Shown one piece after another: positions 1 through 64,000 of a DNA stretch of 64,000 bases. The notes under the pieces are model-generated. The model worked only from the letters and a program-made list of their open reading frames with translations. It did no database searches and was not told the origin of the DNA. The stretch lies in IMG/VR virus record IMGVR_UViG_3300044731_002410; one strand, given 5' to 3'. Position 1 is the stretch's first letter. Each line of letters opens with the position of its first letter. Made by a program: the position numbers and the translations under genes. The DNA is from an uncultured virus (IMG/VR IMGVR_UViG_3300044731_002410) (lineage: Duplodnaviria; Heunggongvirae; Uroviricota; Caudoviricetes).

Positions 1-231
1 ATCCGAAAATGGGGTAACAGCCCCGCACTACGCTTGCCTACTGCTCTAATGAAAGAGGCAGGTTACCAACTCGAGCAAAAGGTGGACCTGGTTGTCTCGC
101 GCGGCCGGATCATCATTCAACCGTCAAAGAAGATCGAATACGACCTTGACACGCTGGTGAACGGCATCCACGCGGGCAATACCCATGATGAGGTCAACTT
201 CGGGCGACCCGTTGGCAATGAGGCACTTTGA
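1..231 (+). CDS. mazE: MazE/AbrB-family antitoxin (5' end outside window)
   Basis: Frame from base 1 reads IRKWGNSPALRLP (AbrB/MazE signature); its stop overlaps the start of the mazF-like gene. Confidence 0.85.
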   Translation: MRKWGNSPALRLPTALMKEAGYQLEQKVDLVVSRGRIIIQPSKKIEYDLDTLVNGIHAGNTHDEVNFGRPVGNEAL

Positions 232-575
232 TGCCGCCGCGTGCCTATGTGCCTGATGCCGGCGACGTTGTGTGGCTGAAATTCGATCCGCAGGCCGGGC
301 ATGAACAGGCGGGACACCGACCTGCCCTGGTAATCAGTCCGGCCAACTACAACGGCAAATCAGGCTTGATGGTCTGTTGCCCGATGTCCACCAAGGTAAA
401 AGGGCATCCATTCGAAGTCCTAACCGAGGTCGACGGTATCGAATGCGCGGTTCTGTCGGACCAGGTAACGTCTCTTGATTGGAAAATCCGACGCGCGAAA
501 AAAAACGCCACAGTTAGCACTGACGTCATGTTGCATGTACGGGCCAAGATTAAGGCGCTTTTGCAGATTCCATGA
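228..575 (+). CDS. mazF: MazF/PemK endoribonuclease toxin
   Basis: GDVVWLKFDPQAGHEQAGHRPALVISP...DQVTSLDW motifs. Confidence 0.92.
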   Translation: MMPPRAYVPDAGDVVWLKFDPQAGHEQAGHRPALVISPANYNGKSGLMVCCPMSTKVKGHPFEVLTEVDGIECAVLSDQVTSLDWKIRRAKKNATVSTDVMLHVRAKIKALLQIP

Positions 576-667
576 CTAACGTTCCCGGGTCGATGCAAAG
601 CCGGCTCAAACAAGCCTTGATCACGCGCACCGCCTTCTCTGCCATGTTCTGACAACAACGCTTTCAC
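575..667 (-). pseudogene. Fragment of a Doc/Fic death-on-curing toxin
   Basis: LLSEHGREGGARDQGLFEPALHRP resembles the Doc N-terminal segment; the rest of the gene is absent. Confidence 0.55.
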
Positions 668-716
668 CCCAAGGGCCCCGGGTTAGCCCATCAGATATGC
701 GGTGGCACTTGCCCTG

Positions 717-831
717 GTTTTACCCTGATTAACCAGCGCCTCCGACCACTTCTCGAGCAGCTTTTTTACCGCTTGGTCCCAACCACACACAACTTGTAAA
801 GCGGCGTTCGTACAGCTATTGCAACGGGTTA
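717..831. repeat. Diverged direct repeat copy A (copy B at 2121-2234)
   Basis: Shared blocks gttttaccctg, cctccgaccac, tctcgagcagcttt, cttgtaaagcggcgttcgtac, cgggtta. Confidence 0.85.
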
Positions 832-976
832 AGTTTGCCTGCATCGAAGAAAACTATCCTGTAGAAAAGCCTGAGCATCCCTGCCGATGTGCTGATTGCT
901 CAGACGGCTAAAAGATGATCGACACACAAGCGCCTGAACTGCTTGCTAACTGTGAATAACTGATTACAATGAGCTT

Positions 977-1084
977 ATGCTTACTGTCAAACGCTTGCCT
1001 GAATTTGATGATCGGCTGGGTGGTCTTAAGGACGGCATGACTCGCATCCGCCTAGCGCGTCGTCGCGCTGGCCGTAACGCTTAA
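977..1084 (+). pseudogene. Internally deleted RelE/ParE-type addiction-module killer toxin
   Basis: MLTVKRLPEFDDRLGGLKDGMTRIRLARR (toxin N-terminus) joined out of frame to ALAVTLKE* (C-terminus), directly upstream of the antidote gene. Confidence 0.7.
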
Positions 1085-1097
1085 GGAGTAATCGATC

Positions 1098-1406
1098 ATG
1101 ACAGAAATGATCAAACTGACAGAACTGCCCGACTTCGATATGGCGGAACACTTAAAGTCTGACGAGGATATTGCGAATTATCTGACTTTGGTGCTCGAGG
1201 AGAATGACGCTACCGAATTCACCCACGCTTTAGGCATCATCGCCCGGGCACGGGGCATGACGGAAATGGCGCGCGCTTCCGGTCTTACGCGCGAGGCACT
1301 CTACAAGGCGTTGCGACCGACCTCGCACCCGCGTTTCGATACCATTACCAAAGTGTGTGCTGCGCTGGGTGTCAAACTCGTTGCGCAACCGATTCAGCAC
1401 GCCTGA
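1098..1406 (+). CDS. Addiction-module antidote protein (HTH antitoxin)
   Basis: FDMAEHL...ALGIIARARGMTEMARASGLTREALYKAL...PRFDTI pattern; RBS aaggag. Confidence 0.88.
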   Translation: MTEMIKLTELPDFDMAEHLKSDEDIANYLTLVLEENDATEFTHALGIIARARGMTEMARASGLTREALYKALRPTSHPRFDTITKVCAALGVKLVAQPIQHA

Positions 1407-1623
1407 GTTGTGCGGCCACGCAGTCAATCGGGTTCTTTGAAACACTATTTTCTGCAAAGAAGATCAACATGTGATTCGTCACTGCATTGGCAAGTTCACG
1501 TGTAGAGACCGTTGCTCGCGCATGCACCTAATTGGCATTTGCTTCCAGGCAGTGCTCTCACCGAATATGCGCTTGGACTATGCACCCTTAGACAACTCAG
1601 AACTAAAAGCTATCACTAAATCT

Positions 1624-1733
1624 CTGTGTAATTCCTGTGTAATTGTGCCAAGAAAACCCGAGAATTTCACAGAATTTTTAAACTATTACCTTAAGTTGTG
1701 TAATATTCATATCCAATCAAAATCAATAAGTTA
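1624..1733. promoter_or_regulatory. Putative integrase arm-type repeats plus IHF site next to att
   Basis: CTGTGTAATT at 1624 and 1635, TGTGTAAT at 1697; AATCAATAAGTTA (1721-1733) fits IHF consensus WATCAANNNNTTR. Confidence 0.55.
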
Positions 1734-1780
1734 CCTAAAACAAGTGAGAATCTAGAAGAATAAAGAACGACCTTGAGACC

Positions 1781-1827
1781 GACTGTTAATCCGTAGGTCC
1801 CTGGTTCGAGCCCAGGTCGGGGAGCCA
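1781..1827 (+). tRNA. 3' half of tRNA-Asn(GTT), att-site duplication (not an intact tRNA)
   Basis: gactGTTaatccgtaggtccctggTTCGAgcccaggtcggggagCCA has anticodon loop, T-arm and CCA; D-arm and 5' acceptor strand are missing. Confidence 0.9.
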
Positions 1828-2120
1828 AAATAATCCGATACAAAACAACCACTTATGGTCGGATTCTAGAAAGTCTTTAGAAATTTATTTTTCCCTTATT
1901 ACCAAAGTCGTTCCCCTATCTTTTTTGACTTAGGGGAACGGGCAAAGATTCGTCTTTGCTGGGACCTTTAAAACGCCAACATGATGGGTCGTTTCGGCTG
2001 CTTGCCCACTCAAAAGATTTGGCTGTGCCTCAACGGTCTTTCTTAATTCTCCGAAAAATCTCTCTTATCGACCGTCTGTATGCAGCGCACAATAACCGTT
2101 CGTCGGTATCACTCGGGCCA

Positions 2121-2234
2121 GTTTTACCCTGTTTTGTAACCACCTCCGACCACCTCTCGAGCAGCTTTCTGCGCTTGTTCGCTAACACACGCATCTTGTA
2201 AAGCGGCGTTCGTACGGCTTTCGCAATCGGGTTA
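2121..2234. repeat. Diverged direct repeat copy B
   Basis: Similar to 717-831; minus strand reads NPIAKAVRTPLYKMRVLANKRRKLLERWSE. Confidence 0.85.
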
Positions 2235-2612
2235 CGCGGGTACGGAGTGTCGTGGGTTTCAATGGGTAGGAAACCTAAAGCGTTGAATAGCTCAATTTGA
2301 AACAGCACCCATCTGCCCTGATTGGACTTCCAAAAGAGGTTTTTACAGCGGCGCGAACTCAGACGAGACAGCCAACATGACAATTAGGCGCGAAGATTCG
2401 AGGCCGAATCAATGTGACATGACATGGCGACTTCTGTCAGCAAACACAGGTTCGCCTGCTTGTTGCAATGGTGGACTCGTGCAGCCTTCAACTCATACGT
2501 CAGTGTTCGATAGTCTTTTGTGAGATTTAATCTCTTAAGTTAGTCTTGATTTTGCCTAACATGTACAATTCAGGTATATGAAAATCGGTTTTTTCTCGAA
2601 AGGAGTAAGCGC

Positions 2613-3956
2613 ATGATCATAAGCTTCTCTGTCGAAAACTGGATGTCTTTCCGCGACCGCGTTACCTTCTCAATGGTTGCAAGTCGGGAACGCCAGCACG
2701 GAGAAAGACTACCCAAGCTCGGGAAGTACAACACTCGGATCCTGCCTGTAGCCGCCATTTATGGAGGGAACGCCTCTGGTAAGACCAATTTTTTCAAAGC
2801 ACTTAATTTCGCGAAGATCCTGGTGGTCAAGGGTACCCAGCCGGACAGCCATTTGGCAGTTGAAAGTTTCCGTCTGGATAACGCCAGCATGGATAAGCCC
2901 TCTCGATTTGCTTTTGAGTTGTTGATAGAGGAGAACATTTACGAGTTCTCCTTCTCGTTGAACCGCAAGACCATCCTTGATGAGCGGCTGGTTGTCATTA
3001 CAAGCACCAGCGAACTAGAACTCTATACACGTCAAGGCAACAAGATAGATTTTGCCGAGACCCTGAAGAAGGATCAGTTCCTGCAATTTGCTTTCAAGGG
3101 CACACGCGATAACCAGTTGTTTTTGACAAACTCAGTTTCCCAAAAAGTGGACAAATTCCGTCCAGTCTATGACTGGTTCAAGGAGACGCTGGACTTAGTC
3201 GCACCAGACTCGCGCTTCGAACCATTCGAGCAATTTCTTGATGATGGTCATCCGCTGTATGCCACGATGAACGAGATGTTGCCGCAGCTCGATACAGGTA
3301 TTGCCCATCTTGGCGGCGAGGAAATCCCCTTCGAAAATATTCCCTTGCCAGAACCCATAAAGATGATGATTCGAGAAGAGGTCAAGGAAGGAATCGCGAT
3401 TCGTCTGATGTCAGACCAGAACGAGCGCTTTGTCTTTACTCGTAAGAATGGCGAACTGACCGCTAAGAAATTGGTTACGTACCATCCAAAAGGGGATGGA
3501 ACGGAAGCCAAATTTGACATCAGGCAAGAGTCAGATGGATCACAGCGAGTCATCGATCTTCTGCCCGCATTCTTGGAACTCGCGGCAACTGGGTCGAAGA
3601 AAGTATTCGTGATTGATGAAGTTGATCGAAGCCTTCATACGTTATTGACACGCCGGCTCTTGGAGGCGTATCTAGCAAGTTGCTCTGGTGACACTCGCTC
3701 GCAACTATTGCTGACTACGCACGATGTCCTGCTCATGGACCAGCAGCTGCTTCGTCGGGATGAGATGTGGGTAGCAGAGCGCAAACCGACCGGTGTATCG
3801 GCGTTGGTCTCCTTCGCCGAGTACAAGGATGTGCGGTACGACAAAGACATCCGAAAGAGCTATTTGCAAGGCCGACTTGGTGGTATACCTCGAATTTTGA
3901 TTAGCAGCAATTTCGCCGAAAACGGTGGAACTGAAACTTCGGAGAAGGTGCAGTAG
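2613..3956 (+). CDS. AAA_21/ABC-type ATPase, RloA-like
   Basis: Walker [11 protein letters not shown], signature ESDGSQR, Walker [25 protein letters not shown]. Confidence 0.88.
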
Positions 3957-4561
3957 TGGCAGCTCAGCGACGAAAATTCCAGCGGCCACTGGGAGAGCGG
4001 CGCTATAAAAAGTTGTTCCTTGTCGCTGCTGAGGGCATCAAAACCGAACCGATTTATTTCAGCGTCTTCACGGACGACAAGTACATCGTACAAGTAAGCT
4101 GTTTGAAAGGTAGGAGCAATAGCTCACCACCTCAGGTGTTGAAAAGAATGACCGACCACATTCTGAGCGAGGGGCTCAAATCCTCGGACGAAGCGTGGCT
4201 GGTGGTGGATAAGGACCAATGGACCGATGAGCAATTGGCACAGCTGCACCAATGGGCATCGCAACAAGATAATTACGGCTTTGCGCTCAGCAACCCGAAA
4301 TTTGAATATTGGTTATTGTTGCATTTTGAGGACGGAACGGGCATTGGCTCCTCAAGGAATTGCTCGGAGCGTCTCAAGCGGTGGATTCCAAATTATGACA
4401 AAGGGTTTGATACGAGGAAGATTACTCAGTCAGGAATCGAAGATGCTATTCGTCGTGCAAAGAAACGGGATGACCCGCCGTGTGACGATTGGCCGAAAAA
4501 CCTCGGACAAACAACGGTGTATAGGCTGATCGAAAGCATACTTAAATCGCGGGCCTATTAA
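3956..4561 (+). CDS. rloB: RloB-domain protein
   Basis: [32 protein letters not shown] motifs; translationally coupled to the ATPase. Confidence 0.85.
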
Positions 4562-5215
4562 ATGATCTAATTCGAACTTTTCCGGTCATGGCCCAGCCCA
4601 CTAACACGGCAAATTATGTCCCAAAAACCGTACTCATAATCACATCAGAGCTCGTTACTTATCCCACAGCAGCTGTGCACCTGATGCCAGATCGAAATGC
4701 CTAGCGTGGTCCGGCAGCGTCTACTCCAGGAAGGCCGCAAAGATATCAGGCGCCAGAGTGGTGAAGTTCACCGCACGGCTCACTTAGGCATGGTCCTTTC
4801 CCCCCATCTAAACAACTTATATCAGGTTCCATGCCTTGCCGGCCTGCAGGATAGCAACCTCTGACCGTAGCGGATGCTCTTCCACAATTGTTTGGCTCAA
4901 AGGATTGGTTTGAATCGGCCGTAGCAGTTGAAGCATGGTTTTGGGGTAAAAATCTTGACGGCGGAACTAACGGCTATGCCAGGACCGGTGGGCTTACATC
5001 GCATGTACTACATCAAAGGACTTAACTACACCGGACTCAGCCCGACGCAGTTTCCTTCCGGCCATCAAAACCTCGAAGAACGAAATCAAGTTAAGGCTCT
5101 CGACGGGCTCACCTGGTGAGCCTCTGAGGGCTGATGATCTTTGCGAGGTTTGCAGTACATTTATACCTAGTGATTAACGACAATCAACGAATGTTTGCCC
5201 TTTAAGGACGGCTTG

Positions 5216-6763
5216 ATGATCGAGGACATTAAGAAAACGCTATGGGCGACTGCCGATAAGCTCCGAAACAATATGGACGCGGCCGAGTACAAGCATCTCG
5301 TGCTTGGGCTGATTTTTGTCAAGTTCGTGAGCGATAGTTTTGAAGCACACAAAAGCGCACTGGAAAAACGACTACAAAATCCAGACGACGAACTCTTTCT
5401 TCACGACGCTTCGCCTGATGAATTAGCGGAAGAACTCGAAGAGCGCGACTACTACACAGCCGAAAATGTCTTCTGGGTACCTGAGACGGCCCGCTGGTCT
5501 AAGCTGCAAGCCGCTGCGCCGCAGCCCGATATTGGTAAGCGAATTGACGACGCGCTTGGTGAAATTGAGCGCGAAAATCCAAAGCTAAAGGGCATCCTCG
5601 ACAGACGGTTTGCGAGGGCTCAGCTGCCAGATGGGAAGTTGGGCGAACTCGTTAATTTGATTGCGACGATTGGCTTTGGTGAAAACCCTTCTGCTGCGCG
5701 AGACATCCTTGGGCAAGTCTATGAGTATTTCTTGGGAATGTTTGCAAACGCCGAAGGAAAGCGTGGTGGTCAGTTTTATACGCCTGCCTCGATCGTAAAG
5801 ACACTCGTCCAAGTGCTCCAACCCACAAAGGGACAAGTCTACGACCCATGTTGTGGATCAAGTGGGATGTTTGTTCAAAGTGAGCGTTTCATCGAGGCAC
5901 ATGGCGGGAAGATCGGTGATATTTCGATCTACGGTCAGGAAGCCAATCCAACCACCTGGCGTCTCGCAGCTATGAATCTTGTGATCCGAGGTATGGATTA
6001 CCACCTTGGCAAAGAGCCTGCGGATACCTTTACCAATAATCAGCATCGTGACTTACGGGCGGACTTTGTTCTAGCTAATCCGCCTTTCAATATCAGCGAC
6101 TGGTGGCACAGCAGCCTTGAAGGCGACCCGCGCTGGGTCTATGGCACACCGCCCCAGGGTAATGCAAACTATGCGTGGTTACAGCACATGTTGTTCCACC
6201 TCAAGCCAAGCGGACGCGCCGGTATCGTTCTAGCTAACGGATCAATGAGCTCCAGTCAGAACAGTGAAGGCGACATCCGCCGGGCGATGCTCGAGGCCGA
6301 TGTGGTGGAGGTGATGATCGCGCTGCCTGGGCAATTGTTCTTCAACACCCAAATACCCGCTTGCCTATGGTTCCTTACCAAGAAAAAGTTAAGGCGCAAG
6401 GGCGAAGTGCTGTTCATTGACACCCGCAAGCTCGGCAGCATGATCAGCCGCGTGCAGTCCGAACTAACCGATGAAGTGATTGACCGTATCGGTGCGACGG
6501 TAGCGGCATGGCGTGGTGAGAGTGGCGACTATGTGGATACTCCCGGCTACTGCCGTAGCGTCACGCTAGAGGAGATTGCCCAGCACGGCCATGTGCTGAC
6601 GCCGGGGCGCTATGTGGGCGCCGAAGAAATCGAAGACGACGACGACGCCTTCGCTGACAAGATGCAGGCGCTCACCGAAAAGCTGGGAGAACAAATGGCA
6701 AAGGGCGCGGAGCTTGACCAGTTGATCCGGCAGAAGTTGGGAGGGTTGGGGTATGAGTTCTGA
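5216..6763 (+). CDS. hsdM: Type I R-M methyltransferase subunit M
   Basis: LWATADKLR, GQFYTP, YDPCCGSSGM, ANPPFN; ATG at 5216 follows aaggac. Confidence 0.95.
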   Translation: MIEDIKKTLWATADKLRNNMDAAEYKHLVLGLIFVKFVSDSFEAHKSALEKRLQNPDDELFLHDASPDELAEELEERDYYTAENVFWVPETARWSKLQAAAPQPDIGKRIDDALGEIERENPKLKGILDRRFARAQLPDGKLGELVNLIATIGFGENPSAARDILGQVYEYFLGMFANAEGKRGGQFYTPASIVKTLVQVLQPTKGQVYDPCCGSSGMFVQSERFIEAHGGKIGDISIYGQEANPTTWRLAAMNLVIRGMDYHLGKEPADTFTNNQHRDLRADFVLANPPFNISDWWHSSLEGDPRWVYGTPPQGNANYAWLQHMLFHLKPSGRAGIVLANGSMSSSQNSEGDIRRAMLEADVVEVMIALPGQLFFNTQIPACLWFLTKKKLRRKGEVLFIDTRKLGSMISRVQSELTDEVIDRIGATVAAWRGESGDYVDTPGYCRSVTLEEIAQHGHVLTPGRYVGAEEIEDDDDAFADKMQALTEKLGEQMAKGAELDQLIRQKLGGLGYEF

Positions 6764-8135
6764 GTGGATAGAAACCGTCTACGGCGCGATGCCGTTTGGC
6801 CTCAATTGCGCAAAGCTTGGCGAGCTGTGTGTAGAAGGCGGAGTACAAACTGGACCATTCGGTAGCCAACTACATCAAGAAGACTATGTAGAGTCTGGAA
6901 CCCCAATAATCACAGTGGAACATCTGGGGGAAAACCGGATTGTTCATGCCAACCTACCAAAGGTATCCGATGAGGATCGTCAGCGACTTGCCAAGTACAC
7001 TCTGAAATGCGGAGACATAGTTTTCAGCCGGGTCGGCTCAGTTGACCGCCGCGCCCTTGTTCAGCAGCGCGAAGATGGATGGTTATTCTCAGGGCGCTGC
7101 CTACGTGTAAGGCCGCAAACGGAAATATTGGACAGCCAATGGCTTTCATATTTTTTTGGGCTACCCAGCTTTAAGAACTACATACGGGGTATTGCCGTTG
7201 GAGCAACGATGCCATCGCTGAACACGAAACTGTTGAGTGATGTTCCTATCTATTTTCCTTGCTTGGATATACAGCGTCAGGCCGCTATTGCGTTATCTGC
7301 CCTCGACGACCGCATCACCCTCCTACGCGAAACCAATGCCACGCTGGAAGCCATCGCGCAGGCGATCTTCAAGTCGTGGTTTGTTGATTTCGACCCCGTC
7401 CGCGCCAAGCAGGAAGGCCGCGCCCCGGAAGGCATGGACGAAACCACCGCCGCGCTGTTTCCCGATAGCTTCGAGGAGTCGGAGTTGGGGTTGGTGCCGA
7501 GGGGGTGGGGGGTGGAATGGCTTTCCAATGTTTTTGACTTTAAAGAAGGCCCAGGAATCAGGAATTGGCAGTACACCAATTCTGATGTCGGTACACGGTT
7601 CATAAACATTCGTTGCATTCAGGACGGCGATCTATCGATTGAAACGGCCAACCGTATTACCGATGAAGAAGCGAACGGGAAGTACGCGCACTTTCACTTA
7701 AAGTCTTGGGATGTGGTCGTTTCAACTTCGGGAACACTCGGGCGAAGTGCCATCGTGCGAGAAGATCACCTCCCGCTAATGTTGAATACCAGCGTAATCA
7801 GGTTCAGGCCAGTTGAAGGCATGACCTGTTTCAGTTATGTCTACGAGTATCTCAACACGCCAGAATTTATGTTCAAGGTTGAATCGATGGCCTCTGGAAG
7901 TGTTCAGAAGAACTTTGGGCCAATGCACTTAAAGCAGATGAAGCTTGTCTTGCCGCCGATAGAGTTAATTGTGTGCTACGAGAGCGCTGCAAGGCCACTG
8001 TTTGAAAAGATCGTGACGAATCGAGCGCGTGCCCAAACTCTCGCTGCCCTCCGCGACACCCTGCTCCCTCGCCTGATTTCCGGTCAGCTTCGCCTGCCAG
8101 ATGCCGAAGACATTATTGCTGAGACCGCTACATGA
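6753..8135 (+). CDS. hsdS: Type I R-M specificity subunit S
   Basis: Two TRDs separated by the conserved LEAIAQAIFKSWFVDF spacer; C-terminal LRDTLLPRLISG. Confidence 0.93.
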   Translation: MSSEWIETVYGAMPFGLNCAKLGELCVEGGVQTGPFGSQLHQEDYVESGTPIITVEHLGENRIVHANLPKVSDEDRQRLAKYTLKCGDIVFSRVGSVDRRALVQQREDGWLFSGRCLRVRPQTEILDSQWLSYFFGLPSFKNYIRGIAVGATMPSLNTKLLSDVPIYFPCLDIQRQAAIALSALDDRITLLRETNATLEAIAQAIFKSWFVDFDPVRAKQEGRAPEGMDETTAALFPDSFEESELGLVPRGWGVEWLSNVFDFKEGPGIRNWQYTNSDVGTRFINIRCIQDGDLSIETANRITDEEANGKYAHFHLKSWDVVVSTSGTLGRSAIVREDHLPLMLNTSVIRFRPVEGMTCFSYVYEYLNTPEFMFKVESMASGSVQKNFGPMHLKQMKLVLPPIELIVCYESAARPLFEKIVTNRARAQTLAALRDTLLPRLISGQLRLPDAEDIIAETAT

Positions 8136-11100
8136 CTGAAGACCAACTGGAACAAGAAACGCTTGGCTGGCTTGCTTCGGTTGGTTACTCCCCACTTAAC
8201 GCGCGCGACCTAGACAGACTGGATCCGCGACTTGAGCGTTCGGACCTTCGAACCGTCGTTCTAGAACGTGAGCTTAAGCAGTCACTTAGGCAACTGAACC
8301 CCAAGGTTCCAACCGTTGCAATCGATGACGCTTTTAATCAACTATTAGCCGTAGAAAACCTACCGCTGATCCAGGCCAACAGGCAGCTTCACCGCCTACT
8401 GGTCAATGGGGTGCCTGTTCAGTATCAATCGAACCACGAGACAGTAGGCGATCTTGTTCGAGTGATCGACTGGGATCAACCAGCAGCTAACACATGGATC
8501 GCCGTGCAGCAGTTCACAATCAAAGGCCCAAAGCATACGCGCAGGCCCGACATCATCCTCTTTATCAATGGGCTGCCGTTGGTATTGATGGAATTGAAGA
8601 ATCCAGCCGATATTGCTGCCGATATCTGGATGGCCTTTGACCAACTGCAAACCTATAAGGAACAGATTCCAGACGTTTTTGCTTACAACGAACTCTTGGT
8701 TATCTCTGATGGATCGCTTGCCCGTGTTGGCTCTTTGTCCTCAAATCGCGAGCGATTTATGCAGTGGCGGACGATTGATGGCGTTGAGCTTGACCCATTA
8801 GGGCAGTTTAGGGAACTGGAAGTTACTGTAGCTGGGCTTTTATCGCCACCAAATCTGCTTCATTACTTGCGGCACTTTGTACTTTTTGAAGACGATGGAA
8901 TCGTCATAAAAAAGACTGCGGGCTACCATCAATTCCACGCCGTTCGTGCGGCCGTCGAGAAAGTTTTCCAAGCATCGACAACAAGCGAAAATGCGCTTCG
9001 TGGCAAGGGTGGCGTTGTGTGGCACACCACAGGGAGCGGGAAAAGTATCACCATGACTTGTTTTGCCGCTTGCCTTCTTAAGGATATTCGGCTCGAGAAT
9101 CCAACCATCATCGTCGTTACTGACCGAAATGATCTTGACGGTCAATTGTTCGGTGTATTTGGGATGAATCAAGACTTGCTCAGAGAAGAGCCTGTCCAAG
9201 CCACAACAAGAACGAAATTAAGAGAACTTCTAACCAAGCGACCGGCCGGCGGGATTATTTTCACAACGATCCAAAAGTTCATGCTCGGTGAGGATGAGGA
9301 CACCTACCCCACCCTGTGCGACCGACGAAACGTAGTGGTTATTGCCGATGAGGCCCACAGAACGCAGTATGGGTTTCAAGCACGACTCAAATCGCGCTCT
9401 GCAACGAGCGTATTGACCACCGACGGGAAGCCCCCACCAGCCCTGGCCAGATTTGCGCCTGAAGAGTCAGAATCAACCCGATATGTGGCAGGCTACGCAC
9501 AACACCTTCGAGATGCGCTACCAAATGCCACATTTGTAGCCTTTACGGGCACCCCAATAAGCACCACTGATCGTGATACGCAAGCTGTATTTGGTGAACA
9601 CATTCATGTCTATGACATGCAGCAGGCGCAACAAGATGGCGCAACAGTAGCGATCTATTACGAAAGCCGACTGGCAAAGCTTGGACTTGATGAGGCAGAG
9701 CTAACAGCCCTTGATGAAGATATTGATGAACTTGCTGAAGATGAAGAAGAAAGTGCTCAAGCAAAACTTAAACAGCGCTGGTCAGCTCTAGAGAAGGTCG
9801 TTGGCGCTGCACCGCGAATTGCTCAAGTTGCTGAGGATCTTGTGCAGCATTTCGAGGAGCGCAGCGAGGTTCAATACGGTAAAGCGATGATTGCGGCGAT
9901 GAGTCGGGAGATTTGCGTTCATCTTTATAACGAAATAGTCAAACTTCGTCCCCAGTGGCACGACGACGATCCTGAAAAGGGCGAAATAAAAATTGTAATG
10001 ACCGGGAGCGCCAGCGATAAGGCGCTGCTGAGGCCCCATATCTACCCAAGCCAAACAAAAAAGAGGCTGGAAAAGCGCTTCAAGGACCCTGGTGATCCGC
10101 TCAAATTAGTCATTGTTAGGGACATGTGGTTGACAGGCTTCGATGCACCCTGCGTACACACCCTATACGTCGACAAACCCATTAAGGGCCTTAACCTCAT
10201 CCAAGCTATCTCAAGAGTCAATCGGGTCTTCAAAGACAAGCAAGGCGGTCTCGTTGTCGACTACATCGGTATTGGTGAAGACTTAAAAGCCGCTATGAAG
10301 ACCTATGCGGCAAATAAGGGCAAGGGACGTCCAACCGTTGACTCCCGTGAAGCCCTAGCGATTGTGCTTGAGAGAATGGATATCCTCAGAGCGATGTTGC
10401 ACGGGTTTGACTACACGAACTTTAGAACAGGCGGGCACCGGATTCTTGCAGGTGCTGCAAATCATGTACTTGGACTTCCAAGCATCAATGATGAGGATCC
10501 AAAGCGGCGATTTGCTGACCATGCGCTTGCATTGAGTCACGCGTTTAGTCTTTGCTGCACCCTTGCTGAAGCTCGTGAATTACGCGATGAGATTGCTTTC
10601 ATGCAAGCAGTCAAAGTTATTCTCACAAAGCCTGCTGCCTCTGGAAAACGCCTCTCGGATGAAGAAAAGGACTATGCAGTTCGTCAGATCATCAACTCAG
10701 CAGTTGTATCAATTGGTGTTGTTGACATCTTTGAGTCGGTCGGCCTTGAGAAGCCAAACATTGGTTTGCTCGATGAGGCCTTTTTAACGCAAGTCAGAAA
10801 TTTGCCAGAGAAAAACCTCGCCGTTGAGTTACTCGAACGGCTACTTCAAGGCGAAATCAAGAGTCGCTTTAAGACCAATATCATCCAGGATCGCAAATTT
10901 AGCGAAATGCTTTCCGAAGTTATAAGACGCTATCAAAATCGTAGCATTGAGACAGCCCAAGTCATCGAAGAGCTCATCGAGCTCGCTAAGAAGTTTCGTG
11001 AGGCATCCAATCGCGGTGAGTCTCTTGGGCTCTCTGCCGATGAAGAAAAGTTCTATGATGCGCTTGCCGCTAATGACTCGGCAGTCCGAGAGCTGAAGGA

Positions 11101-11320
11101 TGAAATTCTTAAAAAGATTGCACAAGAATTGACAGAGGGGCTACGAAAGAACCTGACTGTTGACTGGGCAATACGCGAAAGCGTCAGGGCTAAGCTTCGA
11201 ATCATGATCAGAAGGATTTTGAAGAAATATCGCTACCCACCTGACCAACAGGAAAGTGCAGTCGATCTTGTGCTACAGCAAGCAGAGACGGTCGGAGAGG
11301 AGATGATGGTTAATGTTTAA
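8132..11320 (+). CDS. hsdR: Type I R-M restriction subunit R
   Basis: RPDIILFINGLPL..ELK nuclease motif, HTTGSGKS, DEAHR, FTGTP, DMWLTGFD, QAISRVNR. Confidence 0.95.
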   Translation: MTEDQLEQETLGWLASVGYSPLNARDLDRLDPRLERSDLRTVVLERELKQSLRQLNPKVPTVAIDDAFNQLLAVENLPLIQANRQLHRLLVNGVPVQYQSNHETVGDLVRVIDWDQPAANTWIAVQQFTIKGPKHTRRPDIILFINGLPLVLMELKNPADIAADIWMAFDQLQTYKEQIPDVFAYNELLVISDGSLARVGSLSSNRERFMQWRTIDGVELDPLGQFRELEVTVAGLLSPPNLLHYLRHFVLFEDDGIVIKKTAGYHQFHAVRAAVEKVFQASTTSENALRGKGGVVWHTTGSGKSITMTCFAACLLKDIRLENPTIIVVTDRNDLDGQLFGVFGMNQDLLREEPVQATTRTKLRELLTKRPAGGIIFTTIQKFMLGEDEDTYPTLCDRRNVVVIADEAHRTQYGFQARLKSRSATSVLTTDGKPPPALARFAPEESESTRYVAGYAQHLRDALPNATFVAFTGTPISTTDRDTQAVFGEHIHVYDMQQAQQDGATVAIYYESRLAKLGLDEAELTALDEDIDELAEDEEESAQAKLKQRWSALEKVVGAAPRIAQVAEDLVQHFEERSEVQYGKAMIAAMSREICVHLYNEIVKLRPQWHDDDPEKGEIKIVMTGSASDKALLRPHIYPSQTKKRLEKRFKDPGDPLKLVIVRDMWLTGFDAPCVHTLYVDKPIKGLNLIQAISRVNRVFKDKQGGLVVDYIGIGEDLKAAMKTYAANKGKGRPTVDSREALAIVLERMDILRAMLHGFDYTNFRTGGHRILAGAANHVLGLPSINDEDPKRRFADHALALSHAFSLCCTLAEARELRDEIAFMQAVKVILTKPAASGKRLSDEEKDYAVRQIINSAVVSIGVVDIFESVGLEKPNIGLLDEAFLTQVRNLPEKNLAVELLERLLQGEIKSRFKTNIIQDRKFSEMLSEVIRRYQNRSIETAQVIEELIELAKKFREASNRGESLGLSADEEKFYDALAANDSAVRELKDEILKKIAQELTEGLRKNLTVDWAIRESVRAKLRIMIRRILKKYRYPPDQQESAVDLVLQQAETVGEEMMVNV

Positions 11321-11513
11321 CTGCACACAGCTTAGCCAACATGCGAAGCATTAGGCGCTCTATCTGCGTTGCGTTTTTCACGCCTCTACGCTTTGAAAGG
11401 TTACTCAAGATGCGGCAACTAGCTCGAACCTGCCAACACCGCTGCGTCGTGGTTGATTCTAAAAAAGCAATCGGTTCCCTTTCACGGAAAAAAATGTACA
11501 AACAGCGCTAAAG

Positions 11514-12359
11514 ATGCCAAGAAATCGACATAACTTTACCAAGAGAGTCATTGACAGGATTGGGAAGCGCGCTGCTTTCATTTGTTCCAACCCTGACTGC
11601 AGAGCGCAAACTTTGGCACCATCGAATAGCGACCCTACGGAATTTTTGTATATTGGGAAGGTTGCTCATATATGCGCCGCATCTGCCGGCGGACCGCGCT
11701 ACAGGTCGGAAATGACGGAATCAGAGCGCAAGGGAATCGAGAATGCGCTATTTCTTTGTAGTGCGTGCGCAGACATAATCGATAAAAATAGTGGAGCAGA
11801 TTTTCCTGAAGAAATCCTCCACAATTGGAAAGCAGCGCATGAGAGCTGGGTCGCAATGAACCTAAACAAGCGCGGAACTGGTGTCGGTGGAGAAGGAGGT
11901 GGGGGAACAATAATTGGGAACCGCGGAACTGTGATCGGCGGTCGCGGTGGAAACGGAGGTGTGAGTGGTATCGGTGGTAGAGGGGGTGGCGGCATCATCC
12001 ATGGCGATGACGGACTAATTATCGGCGGAGATGGCGGCAGCGCATCAACGGCTGATGGACGTGGAGGACAAGGAGGACGCGGCCCAACTGAGCGATTAGG
12101 CTTCCCTTCAGAAATGTGGGGCTATGGTCGTGGCGGATCTGCCCCTAATCATCCAGAATACGACCGCCGAATTCATTTGCTGTCGCAAATCCGGAGAGAA
12201 TACTTAGATCGCTTCCCAAGCGATGCACCATACATACTAGCCGGGATCGAATCCGTTCCCGTTGACTGGGTCAACCAGCGACTAGCGGAATTATGCGAAC
12301 CATGGACTGTGACACGTGACAAATGTGGTTACGTATTGCCGGCTCTCGAAAGGCGATGA
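11514..12359 (+). CDS. HNH-like Zn-binding nuclease domain fused to a glycine-rich repeat region
   Basis: CSNPDC...AHICAASAGGPRY...NALFLCSAC followed by GGxGG repeats. Confidence 0.7.
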   Translation: MPRNRHNFTKRVIDRIGKRAAFICSNPDCRAQTLAPSNSDPTEFLYIGKVAHICAASAGGPRYRSEMTESERKGIENALFLCSACADIIDKNSGADFPEEILHNWKAAHESWVAMNLNKRGTGVGGEGGGGTIIGNRGTVIGGRGGNGGVSGIGGRGGGGIIHGDDGLIIGGDGGSASTADGRGGQGGRGPTERLGFPSEMWGYGRGGSAPNHPEYDRRIHLLSQIRREYLDRFPSDAPYILAGIESVPVDWVNQRLAELCEPWTVTRDKCGYVLPALERR

Positions 12360-12414
12360 GCTCGCTTTCGAAATGCAGTTGACCGCTATTTGCGTTGTCA
12401 GATTCGAACAGCCG

Positions 12415-15400
12415 CTACTTTCCAACCCCCCGATTCACCTCCCGCATCACTTCCTCAATTTGTTGATCGATGACCTTCACACGATCCTGCCAGCCGGGAT
12501 CAGCGCGCAATTGCTCTTCCCTCCTCAGTCGCCTTAGTTTACTGACGGCCGACTCAGCCTGATTGCCAAGCCCGATTTGATCAACAAGCGGCTCTTGCTT
12601 TCTAAAGCTTTCTGCGTCTTCGCCTGCTTTCATGCGCCCTTTGTATTCGTGCTCGATCTGATTCAAACGTTTGATGTTCTTGTAAAAGAGCTCGGACTCA
12701 GCCGATACGCCCTGCGTACTGCCATAAAGCCGCCCCAGTAACGGTATCTTGTACGCCGGTAGCTCATCGCCTGTGAAGGGTGCCGAAATCGTTTGAGCCA
12801 ACTTACTAATCTCGCGCCCTACGCCGCCTGTGAGCTGACCGATCACATAATCGATTTGATCAGGCGTTGGACTCCATGCGCCTGGCTGATAGGCTGTGCC
12901 GCCTGAGATTCGGTTTAGTGCTTCTGCGATAACCTTGGACCAAGGCGTGGCTGAGTCCTTTACGAGTGCGGTGCCTGGTTGTGGGTTAAGCGGGTTGTGG
13001 TTCTCACGGTAAATCGGCCTGCCCGTCCAGTCCTGGTTTTGTGCCAGAGCAACTGCCGGATCTGCAACGGTCGGTGTGACAACTTGCGAGATGCTTTGGG
13101 TGCCACCAAGCGGATTAAAAGCATCAAGTAATACTTGGAGCAGTTTGCCTAATTGCTTTGCCGGTGTGTGGTCTCTGCCACTAGCCATCATTTCAACCGA
13201 GAGCCTTCCGATATTGGGTAAGAAGTGAAAGCCTAAGGGCAAGGGAAGCGATAAGTACTCGGTTGTAGAGATTGGAATGATGAGATTCTTTTCTTTGACA
13301 AATTCTGGAATCTTCTCCCAGGCATCATCACCATCATCACCACCGCCCATAATCGCCATGGCAAGCAAGGTGTTCACAGCACCTAGCATCACCCCACCCA
13401 ACATGATCTTGCGACCAAGCGGGCCTTTGAGTGTTTGCGCCATACGCGCTGTGCCTTGGATTGAGGCGTTAAAGAAGGCATACAGTGCCCCGATCTCGCG
13501 CGATTGCCTGCCCTTACGATTAAAGTTAACCGTCAGGTTCTTAGCAAGGCTTGCAGCACGCTCTTGACTTAGTCCCGAGTTCAACGCCACATCGAAGGCT
13601 GAAAGACGCACGGCGTTTTCCATGGCTTCGTTATAGTCTGAGAGCCAATCAAGTACCGCATGAGCAGCTTTGCTTGCCGCCCCTCGATCAAGCGCTGCGA
13701 GTTCGCGAGCGAGAGCATCGGCACGTTCTTTGGCATCGGCAAAAAGATCGCGATAGCCTGTGGTGCCCCCTGCCGCTTGCAGTTGCTGCCAACGATTAGC
13801 CCAATGGGCTGCGGGTTGATCTTGCGAGGCTGATGACACACCTTCACGCTCGGTGCGATAAATCGCTTTGAGCGCAGGCCAAACGTTTGCTGCGACCTCT
13901 TTTTCCTTACCTGCTATCGCCGTCGTGCTGAGATTTAAAAGACCCGATTGCAGATCACGTGCAAAGTTAATGATTCCAAAGATCGGGTTGTATTGGGTGT
14001 TGATGGATGCAAACCAACGTGTGCCTTTTGCGATGAGGCTAATGGCTGCATGTAAATCACCCACATCTAAGTTTTTAATCGATTGTGCAAGTCTTAAAGC
14101 CTCGGGGTTTCGCTCATTAAACGTGATCGCTGCATCTTTGCCGCCAATGCGAAGCATCACCACATAGGGCAAGTTTCTATAGTTTGGATCCACTATCGTG
14201 CGAACAGTGTTCGTCATCGGATCAAGCACACGCGCAGTCGGCGGCTTATCCACGGCCCAAAGCGAGCTATCTGGGTTTTGCGCAGCCATTAAGTAGAGCT
14301 TTTTCGTGACCCGGTCTTTTTCACCGCGGGTGAGTGCCGTTTCGCGCTGCTGCGCGATATGACCCAGGATGTTGGTGACTTGCTCTTTGCTGCCCACACG
14401 TTGTCTTGCAGCAGCACCTTTCACACTAAAGCCAAGTCCTACAGCGTGTGCGGTGCTTGTGGGGTGTGCCTCATCGCGATGTAATGGCACGTAGTAGTCA
14501 TAGGCTTGGCGCCAGGCTGCAAGCGTTTCTGCATCCATGAGCCCATAGGCATCTAAAAGCGTCAGTGTTTTCTCATTGATGGCATCAACAAGTGCTGCGG
14601 CTGCCTCAAAGCTTGGAAGGCTCGCCTTATCAATGCCAGCAATGACTTGCGCCGCTTCAGCATCAGACATCCCAGAAAGCGCTAAGCGCTCTTCTTCGGT
14701 ACCTTTAAAGGCCTGTGCCATCGCCCAGCGCTGTTGGCGCTCGTAGGCATGCGCCAAGGATTCCTCTATCGCCTGGGCACTCGTACCCGAGCTTTTGGCT
14801 GCTTGTAAGGCGCGCTCAAGCGAAGCAACGTTGGCTGCGGCTTCTTCTCGATAGGCTTCAAGCTCGGCTTCTGAAGGGTTACGTTTAGCCATGGCGGCAT
14901 TGGCTTCGGGTGCATGCCGAGCGTGCAAGTAGCGCTCAAATTCTTTCAGAGCAATGCCTGCGTCATGCAAGCTTTGAAGTAATGGTTTTAGCTCATGGCT
15001 TAAAAACTGCTGCGTTCTGAAAGCGACCCGCTTGTGAAAGAGCTCTTCGCCCAAGTAAGCATCATTAAGATCGGTGATCACACCACCCAGCGCTTGGATC
15101 CGATCTCGGATGCGTTTTAGATCGATGTACTTATCTTGAAACTCATAAAGCAGTGCATCGATTGCTTGTGGGCTTATCAAGTTCGCCAGACGTGTCTTAA
15201 GCGCTTGCCAGCGATTGGGTAATTTTGGTGTTGGTGGGTTTGATCTTGGTGACTTTAGAACTGGTGTGTTCGGTTGATTCGGCTCAGGTGTTGACGTCTT
15301 TTCTTCCGAGTTGCCTTGCGGCTTTTTGCCACCCGAGCGATCTAAATCATTGAGCGTGGTGTTCGGAAAAGTAATCTCACTCGCTGAAAAGTCCATCAAC

Positions 15401-18400
15401 ATGCGAGACGATAAAAAGTACTCGCTCTCCCCGCTTGTCTTGGAGGGATCAAGAATCTGCTTGAGTGCTTTTAAAAGCGGTGCATCCGATGCAAGCCCTA
15501 AGATCCCCTTGACCTTCTCTATCATCTCAGAAAGCCACACAGCGATCTGCTTAAAGATACGGTCTTTTGCATCAAAGCGTCGTGCAAGGAGCGCTGAAGC
15601 GTTCACTGCCCAGTACTCAGACGGGTTGACGAGCTGATAGTGATCAGCATAGTTAAGCGGCCCATCAAGCATGGCAGCCTGTAATTGGGCATGCGCACTG
15701 CGATCACCGGCAAGTGCCAGAGGGACAAGCGAGAGTGCCTGGCGCTCTTCGCTACCAGCCACTTCAAGTGCTCGGGTGTAGGCTTGGGCCCACGCTTGTC
15801 TGATGCCCTCTTGCATCGCTTTGGGCATCATGCGTTCAGCGTGATGTAAGAGCTCATGCACCGCAGTCTCTCTTGCATCAGCGCCCTTAAAGAGCCGCAT
15901 GAGTTCTGCTGTCGGGTTGTATTGGCCTGCCGTGCCGTCCGATTTTGGCGTTTGAATGCTGATCGCAAGATTGGTTGCAAGCGCTGGGTTTTGATCAAGC
16001 GCCCAAAAGGCAAAAGCCACCGTTTCGGGTTCTAGATCACCTTGGCGTTGGGCGCGAATCAGTCGCTCACGTAATTGCTGCTCACCGCGCTGGCGCGGCT
16101 TAACAGCGCGCTTATTTGCCTTGGTCTGCACGACCGCATCAAGCTCACCTGCAAGCCGTCTGATCCTGACTTCAAAGTCTTGCGGACTTATCGATCCATC
16201 ATCAAGCTTGGTAATAAGACCTTGAAGACGTCTTGCCGCTTGCACTTTGGGGGTGGGCTTTTCTTCATACCCATCAAAAAGATGTCGCATGCGCCGCTCA
16301 AGTGCTTTTCTCGATAAGTCATTGACCGTGCCTTGATCGCGTGGCATGTGGCCTTGATTCACAGCACTGGTTCTTGATGCAACATCAATCACATCAAGCA
16401 AGCGAATATCGAGTCTTGCAAGTGCAGTGGCAAGATTCGACTGCCCATCAAAGTCAATCGCTGCATCGGGATTAGCAATGATGGCCGCACCCGCTCCTGC
16501 TTCGGATGCGGCATTGACCAAGCGATCAAAGCGCTGATCGATACGAAGCGAGTTTGCCTCTTCAGGTTTGATCGGTACAAAGGCTGACACACGCTGCTGG
16601 CTGTCGGTAAATAAAATACCTGGGGTATCGGGTGGTGCGATCGAGCGCATGATCGACATCGCACTATCAGGACTTGTAATCGCAGGCATCAATGCGTTTT
16701 GCCGAAGAATGGTGCGCTCAACAATCGGCACACTCACAGGTGTCTTACCTGTGATCAGTGCGCCTTCAAGCGGATTGCCTTTGTCATCAACCGCTTCAAA
16801 GCGGCCTTGATCGTTAGTGCCAGGTTCTACACCGATAGCAGCCACCCCTTGCCATTTCACGCTCGATGCATCAAAGGTAGAGCTGATTGCGCGACTGAGC
16901 TGTTGATCGGCTCGTGATAGCGTTGAGATACCACTTGGGTGATTGTGTACACCCCAAGCTTTTGCAGCGCCTTCTATTCGCAAGGCCTCGGCAAGTAGCG
17001 TGTTGGGATAAACCGATGCTTGATTAAAGGCCCCTTTAAAGCTTCCGATGACCGCAAGTGGCTTACCTACCTGATCAGTAATAAGCACATCAAAGTGTTC
17101 CACCGCATACTCACCAAGTGCTGCGAGTGCAGAGGCTGCATCGGTCCAGTTTTGAATGCGATCAACAGGCAAACTTCTTGTACCGACTTGCACGAGTTGA
17201 GAGCTGTAGTGATAAATGCCAGGCAAATAGGGGTCGGGGCGAAGACTAAGGCGGGGTTCAATGCTCGGGCGAGGTTCACCACTTTTCTCTGCGCCTGCTT
17301 GGGTCGATCCAGACTTTGGATCGTTATCGCTTCGTTTTGATGATCGCTTTACCCTGCCCTTAACTGCTACGGGCAAATCTTGCTGTCCACTCAATGAATC
17401 GGGAAAGAGATCTGCGGTGACGCTTTCAGGCGAGAGATCAAAACCTGCTAAGGCTTGGTTAGGCCCATCGGGTTGGTGCACCTTATAGACCGATTCTTCT
17501 TCTGATACACCAGGCTGATCTTCTGCCGGTTGCGTAATGCTTTGAAGGTTATCAAGTGCACTAGGTGCATCACCAAAAAAGCCAGGCTCAGGTTTGGTGT
17601 GCATCGCTTGACCCACAAAGGCTTTGAGCTTTGCAGCAGCTTTATCTTTGGCAACAGGTCTTGTTAGAAATTCACCTTGATAAAAGACTTTAACGAAGGC
17701 TTGCACCGACTCACTTGGGGGCTGGCCGGTTTGCAGATCAGGCTGGCGAAGTAATTCATAAAGCGATCGGCGCTCTTGCCTGGCACGCTTAATCAGTCCC
17801 ACCGCATCCATTAAATCCTTGGTGACATCTTGCTGGGGGTCAATCACACCAACGCGCGCTGAGTCCCGCATATTGGCCCACTGCCCTGCTACTTGCTTTA
17901 AGGCCTCACCAATCCCCTTGATATCGGTATCCATCGAATCGAAAAGCTCAGCGACCAAATCACTATCATCAAAGGCGGCTTGCGCAAGTGCTGCCTGAAT
18001 ACGTGTTCGGCCAGCAGGCGATAAGTGGCCTTGCGCTGTCATGAGGGTTGCAATGTCTTGACCAGAGCCCGCAAGTTTGCCCACAAAGGCGCGCACAAAG
18101 TCTCGGTTATCAGCACTTGATACATCACCTTCTTGATAGGCAGACAATACGCTTGAGTCCATCAACTGAGCATCTTGCCTTGCAAGTTCCACAGGCGACA
18201 TCCCCAGGCCCTGGCCTTGACTCTTTTGTGCCATGTTGGCGGTATTGCTCTGCTCGCTATAAACACGGACAAGCACGGGGTTCGGTGTCAGTGCAATCGC
18301 TGCGGGGTCAATCCCGTGATTGGCAGCATCGGAGACAAGCTCTGCTTGATAGATCGCAGCTTTGCCTTGCTCATAGGCACCACGCAAGCCTGCAACACGA

Positions 18401-19941
18401 CCATTATTTAGTGCTTTGAGTGTGCCTGGCTGCTCGGACGAAATGCGCGCATTCACCGAGCCATCAAGATTATGTGAGGCTTGCACGGCATCGGCTGAAA
18501 CGACGGCATACCGAAAAGGTACCCTTTGGCCATCAGCCATCACTGCGATATCGGATTTACCAAAGTGGTGCTCTGGAATCGCGCTTAGATCGTCGCCTTG
18601 AGCAAAGACCATCGGTGCACCAGAGTCAGGTGTGCGGCTTGGTCCTAAGCGCAGGTAATCGGGTGCTCTTGCGATCGATTGCATTTGAGCCACTGATGCA
18701 AGCCGCGATCGATCTCGATTTTGTAGATTGGAATCGGCGCTCGAAATTTGATCAGCTTGGCTTTGATCCGTTGTACGTTGATCAGCTGTACGTTGGTTAG
18801 CTGCACTTTGATCAGCGCTTAAAGCTACGGCATCACTTTCGATGACCTGACTTGGTAGAACGCTCTGATCATTGTTACGCGGCGTCTGATTGATCGGATC
18901 TTGTCGGCTTGCGTTAATTGAAGGGTTCTGCGGCTCGGCACTCGGTTGCGGTGCATTGACCGGTGCATAAGTTGGTTCAGCGTCTAGAGGCCTCTGATTA
19001 GCTTGCCTCACCGACCACAGCGCTTGCGGCACACTTTGCGATAAGCCTGCAGCCGATTCAAGCACGGCATCGTAAATATCAGGCTTACCGGTTGCGGCAA
19101 GCTCACCGAAGTACTCGCCCGTGCCCTCGCCTACGGTTTCAAGCGCAACACCGGTGCCAAGCTGAGCCGCACGCATTCCAATCCCAGGCGCCGATCGACC
19201 TGCAGCAGCGCTTGCTCGATTAAAGGTTTTTGCGAGCTTGCCGCCAAGCCCGAGTGTGGCTGCATCGATACCTGTAATCACACCGCCTTTGATGGCACCT
19301 TCTCGAAGTGCGTCAGAGCGTTCACTTTCTGTGAACCCATCAGCAGCTTTATCGATCGCTTTAGAGCCTGTTTCAAGGGCTGTATTGCCAAGAAACATGC
19401 CACCGAGAAAGCCAGCCGTACCAAGTACGGGGACTGCAATGGGTGCGAATGGGCCCGTTAGTGCGCCAAGTGCCGCACCGCCTTTAGCCCCTGCAATCCC
19501 AGTACCTAGCGAGACGGCAGTATTGGGTAGCTGACTTGCTAAAAACTGTGCACTGCCAGATTTGTTATCCAGCATGGCAGCGCCCACATTACGTATTGCT
19601 GAGAGCACGCCTGGCTCCGTATCAAGTGCTTTGCGTCTGGCAATCTCATCCATCAGAGCGCGCTGTGCCGAAGGCTGCTCAGTGACGGCGGCTCGGTCAA
19701 CGCCCGCCGTTTGCTCAACAGCGGCGCGATCATTTAAGGCGGTATCAAGCGATGCTGAAAGTGCTCGGCCCGTGCTCTTAGCACCTTGCCAAACCGCAGT
19801 CCCCAGATCGCTTACTTCGTCGGTAAAGCTGCGCGTCTTTGGCGCAATCGAAATGCCCGCTTCAGCGAAAAGATCCCGGCCCCCTTGCGCATCGCGGCGA
19901 GAAAGTGTGATTCCGGCTTCTTGAAAGAGATCGCGAGGCAT
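12415..19941 (-). CDS. Large polyvalent virion/ejection protein (ParB-like, JAB/RadC, zincin HExxH, C-terminal LPD38-like)
   Basis: LQNRDRSR...YAVVSAD...NNGR; HNHPSG..S..D; VHELLHH; NLTVNFNRKG..LYAFFNASIQG; NQDWTGRPIY. Confidence 0.8.
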   Translation of the reverse strand: MPRDLFQEAGITLSRRDAQGGRDLFAEAGISIAPKTRSFTDEVSDLGTAVWQGAKSTGRALSASLDTALNDRAAVEQTAGVDRAAVTEQPSAQRALMDEIARRKALDTEPGVLSAIRNVGAAMLDNKSGSAQFLASQLPNTAVSLGTGIAGAKGGAALGALTGPFAPIAVPVLGTAGFLGGMFLGNTALETGSKAIDKAADGFTESERSDALREGAIKGGVITGIDAATLGLGGKLAKTFNRASAAAGRSAPGIGMRAAQLGTGVALETVGEGTGEYFGELAATGKPDIYDAVLESAAGLSQSVPQALWSVRQANQRPLDAEPTYAPVNAPQPSAEPQNPSINASRQDPINQTPRNNDQSVLPSQVIESDAVALSADQSAANQRTADQRTTDQSQADQISSADSNLQNRDRSRLASVAQMQSIARAPDYLRLGPSRTPDSGAPMVFAQGDDLSAIPEHHFGKSDIAVMADGQRVPFRYAVVSADAVQASHNLDGSVNARISSEQPGTLKALNNGRVAGLRGAYEQGKAAIYQAELVSDAANHGIDPAAIALTPNPVLVRVYSEQSNTANMAQKSQGQGLGMSPVELARQDAQLMDSSVLSAYQEGDVSSADNRDFVRAFVGKLAGSGQDIATLMTAQGHLSPAGRTRIQAALAQAAFDDSDLVAELFDSMDTDIKGIGEALKQVAGQWANMRDSARVGVIDPQQDVTKDLMDAVGLIKRARQERRSLYELLRQPDLQTGQPPSESVQAFVKVFYQGEFLTRPVAKDKAAAKLKAFVGQAMHTKPEPGFFGDAPSALDNLQSITQPAEDQPGVSEEESVYKVHQPDGPNQALAGFDLSPESVTADLFPDSLSGQQDLPVAVKGRVKRSSKRSDNDPKSGSTQAGAEKSGEPRPSIEPRLSLRPDPYLPGIYHYSSQLVQVGTRSLPVDRIQNWTDAASALAALGEYAVEHFDVLITDQVGKPLAVIGSFKGAFNQASVYPNTLLAEALRIEGAAKAWGVHNHPSGISTLSRADQQLSRAISSTFDASSVKWQGVAAIGVEPGTNDQGRFEAVDDKGNPLEGALITGKTPVSVPIVERTILRQNALMPAITSPDSAMSIMRSIAPPDTPGILFTDSQQRVSAFVPIKPEEANSLRIDQRFDRLVNAASEAGAGAAIIANPDAAIDFDGQSNLATALARLDIRLLDVIDVASRTSAVNQGHMPRDQGTVNDLSRKALERRMRHLFDGYEEKPTPKVQAARRLQGLITKLDDGSISPQDFEVRIRRLAGELDAVVQTKANKRAVKPRQRGEQQLRERLIRAQRQGDLEPETVAFAFWALDQNPALATNLAISIQTPKSDGTAGQYNPTAELMRLFKGADARETAVHELLHHAERMMPKAMQEGIRQAWAQAYTRALEVAGSEERQALSLVPLALAGDRSAHAQLQAAMLDGPLNYADHYQLVNPSEYWAVNASALLARRFDAKDRIFKQIAVWLSEMIEKVKGILGLASDAPLLKALKQILDPSKTSGESEYFLSSRMLMDFSASEITFPNTTLNDLDRSGGKKPQGNSEEKTSTPEPNQPNTPVLKSPRSNPPTPKLPNRWQALKTRLANLISPQAIDALLYEFQDKYIDLKRIRDRIQALGGVITDLNDAYLGEELFHKRVAFRTQQFLSHELKPLLQSLHDAGIALKEFERYLHARHAPEANAAMAKRNPSEAELEAYREEAAANVASLERALQAAKSSGTSAQAIEESLAHAYERQQRWAMAQAFKGTEEERLALSGMSDAEAAQVIAGIDKASLPSFEAAAALVDAINEKTLTLLDAYGLMDAETLAAWRQAYDYYVPLHRDEAHPTSTAHAVGLGFSVKGAAARQRVGSKEQVTNILGHIAQQRETALTRGEKDRVTKKLYLMAAQNPDSSLWAVDKPPTARVLDPMTNTVRTIVDPNYRNLPYVVMLRIGGKDAAITFNERNPEALRLAQSIKNLDVGDLHAAISLIAKGTRWFASINTQYNPIFGIINFARDLQSGLLNLSTTAIAGKEKEVAANVWPALKAIYRTEREGVSSASQDQPAAHWANRWQQLQAAGGTTGYRDLFADAKERADALARELAALDRGAASKAAHAVLDWLSDYNEAMENAVRLSAFDVALNSGLSQERAASLAKNLTVNFNRKGRQSREIGALYAFFNASIQGTARMAQTLKGPLGRKIMLGGVMLGAVNTLLAMAIMGGGDDGDDAWEKIPEFVKEKNLIIPISTTEYLSLPLPLGFHFLPNIGRLSVEMMASGRDHTPAKQLGKLLQVLLDAFNPLGGTQSISQVVTPTVADPAVALAQNQDWTGRPIYRENHNPLNPQPGTALVKDSATPWSKVIAEALNRISGGTAYQPGAWSPTPDQIDYVIGQLTGGVGREISKLAQTISAPFTGDELPAYKIPLLGRLYGSTQGVSAESELFYKNIKRLNQIEHEYKGRMKAGEDAESFRKQEPLVDQIGLGNQAESAVSKLRRLRREEQLRADPGWQDRVKVIDQQIEEVMREVNRGVGK

Positions 19942-19972
19942 AGCGTTGGTCTAGACCGAGAGGTCTTAGGTA

Positions 19973-19984
19973 TGCCATGCTTGG
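19973..19984 (-). promoter_or_regulatory. Phage 12-bp motif CCAAGCATGGCA, copy 1
   Basis: Exact copy ~30 bp upstream of the 2508-aa gene start. Confidence 0.7.
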
Positions 19985-20117
19985 GCTTACCGATCGAGGA
20001 TCATTCGATTTGCAACTTGCTTAATTATTCATATGTTTATGCCAAGTTACGATTGTCAGATCAGACCGACCGTAGGATCATCGGCATATAGGAATCACAC
20101 CTTCATGGGAGAACAGC

Positions 20118-21272
20118 GTGGATCGAGTGAGTGAACAAGGCGGCTATTTGGCCAATCGTGGTCGTCGTCAATTGCTTAAAGCTGGACCAACTTCGTTAGC
20201 AGCGGCAGCGGCTGGCGGTTTACTCGGTGCGCGTGTAGCCACTGCGCAGCCGCTTGGTAACACCATTCCCCAAGTTGATCGACTTGCGGTTCGTGTCGTA
20301 ACCGATTCATATCACCATGCGTTTGAGCGCCCTCTCAAGATTGGAAGCCTTGAAGTCCAACGTGCTGGCTTTACTGTCAAGCCGAATGAGCCTCCGAAGC
20401 GTGCCCTTCAAAATGAATGGGGCCTTGCCTTGCATTTGGAATCGACCGCGGGCGGTCAGAGTCGACAAGTTCTCATTGATTTCGCATGGACATCGGAAAC
20501 CCTGATCAATAACATGCTGATTCTTGGCATTGATCCTTCAAAGCTCGATGCCATAGCGCTTAGCCACGGCCACTACGATCACTTCGGTGGCATGGTTGGC
20601 TTTTTAGAGGCAAATAAGGGAAAGCTCAAGAAGGATCTTCCCTTCTATCTGGGTAGTGAGGAGTGTTTTTGCTCTCGAGAATTAAACGTTCCAGGTAACC
20701 CGGGTAGCTTTGGCGCCCTAGACCGTGAAGCTATCAAGCAAGCGGGACTTGTTGTCACGTTCGCTGAACGCCCATCGCTTTTAGCTGATCACGGATTTAC
20801 CACAGGATTCATTGCTGCAGATTCCTTTGAGCGTGTGCTTTCTCCGACGCGCATGTCAGCGGGTATGCAAGGCGCGCTGGGATGCATGCCAGAGGGGCTA
20901 TCGGAGAAGAAGCGAACAGCGATGAATGTGCCCGATGACTTTGAGCATGAGCAAGCCACCGTCTATCACGTTAAAGGTAAAGGCCTAGTGATCATGACCT
21001 CTTGCGGACATCGAGGGATTGTCAACTCTGTAAAGACAGCCATTAAGGTCTCAAAGATCGATAAAATCCACGCAATCATGGGTGGTTTTCACTTAGCCCC
21101 GCACACACCCGAGTACCAAAAGCAGACGCTGGAAGAGTTACAGCAATTTAATGCCGACTTTCTGATTCCGATGCACTGTAGCGGTGAAACGTTTATCACG
21201 ATGGCAGCTAACGCATTGGGGCCACGTGCGATCCGTTCCTCAACAGGTACTCGCTTCATCTTTTCTGCTTAA
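20118..21272 (+). CDS. Tat-exported MBL-fold metallo-hydrolase (COG1237-like), cargo gene
   Basis: GRRQLLK twin-arginine signal; SHGHYDHFGG, SCGH, GGFHL, PMHCSG. Confidence 0.85.
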   Translation: MDRVSEQGGYLANRGRRQLLKAGPTSLAAAAAGGLLGARVATAQPLGNTIPQVDRLAVRVVTDSYHHAFERPLKIGSLEVQRAGFTVKPNEPPKRALQNEWGLALHLESTAGGQSRQVLIDFAWTSETLINNMLILGIDPSKLDAIALSHGHYDHFGGMVGFLEANKGKLKKDLPFYLGSEECFCSRELNVPGNPGSFGALDREAIKQAGLVVTFAERPSLLADHGFTTGFIAADSFERVLSPTRMSAGMQGALGCMPEGLSEKKRTAMNVPDDFEHEQATVYHVKGKGLVIMTSCGHRGIVNSVKTAIKVSKIDKIHAIMGGFHLAPHTPEYQKQTLEELQQFNADFLIPMHCSGETFITMAANALGPRAIRSSTGTRFIFSA

Positions 21273-21284
21273 GCGCTAGAGTTT

Positions 21285-21309
21285 GTGCAGCGGTTTAAAC
21301 CCGCTGCAC
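21285..21309. terminator. Hairpin between convergent genes
   Basis: gtgcagcgg-tttaaac-ccgctgcac, 9-bp perfect stem; no clear U-tract. Confidence 0.45.
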
Positions 21310-22679
21310 TACAACCCCAGCCTTCTCTTCACCTCAGCCTCGGTAATTCCGTATTTCTTAGCTGTGGCAGCGATATCTTCTGCTGTAACGTTATCCAACT
21401 TAGCACCGGGTGATGCACCGCTTTTCACCTGATCGGGAAAGAGATAGCGCATGGCTGCATCGGTTGCCTCTTGCGCCCGTTGCGCGTTACCCATGTTGGC
21501 TGCAAGTGCCTTACCGAAAATATCGGCTCGAATGCGCTCAGGCGACTCGGTCTTAAGGGTTGTCGCCATACGCAAGCCTTCTGCCATATCTTTGGCAAGC
21601 CCCGCGCGAATATAGGCCGCAGCTAAGCGTACTTCGGCCGGTTGATCCTTGCCTGCATCAGGCGTTACGGGAATCACACCGCGTTTGACCGCATCAAGTT
21701 CAGCCGGTGTTGCGGTCGGATTCTTTTCTAGATAGTAAAGCGATGCGGCATCTTGTTTGCGCTTGGCATCTGCCCGATCCTCTTCTTCAAAACGCAGGCG
21801 TTTGCCTGCTCGCTGATCGGCGTTACGGTTGATCACAGCGTTTTGCTCTTTAGCTTGCGCATCATTGGCTGAGGTCACAAGTCGCCCGGTTTGCGTGTTG
21901 CTTCGAGTTATGAGATCTGCGATCTCCTTATCCACCGAACTCACAAGCGCCATCGACTCCGCACCAAGGCCAGCATCAGCCATGCGCTTTGCTGCGACGA
22001 GTTGTCTTGCCTGGGACTCGGTAAGCTCAATGGCTTTGCCAGGCTTGCCTTGATGGTCGGTTGTTAGAAACTGAAAGCCGTTTGTAGTCTTTCCGGTAAA
22101 AAGTAACGGTATCTGACTCTGGTTGGTGTTCAGCAGCGCTGCTTGTGCCATCACTTGATCGGTAGGTAAACGCGCTGCCTCATCCAAATAGCTTTGTTGC
22201 TTAATGCCTCGTGTTTCGCCTTCAAGTGTGCGCAGGGCATTGACATCACGGTTAAGAATCGCTGCATCAATCAAACGACGATTGAGCCCGAGCCTGTAGT
22301 CCGATGAGCCCGCATCGACTGCTTTTCTTACGGTGAGCGCAGCTTCGTTACTGGCTGCCGACCCACCTAGTGAAGGTGGTAGGGGTTGACCATTAAGCAC
22401 TGCGGTATTTGCTGCTTCAAAGTCAGCATCAAGTGCAGCGTTGGTTGCTCCTCGATCAATCCCTTGGGTGTAGTCACGAATGCCAGATAAGACGGTTGAG
22501 AGATCGCCTTGACGCTTCGCTTCACTTCGCGCCTGGTCGAGTTGAAGCTGCAAGCCTTCTCGCTGCATTGCCCAGCGTTCATCCTCACGCTTGCGTTGTG
22601 CTTCGCGCTCAGCTTGAGCAAGTGCTTGGTTATAGGCGCCCTGACCAAAGGCAAAGCCTGATTGAAACGCTGCCATCAC
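21309..22679 (-). CDS. Phage internal virion/ejection protein
   Basis: Ala/Gln-rich helical ORF in the ejection-gene position. Confidence 0.6.
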   Translation of the reverse strand: MMAAFQSGFAFGQGAYNQALAQAEREAQRKREDERWAMQREGLQLQLDQARSEAKRQGDLSTVLSGIRDYTQGIDRGATNAALDADFEAANTAVLNGQPLPPSLGGSAASNEAALTVRKAVDAGSSDYRLGLNRRLIDAAILNRDVNALRTLEGETRGIKQQSYLDEAARLPTDQVMAQAALLNTNQSQIPLLFTGKTTNGFQFLTTDHQGKPGKAIELTESQARQLVAAKRMADAGLGAESMALVSSVDKEIADLITRSNTQTGRLVTSANDAQAKEQNAVINRNADQRAGKRLRFEEEDRADAKRKQDAASLYYLEKNPTATPAELDAVKRGVIPVTPDAGKDQPAEVRLAAAYIRAGLAKDMAEGLRMATTLKTESPERIRADIFGKALAANMGNAQRAQEATDAAMRYLFPDQVKSGASPGAKLDNVTAEDIAATAKKYGITEAEVKRRLGL

Positions 22680-22693
22680 CTTATACCCATGAT

Positions 22694-23515
22694 CTATCGT
22701 CTCGGCGGCATGAGGCTTCCCAAGGCCCAGCTCGTTCCAACGCCTGCTGCAGCGCCAAGGATCGTATTTAATGGATTACTCGATGCAGCGATTTGGTCTT
22801 GAGCACTTTTAAATTGCGCTTGAGCGTTAAACATCCCCGTGGCATTCGCACCCATGCGCCCAGCAACATCCGAGGCCATGCCATAGCCTGCATTCATCCC
22901 TGAAGCACCCGCATTGGCAATGTTCACCCCATTGGCTGCAAAGCCTGCCCCAGCCCCCGTTGCAGCCATCCCCATGGCGGGGTAGCCCGCAAGTGCATTG
23001 GTTGCTCGATCGGTTAATGCATAGCCTTCTTGTCTGGCACTTCGTCTTGCCATGTTCTTTGAACCCGCTAAAAGTGCAGCAGCACCAAGCGTTGCCCGTG
23101 GATCATTGGCTTGGTTGGTAAAGGGCGATATGCCACGCCTTGCCTGCATGCGCGCGGTTTGATCTTGAGCAAGCGAAATCGCCGACTGCGCATCGGCGCC
23201 TGCTTCAGCTGCAAATTGATCCGCGCGCTGCTTGGCATTAAAGCCTGTTGCATCGGACACCAATTGATCCTGAGCGTTCGATAACAGATTGCGCCTTGTG
23301 AGCATCCAGCTGCGATCAGCTTGCGAGTCCGTGACCGCTTGTCTTGCCGTATCAAGTGCAAACTGGGTTTGCTCTTTTTGTAGCGGTAGCATCTCATTGG
23401 CGTTTGCCATGATTTGCTTAATCACATCGTCTTGGACACCCATGGAGCGCAATTGCGCATCAATGAGGCGTGGATCGGGCGGTGGTGCTGACGATGAGCT
23501 CTTAGATCCCATCAC
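22694..23515 (-). CDS. Phage DNA ejection protein
   Basis: MGSKSSSSAPPPDP start, Gly/Ala-rich with hydrophobic C-terminus, typical of podovirus ejection proteins. Confidence 0.65.
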   Translation of the reverse strand: MMGSKSSSSAPPPDPRLIDAQLRSMGVQDDVIKQIMANANEMLPLQKEQTQFALDTARQAVTDSQADRSWMLTRRNLLSNAQDQLVSDATGFNAKQRADQFAAEAGADAQSAISLAQDQTARMQARRGISPFTNQANDPRATLGAAALLAGSKNMARRSARQEGYALTDRATNALAGYPAMGMAATGAGAGFAANGVNIANAGASGMNAGYGMASDVAGRMGANATGMFNAQAQFKSAQDQIAASSNPLNTILGAAAGVGTSWALGSLMPPRR

Positions 23516-23939
23516 TCACCTCGCTTCCAATAAATCGGCAGTCACGCTTCCAAAGTACATACAGCACAACATCACCGCCATCGGCTGCAGCACCTTGAAG
23601 TCTTGCCTCTTCGCGAAAGCCTAAATGTTCATTAAAGCGTCGTGCCTCGAGATTCGATGCATCCACATAGCCAGAAACCCGTTCGACGCCACAGATCAAA
23701 AAGGCATAGGCAAAGACAGCAAGTAGGTAATCTCGGTGGAGCCAACGCCTGCCAGGTCTTGCAGCCACATGCATCCAAAGGTTCTTACCGTTATAGCCTT
23801 CAAAAAGCACGCCTGCCACGAGCTCGCCATCGCGTGTAAGTCCTAGGGCAATCATGTCTTCAGCAAGCTTTAAGCCTGGCAGATAGCTACGCATAAAGGC
23901 AGCAACGCGCGTGAGCGAAAAGTCAAAAGCATGGGTCAT
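23502..23939 (-). CDS. Phage virion-associated GNAT-fold protein
   Basis: VFAYAF..CGVERVSG...NEHLGFREEARL; located before ejection genes. Confidence 0.75.
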   Translation of the reverse strand: MTHAFDFSLTRVAAFMRSYLPGLKLAEDMIALGLTRDGELVAGVLFEGYNGKNLWMHVAARPGRRWLHRDYLLAVFAYAFLICGVERVSGYVDASNLEARRFNEHLGFREEARLQGAAADGGDVVLYVLWKRDCRFIGSEVSDGI

Positions 23940-23949
23940 TCGCTCACAT

Positions 23950-23961
23950 TGCCATGCTTGG
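23950..23961 (-). promoter_or_regulatory. 12-bp motif copy 2
   Basis: Exact tgccatgcttgg 10 bp upstream of the GNAT gene. Confidence 0.7.
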
Positions 23962-23995
23962 GGTAAGGTAGCAGTGCTAAACCTAAGGCCTGACC

Positions 23996-24298
23996 ATGCA
24001 AATTACTGTTGAGCAATCCGCGACGCTGACATGTGCGACAAGTGGCTCACAGCTGCGTGCAGTCGTGCAACAAAAACTTCGCGCCTTTGAAGACGAGGTC
24101 CAGTTTGTTGTTGTGTCTGTTTTCAAGTCGACCTCGGCAACATCCAATGCGAGCTTTGAGGTCACCTGTCGCATCGGGACACGTTCGGGCTTTGCAACCG
24201 GAACCTTTCATGGCAAAGGGGCAAGTGCTGTGTTTGCGCTTGAAGAAGCGCTTCGTGATGTTATAGAGCGCCTTAAGCGCCAGCCCAAAGAGCCCTAG
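23996..24298 (+). CDS. HPF/RaiA-like small protein, paralog 1
   Basis: 100 aa; MQITV...LRAVVQQKLRAF..V..V.V...FEVTCRI...A..ALEEAL..V..RLKR fits the HPF secondary-structure pattern. Confidence 0.55.
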   Translation: MQITVEQSATLTCATSGSQLRAVVQQKLRAFEDEVQFVVVSVFKSTSATSNASFEVTCRIGTRSGFATGTFHGKGASAVFALEEALRDVIERLKRQPKEP

Positions 24299-24303
24299 GT
24301 GGT

Positions 24304-24443
24304 GGGGTGCACCGAGAGACTACGAAGACCCTCGGTGCGGTGGAAAGTAAGGCAGATTCCGTGCTTTCCGTCACGGCAAAGGAGGTGCCTGCTTAAGACG
24401 ATGCACCAGCAAGCACGAAGTGGTCAGGATTAGCATCTGCCAG
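24304..24443 (+). ncRNA. Candidate structured RNA element, copy 1
   Basis: Stem GCACCGAG/CTCGGTGC, 37-mer 24341-24377, AGGAGG, distal CATCTGCCAG. Confidence 0.55.
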
Positions 24444-24680
24444 CGTACCGCCAACTCGTTACGTTTGGTGCCCTCGAAGTGTGTCTCAGGTACGCTCGGT
24501 TTGGTACTGTCCATGCAAAAAATACGGTCTTTCCTCAGCGCGACGTCTCGATCGGGATAAAAGCTTTTGCTTCTCCCAAGCACTGCACAGTTGCTGGGAT
24601 GGTAATTGGCAACTTCCTCTTAAAACACATCAAGACCAACGCGGTTGGTCAATGTCAAAGTCAAATGCACAGCGCTTTTC

Positions 24681-24983
24681 ATGCAAATCATCATTCAGTT
24701 CAATACCGATTTGTCAGAGAAAGCTGATGGACAACAATTACGAAGAATTGTTCAACGGCGGCTTTTCAAGTTCAAATCCAAGATCAAGCTGACTCAGATC
24801 AACCTTGAAACGCCTCCAAAACCCTTAGTCTCGGCTCGCTTCCAGGCAAGCTGCCTGATAGTTACCCCATACGATCATCAGCTTGGGCCTTATTTAGCAT
24901 TCGGTGATGCCGCAGAGCGTGTAGTCCTTGATTCACTCGAAGCAACAGTAAATGCACTTGGCTGGCAATTCTTTAATACCTAG
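24681..24983 (+). CDS. HPF/RaiA-like small protein, paralog 2
   Basis: 100 aa from ATG 24681; MQIII...QLRRIVQRRLFKF..KI....I.L...FQASCLI aligns by eye with paralog 1. Confidence 0.55.
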   Translation: MQIIIQFNTDLSEKADGQQLRRIVQRRLFKFKSKIKLTQINLETPPKPLVSARFQASCLIVTPYDHQLGPYLAFGDAAERVVLDSLEATVNALGWQFFNT

Positions 24984-24985
24984 AA

Positions 24986-25131
24986 GGGGCGCGCAGCGAG
25001 CACTCTTACGCCCGCTGCGCCTTGGAAAGTAAGGCAGATTCCGTGCTTTCCGTCACGGCCTACAGGAGATGCAGAACGCTTCAAGGCCCCCACTCGGTCC
25101 TGCAAAACCAGCGCACGCTCACATCTGCCAG
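24986..25131 (+). ncRNA. Candidate structured RNA element, copy 2
   Basis: Stem GCGCAGCG/CGCTGCGC, identical 37-mer 25023-25059, AGGAGA, distal CATCTGCCAG. Confidence 0.55.
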
Positions 25132-25402
25132 GCTAGTGAACCGGCAAGTACATGGAGAGGGGTGTCTACAACATCCGCACCGGCATTTCACACAGTACAA
25201 GTATGCTTACGGCGATTTGTCATCGACTCGATAACGTTTAATCGAATGCCATCAGTCTGGGTGAGCGTCGGGCTTAGTCTCACACCGGCGCCCTACCTCA
25301 TGAGCAAACGCTCCAAGGGCAATCAGACGATCACTCGAATCAAGCCAAACCGCCTGCCGGTGATAAGCTCCCGCAACGTTACCACTATCAGGGGATAAAT
25401 GA

Positions 25403-25651
25403 ATGCTCCAGCTTCGGCCCAATTGTGAGTGTTGCGATAAAGATCTGCCACCTGAAACCACCGATGCCCGGATCTGTTCCTTTGAATGCACATTTTGCGC
25501 TGATTGCGCTCAAGCGGTGTTGCAACACCGCTGTCCTAATTGTGGCGGTGAACTTGTAGCGAGGCCTCGCAGACCCGCAGATAAGCTTGCTAAATATCCC
25601 GCATCGATCGATAGGAAGCTTAAACAGCAGGGTTGCCAAAAAATTGCCTAG
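25403..25651 (+). CDS. DUF1272 Cys-rich protein
   Basis: MLQLRPNCECCDKDLPP...ICSFECTFCADC...CPNCGGELV.RP.R. Confidence 0.88.
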   Translation: MLQLRPNCECCDKDLPPETTDARICSFECTFCADCAQAVLQHRCPNCGGELVARPRRPADKLAKYPASIDRKLKQQGCQKIA

Positions 25652-25669
25652 CCCTCAATGGGTTAACTC

Positions 25670-25834
25670 TTGAACGATTCCAACCCTTCTAACCAAACGC
25701 CAAATGATGCCAAGCTCATTCGCGAAGCCAAAAAGAGACGCCGCAGGCGCAACTTTTTGATCTATCTTGGATTCGAATTCGTAGTGCTTATCATCGTGAT
25801 TTGGGATGACATCGCACGCTCGCTAGGTCGATAA
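25670..25834 (+). CDS. Small single-TM membrane protein (54 aa, below ORF-track cutoff)
   Basis: TTG start; AKKRRRRR followed by NFLIYLGFEFVVLIIVIW. Confidence 0.45.
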   Translation: MNDSNPSNQTPNDAKLIREAKKRRRRRNFLIYLGFEFVVLIIVIWDDIARSLGR

Positions 25835-26317
25835 CGCCTCGCCACCTGGTTGCACTGGCCAAACTACCGCATAAGGATCACCCTGCATCGGTACATCACG
25901 AAGTGCTTGCCTGTATTGCTGCCAGGCGTTGAATCGCTCAACCCCTAATCGGTCGATGGCAGACATCGTATCGGTCCAGTCTGAGCTTTTAAGCTTTTCA
26001 TCGCGCACCTGGCGCACCATCCACCAAGCAAGCGCTTCATCCTGCACCCAAGCCTTTTGCCCATAATCAAACCGCATCATGGGACCTGGCGCATCGCCTT
26101 TATCGATCACCTCACCGTCTTGCACATAGGACGAAAAGGCAACGATGGGCCGATCGCAGTCAAGTCTTAGAAGGCCCGCAGGCGTTGGTTGATCCTCACA
26201 CTGCGCACTTGTGCCCACAAAGGCAAAGCGAATACATCCCTGATCATCATAAAAAACAACACTTTGGGGTTGCTGCGATCTTTCTTTGGTCGTTACGTCA
26301 TTCATAGCATCGCTCAT
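25823..26317 (-). CDS. Tail fibre assembly chaperone
   Basis: RDEKLKSSDWT...AWQQYRQALRDVP...VVWP; ATGA overlap with the upstream gene. Confidence 0.8.
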   Translation of the reverse strand: MSDAMNDVTTKERSQQPQSVVFYDDQGCIRFAFVGTSAQCEDQPTPAGLLRLDCDRPIVAFSSYVQDGEVIDKGDAPGPMMRFDYGQKAWVQDEALAWWMVRQVRDEKLKSSDWTDTMSAIDRLGVERFNAWQQYRQALRDVPMQGDPYAVVWPVQPGGEALST

Positions 26318-28533
26318 CGCATCGCTCCTATGGCAAGCAAGATGATGTCGTAGTATGCGCCGTTGGCCGCACCCCCTGCGAAGGTAATCGGGGTGTTGGC
26401 GGGCGGCGTGAAGTGCGCCACGCACACCAGTTGCTGACTAGTATTGGGGTTATAACTTGCCAGCCGGTAGAGCCAGGTAAATTGGCCATTAAGCGAATAG
26501 CCAATCCCTGCGTCTGTTAACGGCAACGGACCAATAACACCTGATGACCACTTCATGGCCATCCATAGCATCACAGGGGATGACACCGGTAAATTCATAT
26601 CAAGGCTTGTAAAGACCACCTGCGTGCCAGAGGCCATCACGGGAATCGTGACTGCATTACCCTTGATGCGAAGCGTATCAATGGCAGCATCGGCAATCTT
26701 GGCCGTTGTAATACTCGCCTGACCAATCCTTGCTGCATCAAGTGTTCCCGAGCCAATCACCGCAGCACTTAGGTTTGCAATCTTGGCATCAAGCGAACCC
26801 GCTGAGATCCGATCGGCACTGAGGGTGCCTGCATTGATCTTATCGGCACTAAGGCTTGCGATCTTCGCATTATCAATGGCAGCATCAGCGATTTTTGCAT
26901 TGGTGATCGTGCCGTTCTTAATATAGCTACTCTCGATATAAACACCAGCAGGAACCGAAACGCCATTAATGGTCTGCGCGCTGGTTGTTACGCTAAAAGG
27001 AACGATGGGGGGAAGCGCTGGTCCGTCTGGATTGGCAATTGAGAAGCGATCGGCGCGAACAATAAAGTCTGAAACCGTTGCCCCATTCACTTCCGTTGAT
27101 GCAAGCCCAAAGCCTGCCACATACCCATTGGCATCGATCTTAACGGTGTACTGACCCTTAAGACCTGTGATGCTTGAGGCAGAAGCCGATAACGATTGCT
27201 CAACCGTAACGCCACTGCCCCCTGCAGTATTAAGCCTTGCCGTGACTGCGCTGTAGTCCTGTGCTGCTGCAGCAGCCGCGTTTGCAGCATGGGTTGCAGA
27301 AACCGATGCTTGATTTTTATAGCTAGATGCGTTGGCTTCACTCGTTGAGGCTTGCGTTGCTGCATTGTTTGCACTGATCGCCGATTGCCCAGCTTCTGTC
27401 GCTTTGGTGCTTGCACTACTTGCCGATGTAGCTGCAGCGCTTGCAGAAAGCGCTGCGTTATCGCGTGCTGATTGGGACGCGACCTTGGCAGCGTTGGCAG
27501 CAGTCGATGCCACTTCGGCACTCGTGGCATAACTTGAAGCATTCGAGGCTGCGCTTGCTGCCGCGTTAGCTGAGCCCCCAGCATTACTTGCCGCTTGGGA
27601 AGCAGTCGTTGCACTTATTGCTGCTTGGGAGGCAGCGCCTTCAGCGCTTGTTGCAGATTGAGAAGCGGCTGTCGCTGAGGTTGATGCACTGCCTGCTGCA
27701 CTTTGTGCGTTTGTGTTGGCAAGTTCAGCAGCGTCTTTAGCCGTTTGAGCACCGCTTGCAGCTAAAAGTGAAGCGGTTTTTGCTGCAATGGCATCAGCAG
27801 CACTGGCACTTGCAAGCGCCGCGTTGGTGGCTGATGCGGTGGTATCGCCATAGGTCGCAAGCAACCCATTCACACGCGTAACAAGCCCTGAGGTTGGATC
27901 ATCAATCAAATCAATGCGTTGGCCTAGACTTTGAAACAACTCAGTTTCTGTAATCGAGCCTTGCAGCACTTCAAGTAACGCTTGAACATCTTCACCCGTG
28001 CGCGCTTGAAGCCCGTTCGTGCTCCCTGCTGGTTGCGACTGCACCCCATCAACACTTTCCCATGTGATCCAAAGCCGCCAGGTCGTTGCCGGGTTCGAAG
28101 CAAGTGCAAAGACAGCACCCGAAAATTGAGAAAGCTCTTTGGCTTGCGCAAAACTCGGCAAAGGGTCATTGTCATGGACGGCAATGCCAAAAAGATGGGT
28201 GCGCAAATGCCCATGACCTTGGGTGTAGGTTGGAAGGTGATGCTCAACCAACACATGGCTTATGGCAGCACTTACCTTAAAGCCAGTCGGTATAGGTGGT
28301 GGTGAGCGATCTAGGGGTTCTTGGGTGGGTTTTAATTCAATGGGGGGACTATCTTTGGCTGACCACTGAAAACCTTTTTTAAGCGTCACAATCCCTGCAT
28401 CAACAAGATCACGAATCGTAAGTCCCCGATCAAGCGGATCGCCTTGCCTTCCCAAATAAGTCATCAACGTCTCACGCACACGCTGCGAAAAATTAGGTGC
28501 TGTGGTTGCGGGCAAATCCGTACGTTGATTCAT
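26314..28533 (-). CDS. Tail fibre / tip protein (Ala-Ser coiled region, DUF1983-like)
   Basis: QYTVKIDANGYVAGFGL..FIVRADRFSI and ITNAKIADAAI repeats. Confidence 0.8.
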   Translation of the reverse strand: MNQRTDLPATTAPNFSQRVRETLMTYLGRQGDPLDRGLTIRDLVDAGIVTLKKGFQWSAKDSPPIELKPTQEPLDRSPPPIPTGFKVSAAISHVLVEHHLPTYTQGHGHLRTHLFGIAVHDNDPLPSFAQAKELSQFSGAVFALASNPATTWRLWITWESVDGVQSQPAGSTNGLQARTGEDVQALLEVLQGSITETELFQSLGQRIDLIDDPTSGLVTRVNGLLATYGDTTASATNAALASASAADAIAAKTASLLAASGAQTAKDAAELANTNAQSAAGSASTSATAASQSATSAEGAASQAAISATTASQAASNAGGSANAAASAASNASSYATSAEVASTAANAAKVASQSARDNAALSASAAATSASSASTKATEAGQSAISANNAATQASTSEANASSYKNQASVSATHAANAAAAAAQDYSAVTARLNTAGGSGVTVEQSLSASASSITGLKGQYTVKIDANGYVAGFGLASTEVNGATVSDFIVRADRFSIANPDGPALPPIVPFSVTTSAQTINGVSVPAGVYIESSYIKNGTITNAKIADAAIDNAKIASLSADKINAGTLSADRISAGSLDAKIANLSAAVIGSGTLDAARIGQASITTAKIADAAIDTLRIKGNAVTIPVMASGTQVVFTSLDMNLPVSSPVMLWMAMKWSSGVIGPLPLTDAGIGYSLNGQFTWLYRLASYNPNTSQQLVCVAHFTPPANTPITFAGGAANGAYYDIILLAIGAMR

Positions 28534-28547
28534 AGGTCGGTACCTTG

Positions 28548-30242
28548 CTAGACCTGAGCGAGCTCTTCCACACTTGAAGCAAGTGCAATCGACTGCACGG
28601 GCGCTGTCCCTTCAAGTTCTACTTGCCAATGCTGGGCCATAAAGCCTGCAGGTAGTCGTTGTGCCTCTGGGCCAGGTACCGCGACGGTGTAGCGTAGCGA
28701 CGTTGGGGTAGGTGCTGAAACACGGCTGCCAAGGCTTTGCGTCAAACGTTGGATCGTTGCTGAAGGCAGATCAAGCGCATCGACCTTTATCGTTACCGGA
28801 TACGCATCGGCTTGTACTTCCAGGCATGAAAAGCTAATGGGCTGCGGCGCTCGAAACACTTTGGAGCGAAAGCGATAAGTCAGTGGCGTTTGGCTGCCAT
28901 CAAAGCGTTGAACATTGACGCCTGAAAGCCCATAGAGTTGATCTTGAATCGGATCGACATAAAGGGCGCTAAAAGCTAGATCAAAAAAGTACACGCCCGT
29001 ACTTGATGCTGGATCGATTAAAAAGCCTCGACGACCCGAGCCGTCATCAAAGCTGCCCAGATAGAGTCCCTCGTAGTAAGCACCCATGATGCTTGCTGGC
29101 TTTAATGCCTGCCAATCAGCGCGCGTTAAAACGCCTGCTGTTAAAAGCCTCGCACCCCCGCTCCCAAGCCAACATAGACCATCGTCTGAAGCCCAGGCAA
29201 CCCCTGAGCCCATACTGACGACCGAGCGTGGCGCAATACAGGCTTGAGGCAGATCAATGAGTTGTTGATCAAGCGAATCAGGACTTGACCCAGAGACCAC
29301 AAGGGGCCTGCCATTGGTAAGCACCACGAGTTGCTGACCAAAAACACCCAGTGCAACGGGCTTTGAATCCGGTGGAATCACATCGTAGTTTTCTGGCCAT
29401 GCATAAGCGACATAGGGTTCACAAAAGCGAATGCGATTGCCCGATATCCCTGCAAGCATGCCGTTCCAGAGTGCACTTAAGTGCGTTAGGTTCTCGGGCG
29501 GCATCGCCCAAGCAACCGTGGGGCAGACTTCGCCAAGATCGCGCAAATCATCGGTGGTGCTTTGCGTGCCGATTGCAATCTCACGCAAAAAGAAAAAGTC
29601 CGTTGCACCACTTGATCCGGTTGCTGTGCGATAAATCCGCATGCGATTAATTTGGTAGTTTCCTGCAGGCGGTAGTGCAAAGCCAGAAAGGGTTGCGTGG
29701 GCGTCACTAGGTCGGTTGTTCTCCGTACTAACGGGGCTTGGCGCACTCTCCCAACCCCAATCGTTCACATAGGTATAAACGTAATAGCTTGAAGTAAGCT
29801 CCCCTGTTCCACCTGCTAGCGTTGCAACGTTAAGGGCCGCAGTGGGAGCCGGTAGTCCAAGTGGTCTTGATGCGATTGGATAGTTTGACGTTGGTGAAGG
29901 TGCACTACCAAGGCCCATCACGTTATCGGTCACTTTCGGTGCCCCATCACCGCTATAGTAAGTGCGCTCGGTGGTATCGCCTGTATCAAAGCCTCGCACG
30001 GCATGCACAACACTCGCCCAAGAGAGCCAATAGGTGCTGTCTGATGCAACATCGCGTCCCATGCGATACATGCTTTGGCGTCCAATCGGAACGTTCGCTA
30101 CCGTTTGTGGTGCGTTCCAACTTCTTAGATCACCACGGCCTGGACGTTGATTGCGACTAAGCGTGCCTTGATGCTCGGCAAGTAAGCTTGGGTGAAGGGC
30201 TTGCACTTCACCGCTAAAGCCTGCAATCCGTATGAGGGCCAT
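28548..30242 (-). CDS. Tail nozzle/stabilisation protein
   Basis: YVYTYVNDWGWESAPSP, FCEPY.AYAWP; podovirus tail position. Confidence 0.7.
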   Translation of the reverse strand: MALIRIAGFSGEVQALHPSLLAEHQGTLSRNQRPGRGDLRSWNAPQTVANVPIGRQSMYRMGRDVASDSTYWLSWASVVHAVRGFDTGDTTERTYYSGDGAPKVTDNVMGLGSAPSPTSNYPIASRPLGLPAPTAALNVATLAGGTGELTSSYYVYTYVNDWGWESAPSPVSTENNRPSDAHATLSGFALPPAGNYQINRMRIYRTATGSSGATDFFFLREIAIGTQSTTDDLRDLGEVCPTVAWAMPPENLTHLSALWNGMLAGISGNRIRFCEPYVAYAWPENYDVIPPDSKPVALGVFGQQLVVLTNGRPLVVSGSSPDSLDQQLIDLPQACIAPRSVVSMGSGVAWASDDGLCWLGSGGARLLTAGVLTRADWQALKPASIMGAYYEGLYLGSFDDGSGRRGFLIDPASSTGVYFFDLAFSALYVDPIQDQLYGLSGVNVQRFDGSQTPLTYRFRSKVFRAPQPISFSCLEVQADAYPVTIKVDALDLPSATIQRLTQSLGSRVSAPTPTSLRYTVAVPGPEAQRLPAGFMAQHWQVELEGTAPVQSIALASSVEELAQV

Positions 30243-30276
30243 GATTAGGCTGCTGAGCCAGGCACGGTTTGATAAT

Positions 30277-31734
30277 TCATACCAGTGCAAGATGCTTGGC
30301 TGCAGACGGCAAGCCTGGTCTTAACCCATGACCCATCAGCAGTGCGACGTAGGAGAAGCCATGGAACATCCCAAAGCGTCGCTGCATCAGGTCACGAAAG
30401 GCGGCATCCTCAATCAGCGCCTCATCGTTACCTTCAAAGGCTTTGATAACGCGCTCAAGTGCTTCGGGCCTGCTCATGCGGCCATAGTCACGCCAAAAGG
30501 CACTGTCCGTGCGAGCACTTAATAGATAGTGGCTTTGCACAAAATCGAGCACATCGTCGTGTTGCTCACGCATCTCCGCGTTATAGCGATCCCGCAAGGC
30601 ATCGGGCGCCACATGGGCTGCATGAAGGTATTGCGCTAAAAGCATCGCAGCGTAATGACCCAACGCTATGGCCGTGCTTTCGATGGGCTCGCAAAAAAAG
30701 CCACTCAAACCGATGGCCACCACATTGTGATGCCACAGCTTGGGCCGAAAGCCCGTCTTGAAGCGCACAAGGCGCGGCTCGATCGCTTCGGGCGCATAGC
30801 CCCAGCGTCGGGTGAGGTGCGAGATGAAATCGGCTTGCGCTTTCTCCGTATCCACATAGCGGCTTGCATGGATATAGCCCGTGCCGATGCGGCTTTGAAG
30901 CGGAATATGAAACACCCAACCCTCAGGCAAGCCCTGGCAGTGGGTCAGATTCATGCGCTGTCTGGCGGGGTCCACGAAGGGGAGTTGCACCACCCAGGCC
31001 TGATCGACAAGGAGGCGATCAGCCACCGAGACCCATGGTGATTGCACCGCTTGAGCCAGTACGCCTGCAAAGCCTGTGCAATCGATGTAAAGATCAGCGC
31101 AAAGCGCATGACCCGCATCGATAAGAATGCTTGAAACCGCCCCACGATCATCGCAGTGCACCTGAGCAATCGTTGCATCAAGCACCTGAACGTTCTCGCG
31201 CGCAAGCACCTCTTGTTTAAGTAGCGCGGCGTACTTCAAGGCATCGATGTGAAAGGCACCGCCTCCGCCATGCGCAGCCACCCGGTAGCGCTCAAACCAG
31301 GTGCTTCGCTCGATAAAGCCCCCTTCAAGCTTGGCCCCTGCCCAGGTGTGCTCGGCAGCAAAGGCCCACTGATCGGGCGCCTGCGCAAGCGCCCCTGCGC
31401 GAAGGGCCGCCCCCAATCGGATCCGATCGATATCGGCAGCATCTAAAAAGGGGTGTAACCAGCGTGCGCCCTTTTCATAGAAATCCTCAAACGCAATCCC
31501 CAGTTTCACCGTGGCATCGACCGCGCGCGCCCAGGCCTCGGTTTGCAGGCTTGGCAGTGCCATCGCCTTATGGGCCAGGTGTAAGTGGGGAAGCGTACTT
31601 TCACCCACGCCAATGCTCGGGATCGTGCTTGGGTCGAGCACCGTGACATGCAGTGCGGGGTTGGCTGAGAGGATCGCCGCAGTCGACCAACCGGCCGTAC
31701 CACCGCCTGCAATGAGCACATGGCGCCTTACCAT
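30277..31734 (-). CDS. Tryptophan halogenase family flavin-dependent enzyme
   Basis: GGGTAGW, IGVGEST, DATVKLGI (catalytic Lys position), IDCTGF, GWVFHIPL..RIGTG, FCEPIESTA. Confidence 0.88.
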   Translation of the reverse strand: MVRRHVLIAGGGTAGWSTAAILSANPALHVTVLDPSTIPSIGVGESTLPHLHLAHKAMALPSLQTEAWARAVDATVKLGIAFEDFYEKGARWLHPFLDAADIDRIRLGAALRAGALAQAPDQWAFAAEHTWAGAKLEGGFIERSTWFERYRVAAHGGGGAFHIDALKYAALLKQEVLARENVQVLDATIAQVHCDDRGAVSSILIDAGHALCADLYIDCTGFAGVLAQAVQSPWVSVADRLLVDQAWVVQLPFVDPARQRMNLTHCQGLPEGWVFHIPLQSRIGTGYIHASRYVDTEKAQADFISHLTRRWGYAPEAIEPRLVRFKTGFRPKLWHHNVVAIGLSGFFCEPIESTAIALGHYAAMLLAQYLHAAHVAPDALRDRYNAEMREQHDDVLDFVQSHYLLSARTDSAFWRDYGRMSRPEALERVIKAFEGNDEALIEDAAFRDLMQRRFGMFHGFSYVALLMGHGLRPGLPSAAKHLALV

Positions 31735-32150
31735 TGGATCGCCTCACGCGCCCTTGCACGGGCCTCGCTCACGTCCTGGGGCACCGGCACGCCGCACTCA
31801 AGGGCGCGGATCACATACCAGTCGGTACTGGCCAGATAGTCGATGAGCTGTCGGCTTTGCGCATAGCGTCGGCTGCGCGCTTCGCTTACATCAAGGTTAT
31901 TCAAAAAATCAAGCACCTCAGCGATTTGTGCCTCATTCATGATGACTTCCACGCCTGCGTGCACATAGCTGCGTACGTTCATGGAAAACTGCATCGCATC
32001 GTAGTCAAAGGAGAACACTGGACGCGTGGGCCCGGCAATATGCCGCCCCTCACGCAGGATCGAGACATTGGCCCGAGGGTTGGCCGGTACGATCATCATC
32101 GGTGGATCGGGCGCTTTGTCGTGGGCTATTTCGTGTGTAACGTCGGTCAT
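31728..32150 (-). CDS. Tail fibre assembly-like protein
   Basis: YLASTDWYVIR..E.G.PVP.DV...RA.AR motif. Confidence 0.7.
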   Translation of the reverse strand: MTDVTHEIAHDKAPDPPMMIVPANPRANVSILREGRHIAGPTRPVFSFDYDAMQFSMNVRSYVHAGVEVIMNEAQIAEVLDFLNNLDVSEARSRRYAQSRQLIDYLASTDWYVIRALECGVPVPQDVSEARARAREAIQW

Positions 32151-32245
32151 GGTTTCGCTTTAGAGAGGTTGGTTACAGGTGTTGGTTAACAGCGCTTGGC
32201 CTTAGCGTTTGCGGCATTGTCAAACTTTGTAATAGTCCTGATGCC

Positions 32246-32707
32246 TCAGTAGTAGTAAGCCCAGTACGAGGTATCGATCCAGCGGTAGTAGCCGGTTTCT
32301 ACCCAATAGGGTGCCGGATCGTAATAAACGGTGTAATCATTATCGTTATACCACTGCCACAGATTGGGGTAGCCATAAAAACCGGTCACTTGAAGCCAGC
32401 CCTGGTAGCCCATCGGTGAGGGCGCTTGGAAGTAAGGTTCAAGCATGCCCCACATTTCAGCGACACCCCAGACTTGTACAGCCTCACCCCCACCGCTCGT
32501 ATCCCACCACCCGGTCTTGCGCCCATAGAGGGTTTGGTAGTAACCCGGCGGGTCATACCAGTAGCCTTGACTCACATACTGGTTATAGCCCGATGAAACC
32601 CACACCCGCTCCCAAAGCCTCGTGCCACCCGGTCGATTTAAGCGGTTAAACGCAGATCCGTTGCCCAGAACATAGGTAACACTGGCCAGATTGATTGACT
32701 GGGAGGG
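32246..32707 (-). CDS. Trp/Tyr-rich putative tail-tip protein (start uncertain)
   Basis: 12 W and 22 Y in the last 119 aa; frame is open up to the TAG at 32717-32719; no ATG near the 5' end, ACG-CCC-TCC-CAG starts at 32707. Confidence 0.6.
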   Translation of the reverse strand, partial: PSQSINLASVTYVLGNGSAFNRLNRPGGTRLWERVWVSSGYNQYVSQGYWYDPPGYYQTLYGRKTGWWDTSGGGEAVQVWGVAEMWGMLEPYFQAPSPMGYQGWLQVTGFYGYPNLWQWYNDNDYTVYYDPAPYWVETGYYRWIDTSYWAYYY

Positions 32708-32716
32708 CGTACGCGT

Positions 32717-33142
32717 CTACCAGTTGATCGTGAGCGTTGAGCCGCTGACTGAAAACGTTGCGCCCACCGGACCTTGTGCGCCTTGCGCACCTTGTGGGCC
32801 ACGAATCTGCGCAACCACGGCAGCCGGGATCGGCTGCGAACCATTGAGCCAGGCAGCGCCTGCGTTATTCACCGCCGTGATCTGATTCGCGCCTGCGCTG
32901 TTGACGGCCGTAATCTGGTTAATGCCCGCTGCATTGACCGCATTAACCTTTGCAGTCCCGGCATCATTAACGGAAGAAACTTGTGAAGTCCCTGCCGCAT
33001 TCACGGCCGATACATTGGCATTACCAATAGAGGACTCCGAAGCTTTGGCAAGCAGCAAGAGCTCGGTAGCAGAAGTTGCACCCGAGACGCCGTTTAATCG
33101 CGCCTGAAGCGTATTGCTATAGGTTGTAAAGTCAACGGGCAT
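32717..33142 (-). CDS. Short tail fibre protein with 11-aa repeats and collagen-like triplets
   Basis: VNAAG-type 11-aa repeats; GPQGAQGAQGPVG. Confidence 0.65.
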   Translation of the reverse strand: MPVDFTTYSNTLQARLNGVSGATSATELLLLAKASESSIGNANVSAVNAAGTSQVSSVNDAGTAKVNAVNAAGINQITAVNSAGANQITAVNNAGAAWLNGSQPIPAAVVAQIRGPQGAQGAQGPVGATFSVSGSTLTINW

Positions 33143-33150
33143 GGCTCACC

Positions 33151-33501
33151 TCAAAGTCCAGCAAGTGCAAGCGCCTGGGTTTCAGCAAGCTGCGCTTGAA
33201 GGGAAGCAATGGTTGCGCTATCAGCAAAGCCTTGCGGGTTTGCAGCGCTATAGGGTGTGTAGCCAAGCGCTTGGGTGATATTGCTTGATGTGAGTTCTGC
33301 TCGAATCGCAGCGCTTGATTTGTTTTCAACCGCACTTAAGCCCAGATTGCTGCGAGCACTTGTTGGATGGGTGAGATCGGCAAGGTTTGCACTGGCAATA
33401 AGCTTTTGAGCAAGCTCGCCATTCAGTCCAACAAAGTTGGCATCAAGCTCTGCATTGGTAAGCGGTGCCCCTTTAGCCTGGCGTGTCGTAATGCTTGCCA
33501 T
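33151..33501 (-). CDS. Phage tail fibre-related protein
   Basis: TRQAKGAPLTNAELDANF; ARSNLGL; ALGYTP. Confidence 0.7.
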   Translation of the reverse strand: MASITTRQAKGAPLTNAELDANFVGLNGELAQKLIASANLADLTHPTSARSNLGLSAVENKSSAAIRAELTSSNITQALGYTPYSAANPQGFADSATIASLQAQLAETQALALAGL

Positions 33502-33513
33502 CGCCTGCGCCCA

Positions 33514-33972
33514 TCAAACGGCACTAACCGTGATGGTCCAAGTCACCGTCATGGTGTCATCGGCTGCCTTATTCACCACGGCAAACACCGTTCGGCAAAG
33601 CATATCGCCACCGGTTGCAGCGTTAAATAAGCCCGCTTCAGTCACAGCGCCTGTGGCATCACCCGCTTCAAAACTTGCCACATACACAACCTTTTCATTA
33701 TTGGTGCCCGTAATCGTTGTGGAATCCAGTGCCTCACGAGCACCGAGCATGGCAATCAGATCGGTTTGGGCGCTAGCCGCTGCAGTCGTTCCCGCCCCCA
33801 GTGCCATATGGCTTATGGCAGGTTTTGCTGTACCCACCATGCGCGAGATGATGTAGGCAAGCCCCGCGTTGACTACAAGATTTTCAATCGTTCGGTCTTC
33901 TTTAACCAAACCATCTGCGCCTCGCACGCACAAGTTAACAGTGCCTTTAAGCTTTAAGCGTTCGTTGATCAT
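33514..33972 (-). CDS. Phage tail structural protein
   Basis: NLVVNAG...MALGAG...TEAGLFNA...VNKAADD..TVTWTI. Confidence 0.7.
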   Translation of the reverse strand: MINERLKLKGTVNLCVRGADGLVKEDRTIENLVVNAGLAYIISRMVGTAKPAISHMALGAGTTAAASAQTDLIAMLGAREALDSTTITGTNNEKVVYVASFEAGDATGAVTEAGLFNAATGGDMLCRTVFAVVNKAADDTMTVTWTITVSAV

Positions 33973-34000
33973 CCCTTTGCCCTGCCCTCACCCTGATGAA

Positions 34001-35632
34001 TCAAAAGAATTGGCGCTTACCTACATAGTCGGCTGCAAAAAAGGCGGGGTCAGCGGTATAACTTTGTTGATCCCAATAGCCACTATCTGTCATAGTGACC
34101 ACATCGCTTAACCGCTTACCCGCAAATCGCTCCACGCGATCCAAGAAGGAAGTACCGTGCCTGAGCAACACATTGCCATGCTTGGCGAGTTGCTCAACAA
34201 CGCCGCTTCGCTCTGAAAGTGCGGTACCAAGTGCCCGTTGCATTTGATCGGTCAAGGAGAGCTGATCGCCTTGCACGCGGGAGAACAAGCGCATCAGCGC
34301 ATCGCTTGCACCAAAGGCGTCAAGCGTCAGTCGGCGCTCTATAAACCGAACCGCTACACTTGATATCAAAGCGGACTCAAGCGCTGTACGGATGAGATCC
34401 CGCCAAGAAGCTTCAGCCATGAGTACTTGCTCACTCGAGGTCTTTTCACTTTGCCGCTGGATGCGATCCAAAGCGATAGCGCTATCACCATTTAACTTTG
34501 CTACGCTTTTTGATAGGGCTTCAAGCAGTTGGGCACGATCGTCAAAGAGACGGATAAAGCCGATGGAACGAATAAGCGCATCAACAAAAGCTACTGCCTC
34601 GTTAGTGTTCTTTGCGGGCGTTATAAGTGCTGCATCACTCAGCCCGAGGGCATCACTCGATGGCTTTGCATGGCGTGATGCCTGCGACTCAACAACGCTT
34701 AGCGCATCAAGGCCAGACCTTGCAAAGTCCTTAGCCACTTGATCAAAGGCTGTGCTGCCGTCCATAGCCTTGTGCAGAGTTGCCTTTACCAGCTGATCGA
34801 GCCACTGAAGCGATTCATTGATCGGCTTAAGAACAAGGCTCAGTTGTTGATCCCTTATCTCGAATGGTTCATTGGTTAGACGTTCAAGCGCAACTTGAAT
34901 CGAGGTAAGCATTAAAGCTTGATCACTAAAATCGCGCGTAAAGCCAACCGAGCGAATCAGGCTATCGCCAACCGTCAACCGGTGCTGTACTTGTTTTAGG
35001 AACGCTATCTCTTGATCATCTTCTGCAGATGCTGCACCGTCCACATCATCCGTAACGGTTGCGCGGTCTGCAATGAGTTTTACCAACGCCCATTGCGTGG
35101 ATGCTTCAAAGAAGACTGCATCGACGATGGCTTTGAGAAAGTCGTCGCTAAGCCTATCCATCGCTGAAGCTATGTCTTTTGTATCTTTGCCTGTTTGCTT
35201 TGCGTTCTCATCAAGCAGCAGGCACGCTTCAATAAGCGGCTTCGCGATAAGCCTATAGGCCCAACTTGCAACGATCGGCCGCTCACTCAGTACCTTTTGA
35301 ACGGTGACGTTGGGCTGATCAACTAAGAAAACCGCCTCATGACTTTGCTTACCAAGCGCTTGAATCGTTTGATCGACAAATGCCGCTTGATCATCGGCAT
35401 AACGCTCTAATTGCCAAAGATAGTGCTCAATGACTGTGGCTTCATCCTCTGAAGGCTTTTGAAGCTCGCGTTTTAGATCGTCATGAAAGCTTGCTTTGTC
35501 ATCGCGAAAAAGCGCAAGCACAAACTGCCCCACTTCTTGGGTAAGTTTAAGTAGCGATACCTGCACCTCAAGCGCGAGTTGCTCACTTTCATAGGCAGCC
35601 TTTAAGCGTTGCCAGGCTGCAAGAAGCTTCAC
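34001..35632 (-). CDS. Phage tail protein with ~19-aa degenerate repeats
   Basis: Periodic Asp-anchored repeats; YFAADYVG-like end. Confidence 0.55.
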   Translation of the reverse strand: MKLLAAWQRLKAAYESEQLALEVQVSLLKLTQEVGQFVLALFRDDKASFHDDLKRELQKPSEDEATVIEHYLWQLERYADDQAAFVDQTIQALGKQSHEAVFLVDQPNVTVQKVLSERPIVASWAYRLIAKPLIEACLLLDENAKQTGKDTKDIASAMDRLSDDFLKAIVDAVFFEASTQWALVKLIADRATVTDDVDGAASAEDDQEIAFLKQVQHRLTVGDSLIRSVGFTRDFSDQALMLTSIQVALERLTNEPFEIRDQQLSLVLKPINESLQWLDQLVKATLHKAMDGSTAFDQVAKDFARSGLDALSVVESQASRHAKPSSDALGLSDAALITPAKNTNEAVAFVDALIRSIGFIRLFDDRAQLLEALSKSVAKLNGDSAIALDRIQRQSEKTSSEQVLMAEASWRDLIRTALESALISSVAVRFIERRLTLDAFGASDALMRLFSRVQGDQLSLTDQMQRALGTALSERSGVVEQLAKHGNVLLRHGTSFLDRVERFAGKRLSDVVTMTDSGYWDQQSYTADPAFFAADYVGKRQFF

Positions 35633-35967
35633 CCCAAATCCTCTCGAAGCTTAAAGCGCATCAACTCAAACACCGTTTGCCTAAAACCCGTTGAGGGATT
35701 CACGACTTCAAGCTCTGCCTCATACTCACCGGCTTCGCGATCCCAATCGCCTGGCCTGAAAATCGCAATGGCTTGCCCAAGCGGTGCTGACTCAGGGTTG
35801 ATATAAAGCGGCAATGAAAAGGCAAGCACCTCGTCGCCTACTTGCCGCACATGCATAAAGGCTTGCGCCCCTGTGAGATCGATAGGCTCAGCCGTTGTGG
35901 CATCGGTAAAGCTGCACCGAATCTGAGGCCCTGTATCGCCTTGAACGAGTTTGATGCGATCAACCAT
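35629..35967 (-). CDS. BppU-like tail/baseplate upper protein
   Basis: IKLVQGDT.P....PIDLTGA...GEYEAELEV. Confidence 0.65.
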   Translation of the reverse strand: MVDRIKLVQGDTGPQIRCSFTDATTAEPIDLTGAQAFMHVRQVGDEVLAFSLPLYINPESAPLGQAIAIFRPGDWDREAGEYEAELEVVNPSTGFRQTVFELMRFKLREDLG

Positions 35968-36024
35968 CAGCGTTCAAATGCCTAAAGATATTGGGATCTG
36001 CGAAGCGTATGCAGCTTAGGCAGC

Positions 36025-36711
36025 TTATGCAGCCTGCTGATTGGGATTACCCACCGATTGGGGGGCAACCGCTACCGTGGCTTTAATTTCAATGCCAAGC
36101 GCATTAGCAAAAGCGGCATAGCGTGCCTGCGCCCGGGCTTCGTTGCCTGCGTATTGACTGTCTTTGGTATAGGCTCTGTAGAGCACATAGTCTTGCAAGG
36201 CGTTGCTATAAATATCAGGAACACTGATGGCACCTGAGACTGCTGAATAATCAGTTCCTGCTGCAGGCTCAGCAATATCGGTGGGAAGTGCTGAATACAC
36301 TAAATCAACCGATGCCCCAGCGCTTTGCGCAGGCGGATAGACATAAAACACTTTGGGGTCGCGCGGATCAAACATAAAGTGCACGATCTCAGTCACCCCT
36401 GAAAGATTGTGCCAACCGGGTGATTGCGCATCGAGGATTTCTCGTGCACACATGCGAATGGCACGCTTGGTGCCTGCACTATTTCGGACCACATCGATGA
36501 GCTTGGCACCATTAGCTGGCAGGCTTTGTTTGGTACCTGCAGACAGTGTCAGACTTGCATTAGTCACCATCGCATCGGGTCTGTGCACAATAATTTCGCG
36601 CTGACCGTCATTTAAATAGCGCACGAGCTCTGCCACAGGCCATCGGATGGAGGTCGTATCTTGAAGCGTTTCAACCACGCGTCTGATTAAGGCTTGGGCT
36701 GCAATGCTCAT
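36025..36711 (-). CDS. Head-tail adaptor protein
   Basis: LQD...RW...EL..YLNDGQREI...RPDA; ALQDYVLYRAY.KD. Confidence 0.7.
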   Translation of the reverse strand: MSIAAQALIRRVVETLQDTTSIRWPVAELVRYLNDGQREIIVHRPDAMVTNASLTLSAGTKQSLPANGAKLIDVVRNSAGTKRAIRMCAREILDAQSPGWHNLSGVTEIVHFMFDPRDPKVFYVYPPAQSAGASVDLVYSALPTDIAEPAAGTDYSAVSGAISVPDIYSNALQDYVLYRAYTKDSQYAGNEARAQARYAAFANALGIEIKATVAVAPQSVGNPNQQAA

Positions 36712-36756
36712 GAGGTTTCCTTCAAGCGAGTCCTTGGTAGTGTTCTAGTCAGTGAA

Positions 36757-37371
36757 CTAACACCAACCAACAGCCGCACGCGGCATTTGGCCTGGCGCGC
36801 CTTGAAAGCTTTGGGTTTGCTCGCCTACCGTCGCTTGCTCAAAAGCTTGAAGTGCATCCTTGGCAGCTTGTGGGTTAAAGAAGGGACCTGGCACACGCCA
36901 CAAGCGATGTAAGGCTCCAGCCACAATCGGTTCGCGATAAAAGCTGGCATGAAGATCGGGTAGCCCCTGTGCATCTTGGGAAACCGTGATCACCGCTTGG
37001 ATTTCAAGCTTTGTCTTTGCACCCTGGGCCTGTAACACGCTCACCGTGCTGCGATCGGTGCTAATGAGCGCGCGCTCACGCAAACTTTGACTTTGCGGGT
37101 TTTTACCTAAAAGGCGAAAGGCAGCAACAGGTAATGCATGACCGTTAAGCGTTGCTTTTTGGATCGATACGATTGCCGTATCCTCAGGTGGCTCAAGCTC
37201 ATAGGACTGAAGACTTGCTGCCATCGTGATGGGTTCAAGCCACGCAGTCCATGCTTTGGTGCGCTTGAAAAACTCAGCAGCCGAGCGGCAAAGCGCTTGA
37301 TCAATCAGCGGGTTGGGACATGCTGGCACGTGAAGCGCCACATCGCTGTGAAAATCAGACCAAATCGCCAT
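36757..37371 (-). CDS. Head-tail adaptor-like protein
   Basis: VPACPNPLI..AL..SA.EFF..T..W. Confidence 0.65.
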   Translation of the reverse strand: MAIWSDFHSDVALHVPACPNPLIDQALCRSAAEFFKRTKAWTAWLEPITMAASLQSYELEPPEDTAIVSIQKATLNGHALPVAAFRLLGKNPQSQSLRERALISTDRSTVSVLQAQGAKTKLEIQAVITVSQDAQGLPDLHASFYREPIVAGALHRLWRVPGPFFNPQAAKDALQAFEQATVGEQTQSFQGAPGQMPRAAVGWC

Positions 37372-37624
37372 CGCTTGGTCTCACAAGAGCTACTTCTTGC
37401 AGCGCTTTACTGGGTTTTACCCGTACCTTGCGCTCAGGCTCTGCACCTGCATCAAGCACGCAAAAATTGCCCGTTCGTAAGAGCGTTTGAATCAAGAGCG
37501 AATCGGTAATCTCACACACAAGTGATCCTTGGGCGTCCGCCTGAAAGATAAACGCCTCACCGGCACTTGAGCGCACGCAAACCGTACCGTCGCGACGGGC
37601 AGCAAGCGTTGTCATTAAGCGCAT
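37355..37624 (-). CDS. Phage hypothetical protein
   Basis: Coupled ORF in the structural operon. Confidence 0.55.
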   Translation of the reverse strand: MRLMTTLAARRDGTVCVRSSAGEAFIFQADAQGSLVCEITDSLLIQTLLRTGNFCVLDAGAEPERKVRVKPSKALQEVALVRPSDGDLV

Positions 37625-37664
37625 GGCGCGTTTACCTTGACTCGTTGCGCTTTCAGTCTTCTCA

Positions 37665-38117
37665 CTACGCAGCTTTATAAAAAAGCGTCATACCGATTTG
37701 ACCCGCTTGCTTGGTTGCTGCAGCCGTTGTGACTTTAAGCCCCAAGATGCGATCAAACGAAGACGGTGCAAGTCTCATCATGGCTACCGATTCAATAACC
37801 TTGGCTGCAGACGACTGACCAAGCGTGACACCGCTTGCAAAGCTCACCTGGATATCCGTTTGACTGGGATTAAGTAGTCCAACCGTGGTTAAAAGGGTTG
37901 GTGTTGCGTGCGCATCAAGATCATCAGCATCAAGCGTTAACCCAACCGGAATGCAGCCTGCAGGCAGTATGCCCACAGCACCCACATCATTGAGATCAAG
38001 ATCACTTGTGGTGAGGTCAATCGCATAGCGAACAGAAACCACTTCGGCGCCGGCCGGAAAGACCGTGGGCTTATAGCCCAGCAAATAGTCATTAGTGTGT
38101 TGAAAGCTCATCGTCAA
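37665..38117 (-). CDS. Capsid-associated (cement-like) protein
   Basis: LPAGC......DDLD; directly after the capsid gene. Confidence 0.55.
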   Translation of the reverse strand: MTMSFQHTNDYLLGYKPTVFPAGAEVVSVRYAIDLTTSDLDLNDVGAVGILPAGCIPVGLTLDADDLDAHATPTLLTTVGLLNPSQTDIQVSFASGVTLGQSSAAKVIESVAMMRLAPSSFDRILGLKVTTAAATKQAGQIGMTLFYKAA

Positions 38118-38150
38118 AATCCTTTTAAATCGATTGATCGATCAAAGTTG

Positions 38151-39269
38151 TTATCGATTGGCCGCTGCAGTGTCGAGTGAGAAAAGCCCAAAGTCCTGTG
38201 CCCCAACGCCATCGTGGGTGAAGGTGACTTTCTTAATCCCAAAGATTGAGCTCGTGGTGATCACGACCTTATCGCCGTTATCACGCGTCTCCTCATGCCA
38301 ATCAAAACGCATGTTGGTGCCTGGCGAACCAAAGGCAACGACGGCTGCCTGCGAACCCATAAAAAGTGCTCGGGCCGCTTCAACATTGCCTGCAGCACCG
38401 GCATTACCAAAGCGAATGACGTTGCGATGCGAATGCAAAATCACACCGCGATACATACCCAACGAACCCTTAAAGAGCGGATTATTTTTACCCTCAGCAG
38501 CAGCGGCCGCCTTTTGAATATCGAGCCACTGACCGGTTTGCACATTGGCTCTTAGGTCATCTTCTTGAAAGGTATGCATCACACACACAAAGGTTTCATG
38601 CCCATCGATCTTGCAAGGCTGTAACACTGGAATGTTGGTTGCGCCCCCGCCTTGGCTATCTGCTTTGGTCTTTGCTCGGTCGATTAAGCGCAGATCAAAG
38701 GTATCGGCAGCATCAAGATTGGCAAAGCTTGTGGCATCACCCCCGTAAAGCGCATGCTGCGCATCGGGTGAAACAAGACCGTTATTGGCCCGTCCCGCAT
38801 AGCCAAGTGGAAGGAGAAAATTAGGGTTCACACCGCGTGCACCCGATAAATAGATGAAAAGCAACTCATCCATCAAACGCGCCCACCAGCTTGATTGCTG
38901 CCGCTTGGCTTTCTCGCGAAGATCATGAAGCGTTCGCTTTCGCGTCATCCGCCCGCCGGTATTCACACCGCACCGTGCCTGATCGATGTAAATCGTATCG
39001 GTATAGAACTTTTGACCTTCTTCTTTACCCTCAAGAATGTCTTCGCCTTCAACCGGTGCCATTTTGAGCTCAGCGAGTAAGTCATAGCTGATTTGCTCCC
39101 CCGCATCCGATTCAAGATCGGTGAGGATTTGAATCGGTACCTCGGCTTCTGCGCCACGCGCCATAAAGCGCTGGTTAAAGTAACTTTTATGCGAGGTGTC
39201 GTAGGCCAACATCCCACTCCACTTCTTAATCGCTTTGGCGTCATTCACACCAATGATCGTTCGCGCCAT
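38151..39269 (-). CDS. Major capsid protein, N4-gp56/DUF4043 family
   Basis: DLESDAGEQISYDL, EGEDILEGKEE, IDQAR..V..GG.MT.KRT.HDLR, NPLFKGSLG, ALFMGSQA, QDFG. Confidence 0.9.
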   Translation of the reverse strand: MARTIIGVNDAKAIKKWSGMLAYDTSHKSYFNQRFMARGAEAEVPIQILTDLESDAGEQISYDLLAELKMAPVEGEDILEGKEEGQKFYTDTIYIDQARCGVNTGGRMTRKRTLHDLREKAKRQQSSWWARLMDELLFIYLSGARGVNPNFLLPLGYAGRANNGLVSPDAQHALYGGDATSFANLDAADTFDLRLIDRAKTKADSQGGGATNIPVLQPCKIDGHETFVCVMHTFQEDDLRANVQTGQWLDIQKAAAAAEGKNNPLFKGSLGMYRGVILHSHRNVIRFGNAGAAGNVEAARALFMGSQAAVVAFGSPGTNMRFDWHEETRDNGDKVVITTSSIFGIKKVTFTHDGVGAQDFGLFSLDTAAANR

Positions 39270-39351
39270 GCTCACTCCCCATGTAAGGCGACTCATTAAG
39301 GCTTCACGAGAGCACGTGCGCTTCGTGAACTAATTACTATGGGAGCTAGCC

Positions 39352-39363
39352 TGCCATGCTTGG
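39352..39363 (-). promoter_or_regulatory. 12-bp motif copy upstream of the capsid gene
   Basis: Exact tgccatgcttgg. Confidence 0.7.
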
Positions 39364-39497
39364 CGGGGGGTTGTACTGGTGACGCGTACTAGTGATTTTG
39401 TTTGAGAAAAAGACCTTACTTTTCCCTTTGAAACTTCAATGTTGAGCCCGTCGTTACTTATGCTCAAGCAGCGCTTCTCAAACCTTGCGGATAACTT

Positions 39498-39695
39498 ATG
39501 AAGATTCGGGATTTATTCCACGCCTTTCGCCACCCTGAACGCGAATCCCGTTGCCACGAGCTACATGACCACGACAGAGAGGCGCTAGCAAAGCGGGTCG
39601 AGCAATTGCTGGAAACTCGTCTTAATGCGAGTGATTTACTGCCCCCGTCACATGCCATGCCAACACAACCGACCCGCGCTGCAGAGCGATCATAG
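39498..39695 (+). CDS. Small hypothetical protein (cargo)
   Basis: ORF only. Confidence 0.35.
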   Translation: MKIRDLFHAFRHPERESRCHELHDHDREALAKRVEQLLETRLNASDLLPPSHAMPTQPTRAAERS

Positions 39696-39744
39696 GTGTT
39701 ACTCGTTGAACTAACCTTAAGTCGTTAGGCAAGTTTTTTTAGTC

Positions 39745-39945
39745 TCAGGCAGGAAAACCGGCCCAAGCAAAGACAACGCCGGTAGATATGCAAAGGGCGT
39801 ATTGCCCCCAACGACGTGTCTGCTTAAGGTGTTGATTCAACGCTTTGCCAATTGGATCTGAGGATTTCATCTCAATCGATCCAAAGGTAACCGCAAGTAG
39901 CGCAAAGACGCTCGAGCAAATCAACAGGGTCTCCATGATTGACAT
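39745..39945 (-). CDS. Small 2-TM membrane protein (cargo)
   Basis: Two hydrophobic segments. Confidence 0.45.
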   Translation of the reverse strand: MSIMETLLICSSVFALLAVTFGSIEMKSSDPIGKALNQHLKQTRRWGQYALCISTGVVFAWAGFPA

Positions 39946-40066
39946 AGCGATTCCAAGTTGAAAATGTAATGGTTAAATGGGGGCAAACCATTCACGGGGT
40001 TGCGCCCATTTCTTCGGGATTAATACCACGCCAGACTTCAATGAGCGTGGTGTTTTATCGCTATCC

Positions 40067-40312
40067 CTAGACCTCTGATCGTGCTTTGGCGGCGTAAAAG
40101 TCTTCCGCAAGCCTGTGATCACGTTCCAGCAACGCCCGATAAACACTGACCTGATAGCGTGCAAGCCTTGCCATTGCCGCGCGCTCTTGAGCAGCGAGCA
40201 TAGAGGCATAAACATGGGCGAAAAATTGACCGATGCGCGTTATACGTTCTAGTCCAAAGTGAGTCGAACCTACGTTGATCGGTGCACTGGGTTGAAACGG
40301 TATGGTTGCCAT
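40067..40312 (-). CDS. Small hypothetical protein (cargo)
   Basis: ORF with plausible RBS and helical composition. Confidence 0.5.
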   Translation of the reverse strand: MATIPFQPSAPINVGSTHFGLERITRIGQFFAHVYASMLAAQERAAMARLARYQVSVYRALLERDHRLAEDFYAAKARSEV

Positions 40313-40576
40313 GGTTGATACGTCCGTGTGTGTTTCGAAGAGGAGGAAAGGTCTGTGTGCCTTTGTGGAGAGAGAATATGGGCGTTAGACTATAAAATCC
40401 AATGATCATTTGAAATGGTTGGTATTGGCTTTGTGAATAGACACGCAGACCCGTAGCGTCTTGACATATTGAAGCGGCGTCTCAGGACCTCGAGACGCAA
40501 GTGCGCTGCGGACCCACAAAGAAGCTAAACAAAAAGTGGCTAACGTCCGCCGACTTTTTGCACCGTTATCCTCTAC

Positions 40577-40777
40577 ATGGATGACTTCACCGATGCTTTG
40601 ATCGTAGCCTTACGCGCTGGGGCTGACGATCCCGATCGCGGCGCTATGGGTTCGCGCATGAAAGCGCTTGTGGGCGAGTTAACCAAGAAAGAAGGATCAA
40701 AGGCTAACAAGGCCATAGCGTCCAAAGAACTCAGCAAACTGCGGGAAGCATATAAGCAACGGCTACTACAAACTTAG
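40577..40777 (+). CDS. Small basic hypothetical protein
   Basis: ORF only. Confidence 0.4.
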   Translation: MDDFTDALIVALRAGADDPDRGAMGSRMKALVGELTKKEGSKANKAIASKELSKLREAYKQRLLQT

Positions 40778-40800
40778 GCCTTGTGGATATCCGGTACACA

Positions 40801-41058
40801 TTAAAGAACAAACATCCAAACAAATAGCCAAAAGATACAAAGCAAAAAGACGATGAGCCCGACATCGCCAATGATCTTTAGTTCGCGAGTGTAGTCATCA
40901 AGCGCTTGCGGTGACCAACTGTCACGAGTTGCTTTGGGAATTTCGCGCTTTGCAATCCACAGCGCATAGCCACTGAGTAGCAGTGTCAGGCCCCAGAGGC
41001 TCCAACCAAGCGATCTCATTTTGGCTCCGATTCGCCGCGCCCATAAATTGGGCAGCAA
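40801..41058 (-). CDS. Small membrane protein, possibly frameshifted with 40922-41119
   Basis: Two TM segments; an overlapping upstream ORF carries another hydrophobic segment. Confidence 0.4.
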   Translation of the reverse strand: MLPNLWARRIGAKMRSLGWSLWGLTLLLSGYALWIAKREIPKATRDSWSPQALDDYTRELKIIGDVGLIVFLLCIFWLFVWMFVL

Positions 41059-41283
41059 CTAAAGCAAGAATGCTTAAGCTGCCGTGAATGGCGATAGGGT
41101 ATCTTGGCAGGTATTTCACAGGAAGTCCAAGGATTATTTGTATGTGATCAAGTCATACACAGCGACAAATTGATCTCTAGAGTTTCCTTACATCGGTTCA
41201 TGACAATGAATCATCGCATTTGCGACAAATTGTTTTAGTTGACGATAAAAAGCGATGCCAACTATGTAGGCTAAGCCTGTGCA

Positions 41284-41586
41284 TTAAATCATCACCACCA
41301 CCCAACCCTGCAACACATACTGCGCTTGATGGCCTACCGTAAGACGCTCAAAACCACGCAACTGCATGCTTTGAGGCCCGATGAGATAAAGCTGCACATC
41401 AAAGAGTTCGATAAGCGCAGGCCCAACATGATCATTGGGGTCTCGAAGCGTTGCCACCATATACATCCCACGCTTGCTTGTCAGCATGTGAGTAATCAGC
41501 TGACCTGAGAGCTCTCCAAGCGGATGAGCTCGGTTTCCTTGAAGGCTCACGCCGTGATGATGGGTAAGGATGACTTTTGCGCGCAT
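41284..41586 (-). CDS. Hypothetical protein, probably SOS-regulated
   Basis: LFDVQL...MQLRGFE...QGW; LexA-like box abuts the start. Confidence 0.6.
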   Translation of the reverse strand: MRAKVILTHHHGVSLQGNRAHPLGELSGQLITHMLTSKRGMYMVATLRDPNDHVGPALIELFDVQLYLIGPQSMQLRGFERLTVGHQAQYVLQGWVVVMI

Positions 41587-41588
41587 AA

Positions 41589-41604
41589 CTGTGTTTTTAA
41601 CCAG
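41589..41604. promoter_or_regulatory. LexA (SOS) box
   Basis: CTGTGTTTTTAACCAG = CTG-N10-CAG, 2 bp from the ATG at 41586. Confidence 0.7.
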
Positions 41605-41625
41605 TAGTATAGCGCGACACGTTTT

Positions 41626-41841
41626 TCAGATGGCTTGCGGCTCCGAGTGCTTGTGAATCGCAATGGCGCCTGGCGCCCGAATCTGAAGTCGTGCCTTGGT
41701 ACCGATCTTCTTAAGCAAGGTGTTCACTGCAATTGGCGCATCAGCTATGCCCACACGAATCGATTCACCAACCCGCAATTCAAGCAAAAGACTTTGAAGC
41801 TGATGAGCGCTTAGCTCATGCCGCACGCAAAAAGCGCTCAC
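41626..41841 (-). CDS. CsrA-like protein (start uncertain)
   Basis: LLLELRVGESIRVG...G.KARLQIRAP..IAIH resembles the CsrA/RsmA fold. Confidence 0.65.
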   Translation of the reverse strand: MSAFCVRHELSAHQLQSLLLELRVGESIRVGIADAPIAVNTLLKKIGTKARLQIRAPGAIAIHKHSEPQAI

Positions 41842-42802
41842 GCTCAGTGGGGCTCATGCGAGCGATTGCTTGCTCATAAGCTAAACCCTCTAAGGCCAAG
41901 ACGTCCGCAAATTCGCCATCCACATCACCTGGCCCCTCACCACCTGGCACCATAGCAAGGGTTTTAGGCGCAATATCCAGGGGCGGCTTACGATCGATGG
42001 GCTTGCGATCCATAGCCTTCATCACTGGTTTGGCCTCAGCCGAGCTTTCAGCATCTGACGTCTTTGCTGCTGCTGACATACCGTGTAGCGCTAAGACCCG
42101 TTTATGCGCCTCTTCTAAAAACCAATCCATGCTCTGATGAGCGTATTCATTGCGTGCTGCAAGACTTCTCACAAAGCCATCAAGATCGCTCCACTTTTCA
42201 GTGTCTTTGCGATAGTCAATGCCACCTGCAGCTTCGCTAAGTCTTGCGGTTGAATCCATAAATTGATTTACGGCATGGGTCCAGAGTTGCTCAGCGGTTT
42301 GTGCATTCATCTCCTGGCTGATTTCAGCCTTAGTCCGCGCAATGGTTAGCAGCTCCCGCTCACTTTGTAGAGCTGCCCGTGCAACGTCAAAGTCATCAAA
42401 CTCAAGCTCACCTGCTTTGAACTGGCGCTTGAGTTCTGCCTCTTTGTCCGAAAGCGATTTGACCTGAGCATCAAAATCTTCGGGAAGCTTTGAGTCATAG
42501 CGCGGTATGGGTTGGCTGCGTGGCTGCGATGGATCAGTGTCAGGCGCTGCAACTTCTGCCTGCGAACTTTCATCCCTTGGCTTCTCAGTATCTGAGGCTT
42601 GCTCAGAATTTGTATCGACCGGACTTGCTCCGTCTGAGTCTGCTTCTGATGCTGACTCAGTCCTAACGACTTCTTCACTTTTCGCCTCATCAACGGGCCG
42701 ATCGCTCGAGTCCACAGACTCAGTGGACGTGCCGTCTCCGTTCATCGCGTCACGCTCTTCTTGCGTGAGCGTTGCCATTAAGCCTTCATCGAGCGTACTC
42801 AT
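41816..42802 (-). CDS. Capsid scaffolding protein
   Basis: Acidic N-terminus, coiled coil, C-terminal YEQAIARMSPTERERFL. Confidence 0.7.
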   Translation of the reverse strand: MSTLDEGLMATLTQEERDAMNGDGTSTESVDSSDRPVDEAKSEEVVRTESASEADSDGASPVDTNSEQASDTEKPRDESSQAEVAAPDTDPSQPRSQPIPRYDSKLPEDFDAQVKSLSDKEAELKRQFKAGELEFDDFDVARAALQSERELLTIARTKAEISQEMNAQTAEQLWTHAVNQFMDSTARLSEAAGGIDYRKDTEKWSDLDGFVRSLAARNEYAHQSMDWFLEEAHKRVLALHGMSAAAKTSDAESSAEAKPVMKAMDRKPIDRKPPLDIAPKTLAMVPGGEGPGDVDGEFADVLALEGLAYEQAIARMSPTERERFLRAA

Positions 42803-42839
42803 GCGTGCATCCTCGGGGGTTGATTCATACCCAGCAAGG

Positions 42840-42851
42840 TGCCATGCTTGG
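42840..42851 (-). promoter_or_regulatory. 12-bp motif copy upstream of the scaffold gene
   Basis: Exact tgccatgcttgg ~38 bp upstream of the ATG at 42802. Confidence 0.7.
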
Positions 42852-42878
42852 TCAAACATGGCTTCATACAGATATTTG

Positions 42879-43274
42879 TTACGTTCTATGTTTAGTTTTA
42901 GTTTGAGTGGCCTGCGCTCCAGAGCCCTCCACGATAGCGAGGATTTCGCTTAGTTTCCAAAGCGTAGACCTCCCGAACTTCGCGGGAGGCGGAAACCTGC
43001 CGTCATTTACTCCTTTGAGCCATGTCGACCTGGATATGGGCAATATGCTGTTTTGATTACGAGGTGTGCGGCAGATTTCGCTTACCCTAACCCAGACCCT
43101 TTCATCTCGCACTGGATTAGGCTTTTCGTGTTGCACGGGGAGTTCTTTGGTAATCGTTTGTAATCGACGAGTTTCTCGAAAGAGCGATGCCTCCTTTCTA
43201 ATGAGCAAATCGAGAAGCTCTAGAAGTTCTTTATGAATGCGCTTAAGGTGCGCAATTTCTGATGCCAAGTCCAT
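42879..43274 (-). CDS. AlpA/excisionase-like regulator with N-terminal coiled coil
   Basis: PISRSTWLKGVNDGRFPPP.K.G...LWK.SEI. Confidence 0.75.
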   Translation of the reverse strand: MDLASEIAHLKRIHKELLELLDLLIRKEASLFRETRRLQTITKELPVQHEKPNPVRDERVWVRVSEICRTPRNQNSILPISRSTWLKGVNDGRFPPPAKFGRSTLWKLSEILAIVEGSGAQATQTKTKHRT

Positions 43275-43375
43275 GTTGTAAGCCGCCCGTTTGAAGTCTG
43301 TGGGGATTAAAGCCTAGCAACAACTGCGCTTCGGGCATATTTCCTATTGCGACAAATCTTCTACTCAATAGGTAT

Positions 43376-43888
43376 CTAAGGCTTGCCATCGACAGCAATG
43401 CTGAAAGCTTCCAACCTCACCGCCAACTCATCACCTCGTTGCTGACCCTCTGCAACCAGGCTTGCGCCTTCTGCGAGTAGTGCTGCCAGGCGGTCACGCT
43501 CTCCTCGGACATCACCACAGCCGGCATTGGCATCTGCGGTATTGGCTCGCACATCGGTGTCGCTAAGTGCCGAGAGCTTGTTGCGCAGGCGTTCAAGATC
43601 ATCGCGAGAAGCAGCGGCGCGCTCACGCGCAAGTGCCAAGGCACGTTGGGTTTCATGATCGATCCTTTTGTGTTTATCTATTTGTGCTTGCATGAGCTTT
43701 GCACTCATGGCTCGAGCCTGCTCCTTAGCTTTAAGCTCCTGTACTTGTGCTTCTTTTGCTGCCGCTTGAAAGCCGGCTTGGTAAATGCGCTGTGCGCCAA
43801 AAAGTAGCCCTAGCGATAAGGCAACAACGAGCCCAACTTTGATGAGCGTGCCCGCAAGCAGTAAAAGGAAAGCAGCGGGTGGCCCCAT
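43376..43888 (-). CDS. i-spanin (Rz-like)
   Basis: N-terminal TM, periplasmic coiled coil, after the endolysin. Confidence 0.7.
   Translation of the reverse strand: MGPPAAFLLLLAGTLIKVGLVVALSLGLLFGAQRIYQAGFQAAAKEAQVQELKAKEQARAMSAKLMQAQIDKHKRIDHETQRALALARERAAASRDDLERLRNKLSALSDTDVRANTADANAGCGDVRGERDRLAALLAEGASLVAEGQQRGDELAVRLEAFSIAVDGKP
43417..43656 (-). CDS. o-spanin (Rz1-like) lipoprotein embedded in the i-spanin
   Basis: LLLAMILNA-C lipobox and Pro-rich segment in an alternate frame. Confidence 0.7.
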   Translation of the reverse strand: MKPNVPWHLRVSAPLLLAMILNACATSSRHLATPMCEPIPQMPMPAVVMSEESVTAWQHYSQKAQAWLQRVSNEVMSWR

Positions 43889-43889
43889 C

Positions 43890-44111
43890 TCAATACCGGC
43901 AAAAGGCAGCATGACGAGCGTTAAGCGAGACGCTCAAATCTTGCAAAGTGTAAATCTCACTTGACGGTGGATGTACTGCGTTCGCATCCGTGTTACCTTG
44001 AAATCTCAGAAGATCAGGCGATCTTTTGATTTCACGGTCTCCATCGTTAAGGTGGTTAAGCTCAGCCTCGCAGCTGGGCTTTCTTTTTTTCAGAGACTGC
44101 TGATTCATCAC
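43890..44111 (-). CDS. Hypothetical protein
   Basis: Coupled to the endolysin stop. Confidence 0.35.
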   Translation of the reverse strand: MMNQQSLKKRKPSCEAELNHLNDGDREIKRSPDLLRFQGNTDANAVHPPSSEIYTLQDLSVSLNARHAAFCRY

Positions 44112-44608
44112 AATTGCCCCTCACACCGTGCTCGCTGCCTTGCGCGTCTTAAAACGAGCCCTGAGCACTTGTTTTCAGCAAGCCGACAGTCTTTACCTTG
44201 AAAGTAAGTCCAGCGCTCAAATTGCGCACAGGCCTTTTCATAGTCTGATGCGTTTAAAAGCTTAACCATCGTCGAGGTGCAAAAGGCTTTGCCGCCCACG
44301 TTATAAGCATGCTCAAGATAGGCGTCATATTCGTGCTGATGTAGCGGTACATGCACGCAAGCTTTAAGCGCTGTATCAAAGCGTTCAATGTCCCTTAATG
44401 CGCGCTCAAGGGCTTTGGATGGCGTTGTTCTATCACCTAAACGCACTGCACTCCCATCGGCCTTGGTGGTTGATCCAAAACCTATCGTTGGCCGATCACC
44501 GGGCATAGGAACAATAGCCTGATCGCTATAGCCTTCATGTAAAGCGATTGAAACAAGCCCTGCAGCAGAAAGGCTAAGCGCTGCAACGGCCACTCGGGTG
44601 TTCTTCAC
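44108..44608 (-). CDS. SAR-type endolysin (GH24 lysozyme)
   Basis: N-terminal VAVAALSLSAAGLVSI; HEG...D.PTIGFG triad; GLVLRR. Confidence 0.9.
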   Translation of the reverse strand: MKNTRVAVAALSLSAAGLVSIALHEGYSDQAIVPMPGDRPTIGFGSTTKADGSAVRLGDRTTPSKALERALRDIERFDTALKACVHVPLHQHEYDAYLEHAYNVGGKAFCTSTMVKLLNASDYEKACAQFERWTYFQGKDCRLAENKCSGLVLRRARQRARCEGQL

Positions 44609-44829
44609 AACAGTTCATCACCATTGGCTTGAGATGCTCGAGCGTTATGGTTTGCCGTGTGCATCTGCCACCAGCGATAAAGCAAAAAACCAATTTGAAG
44701 CACCAGGTACAAAAGCGTTGCCCAAAGAATCAGATCGTTCAGTGGCACGCCTGCAATCGTGGCGCCGGCAACGGTTACGGGCGGTGCAGCACGAAGCGCT
44801 TCGGCCGTAAATTCAGATCGCTGGCTCAT
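44605..44829 (-). CDS. Holin
   Basis: AAPPVTV.G....G..LND...ATLLYLVLQIG; immediately upstream of the endolysin. Confidence 0.75.
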   Translation of the reverse strand: MSQRSEFTAEALRAAPPVTVAGATIAGVPLNDLILWATLLYLVLQIGFLLYRWWQMHTANHNARASQANGDELL

Positions 44830-47291
44830 GATGATGTCTTTTGTTGTGGTGATGTCTTTTGCTGTGGCTTAGGCTTAGGCTTTGCCTTTTCCGCTTTGGG
44901 CTTTTCTTGCGCTTTCTCGCCGTGTCCGCCCTCACCTTCTTTCAGCCGCTCAGAAAGCTCATCAAGTTGCGCTTGAAGCTTGGCAAGCTTTTCGTCTGAT
45001 ACCGCTTGAATCTGCGCAACACGCTCCTTGGAATCTGCATCAATGCGCGCGACTTCAAGTTTGGTGTTGGCATCTTCTCGAATCTGTAGCGTTCGACTGG
45101 CAAGATCCATTTGCGCTTTACGTAATGCCTCTGATACGCGATCAATCTCAGTGGCAGCTTCTGCCTTTATGGTTTCGATGTCTTGCATGAGCGCCTCTTC
45201 GCGCATCGCTACTTGCTGCGCATCGAGACCTTGTGCTTGCAGGGTTGCCCCCATCGCTGCTACTTCGGCTTCAAGCTTTGCCGCTTTGGCATTGGTCTCA
45301 CGCACCTTGGCGCGTTGCTCATCAAGTGCAGCAAGCGCCATCTGACGCTGTAACTCGAGAGCCTGGGCTTGTTGCATGGCCTGCGCTTGGGCTTGTGCTT
45401 CTTCCTCAGCACTCGGGGGCTTACTTGGGTCGCGTTCGCCCGTGAGCTTTCTAAACTGATTGGCGATCTCATCCTTATTGGGAAGATCAGAAAAGTCCAT
45501 GGCAATGGTCATCACCCGTAGACCAATCTCTGGTGGAAAGCGTGCGGCAAGCTGATTTAAGTTTTCAAACATCACCTGACGCAACGTGCCTGCGTAGTCT
45601 TGCTCACTCACCACAAAATCAGCCATCGAGGCTGTGATGTCATTCAGTACGCGCACCGAACCATCGGCTTGCACTTCAGGGGTGTTGACCTTGACCCATT
45701 CGATGGCGTTCTTGGCACCCGTAAGGCGTATGACTTTGGCATCGGTGTACCACTGCTCAATAAGGCTTAGCTGCTTTTCACCTTGCACTTGGGTGGCTAA
45801 GCGCAAATTATCAAAGGGCTCAGTGGTCACCACACTACCCTGCAGTTGCCTTGCTTTGATGGCCTCACCCGATACGGCATTGGTTTGCCTGCCCATATTC
45901 TCTTGGGCAACACCCGCCGATTTTTGAATCGACGTTGCCGCAAGCTGCATCATCTCGATTTGCCCATTGGCAGCTTCGGTATCGCGCCTGATTTCAAGCT
46001 CACGGCCAGGCTTTTTAATGATCACCCCGTCGGGGCGATCCACTTCATCGCGCATCACATCCCAGTCATCGACTGCACCCTCATCGGCAATGACTTGGTT
46101 GGTGTTAAGCATAAAGAGCGCCTTCGAAGCGCGCTTATTTAAGTCTTGCTGCACATCGCGCACACGCCGAATAACGCCATAGGGCAGACGATCACGGCTT
46201 TTGCGATAGCACCAAATCGGCGTTAACGTGAAGCGGTTGTGCCGATAAGGGCTTACCTGGTGGGCTAAGAGCTTTGATGGGGTGAAAACGGCCAGATGCA
46301 CGCGCATCATGACGCGTTCTATAATGTGGCAGCTGGCCAGATCGAGTGTGTGTTGTAGGACGGTATCGCGTGGGTGAAGGATTGAACCTTTCCACGGGCC
46401 TTCGGCAACCACCTTGACCTTGGCGGGCGCCCGGTACTGGGCTTCAATGAGTTTTATGCGCCGTCTTTTGGCATCGGCTAACTCCCCCACCCCTAAAGCG
46501 TAGAGCGTTCCAGATCGCACATGCGATGGATCCTGCTGGCTTTGCCAGTTTTCTTCTTCCCAGCCATCGCTATCTGAGTGCGCAGCCTCTTCAATCGCTT
46601 GCGCAATCACATCGCTTCGGTCTGGGAACATCAAGCGCGCGACATCCTCATCCACCCAGCGCCAGCGAAACAAATACCTGGCGTCTGACAAATCAAGCTC
46701 ATCACTTGAAGCATCCCAAAGCACATGGCGCCAGTCTTCGTAGCGCGAATACAAAATATCTTGCGTGGGGTCATCACGTGCCCCATCGTCCATCCAACCC
46801 ACACCGGCCTTAATCGCATCGGCAAATGCCCTTGAGCGCAAAAAGCTCACCCGGTTGATGTCTGAGACGTACTTTAAAAGCTTCGTTTTAACGTCAGCCG
46901 CTTCAACATCGTCCTCGGACCTAGGCAACACCCGCCAATCCACGCGTGAGCGGCGCTCAGTACCGATAAGCCAATCAACCATGGGTGCCACTTCGTTATA
47001 AACCAGTGGCATTTGGCCGCGATCACGCAAAATCGCTGCATCTTGCGCATCCCATTGCAAGTTATCGTAAAAATCACAATCCATGGCCATCTCGAGCCGA
47101 TTGGCAGCCTGGCGCTCTTTTTCAAAGTAATACCACTGCAAGAGCTGCCGCAAGATGGCCCGCGAGCCTTCCGATTCAAGCGGATGACTTGATGGTGCTG
47201 TTTCAAGCCGATCAGACGAAGCGCTAAGGGCTTGAAAGTACGCGTCACCCGATGCCCGACCTCGCCTTGGACGAACAGCAAACTCAGCCAT
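44826..47291 (-). CDS. Portal protein (P22-like)
   Basis: DFYDNLQW, YGVIRRVRDVQQDLNKR.SK, AVSGEAIKARQ.QG, DLPNKDEI, long C-terminal coil. Confidence 0.88.
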   Translation of the reverse strand: MAEFAVRPRRGRASGDAYFQALSASSDRLETAPSSHPLESEGSRAILRQLLQWYYFEKERQAANRLEMAMDCDFYDNLQWDAQDAAILRDRGQMPLVYNEVAPMVDWLIGTERRSRVDWRVLPRSEDDVEAADVKTKLLKYVSDINRVSFLRSRAFADAIKAGVGWMDDGARDDPTQDILYSRYEDWRHVLWDASSDELDLSDARYLFRWRWVDEDVARLMFPDRSDVIAQAIEEAAHSDSDGWEEENWQSQQDPSHVRSGTLYALGVGELADAKRRRIKLIEAQYRAPAKVKVVAEGPWKGSILHPRDTVLQHTLDLASCHIIERVMMRVHLAVFTPSKLLAHQVSPYRHNRFTLTPIWCYRKSRDRLPYGVIRRVRDVQQDLNKRASKALFMLNTNQVIADEGAVDDWDVMRDEVDRPDGVIIKKPGRELEIRRDTEAANGQIEMMQLAATSIQKSAGVAQENMGRQTNAVSGEAIKARQLQGSVVTTEPFDNLRLATQVQGEKQLSLIEQWYTDAKVIRLTGAKNAIEWVKVNTPEVQADGSVRVLNDITASMADFVVSEQDYAGTLRQVMFENLNQLAARFPPEIGLRVMTIAMDFSDLPNKDEIANQFRKLTGERDPSKPPSAEEEAQAQAQAMQQAQALELQRQMALAALDEQRAKVRETNAKAAKLEAEVAAMGATLQAQGLDAQQVAMREEALMQDIETIKAEAATEIDRVSEALRKAQMDLASRTLQIREDANTKLEVARIDADSKERVAQIQAVSDEKLAKLQAQLDELSERLKEGEGGHGEKAQEKPKAEKAKPKPKPQQKTSPQQKTSS

Positions 47292-47697
47292 AGCTTGCGC
47301 CTTGTTGCTCTTGGCGAATATCGGTCTGAGCAATCAGCTCGCCATCAGCGCGCAACTGCACCTCGCCAACACTTGGACCAAACGCTGGTGTGGGTGCTGA
47401 AGGCATGCGAATGAGATCACCAAGGCCCTCATGAATGATGCTGGCAATCCGAACCCAATTGCGCTTTGAAGGCTCAACACCTAAAACCTCGCAGGCCTTA
47501 ACGCACTGCGCAGCTAGCACGCTTGCATCGTCATAGCGATACGCAGCCGACTCACAAACAACGAACCAGGCAGCGTTTTTACGACGCGCAGGCAAGAGCA
47601 CAAGCGCTCGCTCATCATTCACCCAGGTGTAGATGGCCAGCAAATCGCCATGTCGGCGCACCTTATGCGCTTTGCGAAGATCGAGGGATACGGGCAT
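47284..47697 (-). CDS. Conserved phage hypothetical protein upstream of portal
   Basis: TWVNDERALVL.P...I..GL.DLI.MP; overlaps the portal start. Confidence 0.6.
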   Translation of the reverse strand: MPVSLDLRKAHKVRRHGDLLAIYTWVNDERALVLLPARRKNAAWFVVCESAAYRYDDASVLAAQCVKACEVLGVEPSKRNWVRIASIIHEGLGDLIRMPSAPTPAFGPSVGEVQLRADGELIAQTDIRQEQQGASYG

Positions 47698-47731
47698 GGT
47701 TCTTGACAGTCTTTACGGTTGACTGCGAAGG

Positions 47732-47743
47732 TGCCATGCTTGT
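47732..47743 (-). promoter_or_regulatory. 12-bp motif copy (1 mismatch)
   Basis: tgccatgcttgt ~35 bp upstream of the 47697 start. Confidence 0.6.
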
Positions 47744-47998
47744 CGCGCACTTAATGCAAGCCCCGTGGGACTGCTAAAAGAAGCGACCGAGAAAAGTTAG
47801 ACAATCTAAAACCTTGATACCATGACAGTCAAGTATTCAAACCGCCACTGCAATAACTATGCATCGCAAGACCATGCTTAAGCAAGAGATCCTGAGGGCG
47901 CTCGCATCGATCGAAGGGCTACGGCCGTTGAGGCATCTTCGGTGCCCAGGCTTACAAACCCTGACTCCGCGGGCAGCTTAGCTAGAACGTTAGGTAGC

Positions 47999-48553
47999 AT
48001 GAATCCAACCGTCTCTGTTCGCCAAGCCCGAGAGGACGACGCTGCGGGTGTCCTCGCTCTCAGGCAAGCTGTATTCGAAGAGACGGACTTCATGCTGTGG
48101 GAGCCCGCCGAGTTCAAGGACACAGAGGACGACGAGCGGAAGCGCATTACGCGCCTGAACTCCGCAACAAACTCCACCTGCTTTATCGCCACTGACCAAG
48201 CCCGTGTCGTTGGATTCCTCAACGCCATGGGAAGCCCGGTCAACCGTCTGCGTCACTCAAGCACCCTCGTACTCGGTGTGCGCCGCTCACACTGGAGCCG
48301 AGGGGTTGGATCAGCGCTCCTTACCGAAGCTCTGGCTTGGTCCCGTGCCGCTGGCCTCGCTCGCCTAGAGCTGACGGTCCACACAACAAATCTGAGGGCC
48401 TTTGAGCTGTACCGACGCCATGGCTTCGAGGTCGAAGGACTACGACAAAAATCACTTCTGGTGAACGGCCAGTTCGTCGACGAGTACCTCATGTCCAACA
48501 CGCATGCAGCCCAATCCCTCGCTCAAGTTGACCCGCTACGGCAGGCACTGTAA
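47999..48553 (+). CDS. GNAT N-acetyltransferase cassette gene
   Basis: LGVRRSHWSRGVGSALL, N.RA..LY...GF; ATG just after GTTAGGT; reads into the attC. Confidence 0.9.
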   Translation: MNPTVSVRQAREDDAAGVLALRQAVFEETDFMLWEPAEFKDTEDDERKRITRLNSATNSTCFIATDQARVVGFLNAMGSPVNRLRHSSTLVLGVRRSHWSRGVGSALLTEALAWSRAAGLARLELTVHTTNLRAFELYRRHGFEVEGLRQKSLLVNGQFVDEYLMSNTHAAQSLAQVDPLRQAL

Positions 48554-48628
48554 GCCTGCCTCTGCGGGCAGCTTAGGTCGAACGTTTGGCTGCATTGCGG
48601 GCAGCTTAGGTCGAACGTTTGGCTGCAT
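48509..48628 (+). repeat. attC site with a 33-bp tandem duplication of its right arm
   Basis: GCCCAAT...GTTTGGC; tgcgggcagcttaggtcgaacgtttggctgcat at 48563 and 48596. Confidence 0.8.
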
Positions 48629-48650
48629 TGCCGACACCGAGGCACACTAA

Positions 48651-49229
48651 GTGCTTGACCCCATCCTCCTTAATCTACCGTCGTGCATCGAGACTCCGCG
48701 CTTGACCTTACGCCCCCCGCGTACGGGAGACGGACCGGCGCTACATCAAGCTCTGTCTGAGTCTTTGCCAGAACTCCGTCGGTTCCTGGCATCGCTGCCC
48801 TGGGTGGCCGCAGACCAAACGCTTGAATCCGCGGAGATGTTCTGCCGAAACGGTGAGGCCAACTTTGTCTCGAGAAAAGACCTGCCGTTCCTTGTGTTCG
48901 AGAAGCGAACTGGGAATCTGGTCGCCTCAGCGGGGCTGCATCGGACAGCGTGGCAGACGCCGAAAACAGAGGTGGGTTACTGGTGCCGAACGAGTGCAAC
49001 GCACAATGGTTTTGTAACGGAGGCCGTCATAGCGTTGACAGAGTACGCCTTTCAGCACATCAGGGCCGTACGCGTGGAGCTGATTACCGATGAAGAGAAT
49101 GTTGCTTCTTGTCGAGTAGCAGAGCGCGCAGGCTTTGTGCTCGAGGGGGTGTTGCGCAACGAGCGGCGCGCGCCTGATGCGTCACTTCGGAATACATGCG
49201 TCTATGCTCGCTTCCCGAGTGCGGCCTAA
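48651..49229 (+). CDS. RimJ/RimL-type GNAT acetyltransferase cassette gene
   Basis: IETPRLTLR, EVGYW, N.AS.RVAERAGF.LEG.LR; stop lies inside GCCTAAC. Confidence 0.9.
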   Translation: MLDPILLNLPSCIETPRLTLRPPRTGDGPALHQALSESLPELRRFLASLPWVAADQTLESAEMFCRNGEANFVSRKDLPFLVFEKRTGNLVASAGLHRTAWQTPKTEVGYWCRTSATHNGFVTEAVIALTEYAFQHIRAVRVELITDEENVASCRVAERAGFVLEGVLRNERRAPDASLRNTCVYARFPSAA

Positions 49230-49289
49230 CCCTACGCTCAACCGGAAGTGCAACAGCGTTCGTCACCTGGGCCTCATTTCATTGTGGCC

Positions 49290-49400
49290 GGCACGCTCAT
49301 CACCTACCCCTTGCTGGAGGCGTTGATACCGCTGCTGTTCGGGATGCTGGGGCTGGGGGCGTACAGGACGGCGGAGATGGTGAGGGGGGTGGCTCGGTGA
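49290..49400 (+). pseudogene. C-terminal fragment of a 3TM holin-like gene
   Basis: LIPLLFGMLGLGAYRTAEMVRGVAR*. Confidence 0.55.
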
Positions 49401-49683
49401 CTTGGGCGCGGCGCTCATTCTCGAAATGGCAACGGCAATGCTGTTAATCTCCGAGAGGCTGCGGTGAGTCCAAGGAAGGAGGCGGAACATGACATGTTCT
49501 CAGGCGCGTTTAGGCGGCTTACTTCGGGCAGTCTTTATCGTCTTTCGGAAGCAACGGGCGTTCTCTTCGCCAAGGAAAATGTACCGAAGATCGACGTATA
49601 GCGCAAAGCGCGTTCCTGTTGATTTAGGCCGGGTAAGATTGTCGGCAGAGCCGTCCATTAAACGTTTGGCGTAATCGGAAACC

Positions 49684-50229
49684 GTGCGACACATCCTAGC
49701 GATACTCCTTCTTGCAGCAACACTGCCATGCTTCAGCCAAGTCGCGCCGAGTAGCGAACTGGCGAGGATCTATGCGGAAGATCAGGCAGACCGCAATGGG
49801 CCTCCGGGGTCAATCGATTGGTCAGTTGTCGGTCCGCGAGATGAAGCCAGGCGAGGTGAGGTAAATCGCCTACTGAAAGCGGGCTCCGTTCGTACTGCGG
49901 CGGACTACCACGCAGCCGCCATGATCTTCCAGCATGGCCCAACGGAGCAAGATATCCAAGCAGCCTACGCATTGGCGTCCATCGGGTCCCTTCTCGATCC
50001 TACAAATAAGGCGCTCAAGTGGCTATCTGCTGCCGCGTGGGATCGCTACCTCATGAGAAAGGGAAAGCCTCAGTGGTATGGCACCCAGTACACGCTCAAT
50101 CAAGAGACCAAGCGCTTCGAGCTCTACTTGGTAGACCCCAGCGCCGTCACCGATGAAGAACGCTTTAACCTCAACGTACCGAGTTTGGCGCAGGCGAAGG
50201 AACGCGAAGCCGAACTGAATCGCAAATGA
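49684..50229 (+). CDS. Secreted DUF6624-like cassette protein
   Basis: Signal peptide; EDQADR, AAMIFQH, DRYL...GKPQWYGTQ. Confidence 0.75.
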   Translation: MRHILAILLLAATLPCFSQVAPSSELARIYAEDQADRNGPPGSIDWSVVGPRDEARRGEVNRLLKAGSVRTAADYHAAAMIFQHGPTEQDIQAAYALASIGSLLDPTNKALKWLSAAAWDRYLMRKGKPQWYGTQYTLNQETKRFELYLVDPSAVTDEERFNLNVPSLAQAKEREAELNRK

Positions 50230-50295
50230 CGCCTAGCCCCTCGCTCAACCCCCGACCCGCTAGGGCAGGCGTCGCACAATCAACACCCGAGAGTC

Positions 50296-50661
50296 ATGGC
50301 TGCCGTCGACAAATCCATCCCCGTCTTCCCCAGTCGGTCGCTCAAGGCAACCATCAAGTTCTACGAGAGGCTTGGCTTCGCTGGCGTGCCGCTTGCCTCG
50401 GACACCTACGCGATCCTGACTCGTGGGGATTTGGAGGTCCACTTCTTCCCGCATCCCGATCTGAAACCCGAAAAGTGCTTCGCGGGCTGCTACATGAGAG
50501 TCACCGAGGTCGATACGCTTCGCACAGCCTTCGAGCCGGCCGGACTTCCCTCGACTGGCATTGCTCGCCTGGAACGAGTCAAGAACAAGCCCTGGAAGAT
50601 GCGGGAGTTCGCGCTCAACGACGAAGACGGAAACCTCGTGAAGTTCGGAAAGGCATCGTAG
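50296..50661 (+). CDS. VOC/bleomycin-resistance-family cassette protein
   Basis: IPVFPSRSL..T..FYE.LGF; KPW.MREFAL.D.DGNL..FG. Confidence 0.85.
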   Translation: MAAVDKSIPVFPSRSLKATIKFYERLGFAGVPLASDTYAILTRGDLEVHFFPHPDLKPEKCFAGCYMRVTEVDTLRTAFEPAGLPSTGIARLERVKNKPWKMREFALNDEDGNLVKFGKAS

Positions 50662-50926
50662 TGCAGGCGTACAAGTTCCTGCGCCGAGCGCGGACGCCTA
50701 ACCCTACGCTCACCCGGACGTGCAACAGCATTCGTCGCCCAGGCCTCATTTCATTGTCGCCGGCACGCGCACCATCTACCGCTTGCCTACGAGCATCGCA
50801 GACAGCACTGGTTACATAAGAGCAGTCGCCAGTGGTCGCTTTTCCGAAATTCTAGTGGCAGCCCTCAATTTGTGCGCGGCGAAATGAATCGCTTGGAGAA
50901 CTTATCACTATAGCTGGGATGCGCAA

Positions 50927-52225
50927 TCAAACCGCCATCGCACTGCCCTTGCGCTTAAAGCCCATTGGCCTTACAGACCTAAATCCATTTTCTGCCGTGA
51001 TACACATAAGCCCAAAAGCATCGGCCGCATGGCTAGACCAATCGTGCTCAGGGCCCAGCCCGATTATGCGGACGTCATCCTTTTTCTCGTGATACCAGCC
51101 AAGTGCTTCAATGCCAGCGGCGGTCGTTGCGTCGTTAAACCATATCGATCCAAATAAGCGCCTCGCTGACTCAATGCGTGCCATCGCAGCACCTCGGCCT
51201 TGATTGGGAATAACTTCAACGGAATAGCCCGCCTGGCGAAGCGCTGATTCATAAGAGACATCAAACACCCGATCGTGCGTTGAACCATCATGAGGCAGCC
51301 AAATATCGGCTTTGGCAGGTCCTAAGTCTTGCGCATGCAGCCAGGCAAGATGTGCCGATAACGGCTGACCCACAGCTTCATAGTAGTTAAGCACTCGGAT
51401 CTCGCGACCCACAAACTGGCACACCCAAATCACAAAGGCATCGGCTTTTGCACCCGTTCCACCAAGATCTAAAAAGAGCTTCGTTCTGAGCAATGGATCA
51501 GCGGCAAGCTTACCAATACGGCCCTGCGCTCGTGCAAGGTTTAAGTCCTTGGCAAAGTAAGCGCCTTCAAGCACGGTGGCATAGCCGCCCTCCCAGATGT
51601 GATCGTATTGGCCAGGGTTCGTGCTCAAACAGTCTTGGCGCTCTTGGGATAGAACCGAAGGAAACTTAGGATTGTCTGACCAGTTCGCTCGCACAACCAC
51701 CGCGCCCGTTGGCAGTGTGACCCCGCGCAAGAGTTGATCCACGGCATCGGTCTTTCTTCTTGGATTCCAGCTAAACCAAAGCTCAGAAGCTTCTTGCCTG
51801 ATGGTTGGCCGCAAAAGCGCAAGCGATCGTACAGAAAGCGTTTGTGCCTCTTCAACCCACGCTCTGCCATAGCCTTCTAATGATTTGATCGATTCAGCGT
51901 TGTGATCTTGCATACCCGTGAAGGTTATGAGCCCATCACCTGGTGCAGCAATCACTTCGTTGTAGACCTTAAAGCCATGACGCGTATCAAGCGCATAGGC
52001 TGCAAGCTTATCTTCAAGCAAGCGCTTGCTTGACTCTTTAAGTGTCTTTTGCACTTCGCGTATACACACAGAACGCAAGCCTGGCTGTCGCAAATGATCT
52101 TCAATCAAGAGCTCCGCAAAAAAGTGACTTTTACCCGAGCCTCTACCACCGTAGGCCCCTTTATAGCGTGCTGGTTCAAGCAGCGGTGCAAAAACGCGAG
52201 CGGTTTCAAAGATGAGGGTTTGCAT
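50927..52225 (-). CDS. Terminase large subunit (PBSX-like)
   Basis: GGRGSGKS, WVEEAQ, SWNP, LPHDG, HDWSSHAADAF. Confidence 0.93.
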   Translation of the reverse strand: MQTLIFETARVFAPLLEPARYKGAYGGRGSGKSHFFAELLIEDHLRQPGLRSVCIREVQKTLKESSKRLLEDKLAAYALDTRHGFKVYNEVIAAPGDGLITFTGMQDHNAESIKSLEGYGRAWVEEAQTLSVRSLALLRPTIRQEASELWFSWNPRRKTDAVDQLLRGVTLPTGAVVVRANWSDNPKFPSVLSQERQDCLSTNPGQYDHIWEGGYATVLEGAYFAKDLNLARAQGRIGKLAADPLLRTKLFLDLGGTGAKADAFVIWVCQFVGREIRVLNYYEAVGQPLSAHLAWLHAQDLGPAKADIWLPHDGSTHDRVFDVSYESALRQAGYSVEVIPNQGRGAAMARIESARRLFGSIWFNDATTAAGIEALGWYHEKKDDVRIIGLGPEHDWSSHAADAFGLMCITAENGFRSVRPMGFKRKGSAMAV

Positions 52226-52404
52226 GAGACGAGATAACCATGAGCCGTCTGTTAGAACTTTTCAAATGTTCAGAACGACCGATGTGAGGCTTGCTGGTTC
52301 ATTGATTTCTCATCCAACCGATTACGACAAAAGAAAGGGGCAACACCTATTCGCATTCCGAGCACGCTCGGCGCACGATTGAAGTGTATTGGTGGTCTTC
52401 TATT

Positions 52405-52416
52405 TGCCATGCTTGG
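52405..52416 (-). promoter_or_regulatory. 12-bp motif copy upstream of the large terminase
   Basis: Exact tgccatgcttgg in the terS-terL gap. Confidence 0.6.
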
Positions 52417-52570
52417 CGAAGGATTAACAGCCCCTGAGGCCGACGCGCTTACAGCGCGCTTAGGATACCTTTGTTGGCGTCCCGGTTGACTCAGGATTTA
52501 CCTGCTGGCGTGAGTATAGGATAGTAAATGACGGCTCAGTGACTGAAAATCTTTGCTCCGAACTTGACAG

Positions 52571-53020
52571 TCACCGGAGATCTTTTTTGTTTAGTGCTGC
52601 ATCAGCTGCATGAGCATCGATAGTGACTACATCCACAATGCGGCGCTCAATACTCGCAATGGAGCCTGAATGCTCAATCTTCTGAGCCTCATGAAAGCCG
52701 TGCATGGCGTTTAATTCACGAACGGCTGCGACCACATCACTTTTGCGATCGGGTGCCTCTATGACCTCTTTAAGGGCCTCTATGCTCAAGTTTCGAGCCC
52801 ACATCGATTGCTCGACAAACTCGGCCTGCAGCGCCTTAACCCTTCGACGCACCTTAGCCTTTCCCATGACAAGACAGGCTTCAACGTGCACCGATGCGGG
52901 CTTCCAGTTTTTGGCTTTTGGGTGAGACAGTCTGAGCGCTTCGGCTTGAGATTTGCCAAGTGCAATTTGAAGCGCAAAGGCTTCTTCAATGGCTGTCAGC
53001 GTTTCTTTCTCGTCACTCAT
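52571..53020 (-). CDS. Terminase small subunit
   Basis: LT..EEAFA..IA.GKSQ.EA; KIEHSG C-terminus. Confidence 0.75.
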   Translation of the reverse strand: MSDEKETLTAIEEAFALQIALGKSQAEALRLSHPKAKNWKPASVHVEACLVMGKAKVRRRVKALQAEFVEQSMWARNLSIEALKEVIEAPDRKSDVVAAVRELNAMHGFHEAQKIEHSGSIASIERRIVDVVTIDAHAADAALNKKDLR

Positions 53021-53352
53021 AGCGATTTCCAACGATAGCGCAAATAGCGCGGACATTGCTTGGGATCACCAATCCCGCAGGTCTCAACCATGTCTAATTG
53101 CTTGAGTTGATCCAAGGCCCAACTCACAGTCTTTGGGTTTGAGCGTGTGCTCTTGGCAATAACGCTGAGTCGATACCATCTTGTTGGGTTATCGGCTAAA
53201 AGCTCAATCACTTTGGCGGTGGTTGAGCCCTTTAAGACGCGACCCGTGGGCGGTGCTCTATGCGTGTTGCGCCCAAACGCAAGAGGCGCACATTCACTGC
53301 GGCGCTTTGATGTGTGTTTGATCAACTGCATCGCCATCCAGTGCGTACTCAT
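53017..53352 (-). CDS. Winged-helix DNA-binding protein (possible late regulator)
   Basis: KTVSWAL..L.....VE...PRYLRYR. Confidence 0.55.
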   Translation of the reverse strand: MSTHWMAMQLIKHTSKRRSECAPLAFGRNTHRAPPTGRVLKGSTTAKVIELLADNPTRWYRLSVIAKSTRSNPKTVSWALDQLKQLDMVETCGIGDPKQCPRYLRYRWKSL

Positions 53353-54035
53353 ATGAGATCACCCTCGGCAAGCGCCCATTGCAAAAGGGCAAGTGCATCG
53401 GCTTCATTGTCATCTGACGGATCAAAGCCTAATGCGCACATGGCATCGATCACGGCTTGCTTGCCTGCGTAGCCAATGCCTGTGGCGTGCTTTTTAATCG
53501 TACCGACTGCAACACCTTGCACAGGGATATCGCGGCCTGCACACCAACTCAAAAGCTGCCCTTCAAATGCTCCGTACTTGTGAGCAGCAATTGTCCCTTT
53601 GTGGGCAAAGACCGCTTCGTAGTACACCGCATCGAAGCCTTGCACTTGCTCTTCAAGCTCGGTGAGCCAGCGCGCAAAGCGCCAAAAGGCAAGCCCTGGT
53701 GCTTCGTCTCGCGCAAGCTTAAAGCTGCGTGATCCCGAGCGTATCGAACCAAAACCTGAAACGATTGCCCAACCGGTTTGTGTGCCCAGATCGATCGCTA
53801 AGATGTTGGGTGCGTGCAAGCCCCAACTGAGGATCTGGCACTTAGGTGGGTTCGTGGATTGCGCACTTGCGCTCTCAAGGCATGACATGGGCTCCGCTCC
53901 ATTCGCAGCTATTGCGACTTGGAGGGGCACACGCTGCAAAGCGGCTTTGGCTTTGCGCTCACGCTGGCCCTTCAAATCAAAGACAGGATTTAAAACTTCC
54001 GCCTCAATTATCACGAACTGGCGCATGCTTGCCAA
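53349..54035 (-). CDS. RuvC-like Holliday junction resolvase (start probably downstream of 54035)
   Basis: ILAIDLGTQTGWA, YYEAV, TIKKHATG.G.A.K, DDNEADALALL. Confidence 0.85.
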   Translation of the reverse strand: MASMRQFVIIEAEVLNPVFDLKGQRERKAKAALQRVPLQVAIAANGAEPMSCLESASAQSTNPPKCQILSWGLHAPNILAIDLGTQTGWAIVSGFGSIRSGSRSFKLARDEAPGLAFWRFARWLTELEEQVQGFDAVYYEAVFAHKGTIAAHKYGAFEGQLLSWCAGRDIPVQGVAVGTIKKHATGIGYAGKQAVIDAMCALGFDPSDDNEADALALLQWALAEGDLI

Positions 54036-54045
54036 GCGCGGACTT

Positions 54046-54240
54046 ATTTCAATACTTCATTCAAATCTCGCGAGTCACCCCTAGTGGATAGTTAATTCAA
54101 TATTTCAATATTTAAACATCATACTTAGAGAGGGATACACGCGTGTTGGCCTCTACCCTCTCAGGTTGAAGTATTGAATTATTGAATTAAGTACTTTGGG
54201 GGATGGGGTTGAAAGATTGAAGTATTGAATTAAGTACCGC
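54046..54240. promoter_or_regulatory. Putative phage replication origin (AT-rich iterons)
   Basis: TTGAAGTATTGAATT at 54166 and 54217, inverted TTCAATACTTCA at 54048; downstream of the primase gene. Confidence 0.6.
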
Positions 54241-54383
54241 TTTCACCTTCAACCGCCGCTCAAGGCACTTACTTGAGCCTTAAGCACACCCAAGCGCTGT
54301 AAGCACCGCTAAGCGCTTAAAGCACTCCCACAAGCTGTAAACCCGATCTTGAGCTTAAAGCCTGTGTCCCTACACTACCCGCA

Positions 54384-56741
54384 CTAAGTGAGTGCGCGCA
54401 GCCACACCGTCGGTCGTCCGACGGTTTGTCTTGATGTCAGCTCGATCTGACCCGATTCCACAAGCGCCTGAATCAGCGCATCGCGCTGGCGCAACTCCAT
54501 AAACTGCGTCTTTCTGCAAAACTCCGAGCGCCTCATGCCGGCATCGCCTGCATCGCGCAAAAGCTTGAGCGCTCGTTTATGAAGCGATTCGGTCGCATTT
54601 TCAGACACACGCTCAGAGACTTCTCTGATCGTTTGCTCAGCACAGTGCCTTGTGAGCGCCACAGCCCAAAGCGCATCTTCCTCTTCAATGATCGGATCAT
54701 CTGAGTCATTTGAAACTGCACGAATCAGTGCAAGCTTTTGGGCATTTTCTTCAATGCGCGCAAGAATCGATGCATAGCCACTTTGCTTGGCCGCTCTAAG
54801 CTCTTGCACGATCTCAGTCTCAAGCAAATCAAAGACCGCTTGTGCAGCGCTTGATGCCGGCACCACATAAGGGTTTGGGGCAAGGTCTGAGGCATTGAGC
54901 ATGCCGCATAGATTGGCATGCTTGGCAACGCCCTGGTTCATACGTTGTAAATCAGCAATCAGTGAGCCAGGCGCAATCACGTCGCCAAACGCTGGATTTG
55001 CATTGGGAAAGTCTTCTTCGCTTCGCAAGACCATGAATCGGGCAAGCGAGCCATCGCTCACATTGGCAGCTTGCAGTGCCTGCCAAAAATGCAGCGGTGT
55101 GGTCGTACCATAGACGCACACACAAGGCTGATGGACTACCTTTTGTACATCGCGTGCAGCGCCACTTGCATATTCAATCCCAAAGTGCACAGAGCCCGAA
55201 CTTGTGTAGAGCTCAGTGAGTTGGTCCACAATCTCTGTGAGATAGCGCGGTGAACGTTTGCGATCGGCAGCAGCTGCTAAGAACATCCCAAACTCATCAA
55301 GCTGAAAAAGCACTGAGGGCTGCCTTTGGACTGCTGCGATAAGACCAGAGCCTGAAGCGATCTTATTGCCACCCATGAGTGGTAGAAGACTGGCTTGCGT
55401 AAAAAGCTGCGTGATGACCGAGCGGCTATGGTTCTTGCCAGCACCACTTTCAGCAATACCGACGATATAAAGATTTGAGCGCGCGTTGGTTTTTGTCCGG
55501 TACTTGCGCCCCATAATGGCACCTAGTGCGCAAAGGCTTGCCCCAAGTGCAAGCACAGGCTGTGGGCGCTTAGCCGTTTTGGTCATGAGCGCCATCATTG
55601 CGCCAAGCACCCCACCCACTTGATCCCAGCCTTTTGGCAGTGGCTTTGCAGGTGGCAGACCCGGCACATCATCGCGCACAAAGGAAGGCTCTGAGGTAAT
55701 CCGATCAATCAAGGCCTTTGCAGGATGTAAACTTTGATCATCACCGCAAAGTGCAAGTGATTCATTAGGTACCCAACCGCGCTCGCGTGCAAGCTTATAG
55801 ATCGTTCCAGCACCGATACGCGCTGGCCGCAATCCCTCCCAGGTGGTTTGGCTTGTGAGTTCATCGTGCTTTTGTGATTGCGCAGACCACGCCATAAAGA
55901 TTGGATAGCCTTCACCATTCAGTGCACCCTTAATGGCAAGCCCCACCCTCACCCAACTGTCATAGTCAAGATCGTCATTGGGTAGGTGCAAAAGTGCACT
56001 TGATATCGCTTCAACGGTGCCGCGAAGCGATTGCGTCGATACGACTTGCGATGACACTACGGCATCAGCCGTTTGTGTCTCAGCGATCTGTGCAGCATCC
56101 AGTGATAAAGCAAGCGTCTTAGGCTTAAATGATGGCGGAAGACTCCCATAGGCTTCATCAAGAAAGCGGCGCGCCTGAGCCTCAGTGATCGCTGGCAGTG
56201 AGCTAAGCGCTAACTCGCTTAAATCGTCGACAGGCCACTGATAAGGCGCACCAGTATCAGGGTGAATGCCATAAGCCACAAATTGCTGGCCAAGCCCTAA
56301 AACTTCGATAGGCTGGCGCTTAAAGCCTGCAAAAGGTATGTCTGCTCGATAAAGTAAAAGCCGCTTTGGCGCTCTTCCGATACGAATCGCATTCGTCACA
56401 CCCAGGCGCTCAAAAGCAAGCGTTTGAATGCCCTTTGCAAGCGCCTCATCGGGCACATCAATATCAATAGCAATCACGTTACCCGTTGCAACGCCAATGG
56501 CAGCATCGGGCCATGTCGCCCAAACATCAAGCTCATAGGCTGTCGTTTCGCGCATACCGTGGCGAGACCACTGCGGATAGTCAAACCACTGACCTTGTCG
56601 CATCATGCCTGGCTTTTTGGTGCCTGGCTGAATGGGCAAGATCCGATAGCCTGCATCAAGAAGCGCCTCACCGTAGCGGGCCATAAACTGAATGCTCATC
56701 GGCATTTTGTTGGGGGCGAGTACTTCGGTGGTCACCATCAA
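54384..56741 (-). CDS. Bifunctional primase/polymerase with PriCT-2 and DUF3987-like helicase domain
   Basis: IAIDID, GQQFVAYGIHPDTG.PY.W, YDSWVRVG.A.K, AESGAGK, LDEFG, DGSLARF. Confidence 0.85.
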   Translation of the reverse strand: MMVTTEVLAPNKMPMSIQFMARYGEALLDAGYRILPIQPGTKKPGMMRQGQWFDYPQWSRHGMRETTAYELDVWATWPDAAIGVATGNVIAIDIDVPDEALAKGIQTLAFERLGVTNAIRIGRAPKRLLLYRADIPFAGFKRQPIEVLGLGQQFVAYGIHPDTGAPYQWPVDDLSELALSSLPAITEAQARRFLDEAYGSLPPSFKPKTLALSLDAAQIAETQTADAVVSSQVVSTQSLRGTVEAISSALLHLPNDDLDYDSWVRVGLAIKGALNGEGYPIFMAWSAQSQKHDELTSQTTWEGLRPARIGAGTIYKLARERGWVPNESLALCGDDQSLHPAKALIDRITSEPSFVRDDVPGLPPAKPLPKGWDQVGGVLGAMMALMTKTAKRPQPVLALGASLCALGAIMGRKYRTKTNARSNLYIVGIAESGAGKNHSRSVITQLFTQASLLPLMGGNKIASGSGLIAAVQRQPSVLFQLDEFGMFLAAAADRKRSPRYLTEIVDQLTELYTSSGSVHFGIEYASGAARDVQKVVHQPCVCVYGTTTPLHFWQALQAANVSDGSLARFMVLRSEEDFPNANPAFGDVIAPGSLIADLQRMNQGVAKHANLCGMLNASDLAPNPYVVPASSAAQAVFDLLETEIVQELRAAKQSGYASILARIEENAQKLALIRAVSNDSDDPIIEEEDALWAVALTRHCAEQTIREVSERVSENATESLHKRALKLLRDAGDAGMRRSEFCRKTQFMELRQRDALIQALVESGQIELTSRQTVGRPTVWLRALT

Positions 56742-57217
56742 AGCGCAGCCTTTAGGTCGTTGTGCTTTGATTGGGATGCTGCGTGCTGTTCGTTGCGCAA
56801 CCCATCAGTAAAGCCTGTAACAATCACATCAATCAAGGTGCACCACTCATCAAAGCTGTAGTGCTGAAGATCGGTCTTTTGGATCGACTCGATATATTGG
56901 CCAGCTTGCAAGCTCGCATGGCGAAGCGCAGCTTGCTCAAAACGGTTGGGATCAATCATGCCTTTTTCCTTTGCAGCAAGGTCCATACAGGTCATGGAGC
57001 AAAGCGCAAGGACCGGTGTGTCAAGCTCAGCGCTCGATGACATTGCAGGCGTATAGCCAAAGCCTCGTGCGAAGCGTCTGCAAATGGCGCATAGCTTTGA
57101 CTTCTTGGGTGCTCGTCTGATGCGTGCCTCGCTCGCTTGAGCCTGGGCGAGTAAAAGATCGAGCTGCGATGCAAAAGCTTTTGTCTCCATCACTGACATA
57201 TACGGGTCGAGACACAC
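56738..57217 (-). CDS. DUF6511-like phage protein
   Basis: CAIC.R.ARGFG...CSM.C...MID....EQAA...AGQY. Confidence 0.7.
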   Translation of the reverse strand: MCLDPYMSVMETKAFASQLDLLLAQAQASEARIRRAPKKSKLCAICRRFARGFGYTPAMSSSAELDTPVLALCSMTCMDLAAKEKGMIDPNRFEQAALRHASLQAGQYIESIQKTDLQHYSFDEWCTLIDVIVTGFTDGLRNEQHAASQSKHNDLKAAL

Positions 57218-57311
57218 AAAATGCTCAGGTTACTGAAAAGCATTGAAGCGTTTTAGCCCACAAACAATAGGCAGCGCTTCACTTCTATAGTACTTAGTGA
57301 TACAGTAATCC

Positions 57312-57698
57312 ATGGAGCGTAGCTTTAAAGTCAAGACCTTCGAGCGTTGGATGCGCAAGGCAGGCCTTACCGATGCCATGCTTAGAGTTGCCGTTGAGGA
57401 GATGTCTAGAGGGCTTATTGACGCAAGCCTTGGTGGTCATCTTGTGAAAAAGCGTGTCGCAAGAACCGGTTATGGCAAACGCGGCGGTTACCGGACCATC
57501 GTGGCAAAGAAGGCAGGTCAACACTGGTTTTTTCTATTTGGATTTCAGAAAAACGATCGCTCTAATATCGATCAATTAGAGCTTAGAGTGTTGCAAGAGA
57601 TCGGCGAGACATTCCTTGCCTTTACAGACGCTGAGCTTAAGCATGCACTACAACGTGGTGAGCTACTGGAGATCATTAATGACAACCAAAAAGACTAA
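57312..57698 (+). CDS. RelE/ParE (HigB-2-like) toxin
   Basis: F.RW.RK..L.D, GLIDASLGG.LVKKRVA..G.GK.GGYRT, F.KN.R.NI. Confidence 0.88.
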   Translation: MERSFKVKTFERWMRKAGLTDAMLRVAVEEMSRGLIDASLGGHLVKKRVARTGYGKRGGYRTIVAKKAGQHWFFLFGFQKNDRSNIDQLELRVLQEIGETFLAFTDAELKHALQRGELLEIINDNQKD

Positions 57699-57999
57699 GA
57701 GCAGGATCTTGCAAGAGATGCACGAAACTGCAACGGGACTTGCGCAATCAGGCCTCATCACTAAGCGCCGTCTAGCTGAACTCGAAGCGCTTTGTCAGAT
57801 CGATGTAGGCGAGATGTCAGCACAACAAATCAAGTCACTTCGTGAATCCGTTCAGGTAAGCCAGGCGGTACTTGCGGCGATTTTGAATACGAGCGTATCG
57901 ACGGTTCAAAAGTGGGAAATTGGGGATAAACGCCCAAGTGGTCCTTCACTTAAGCTCTTACACCTCATCGAACGCAAAGGCATTGAAGCTGTTTTGTAG
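57679..57999 (+). CDS. HTH antitoxin (HigA-2-like)
   Basis: IK.LRE...VSQAV.A..LNTS.STVQKWE.G.KRPSG.SLKLL. Confidence 0.88.
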   Translation: MTTKKTKSRILQEMHETATGLAQSGLITKRRLAELEALCQIDVGEMSAQQIKSLRESVQVSQAVLAAILNTSVSTVQKWEIGDKRPSGPSLKLLHLIERKGIEAVL

Positions 58000-58001
58000 C
58001 G

Positions 58002-58898
58002 TTAATGCTCAAGCGCTAATTGCTGCGTAAAACCATCTGCTAGCCTGTATGCTCCACAGCACTCACGTTGTGCTGCGCTGCTCAGTGGCTCGTCATGGGC
58101 AAGACAGTGCCAGCCGCCATCGATGGGTTTAACATGTTCACAGCTTCGGCAAGAACGCTCTGGCGCTTGATGGCCGTGACAAATCTCGCGGTGATCACAC
58201 CACTTACACTGATACCAGCTTGGGTCGTTGCTTAAGCGCTCAGGGGGGCTCGGTGCAAAGATCACACGCTTTGCCTTATCAAGAAGGCCCTTTGCAATGG
58301 CAGCGTCGTATCGAACACGTTCGATATAAATATCATCTGTGTCTTTGTTAACGCCCACGTAGAGCGCATCTTGAAGTGCCATCAAATGCATGTAAATTTG
58401 CATTTGTGCAAAGTGCATGGGTTTTGAGATACGCACACCCTTGGCAAGAAGCTCACGAAAGCTTGATGCGCTATGGGTTTTAAATTCCAGCACATGCCAG
58501 TGCTCGGGATCTTCAATAAGGCCTAGGCCCAGCGCATCAAGCGACCCACCAAAGTGCCCCCCAATCGCACTGACCCGGTACTGCCTGCCAGTTTCTGGAT
58601 CAACATCCAACACGGTTGCGCCCGTAGCACGCAAATTTTGAACAAGGCGCGCCTCTTCTCGCATCCCCGTCTCAAATAAGCGAAGCACCCTACCCTGATG
58701 GAGCGTTCGCTTTGCCCAGCGAAAGTCATACCAAAGCGCACGTTCACAATCTTTGCCAATGATCGATGCACCAAGATGCGCTCGAAAACCATGATCGGCT
58801 TGCCGCTCATAGGCTTGAAAGATCGCCTCACGCGTTGATGCTGGTGACTTTACCCAGTGGATGGGCTTTTCTTGAATGGATGTATCGCTTGCTTCCAT
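58002..58898 (-). CDS. Phage PD-(D/E)XK exonuclease (Cas4-like)
   Basis: HLGAS.IG..C.R.LWY.FRW, GSLD, LEFKT, QMQ.YM, CKWC...C. Confidence 0.85.
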   Translation of the reverse strand: MEASDTSIQEKPIHWVKSPASTREAIFQAYERQADHGFRAHLGASIIGKDCERALWYDFRWAKRTLHQGRVLRLFETGMREEARLVQNLRATGATVLDVDPETGRQYRVSAIGGHFGGSLDALGLGLIEDPEHWHVLEFKTHSASSFRELLAKGVRISKPMHFAQMQIYMHLMALQDALYVGVNKDTDDIYIERVRYDAAIAKGLLDKAKRVIFAPSPPERLSNDPSWYQCKWCDHREICHGHQAPERSCRSCEHVKPIDGGWHCLAHDEPLSSAAQRECCGAYRLADGFTQQLALEH

Positions 58899-59282
58899 TT
58901 AGATGAGCTCCTTTTGACGCTGATCAGCCTTTTCATCAACGGCTTGCATCACATCGCGCCAAACCTCATCACCCACCTCACGCCTTAATGCTGAAAAAAG
59001 TGCCTTAAGGTATGAGGGGTGAGGCTCAAGTGATCGAAGCCTGGCAAGCTCAAGGCTTACCTCGGTCACTTCGCGCTGTTTAGCGCGAAGTGCCGTTTTG
59101 GCTCGATGAAAGCGGTCAGGATCTACACCAAGTCGTAGCGACTGCCTTCGTATATCGTTTGTAGCTAAGCGCAGTTTGATCGAAGCAATCTCATCGCGCA
59201 GCACAGCAAGGCGCTTGCGACAGGCCTCGGTCGTCTTTGGAAGTGCGCGGCTTTGGGGTCCCGTTAAGCTGTAATTTTCCAT
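58899..59282 (-). CDS. Phage hypothetical coiled-coil protein
   Basis: FHRAKTALR; located in the early operon. Confidence 0.55.
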   Translation of the reverse strand: MENYSLTGPQSRALPKTTEACRKRLAVLRDEIASIKLRLATNDIRRQSLRLGVDPDRFHRAKTALRAKQREVTEVSLELARLRSLEPHPSYLKALFSALRREVGDEVWRDVMQAVDEKADQRQKELI

Positions 59283-59836
59283 GGCATTGGATTGGCAGAT
59301 TGGGGTTGATGGGCTTGAGCAGATGCGGCTTGAGAAGCTGAGGCCTGAGCGCCAGCTACCGAGACCTCTTGAGCCACGCTTGCATGTGAAGCACTCAGTG
59401 GTGCTACCACTTGTTGGACCATCAGTGATCGGGGCACGACTGGCGCGGATCTTGCGAAATAGCGAAGCGTGTTGGTCTCGCCAAAGCCCGCTTGGGATTT
59501 AATCCCAACATCCAAAATAAAGGGGATGTTGTGCAGCTCACTGGTTTCACCAACACCAGCTCTACCCGTTGCTCGGCAAATCGAAGCAAGTGAGCGGTTT
59601 GCCATCTCAACGGCTTGAGGGCTGCGGTTAACAATATTGAGCCGATCAAAGATCTTGCGGCCTTGTTGTGGGCCATCAAGTACGAGCATCTCAAAAAGAA
59701 TGTATTGACCCGAGCCTTCTTTGGTGGGCAATAAATCGCTGCTTACGATCTGTACGTTATAGCGCCCAGCGGGCACAAGCGATGTCGATGCACCAGGTGC
59801 AGTGGCTGGATCAAAGTACTGGGGTAACAGTGCCAT
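59264..59836 (-). CDS. DUF669 ssDNA-binding protein
   Basis: PAG.Y...I..S....TK.G.G, GRKIFDRLN..N....AVE.A...L..IC.A.G; MPW end. Confidence 0.8.
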   Translation of the reverse strand: MALLPQYFDPATAPGASTSLVPAGRYNVQIVSSDLLPTKEGSGQYILFEMLVLDGPQQGRKIFDRLNIVNRSPQAVEMANRSLASICRATGRAGVGETSELHNIPFILDVGIKSQAGFGETNTLRYFARSAPVVPRSLMVQQVVAPLSASHASVAQEVSVAGAQASASQAASAQAHQPQSANPMPWKITA

Positions 59837-59876
59837 GGTGAGTGTCCTTTACAAGTGTTTTAGAAATGAGTATGGG

Positions 59877-60782
59877 TTAAGCCATTGCAGCTGCGCGTGG
59901 TGCGACAGCTTTTGGGATAGGCATTGATTTAGGCGCAGCAGTTGCACTTGCGGCCTGAGCACTCTGAGTTCTTGAACCGATACTTCCAAGCTCAATGGGT
60001 TGGCTATCAAGCTCGCTCTCATCGGCAAGCATTGCGCGTAAGCTTTGAGGCATGGCTTGCGCAAACGCATGCCAGGCAAGCGGGAGCTCAGCAGGCAAGT
60101 TATAGCGGTTCTTCGCTAAGTAAGCAGGCCTTTCACTGGTATGCATGCGCCGCTCGCCCGTGCCGACTGCACGCGTTGCCTTTTTATTAAAGCCCGCATC
60201 GGCTTTGGTGGTTGTGATGTGATAGTTAGCAAATAGCACGACATCCGAGTGCTCTTGCAAAAGCGCTGCAGCCCTTGCATGAAGCTTCACTTGATAGCGA
60301 TCGTAGGGATCGTGCTCGGGGCTTTCGAACCGCTTAATGTCGGTGTGACCAATCTGTACGATCGTCATGCCTAAATCATTGCGAAGTGCATTAATGCCTT
60401 CGACATACTCACGCCAAAGATTTAAGGCAACCACATAGCCTTTGCCGTAGCCTGGGTCTTCAATCGTATTCCAACCATTATCACGACAGGCTTTCGACCA
60501 AATCAGTGGCTCAAGCCAATCCACCGAATCAATCACAAGCGTGCGAAAGTCATGAGGCTGTGAGTAAAGCGTGGCAAGCGCATCCATCACTTGCTCAAAG
60601 GTCTTAGCAAGCGGAAAGTGCGAAAACTGAAGCGTTCCCATGCCGTCCTCGGTGATGATGAACACGGGCTTGAGTGACTCTGCAGCAAAGGTCGTCTTTC
60701 CCACACCGGCCACGCCATGAATCAAAATGCGCGGTGCTTTGGGCGATTCGTTATGGATGATGTTTGCAATCGATAAGGCCAT
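59877..60782 (-). CDS. AAA_24 / Sak4-like ATPase recombinase
   Basis: HGVAGVGKTTFA, VIDSVDWLE, GYGKGY, AKNRY. Confidence 0.85.
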   Translation of the reverse strand: MALSIANIIHNESPKAPRILIHGVAGVGKTTFAAESLKPVFIITEDGMGTLQFSHFPLAKTFEQVMDALATLYSQPHDFRTLVIDSVDWLEPLIWSKACRDNGWNTIEDPGYGKGYVVALNLWREYVEGINALRNDLGMTIVQIGHTDIKRFESPEHDPYDRYQVKLHARAAALLQEHSDVVLFANYHITTTKADAGFNKKATRAVGTGERRMHTSERPAYLAKNRYNLPAELPLAWHAFAQAMPQSLRAMLADESELDSQPIELGSIGSRTQSAQAASATAAPKSMPIPKAVAPRAAAMA

Positions 60783-60789
60783 GATCGGT

Positions 60790-61371
60790 TTACTCCTCAA
60801 TGTGATGGGTTAGCGTGTGGTGGTCATTACTTGCAAGCGATTGGGTTGCCCCAATGGGTTCAATCTCGTAGGTGGGCTTTGCCGCTTTCACCGTGCGTGC
60901 AGGCTCAAAGAGCTTTTTGATCGCAGGTGGCCAGGCCTGATAGCGGTGCTCTGGAATTTGATACGCCACATCAACAAAGTGCGTTGGGTCCTCGCCTTGA
61001 GCAAGCAGTTGCGCCACCGCATCTTTAAGTTTGGCCTGGTCATAGCTTGGCCGCTTGGCGAGCGTTGCAATCACGACATGATCGCCTTCAGTAAGACGCA
61101 CCGTACCGGTGGTTTTTCCTGCGGCGATCCGCAATGCTTGTGCACGCAGCGCAAAGCGCTGATCCATGGCGCGATGAAGGATCCCTTCGTAGTGAGTAAT
61201 AGAGCGCTTAATATGTGCGATGCGGTCACAAAGCGTTGCAAGATTTGCCATTGAAAGCGCACTCAGATCGGCTTGGGTTAAATCACCGATCCAATCAAGT
61301 AACTCACCTGGCATGGTGTGCATGACCGCGCCTGGTGTAGCTTCAGAAACTACGGGTTTTGTATCGAACAT
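60790..61371 (-). CDS. Conserved phage early protein
   Basis: GK.TGTVR...DQAKL...YQAWP..I...FEPARTV. Confidence 0.65.
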   Translation of the reverse strand: MFDTKPVVSEATPGAVMHTMPGELLDWIGDLTQADLSALSMANLATLCDRIAHIKRSITHYEGILHRAMDQRFALRAQALRIAAGKTTGTVRLTEGDHVVIATLAKRPSYDQAKLKDAVAQLLAQGEDPTHFVDVAYQIPEHRYQAWPPAIKKLFEPARTVKAAKPTYEIEPIGATQSLASNDHHTLTHHIEE

Positions 61372-61390
61372 GGTGCAGGTCTCCCGGGAT

Positions 61391-61783
61391 TCAGTGGATC
61401 GATTCCAAGGGGGTACGAGGTTCCGCTTCTCGTACCCGAATCAACAAGCCAGGAGCTTTCACGGACTGGACTGATCGAACTGCGATGTACTGATAGCGAT
61501 TTATCGCATGCCGGTGGCTCAAGAGGTGAGCCAGTCCCAACTCCATGGCGATCCAGGCACGCTTGGCCACAGCATCCAGTGCTTGGCGTTGCGCTTTTGG
61601 CAACATTGAAAAGCTCTCTGAGCGGTCCACGAGCAGATGACCCTCGTGGTATTGGATCTGATCGCCAATGCAGGCCTCAGCAATCCAATCGCAAAAGGCA
61701 GCTTCAGTAAGCGGCTTAGGTGGGACCCAAATAGGGCCAAGAGGCATTGAGCGCATCAGTGCGCCTTCAACGAGAGCATTCAC
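61391..61783 (-). CDS. Conserved phage hypothetical protein
   Basis: FCDWI..A..GD...YH.G.L..DR. Confidence 0.65.
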   Translation of the reverse strand: MNALVEGALMRSMPLGPIWVPPKPLTEAAFCDWIAEACIGDQIQYHEGHLLVDRSESFSMLPKAQRQALDAVAKRAWIAMELGLAHLLSHRHAINRYQYIAVRSVQSVKAPGLLIRVREAEPRTPLESIH

Positions 61784-61846
61784 TTTTTGGTTTCTCCTAC
61801 AACATGGGGCTTTGATGACATATAGGGGTTTTGCGTTGGAAATGAC

Positions 61847-62434
61847 TCAGGAGACTCGAATGCCAAACATGCGCATGTGCATCTTCAATGCGTCAAAGCG
61901 TCGAGTGAAACTTACGCGGTGAAGACCCAAGGCGTCCTTTGCTGCACTTTTGCTTTGGTGTGTGAGAAGGTGCGCTGCAAGCTCGGAAAGCTCCGCAGGC
62001 AGTGATTGGCTTGCGCGCTCCCAGTCAAGACCAAGCGCAGTCAGGGCCTCATCGTCTTCCTGGTATGGGCACTGCGTGCCACCAAGCATTGCGCCATCAT
62101 TGTTGGCTGCGACCCGATGATCAAAGGGAAGAAAGTGCATCTCATGCCGTCTGATCCCTTTGAGAAGCTCCCCAATGCTTTGACGGCAAATAATCTCCGC
62201 AAAGGTACGCGCCGATGCACGTGAGCAATCAAACTTGTGCTCTTGCACAAGCACTAAAACCACCATGTCTTGTTCTAAATCTTCGCAATCGGCAATACTG
62301 AGCGCATATTGCTTGCGAGCCATTAAGGCATGAAAGCGCGCCGTTGCTTTGGCAGCTAGCGCATACTGAGGATCAGGTCTCACTTGGTCTGCGCACTTGG
62401 CAGTTTGCGTTGTGGGGGTCTGAGGGGTTGTCAT
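61847..62434 (-). CDS. Sigma-70/ECF-like phage regulator
   Basis: D.EDL.QD.......KFD.SR....TF; C-terminal HTH. Confidence 0.65.
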   Translation of the reverse strand: MTTPQTPTTQTAKCADQVRPDPQYALAAKATARFHALMARKQYALSIADCEDLEQDMVVLVLVQEHKFDCSRASARTFAEIICRQSIGELLKGIRRHEMHFLPFDHRVAANNDGAMLGGTQCPYQEDDEALTALGLDWERASQSLPAELSELAAHLLTHQSKSAAKDALGLHRVSFTRRFDALKMHMRMFGIRVS

Positions 62435-62553
62435 GGGCTTAAAGGGCATTTGTGAAAGATCAACAAAATTAGGTAAATACTTAATCTTTATGGGCTTAAA
62501 AAGGCACCCGCAGGTGCCGTTATCTGAACTACAATTTTCTTTTGCTCTAAAAT

Positions 62554-63348
62554 CTAAATCGCCTTCGCGCTGCTTTCCCATAAGCCATAGCGGGCAAACC
62601 TCGTACGGATAAAGCTTGGGCTCACACCAAAGATGAGCGATAAGTGACCGATCAAATCAAAGAAGTGCCCTTCAACGTCATGGCGCTCACAAACGATGTT
62701 TGGCTCACCGGCACCAGGGCCCTCAAGTAACATGTCTTCAAAGTCCAATCGAAAGCCGTGCTTAGGGGCAAGCTCTTCGATCATGTGCATTAAAAGATTG
62801 CGTGGGACTAGCAAGCACCCCATGAATTGGTTGGCTCGCCACTCGGATCGCAACTCTGCATCGCTAAGCCCACTTAAGGACTTGGTGCACTCGCCCTCTG
62901 TAACGCGATAAGCCATAACAGGCTCGGCGCAACCCAAGGCTCGCTGCGCCTGGCGCGAGCCGATCAGCACTGGCCCATCAAAGACAGCGTGACCGAGCTC
63001 ATGGGCAAAAGTTGAAAGCACGGTCTCTGGGGTGAAGGTTTCGTCAACGGGCGACACGCGCACATTGACTGCGTCTTCTTCAATCTCAGGGATGAACTCA
63101 AAGATCCCAGATACCTTCTCGCCTTGCGAATCAAAAAGCGTTCGGGACAGATCACTCCAAATCTCATAGCTAACACCATTGACGCAAAGCGCTTCGACGC
63201 GCGAAAGATCACGCACACTGAGTGCCACCCTGCCCTCTAAGCCCAGTTCAACGCGAAAGGCGTTGGCCACTTGCTCGATATCGCGATTGGTCGTGCGTGC
63301 AAACGGTGCAAGGTCTTGGTGCCGGTAGCTGATCGTTGCGGTAGTCAT
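62554..63348 (-). CDS. ImmA/IrrE family metallopeptidase
   Basis: STFAHELGH, EWRANQFMGCLLVP, FGVS..FI..R. Confidence 0.88.
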   Translation of the reverse strand: MTTATISYRHQDLAPFARTTNRDIEQVANAFRVELGLEGRVALSVRDLSRVEALCVNGVSYEIWSDLSRTLFDSQGEKVSGIFEFIPEIEEDAVNVRVSPVDETFTPETVLSTFAHELGHAVFDGPVLIGSRQAQRALGCAEPVMAYRVTEGECTKSLSGLSDAELRSEWRANQFMGCLLVPRNLLMHMIEELAPKHGFRLDFEDMLLEGPGAGEPNIVCERHDVEGHFFDLIGHLSLIFGVSPSFIRTRFARYGLWESSAKAI

Positions 63349-63393
63349 GATGCTTTTGCGTCTACAGTAGGTTTACGTCTTTAGGTTTAAATC

Positions 63394-63741
63394 TCAGGCC
63401 TTATCTTTTCGGTGCTGCCGTCGGTAGTAGCGAATGACGGTTTCAAGTGTCTTGGGGTCAGCCATATCAGGTGGCAAACGGTTGGCTCTTATGAAGTAGT
63501 CATCGGCGTTCTCACCGAGCACTTGCGCAGCACGCTCAATCAGCTCACTCACCGGTGGCTTTTCTTTGTTCGTTTCGACGCACGACCAGTAAGCCGGGCT
63601 GACATCGATGCGTTTGGCGAAATCCTTCAAGCTGATCTGCGCAGCAAGCCGCTTGGTACGCACGAAATCGCCAAAGCTGCCCTCATCTGCAAGCACTGCT
63701 TCGGTCAGCAATAATTTGGCGTTTGGTGAACGGTTAACCAT
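63394..63741 (-). CDS. XRE-family HTH repressor
   Basis: FG.FVR.KR....ISL..FA..I.VSPAYWS.VE.....PP. Confidence 0.85.
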   Translation of the reverse strand: MVNRSPNAKLLLTEAVLADEGSFGDFVRTKRLAAQISLKDFAKRIDVSPAYWSCVETNKEKPPVSELIERAAQVLGENADDYFIRANRLPPDMADPKTLETVIRYYRRQHRKDKA

Positions 63742-63813
63742 ACTGAGCCTCGTTCGGGCTAAAGGTTTACAAACAAGGCAAATGGGATAGAAAAACAGCG
63801 GAAAGATTCGTTA

Positions 63814-63829
63814 CTGGTGATTTATACAG
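63814..63829. promoter_or_regulatory. LexA (SOS) box
   Basis: CTGGTGATTTATACAG with TA flanks, between divergent genes. Confidence 0.75.
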
Positions 63830-63937
63830 TACTTCGTAAAACTCCGCAAGTTAGCTCTTACCGTTTGAGTAGCCTGAGTCAAATGGCAATCAAAACCCCT
63901 ATATGTGCTCTATCGGAACACTTTGTAGGGGCGCTAC

Positions 63938-64000
63938 ATGACCACAAACAACACCACATTCCTTGATCTCGATGAGCTACGTTGGCTAACAGGCTGGGCT
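63938..64000 (+). CDS. DUF4224-like protein, partial
   Basis: MTTNNTTFLDLDELRWLTGW; this family usually precedes phage integrases. Confidence 0.6.
   Translation, partial: MTTNNTTFLDLDELRWLTGWA

Follow-up and report, generated by a model that had tools for sequence, protein, structure and literature searches.

Three groups of structured RNAs come closest to the element described here. The raiA motif RNA is likewise a structured non-coding RNA of unexplained role that lies beside genes of the HPF/RaiA family. Small self-cleaving ribozymes are common in the intergenic regions of phages, pistol in particular, and the pistol type shares with our element an invariant core, freely variable peripheral hairpins and clustered copies in phage DNA; in its architecture as usually described, the 6-nt loop of a 5-bp hairpin likewise pairs with a strand further downstream, giving a pseudoknot of 6 bp. 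The putL and putR RNAs of phage HK022 provide two compact multi-helix RNA copies per phage genome, which are read with an operon, share fold and core, and differ in sequence. These RNAs are reportedly two stem-loops located directly behind the early promoters.

The locus analysed here belongs to an uncultured virus of the Caudoviricetes (IMG/VR IMGVR_UViG_3300044731_002410), of which the whole available stretch of 64,000 nucleotides (the window) was examined. It carries two copies of an element that resembles all three groups and differs from each. Unlike the raiA motif RNA, the phage element has no Rfam match even at E ≤ 10, is most likely encoded on the opposite strand, exists free of the gene and lies in an accessory slot. 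In contrast to the put RNAs, it is predicted to form a three-way junction with a pseudoknot and lies in the late region; a relation to promoters or terminators was not found for it, and a near-identical phage lacks it. It differs from pistol in the absence of an Rfam match and in the position of the partner strand of its hairpin-pseudoknot helix, which lies 5' rather than 3'. On balance, the two copies probably represent an uncatalogued family of compact pseudoknotted RNAs, carried as accessory cargo, likely encoded on the minus strand and autonomous.

Comparison with known RNA families

A search of the 64-kb window against Rfam 15 at the gathering score gave no matches, the families covered including raiA, yybP-ykoY/terC, nhaA-I, pistol, hatchet, twister, HDV-like and HEARO. 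At E ≤ 10, the region 23900-25500 produced just one match (SNORD30, E 7.9), located within the second HPF-like gene. Five related loci (L042, L006, L028, L039 and L020) showed nothing on the element at E ≤ 5; the matches in L039 to a tRNA and, weakly, to Tymo_tRNA-like (E 0.24) fall in the same place, away from the element. ARAGORN found no tRNA or tmRNA genes in the window. The original prediction had named the terC, nhaA and raiA motifs in particular for testing; no Rfam family matches the element. Over ten thousand candidate structured RNAs have been reported from viruses and phages (PMC10690425); the two viral contig numbers do not occur in the six supplementary files of that study that were searched, and the element may still be listed elsewhere in it.

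Two copies of the element in the window

An identical 37-mer is found exactly twice in the 64-kb window (24341-24377 and 25023-25059), with 0.00 matches expected from 100 shuffles and no additional site at up to three mismatches. In the plus-strand reading, each copy has GGGG (24304-24307, next base T; 24986-24989, next base C), followed by the hairpin P1, which is formed by GCACCGAG (24309-24316) and CTCGGTGC (24331-24338) in the first copy and by GCGCAGCG (24991-24998) and CGCTGCGC (25013-25020) in the second. On the 3' side of the 37-mer, the two copies have AGGAGGTGC and AGGAGATGC, respectively, and CATCTGCCAG is located at 24434-24443 and 25122-25131. The complementary pairs GGAAAG/CTTTCC, CCGTG/CACGG and GGCAGAT/ATCTGCC are all present. 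Thus, the predicted duplication was confirmed in all of its motifs.

In the proposed structure, read 5' to 3' on the minus strand, Pa would be a 7-bp closing helix (GGCAGAU/AUCUGCC) around a three-way junction, with the variable hairpin P3 as one arm and the 5-bp hairpin Pb (CCGUG/CACGG) as the other. The Pb loop GGAAAG would pair with CUUUCC just 3' of Pa, giving the H-type pseudoknot Pk, and the variable hairpin P1 together with CCCC would close the module.

Copy A covers 24299..24455 on the minus strand (~157 nt) and is matched by the structural model R1 at 24301-24449 with 89.7 bits. Its minus-strand parts, from 5' to 3', are the Pa 5' strand (complement of 24435-24441) followed by a 17-nt linker, P3 (24385-24392 with 24409-24416) followed by a CUCC linker, Pb (24372-24376 with 24359-24363), Pk (24364-24369 with 24342-24347), the Pa 3' strand (24351-24357), and P1 followed by CCCC at 24304-24307. 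The core module of copy B occupies 24983..25142 on the minus strand and is matched by R1 with 195.5 bits. Here Pk (25024-25029 with 25046-25051), one Pa strand (25033-25039) and Pb (25041-25045 with 25054-25058) lie inside the 37-mer, and the distal Pa strand (25123-25129) and P3 (25070-25077 with 25097-25104) outside it.

Copy B also has a specific minus-strand extension (25143..25239), which shows nucleotide conservation with L042, L009, L010, L018, L021, L024 and L028. It contains an extra small hairpin in the ACCG...CGGT region (25167-25186) and the CCCCUCUC stretch, which is the complement of the P3 loop. One pairing of the extension is CCGAG/CTCGG in L042 versus C.A on the plus strand (U.G on the minus strand) in the window, and the reading frames of the extension vary among relatives.

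Conservation of the structure among relatives

One architecture is common to 36 metagenome loci and two further viral contigs, and 41 core copies from the window and the 36 loci were compared. The invariant core comprises three pairings (GGCAGAU/AUCUGCC, CCGUG/CACGG and GGAAAG/CUUUCC), and the two peripheral hairpins occur in three to four unrelated sequence versions with pairing retained. P1 is found as GCACCGAG/CTCGGTGC, GCGCAGCG/CGCTGCGC, GGCGC..GGGG/CCCC..GCGCC and GGCG..CTGCGG/CCGCAG.CGCC; P3 has three unrelated versions. Within the core, Pk of L038 and L039 is AGAACG/CGTTCT, which corresponds to two compensatory pairs, and the predicted CCGTG/CACGG pairing is kept in the model as Pb with one compensatory change (CCGCG/CGCGG in L028). 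The predicted loop-to-distal pairing GGCAGAT/ATCTGCC is also kept, as Pa, but shows no trustworthy covariation in the alignment of relatives: its apparent double changes stem from truncated copies that were force-aligned with unrelated DNA, and one Pa pair is broken in L021.

Over 180,845 bases, the model R1 matched the minus strand 43 times; in the 64-kb window it found the two known copies and nothing else. Alignment A6, which was fitted to the structure of this model, contains 32 distinct rows and 35 pairs; 96.2% of its cells are paired, compared with at most 52.5% in slid registers, and both sides changed in 15 pairs. The observed values were reached by none of 500 shuffles in four of five measures and by 2 of 500 in the remaining one (further pair types). 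All sequences belong to one narrow clade, and much of the apparent covariation represents a few wholesale stem replacements inherited across many rows.

Single-sequence folding was unremarkable, with z-scores too weak to count as support (copy B, −0.87 on the minus and −1.40 on the plus strand; copy A, −2.78 on the minus and −0.96 on the plus strand); on the minus strand of copy A, the MFE and centroid structures recover Pa, P3, Pb and P1. For a 258-nt extended copy B, RNAalifold gave a competing fold, in which nearly all pairs are invariant and which is indistinguishable from the proposed model. The covarying stems and the invariant core across relatives bear out the prediction of a selected, structured RNA-like element.

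HPF-like genes and their relation to the element

Both copies are located behind plus-strand genes encoding proteins of 100 aa. The first gene (23996..24298) is an accessory (moron) gene that runs antisense to the late genes, and it encodes an HPF-fold protein (protein 1); the second (24681..24983) encodes its paralogue (protein 2) and most likely starts at ATG 24681, where MQIIIQF parallels MQITVEQ of protein 1, rather than at TTG 24645. The two proteins share 26% identity over 78 residues (E 3e-10), and the 37-mer is identical in the two copies, in agreement with the predicted combination of diverged flanking proteins and an invariant RNA core.

The description of these proteins as HPF-like holds at the level of the fold, for which the evidence comes from the AlphaFold model of protein 1 (pLDDT 85, beta-alpha-beta-beta-beta-alpha). 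Its best PDB matches are all HPF/RaiA/YfiA proteins (7m4z_v, E 7.8e-5, TM 0.75), and each of the nine PDB chains found at E ≤ 0.001 is a hibernation factor, with TM values of 0.62-0.75. At the sequence level, however, protein 1 stays under the Pfam cut-offs (Ribosomal_S30AE, PF02482, 14.9 vs 23.7 bits; DUF7839, 17.7 vs 27), and protein 2 has no Pfam match. The HPF-fold phage protein has 13 relatives among 1.84 billion representative proteins, and a literature search for phage-encoded hibernation promoting factor found nothing relevant; phage-borne proteins with the ribosome-hibernation fold are an almost unsampled family.

An intact or degenerate element lies 3-10 nt past the HPF-like stop codon in 29 of the 33 assessable loci, and in the other four (L015, L019, L025 and L032) the HPF-like gene lacks an element. 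Conversely, L042 has a single element between the GNAT and chaperone genes and lacks the plus-strand gene, six loci contain gene-less second copies, and in L006-type loci the two elements are separated by about 250 nt that contain no ORF. Gene and element each occur separately, and the predicted position downstream of each HPF-like gene is not supported as that of a functional unit. The element is independent of the HPF-like genes and represents neither an HPF riboswitch nor the obligate protein-RNA module repeated as a unit that had been suggested. A riboswitch for the downstream gene is also unsupported, since the next gene, on either strand, and its distance vary among relatives and a conserved expression platform is missing. 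Terminator scans and sequence inspection found no conserved terminator or SD-sequestering helix, and a promoter and terminator scan remained at chance (2 vs 1.2 and 3 vs 2.1 expected).

Strand of the element

The minus strand, on which the late genes lie and which runs antisense to the HPF-like genes, is most likely the functional one: wobble asymmetry, folding energy, consensus folding and pseudoknot geometry all favour it. Among 25 distinct full-length rows, 29 G.U cells on the minus strand were counted against 3 A.C cells, which we read as roughly 9 versus 3 independent events; they include the one mismatch that lies inside each of two unrelated P3 versions. Of 26 unique copies, 24 have the lower MFE on the minus strand (means of −54.1 kcal/mol for the minus and −49.2 kcal/mol for the plus strand), and the RNAalifold consensus (−93.3 minus vs −78.1 plus) recovers Pa, P3, Pb and P1 on the minus strand. 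Pseudoknots follow a stereochemical rule that relates loop length to the groove crossed. On the minus strand a 2-nt loop spans the deep groove and an 11-nt loop the shallow groove, whereas on the plus strand the 2-nt loop would be forced across a 6-bp shallow groove. The plus-strand reading of the original prediction is thus not supported, and its SD-like AGGAG is therefore more likely a CUCC linker.

It is possible, though unlikely, that the element instead functions on the plus strand at the 3' end of the HPF-like genes, in line with the original prediction, and there stabilises the mRNA, terminates transcription without a U-tract or works as a regulatory switch. Its position close behind the HPF-like stop codons in most loci and the plus-strand orientation of the other accessory genes of the slot are consistent with such a role. 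So are several pairs: wobbles in L035 and L026 and the U.G pair of the long P2 hairpin are valid on the plus strand only, and the degenerate variant of L031 and L028 copy 1 has evolved into a hairpin of 12 bp in which two G.U pairs require the plus strand, an improvement of the plus hairpin in L031. The copy B z-score is also slightly better on the plus strand. Apart from the four lines of evidence above, this reading is contradicted by the lack of an upstream plus-strand gene in L042 and for the second copies of L006-type loci, and by the absence of a U-tract after the element.

Presence in RNA libraries

The stretch is present in six metatranscriptome runs. In riverine metatranscriptomes, contig depth peaks on both copies in four of four runs. 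The summed contig depth in these runs was 190, 367, 65 and 20 over copy A (24333-24473) and 1146, 306, 111 and 395 over copy B (25038-25178), compared with 0.7-7 in the adjacent bin 24474-24614, 2.7-85 in 25179-25319 and 6-20 in the bins of the second HPF-like gene. Among single contigs of run X17, the one covering 25023-25182 has a depth of 93, versus 6 for the contig of the neighbouring gene. These depths are one figure per assembled contig with no DNA control and with strand and ends unreadable, and conserved segments gather several strains in them; no meaning was drawn from bins with scant or no coverage. The raised depth in RNA libraries agrees with the original prediction of an RNA, but is suggestive only.

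In X15 and X16, Illumina adapter sequence directly adjoins positions 25034 and 24455, respectively, and in X17 a contig stops at 24456. Depths run to hundreds and strains diverge at 24456, so that these positions may not mark true RNA ends. The adapters imply a plus-strand read 1, which would mean minus-strand RNA only for dUTP-stranded libraries, and they were not counted as evidence.

The apparent excess of element RNA over gene RNA would also suit a cis-antisense regulator, a minus-strand RNA that abuts, overlaps and controls the convergent HPF-like mRNA at its 3' end, which we consider quite improbable. Antitoxin RNAs of prophage type I systems overlap toxin 3' ends in this manner (RatA/txpA, SR4/bsrG), the minus strand is preferred here, both copies of the element reach to the stop codon of the HPF-like gene and end there, and the fold of the HPF-like protein points to an inhibitor of translation, the amount of which might have to be controlled. 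Against such a regulator, the element persists without an antisense target in L042 and in the gene-less copies, HPF-like genes are also found element-free, an invariant 47-nt core is not needed for such an RNA, and HPF-like proteins are not known toxins.

Genomic slot and distribution

The slot is flanked by two conserved late-strand genes, encoding a GNAT acyl-CoA N-acyltransferase (phrog_4470, 23502..23939, minus strand) and a tail assembly chaperone (PF16778, 25823..26425, minus strand). In L042 and L028, the chaperone gene ends directly beside the copy-B type element. A DUF1272 zinc-ribbon protein (25403..25651, plus strand, E 6.4e-30) is encoded by another accessory gene of the slot. In L067, whose neighbouring genes are 98% identical to those of the window phage (GNAT included), the slot contains a different antisense gene and the element is wholly absent (best R1 score 7.9 bits). 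The element is therefore best described as accessory: a structured RNA, absent from the catalogues, in a moron slot of the phage. The family would be carried once or twice, between the tail-fibre chaperone and GNAT genes, by what appears to be a small clade of Bcep22-related temperate phages from freshwater.

The distribution of the element is very narrow. Region 23900-25700 had no blastn match in 50,697 phage records, and scans of viral contigs with an exact 35-mer, a degenerate hairpin pattern and a 16-nt loop yielded two real contigs, the near-twin of the window and the contig of L042. Fourteen other loci from the 16-nt-loop scan were rejected as chance, the flanking complementarity being missing. 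A protein-based locus search of viral contigs and genomes returned only the twin contig and a weak 43-residue match in an Anaerolineae MAG. The cultured relatives BcepIL02, Ralstonia phage Gerry and MW202489 scored at most 10 bits with R1, inside genes, and their gap upstream of GNAT is merely 45-76 nt. In L039, a remnant of this type of phage lies in a bacterium next to a tRNA gene, with a cytochrome c1-like gene on one side and gltX on the other.

Cassette-like variation of the slot, with gene and element in some loci and a gene-less element in others, could also reflect a DNA-level element, a cassette boundary or recombination anchor of a hypervariable slot similar in principle to integron attC hairpins or conserved mosaic junctions, in which pairing is selected in single-stranded DNA or not at all. 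Hybrid copies joining a copy-A P1 to a copy-B distal part (L021 and L042) and deletions that stop within the core or next to it (L011-13, L016, L017, L029 and L015/L019/L025) fit this model, and DNA hairpins also tolerate G.T wobbles. We nevertheless hold it to be very improbable: attC core sites (GTTRRRY / RYYYAAC) are absent from 24280-24480 and 24965-25260, L067 swapped its slot content without any element, homologous recombination over the 37-bp identity accounts for the hybrids without a dedicated site, and a raised RNA-library depth is unexpected for a DNA site. No integrase annotation was found among 20 large ORFs of the window scanned against PHROGs.

Translation of the core, either by read-through from the HPF-like genes or within a small ORF, is close to refuted and was rejected, since, although the frame is open for 44 and 50 codons past the two TAG stops with the 37-mer in the same frame (WKVRQIPCFPSR), a 1-nt core insertion in L042, L028 and L031 breaks it, gene stops in relatives are TAA (12), TGA (5) and TAG (4), the unrelated P1 replacements preserve pairing and not peptide, and the copy-B extension frames of L042/L028 and the window group differ over conserved nucleotides.

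Possible function of the RNA

A core fixed base for base, with outer helices swapped, is typically seen in RNAs that have a specific centre for binding or catalysis. For the proposed autonomous minus-strand RNA, the 47 invariant core bases themselves, and not structure alone, may form such a centre, which would serve self-processing or the binding of a protein or a small ligand. The RNA would be produced with or within late-strand transcription, would persist as a discrete, nuclease-resistant species and would act autonomously, with no regulation of the adjacent HPF-like genes. We rank a protein-binding or decoy RNA above a self-cleaving RNA, and the latter above a ligand-sensing RNA. That the double-pseudoknot core (Pa, Pb and Pk) is the active centre of a new small-RNA class borne by phages as mobile accessory cargo, a self-cleaving ribozyme or a host-factor aptamer or decoy, is an unlikely proposal at this stage; if true, the high river RNA depth would reflect a stable product, and the ribozyme version would cleave transcripts of the late strand at the edges of antisense-gene insertions.

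Protein-coding morons are the known content of phage accessory slots. The element places a compact RNA, uncatalogued and seemingly abundant in natural RNA samples, among this cargo, and if an activity were found for it, phage accessory functions would gain an RNA.

Genomic setting and occurrence of the element

The two copies of the element (A, 24299-24455; B, 24983-25142, with an extension to 25239) lie in a plus-strand island (23996-25651) within the minus-strand structural genes of the phage. The island contains, in this order, a gene for a 100-residue HPF-like protein (gene 1, 23996-24298), a non-coding stretch, a second 100-residue HPF-like gene (gene 2, most likely 24681-24983), another non-coding stretch, and a DUF1272 gene (25403-25651), all on the plus strand. 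It is flanked on one side by a GNAT acyltransferase gene (23502-23939), and on the other by genes for a tail assembly chaperone (25823-26425) and a tail fibre (26314-28533), all on the minus strand. Strains differ in the chaperone gene: in RNA contigs from three metatranscriptome runs, 33 other bases replace 232 of its N-terminal region (25795-26028). Genes elsewhere in the window specify portal, major head protein, terminase and primase. A virion protein of 2508 residues (12415-19941, minus strand) is also encoded and, as in Bcep22-type phages, matches phrog_14770 (profile length 3427) in the C-terminal third of that profile. A 485-residue ORF among the virion genes (30277-31734, minus strand) has a match (E 5.5e-94) to phrog_2928, whose annotation is tryptophan halogenase.

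Each motif that the original prediction had described in the two copies was found in its place. The identical 37-mer (24341 and 25023) occurs exactly twice in the window; no third copy appears even when three mismatches are allowed, and zero occurrences are expected by chance. A profile of the HPF-like protein led to 36 metagenome contigs, and pattern scans together with a GNAT-based scan brought in two more relevant viral contigs, L042 and L067. A Hamming scan revealed 41 core copies, while a covariance model built on 12 copy-B type sequences matched 43 times on the minus strand over 180,845 bases; within the window it hit just the two known copies. Across 23950-25450 the window shares 100% identity with its nearest record, a viral contig of 29 kb. 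By GNAT, the closest cultured phages (40-46% identity) are Bcep22, BcepIL02 and DC1 of Burkholderia, and phages of Ralstonia. Cultured relatives are without the element and have a gap of only 45-76 nt before the GNAT gene. The core in L042 is identical except for one inserted base, although the neighbouring GNAT protein is just 74% identical. The element family is confined to a narrow clade, and it is undescribed in Rfam and in the literature searched, including part of one supplement.

Architecture and covariation

All full copies have the same parts, in the plus-strand order P1, 37-mer, linker, P3, linker and the invariant CATCTGCCAG, which ends the unit. The P1 hairpin occurs in four sequence versions and the P3 hairpin in three mutually unrelated ones. 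The short linker after the 37-mer retains just GGAG (CUCC on the minus strand), and the linker after P3 (16-17 nt) is unrelated in sequence between copies. Read 5' to 3' on the minus strand, the model begins with CUGGCAGAUG (the 5' strand of helix Pa), 17 nt, P3 and CUCC, continues with CCGUG-AC-GGAAAG-CACGG, a hairpin (Pb) carrying one strand of the pseudoknot helix Pk in its loop, followed by A, and ends with AUCUGCC (Pa 3'), UUA, CUUUCC (Pk 3'), 3 nt, P1 and CCCC. Copy B extends 5' on this strand by about 100 nt, a segment conserved in nucleotides but not in reading frame in eight relatives. It contains a further small hairpin, in which both one-sided and compensatory changes are seen, and a stretch of CCCCUCUC that is complementary to the loop of P3.

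In an alignment of close-kin sequences fitted to this structure, 96.2% of 1039 cells are paired and 15 of 35 pairs show both-sided change, most of the double changes being a few wholesale stem swaps passed down to many rows. None of 500 shuffles reached the observed values for four of five measures (two of 500 for further pair types), and slid registers gave 34-53% pairing. Apparent double changes in Pa were discounted, as they stem from 3'-deleted copies, for which the model drew unrelated DNA into the alignment. Independent small-scale support for the architecture comes from the diverged copies of L038 and L039, where GGAAAG/CTTTCC of Pk became AGAACG/CGTTCT (two compensatory pairs), and from L028, where CCGTG/CACGG of Pb became CCGCG/CGCGG. 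The loop GGCAGAT is mutated where the distal CATCTGCCAG is deleted (GTCATAT in L011-13, L016, L017 and L029; GGCTGAT in L031), which fits, without proving, the loss of its pairing partner.

Functional strand

The functional strand is probably the minus strand, as judged from wobble pairs, folding stability, pseudoknot geometry and gene context. Among 25 distinct full-length rows, 29 cells hold G.U pairs valid on the minus strand only, versus three A.C cells (G.U on the plus strand), an asymmetry that by our own reading would correspond to about nine independent events versus three. Both unrelated P3 versions, and the third P1 version, have just one internal mismatch each, which reads C.A on the plus strand but forms U.G on the minus. 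The opposite reading, an element acting on the plus strand, draws on the L035 and L026 variants, with wobbles valid on that strand only, and on the degenerate L031 form, which makes a better hairpin there; the wobble counts as a whole speak against it.

Folding energy is lower on the minus strand in 24 of 26 unique copies, again disfavouring the plus strand, for which only the z-score of copy B is marginally better. Consensus folding gave -93.3 on the minus strand versus -78.1 on the plus (-46.9 versus -40.5 and -50.8 versus -33.8 for subsets), and the same four helices emerged from the minus-strand consensus and from the MFE and centroid structures of copy A. The geometric argument relies on the different loop lengths needed to span the deep and shallow grooves of a pseudoknot. 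If Pb and Pk coexist, the minus strand gives a classical H-type pseudoknot in which 2 nt span the deep groove and 11 nt the shallow one, whereas on the plus strand a loop of 2 nt would have to bridge a shallow groove of 6 bp. In L042, the simplest locus, all neighbouring genes are on the minus strand; the slot's accessory genes, being on the plus strand, point the other way.

Association with HPF-like genes

The HPF-like assignment of the original prediction holds at the level of fold: the model of protein 1 (pLDDT 85) superposes solely on solved hibernation factors (HPF, RaiA, YfiA and RafH; TM 0.62-0.75), while neither protein reaches Pfam thresholds. The two proteins are paralogues (26% identity) from a tiny family: a word search gives 22 near relatives, and a profile run over 1.84 billion representative proteins gives 13 matches (E<=0.001). 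HPF-fold proteins of phage are rare, and a literature search on phage-encoded hibernation promoting factors found nothing relevant.

Of 33 loci (from 36) assessable for the element beside an HPF-like gene, 29 have it beginning no more than about 10 nt from the stop codon. Most of these copies are intact; seven are 3'-deleted (L011-13, L016, L017, L026 and L029), two are cut down to a long hairpin (L028 and L031) and two are diverged (L038 and L039). In the other four loci the element is absent beside the gene, lost in L015, L019 and L025 by a deletion reaching about 25230 in the window layout, while L032 has another gene. By contrast, the one element of L042 lies immediately between GNAT and chaperone, without any plus-strand gene, and six loci (L006, L010, L014, L018, L022 and L024) have a second element about 250 nt past the first with no ORF between. 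The slot of L067, whose GNAT is 98% identical to that of the window, has no element (best model score 7.9 bits) and holds, instead of the HPF-like genes, a different, antisense gene for a protein of 190 residues (770-1342, minus strand of the locus). Its product has repeated YxGEFKDGxxxGxG-like units, MORN-like by eye. The slot variant of L006 has a 170-residue ORF (1226-1738, minus strand) that looks by eye like a toxin-antitoxin type GNAT acetyltransferase.

Since each occurs without the other, the proposal that gene and RNA form an obligate protein-RNA module was abandoned; together with L067, these loci show that they are separate accessory cargo pieces in one hypervariable slot. Their tight spacing is put down to common descent and to recombination over the 37-bp identity. 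The single copy of L021 and that of L042 are hybrids, with P1 of copy A and the distal part of copy B.

Positions 1-4490 of L039 hold a remnant of this phage type inside a bacterial contig, with an HPF-like gene, the diverged element, and fragments of the virion protein, of the tail-fibre N-terminus and of an integrase. It adjoins a tRNA gene (2714-2785, 70.3 bits) between a cytochrome c1-like gene and gltX. A remnant with an integrase fragment at this position points to a temperate lifestyle with integration at a tRNA.

Other identities

The predicted novelty was upheld against Rfam 15, where the element belongs to no family, including raiA, terC/yybP-ykoY, nhaA-I and the small ribozymes. A tRNA or tmRNA and a leader tied to one downstream gene were likewise excluded, and integron attC core sequences do not fit. 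Both HPF-like genes end in TAG followed by in-frame open stretches of 44 (24299-24433) and 50 codons (24984-25136), in which the 37-mer is read identically. A coding sequence was rejected, as one inserted nucleotide disrupts the frame in L042, L028 and L031, and these open frames are probably a by-product because relatives break them; the stop codon in relatives is TAA, TGA or TAG.

Occurrence in RNA samples

Six riverine metatranscriptome runs contain 33-47% of the sampled words of 23950-25300, and the contigs of four were compared over 22500-26700. In all four, summed contig depth peaks on both elements (190, 367, 65 and 20 at 24333-24473 for copy A; 1146, 306, 111 and 395 at 25038-25178 for copy B), falling just past the distal ends to 0.7-7 (24474-24614) and 2.7-85 (25179-25319), against 6-20 in gene-2 bins and 11-90 in tail genes; depth here is one figure per assembled contig, in which a conserved segment gathers all strains and strand and true ends are unreadable. 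Single contigs of one run (X17) had depths of 93 (25023-25182) and 30 (24341-24456) versus 6 for the gene-2 contig. These figures, from RNA runs alone whose libraries may contain DNA, are suggestive of a discrete, abundant RNA but are not proof.

Proposed function

The element is a repeated, structure-constrained accessory unit that has a core invariant base for base and occurs in RNA samples. It would be transcribed on the late-gene strand, and the resulting compact RNA may be stable and persist. Just past the chaperone gene (25730-25753, minus strand) there is a hairpin with a T-run that resembles a terminator. If it is real, late-strand transcripts would end before the slot, so that expression of the elements would depend on read-through or on a promoter of their own. 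As the core is kept in L042 while P1 and P3 are freely replaced, a specific centre for binding or catalysis is a likelier role for it than that of a simple structural barrier. Of the candidate activities, a protein-binding or decoy RNA would rank highest, followed by self-cleavage and then ligand sensing; the absence of the element from L067 makes a purely cis role in expression of the late operon unlikely. This phage type carries a clean, probably expressed RNA motif of small range, which has an unusual conservation pattern and adjoins rare phage-borne HPF-fold proteins.

Follow-up and report, generated by a model that had tools for sequence, protein, structure and literature searches.

A flavin-dependent halogenase exchanged together with a Trp/Tyr-rich putative fibre-tip protein in a phage tail-fibre cassette

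The window, a stretch of 64,000 nucleotides from an uncultured member of the Caudoviricetes (IMG/VR record IMGVR_UViG_3300044731_002410), encodes a four-gene tail-fibre cassette of 2.9 kb on the minus strand (33142-30277). Its genes are arranged in the order p141, WY, p140 and halogenase, and backbone genes lie on either side. The habitat of the phage is freshwater, and a near-identical phage is absent from the INPHARED collection.

33514..33972, minus strand: Gp80-like fibre protein (152 aa), backbone gene just upstream of the cassette
33151..33501, minus strand: backbone protein of 116 aa, just upstream of the cassette
32717..33142, minus strand: p141, collagen-like short tail-fibre protein (141 aa), first cassette gene
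32246..32716, minus strand: WY, Trp/Tyr-rich all-beta protein (156 aa), second cassette gene
31728..32150, minus strand: p140, tail-fibre-assembly-like protein (140 aa), third cassette gene
30277..31734, minus strand: flavin-dependent halogenase (PF04820, 485 aa), fourth and last cassette gene
30317..33142, minus strand: horizontal-exchange unit, delimited by similarity breakpoints
25823..30290, minus strand: downstream backbone genes for a 580-aa phrog_511 protein, a 739-aa Phage_Tail_Tip fibre and a 200-aa PF16778 tail assembly chaperone

The upstream backbone block (33151..33972, minus strand) matches PF23140 (E 2e-4) and has 'tail fiber protein' matches in phrog_5417 and phrog_4176; three related loci (L003, L004 and L005) share its genes at 95-100% identity. 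The tail context comprises the Gp80-like fibre, the phrog_511 protein (whose true start is probably at 30242), the Phage_Tail_Tip fibre, the PF16778 chaperone and an SU10 adaptor. All of these are encoded on the minus strand, and the halogenase is co-oriented with tail genes, as the original prediction had it. The same prediction correctly described the block as richer in GC than its flanks (0.571 in the cassette vs 0.520 in the rest of the window, a deviation that spans all four genes) and the halogenase as overlapping a tail-chaperone-like gene, since the first 7 nt of the gene, from the start codon (31734-31732) on, are also the last 7 nt of the p140 ORF. Gene overlaps within the cassette are also present in L006, L007, L008 and L010. 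No promoter or terminator signal inside the cassette rises above chance (three promoter-like sites vs ten expected). All four genes are under purifying selection, with dN/dS values against L004 of 0.036 for p141, 0.083 for WY and 0.13 for the halogenase. RNA-library contigs cover the cassette, although occurrence in RNA libraries is no proof of transcription. The phage also encodes temperate-type regulators, an ImmA/IrrE-like protein and an HTH protein (62554-63741).

The first gene, p141, encodes VNxAG-type repeats of 11 residues followed in our description by a short GxQ run that is collagen-like; its C-terminus is a conserved ...ATFSVSGSTLTINW, an end that is shared by its relatives in L002, L004, L005, L006 and L009. 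The L006 counterpart matches the collagen family PF01391 (E 1.7e-6). The C-terminal half of p141 has been swapped, and the N-terminal half, which belongs to the backbone, shares 92% nucleotide identity with L005 as far as 32891.

The p140 protein combines a clade-specific N-terminal beta domain with a C-terminal helical TDWYVxR...P.P region. It sits directly after the fibre genes and always immediately upstream of the halogenase. It matches phrog_27919 (E 4e-12) and the 'tail fiber assembly' family phrog_4912 (E 9.5e-4), which is matched by eight of eight members of the p140 family (best E 4.6e-6) and also by the PF16778 chaperone of the window (E 4.7e-13). Pfam searches, PF16778 included, gave no match at E<=1 for the window protein or at E<=0.1 for six relatives, and hhalign of p140 against the PF16778 protein of the window returned a probability of 0.4%. 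The AF2 model of p140 has a pLDDT of 87, and a Foldseek search of the PDB with this fold yielded a best E of 0.42.

The second gene, WY, encodes 156 aa with 13 Trp and 23 Tyr and ends in ...DTSYWAYYY. It was first called as an ORF of 119 aa from a GTG start at 32605 (32246..32605, minus strand) with 12 Trp and 22 Tyr; these counts are right, and the conserved reading frame is longer, reaching 32716. The start codon position of the relatives (32710) is ACG in the window, not ATG or GTG. Even as the 119-aa ORF, WY has a W+Y fraction of 0.286, the top value among 2043 putative genes of at least 80 aa from the window and 161 viral loci (median 0.055, 99th percentile 0.13). WY has no family match in Pfam or PHROG and no usable match in the ESM Atlas. 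The family is small, with 27 representative clusters in 1.84 billion proteins; we collected 44 members, all linked by BLASTP at E<1e-3, and almost all of them have 6-18 Trp. The bin labels on one WY cluster ('Oxalobacteraceae bacterium') and on one halogenase fragment ('Actinobacteria bacterium') were set aside as contradictory. The AF2 model of WY is all-beta with a pLDDT of 64, and residues 30-65 and 130-156 are its only confidently modelled parts. Fold searches gave a best Z of 2.5 (VIA-align, 48,161 PDB chains) and a best E of 0.11 (Foldseek, BFVD), which says nothing on fold novelty because the model is only partly confident. Comparison by hhalign with the aromatic small proteins of L089 and L094 did not establish homology (probability 1%). 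WY is a putative virion protein, more specifically a putative fibre-tip protein, and a candidate substrate of the halogenase.

The last gene encodes a full halogenase with intact motifs, as had been claimed from the sequence. It matches the Trp_halogenase family PF04820 over residues 6-474 (E 1.5e-97, 327.8 bits, cut-off 21) and phrog_2928 (E 5.5e-94). The GxGxxG FAD-binding motif reads GGGTAG (10-15), the WxWxIP motif reads WVFHIP (273-278), and G10, G12, W273 and P278 are kept in 74 of 74 viral halogenases. The second Trp of WxWxIP is Phe in four of nine clade members and Trp in the other five. K77 aligns with the catalytic Lys of Thal and, we assume, with K79 of PrnA and RebH; E349, within FCEPIES (347-353), is the conserved Glu of the Fx.Px.Sx motif, which we take to be equivalent to E346 of PrnA. 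Both residues are likewise kept in 74/74. The gene is intact and conserved, and the strict retention of the catalytic and FAD-binding residues favours catalysis. A search for halogenase fusions among longer proteins yielded five matches of at most 30% identity, none of them in this clade. No flavin-reductase family was detected among the 46 window ORFs scanned with Pfam, in line with the original prediction. This is no obstacle, since two-component halogenases are able to use host reductases.

In a tree of 74 viral halogenases, all nine linked halogenases fall on one branch (SH-aLRT 100, stem 1.21), with path lengths of 2-3 substitutions per site inside it. Judged by these sequences, they are one old, phage-specific clade, and a metagenome scan with a halogenase profile added at least three further members. 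Roughly 50 more metagenomic sequences also belong to it, beyond the loci compared here. About 45 C-terminal alignment columns are empty in the clade and filled in the other 65 viral halogenases, clade members have 461-513 residues vs a median of 518, and His94 occurs in 9/9 clade members vs Tyr in 65/65 others. The full-length C-terminal substrate-capping region, as found in the free L-tryptophan halogenases RebH, Thal and PrnA, is missing in the clade. The phmmer alignment to Thal ends at Thal residue 489 of 534, and the Thal stretch ...YYGNFEAEF... is aligned with ...AAFRDLMQRRF... in the window halogenase and is not conserved. The YY..E of this stretch is presumably the site that holds the amino-acid moiety of free tryptophan.

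The bacterial free-tryptophan halogenases (Thal, RebH, PrnA and PyrH) align with the window halogenase over nearly the full length at E 1e-63 to 1e-44 (best PDB entry 9luq) and share its FAD module, K77, E349 and an HPF-type motif (H94, F96). The window protein is shorter than these enzymes, does not conserve the Thal stretch in the alignment and is not part of a biosynthetic cluster; Pfam and PHROG matches of the window ORFs indicate no other biosynthetic gene beside it. Its native substrate is probably not free tryptophan. The 'tryptophan halogenases' of cyanophages and pelagiphages (PrnA-like; VirX1, PDB 6qgm) are of the same Pfam family and have the same catalytic Lys and Glu. VirX1, which reportedly has iodinase activity on small aromatics, matches the window halogenase at E 4e-54, and relatives of the latter occur in 65 phage records at no more than 31% identity. 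These enzymes differ in forming a separate deep clade with a C-terminus about 45 residues longer and Tyr at the His94 position, and their neighbours are mostly 2OG-Fe(II) oxygenases and not WY or p140. Among 30 other viral halogenase loci examined, 18 have a 2OG-Fe(II) oxygenase within two genes, six have a second halogenase, and in seven the halogenase/oxygenase locus adjoins fibre-like genes (PF21722, Laminin_G_3, Peptidase_S74, Gp34_trimer, PF16778). Oxidative tailoring enzymes likewise cluster in the dioxygenase/halogenase arrays of Syn9-type cyanophages, for which a role in secondary-metabolite synthesis has been proposed (Iyer et al. 2010, PMC2938197); the present case differs from those arrays in that only one halogenase is involved and that it goes with one particular protein family.

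The cassette also resembles the T4 gp37/gp38, Mu S/U and lambda Stf/Tfa modules in its order of fibre, small distal protein and assembly protein, and in its exchange as a host-range cassette. It differs from them in that PF16778 is not detected in p140, and to our knowledge no tailoring enzyme occurs in those modules. The proposed logic is that of ChlH, SrpI and MibH, where the enzyme is encoded beside a ribosomally made, Trp-bearing substrate. The window halogenase has no special sequence closeness to these enzymes; PDB 5uao, which we take to be MibH, is the weakest of 30 solved-structure matches (E 1.4e-36). The substrate here would be a virion structural protein of 140-320 aa, whereas theirs is a natural-product precursor. 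As precedents, ChlH is described as modifying Trp in ribosomal peptides, even in a folded protein (10.1101/2025.01.12.632611), and SrpI as acting on a structured proteusin precursor (PMC10858898). A literature search outside subscription journals found no published proposal that a phage tail protein is halogenated.

Several comparisons indicate that the cassette moves as a block. L002, L001 and L166, which have other backbones, match the window only over 33142..30317, at 96%, 93% and 90% nucleotide identity. L005, a sister phage with the same backbone as the window (92% identical), loses similarity between 32891 and 30258, where its version of the cassette is 40-45% identical. Contigs of run X15 cover 30317-33142 and have loose ends exactly at these two positions. 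Among 31 relatives with the p580 backbone, screened by tblastn, three have WY, p140 and halogenase (L249 is one genome in which the genes are present), and 28 have none of the three. These observations strongly support the exchange of the four genes as one unit between backbones; the exchangeable module that had been proposed here coincides with this recombination unit.

The halogenase comes directly after WY and p140 in all ten loci L001-L010 and in L086, L087, L167 and L172, and the three genes are together in 14 of 14 clade loci that reach far enough, on several unrelated backbones. WY, the would-be substrate, is thus encoded two genes upstream of the halogenase in every assessable locus. 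At the other 72 viral halogenase loci, neither WY nor p140 is matched at E<=0.01, so the predicted co-occurrence of halogenases with W/Y-rich ORFs holds for this clade and fails for viral halogenases in general. Starting from the partners gives the same picture. High-scoring p140 homologues are accompanied by WY in 10/10 loci and by a halogenase in 9/10, the tenth locus ending early. The full WY alignment is too divergent for locus scans, which were therefore run with narrower alignments; all six viral loci found by the WY patterns are halogenase contigs, and two scans of 185,579 prokaryote genomes yielded no relatives. Identities to the window proteins run 79, 45, 37 and 32% for the halogenase, 67, 40, 35 and 33% for p140, and 76, 40, 27 and 22% for WY. 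The three genes co-occur in an all-or-none manner and have diverged together. On the tree the triad goes back to one origin, and the 14 loci are consequently not 14 independent events.

A weaker p140-like module (L094) carries a prolyl-hydroxylase-type 2OG-Fe(II) oxygenase (PF13640, E 1e-9) after its assembly gene. The enzyme in this slot is of another protein-tailoring family.

That the halogenase may act on the tip protein of its own cassette during assembly is suggested by the gene linkage together with the intact active site and the truncation of the substrate-capping region. We favour this reading tentatively, with a little less than even confidence; in it, catalysis, the choice of substrate, the timing and any consequence for adsorption are inferred. 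The halogenase would be catalytically active, reserved for the tail-fibre cassette that encodes it, expressed late and translationally coupled to the fibre, WY and p140, and it would draw on host-made reduced flavin, oxygen and halide. Aromatic side chains of WY or of a WY-fibre complex, most likely Trp indoles, would be chlorinated or brominated before or during p140-assisted folding, and the assembled receptor-binding tip would then carry halogenated residues. Somewhat more doubtfully, the clade as a whole could place Cl or Br on Trp, possibly also on Tyr, of a tip protein held by a dedicated assembly protein, in a RiPP-like trio of substrate, adaptor and enzyme.

Other features speak against tip halogenation. 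Many Trp residues of WY lie in the confidently modelled core and would be inaccessible after folding, WY has an ACG start codon in the window, and freshwater is poor in halide. A serious rival is that linkage alone could arise from the single capture of an accessory gene by the end of a fibre cassette, followed by simple co-inheritance and co-transfer with this block-recombining unit. The substrate would in that case be a small aromatic metabolite that the infected cell contains, for example an indole or a tryptophan derivative, or else a signal or antibiotic precursor. On balance we regard this as the less likely reading. The raised GC of the cassette and the single origin of the triad are consistent with such a capture, and the ends of tail-fibre operons are classic insertion sites, the cassette ending at lysis genes in L001, L002, L006 and L089; the window halogenase, however, lies between structural genes and not at an operon end, its start codon lies inside the preceding structural gene, and a search for a dedicated promoter or terminator gave nothing above chance. 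VirX1 and BrvH-type enzymes are described as accepting small aromatics, and other viral halogenases mostly lie in oxygenase islands (18/30 loci; second halogenase in 6/30) that have been interpreted as secondary-metabolite pathways (PMC2938197, PMC7824862), but no other biosynthetic gene accompanies the window halogenase. A passive association is also hard to reconcile with a linkage that is kept in all 14 assessable loci, down to 22-37% identity and across at least five unrelated gene neighbourhoods with no loss observed, and that is all-or-none in the 31 backbone relatives.

Two further explanations keep the enzyme close to the tip without making the tip its substrate. The halogenase might halogenate a precursor, still in the cytoplasm, of the host surface structure recognised by the tip; this would block superinfection or the sticking of progeny to debris, and the enzyme would then have to be exchanged with the matching tip. 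Receptor-modifying genes are linked to tail specificity in other phages, and the idea accounts for an enzyme that co-varies with receptor-binding genes and suits a phage with temperate-type regulators. We nevertheless consider it improbable: no surface precursor is known to us as a substrate of an aromatic halogenase, the gene is inside the late structural operon and not near the immunity genes, and the extreme Trp richness of WY is left unexplained. Still less probable, and in our view very unlikely, is a halogenase-fold protein that serves as a virion or assembly component, such as a scaffold or a tip-associated protein, with catalysis secondary or lost. Its position between structural genes and its coupled translation would suit this role, and p140-type assembly proteins can stay on the fibres in some phages, but the catalytic and FAD-binding residues are strictly kept (74/74) and an enzyme that depends on reduced flavin could not work outside the cell.

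Halogenases encoded by phages came to light with the first cyanophage genomes, yet we know of no established natural substrate for any of them. The clade described here supplies a concrete, genetically linked candidate. Should WY not be halogenated, what remains is a clear-cut case of an accessory enzyme carried between unrelated phages by a fibre module. If tip halogenation is correct, WY would be the first virion protein to be halogenated by an enzyme, virion assembly and host recognition would gain a new type of post-translational chemistry, and biocatalysis would gain a halogenase that evolved to act on a protein. This would suggest that aquatic phages diversify their receptor-binding proteins chemically by oxidative tailoring enzymes; candidates would be the halogenases, the prolyl-hydroxylase-type 2OG oxygenases and the Erv1-type thiol oxidase that adjoin fibre genes in related loci. 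The widespread fibre-adjacent halogenase and oxygenase genes of these phages would accordingly be read as virion-tailoring rather than metabolic.

The genome is podophage-like, with its structural genes on the minus strand. Four co-oriented genes, here called the cassette, occupy the gap between the Gp80-like gene and the gene for the phrog_511 protein.

Features of the window
2613-4561, AbiLi/AbiLii of the defence island (E 2e-76 and 3e-25)
5195-6763, 6753-8135 and 8132-11320, HsdM, HsdS and HsdR of a complete Type I restriction-modification system
11514-12359, protein with an HNH-type endonuclease-effector N-terminus
25823-26425, minus strand, PF16778 tail assembly chaperone
26314-28533, minus strand, Phage_Tail_Tip fibre
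28548-30290, minus strand, phrog_511 protein
30277-31734, minus strand, halogenase of 485 aa
31728-32150, minus strand, p140
32246-32605, conserved frame up to 32716, minus strand, Trp/Tyr-rich ORF (WY)
32717-33142, minus strand, p141, a fibre protein
33514-33972, minus strand, Gp80-like fibre protein
36025-36711, minus strand, SU10-type adaptor
38151-39296, minus strand, major capsid protein
44826-47333, minus strand, portal
47942-48553 and 48651-49229, two GNAT acetyltransferases
50927-52225, minus strand, terminase

Among sequence records, the nearest is a viral contig of 29 kb (G001, also locus L003), and the reference phage collection holds no close relative; 31-mers of the cassette are present in lake-water metagenomes. 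The defence island (2613-12359) adjoins phage genes. A 2508-aa ORF (12415-19941, minus strand) is similar to phrog_14770 (score 1158) and to further giant phage proteins without an assigned function. A second GC-rich island (47942-50819; GC 0.57-0.60) lies between the portal and terminase genes on the opposite strand and carries, besides the acetyltransferases, two family-less ORFs. At 62554-63741, a weakly matching ImmA/IrrE-like peptidase M78 protein (E 9.5e-5) beside an HTH_31 regulator suggests a temperate lifestyle; there is no integrase among the window ORFs scanned.

The halogenase is a genuine PF04820 protein (E 1.5e-97) and carries the motifs GGGTAG, K77, WVFHIP and FCEPIES. K77, E349, G10, G12, W273 and P278 are invariant across all 74 viral homologues aligned. 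The closest solved structure is 9luq (E 1e-63), followed by Thal, RebH, VirX1 (E 4e-54) and PrnA. Its reading frame begins inside the end of p140, the two sharing 7 nt, and no flavin reductase family was found among 46 window ORFs scanned with Pfam. The cassette has a GC content of 0.571, against 0.520 in the remaining window. WY, whose 119 aa include 12 Trp and 22 Tyr, ranks first for W+Y content among 2043 putative genes. The original prediction had described a full halogenase gene overlapping a tail chaperone gene, an aromatic ORF, a GC-rich block and no visible flavin reductase, and as an observation it is correct on every testable point.

The halogenase is linked to WY and p140 in one group of viruses. 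HMMs of both proteins, run against every ORF of 40 aa or more from 82 viral halogenase loci, match L001-L010 and none of the other 72; only the latter absence is informative, because the models were built with L001-L010 members. The predicted co-occurrence of halogenases with W/Y-rich ORFs holds within this clade and fails for the other 72 loci. Searching for p140 relatives yielded 80 loci and added three contigs (L086, L087, L092). All ten high scorers carry WY and nine carry the halogenase, while the tenth locus stops before its position. WY-pattern scans found six viral loci, all on halogenase contigs. Among the matches listed, two metagenome loci with halogenases 51% and 40% identical (L167, L172) carry WY and p140 just ahead of the halogenase gene. 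The backbone protein encoded downstream of the cassette has relatives in 31 loci, three with all three genes and 28 with none.

When 74 viral halogenases are placed in a tree (LG+G4 model, quick search, subject to warnings about long branches), the nine linked members group on a single branch (SH-aLRT 100, stem 1.21) with internal distances of 2-3 substitutions per site. The gene after the cassette varies: it encodes the phrog_511 protein in the window, L004 and L005, lysis functions in L001, L002 and L006, a 1458-aa fibre in L010 and other proteins in L007, L008 and L009. A C-terminal motif of p141 recurs in the fibre genes preceding WY in L002, L004, L005, L006, L009 and L010. The genes upstream of WY in L007 and L008 are unlike p141, so the invariant core consists of WY, p140 and the halogenase.

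The clade halogenases lack ~45 C-terminal residues found in the other 65 viral enzymes (lengths 461-513 versus a median of 518). They carry His94 (9/9) where the others have Tyr (65/65) and depart from them at a dozen otherwise conserved positions. When the window enzyme is aligned with Thal, the stretch of Thal implicated in holding the amino-acid moiety of free tryptophan is unconserved. Judged from these alignments, the substrate site of the clade may be opened or altered. In a large protein database, no contig behind the 53 nearest halogenase clusters (E<=1e-82) is longer than 95 kb; chromosome-sized contigs are confined to remoter matches. Some clade members (L006 9986-11527; P0052, P0053) bear a C-terminal extension of ~40 aa that contains four cysteine pairs of the CxxC type and looks like a zinc ribbon. 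In P0157, a bacterial protein of 875 aa, a distant halogenase domain (30% identity) is naturally fused to a peptide-recognition module, labelled at source as a TOMM precursor leader-peptide-binding protein.

WY matches no Pfam or PHROG family. Within a set of 1.84 billion proteins its own family forms just 27 representative clusters, and the 44 members collected are all connected by BLASTP at E<1e-3. Nearly all have 6-18 Trp, and most end in an aromatic motif of the DTSYWAYYY type or a variant with YFY or DFF as its last residues. Certain members are Cys-rich (9-20 Cys), which would fit an extracellular protein. AlphaFold predicts an all-beta protein, with confidence limited to residues 30-65 and 130-156 and the variable middle unmodelled; a fold search with this partly confident model gave no match. 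WY starts with ATG in L004 and L001 and with GTG in L002; the window has ACG as the start codon (32710-32719), in frame with p141 and 9 nt past its TAG stop. Either the 36 conserved N-terminal residues are made there through a non-standard start, reinitiation or readthrough, or they are lost and GTG 32605 is used.

The p140 model (pLDDT 87) has six strands followed by four helices. All 8 family members examined match phrog_4912 'tail fiber assembly'; PF16778 gave no match to p140, and hhalign against the window's own PF16778 chaperone was negative. On these profile matches, p140 is best described as tail-fibre-assembly-like. All four cassette genes are under purifying selection, with dN/dS of 0.036 (p141), 0.083 (WY) and 0.131 (halogenase) relative to L004 and 0.057 (p140) relative to L002.

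Three lines of evidence concern exchange. The same cassette occurs on other backbones: L002, L001 and L166 match the window only over 33142-30317 (96%, 93% and 90% nucleotide identity), with different genes upstream and lysis genes downstream. The same backbone carries another cassette: L005 has a backbone in common with the window (capsid 100% and phrog_511 protein 91% amino acid identity, ~92% nucleotide identity), and similarity breaks off between 32891 and 30258, where diverged versions of the same four genes reside (halogenase 45%, p140 38-40%, WY ~40% identical). In independent samples, contigs of run X15 span 30317-33142 with loose ends exactly at both positions, loose ends also occur at 30242 in runs X16 and X19, and the DNA run X9 covers the cassette at a depth of ~15 versus 30-60 on the flanks. 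Since all three agree, we conclude that the cassette coordinates delimit a recombination module, bearing out the exchangeable module originally proposed. Contigs of runs X9 and X16 show population variation in the spacer between WY and p140 (32172-32242), where 24 other letters take the place of 69 nt.

The linkage is strict, old and all-or-none across unrelated backbones, reading frames overlap, catalytic residues are intact and a signal search found no separate transcription signals above chance inside the cassette; together these features argue for a functional unit. The simplest such unit is an enzyme, its substrate and a helper, and we tentatively favour the halogenase acting on WY with the aid of p140. 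WY would be synthesised and held or folded by p140, and the halogenase, using host-reduced flavin, would halogenate exposed indoles or phenols before the tip locks into the fibre. Flavin halogenases acting on peptides or proteins are on record, namely ChlH (10.1101/2025.01.12.632611) and SrpI (PMC10858898).

The halogenase could instead be a co-travelling accessory gene with a small-molecule substrate, which we consider less likely but a serious alternative. The triad has a single origin, so its loci are non-independent, and cassette-wise recombination would hold a passenger linked. PMC2938197 and PMC7824862 moreover present phage halogenases as metabolic; prnA is listed as a gene of unknown role in PMC2984593 and PMC3037559. 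That the enzyme modifies a host receptor precursor is improbable, and a structural, non-catalytic role of the protein seems more improbable still.

Weaker p140-like modules without a halogenase occur in L094 (5498-7021) and L089 (916-1814), where a fibre with an S74-like C-terminus precedes a Tyr-rich small protein starting MALxSSGAIS and the p140-like gene. Lysis genes follow in L089, and a PF13640 prolyl-hydroxylase-type 2OG-Fe(II) oxygenase takes the halogenase's slot in L094. Among 30 other viral halogenase loci examined (from L011-L082), 18 place the halogenase in an island with 2OG-Fe(II) oxygenases, six have a second halogenase and seven fibre-like neighbours (PF21722 glycine-rich domain, Laminin_G_3, Peptidase_S74, Gp34_trimer, PF16778). 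In L024 a gene for an Erv1/Alr thiol oxidase lies two genes ahead of the halogenase. The L094 slot and the oxygenase and fibre-like neighbours point to a broader habit of phages of placing tailoring enzymes beside fibre genes.

The enzyme family and its viral members are already known. As far as searches of the open-access literature show, the phage-specific, C-terminally shortened clade, its obligatory pairing with an undescribed Trp/Tyr-rich family and an assembly-like protein, and the transfer of a halogenase inside a fibre cassette are new. A plausible further reading, a halogenated virion protein, would be categorically new.
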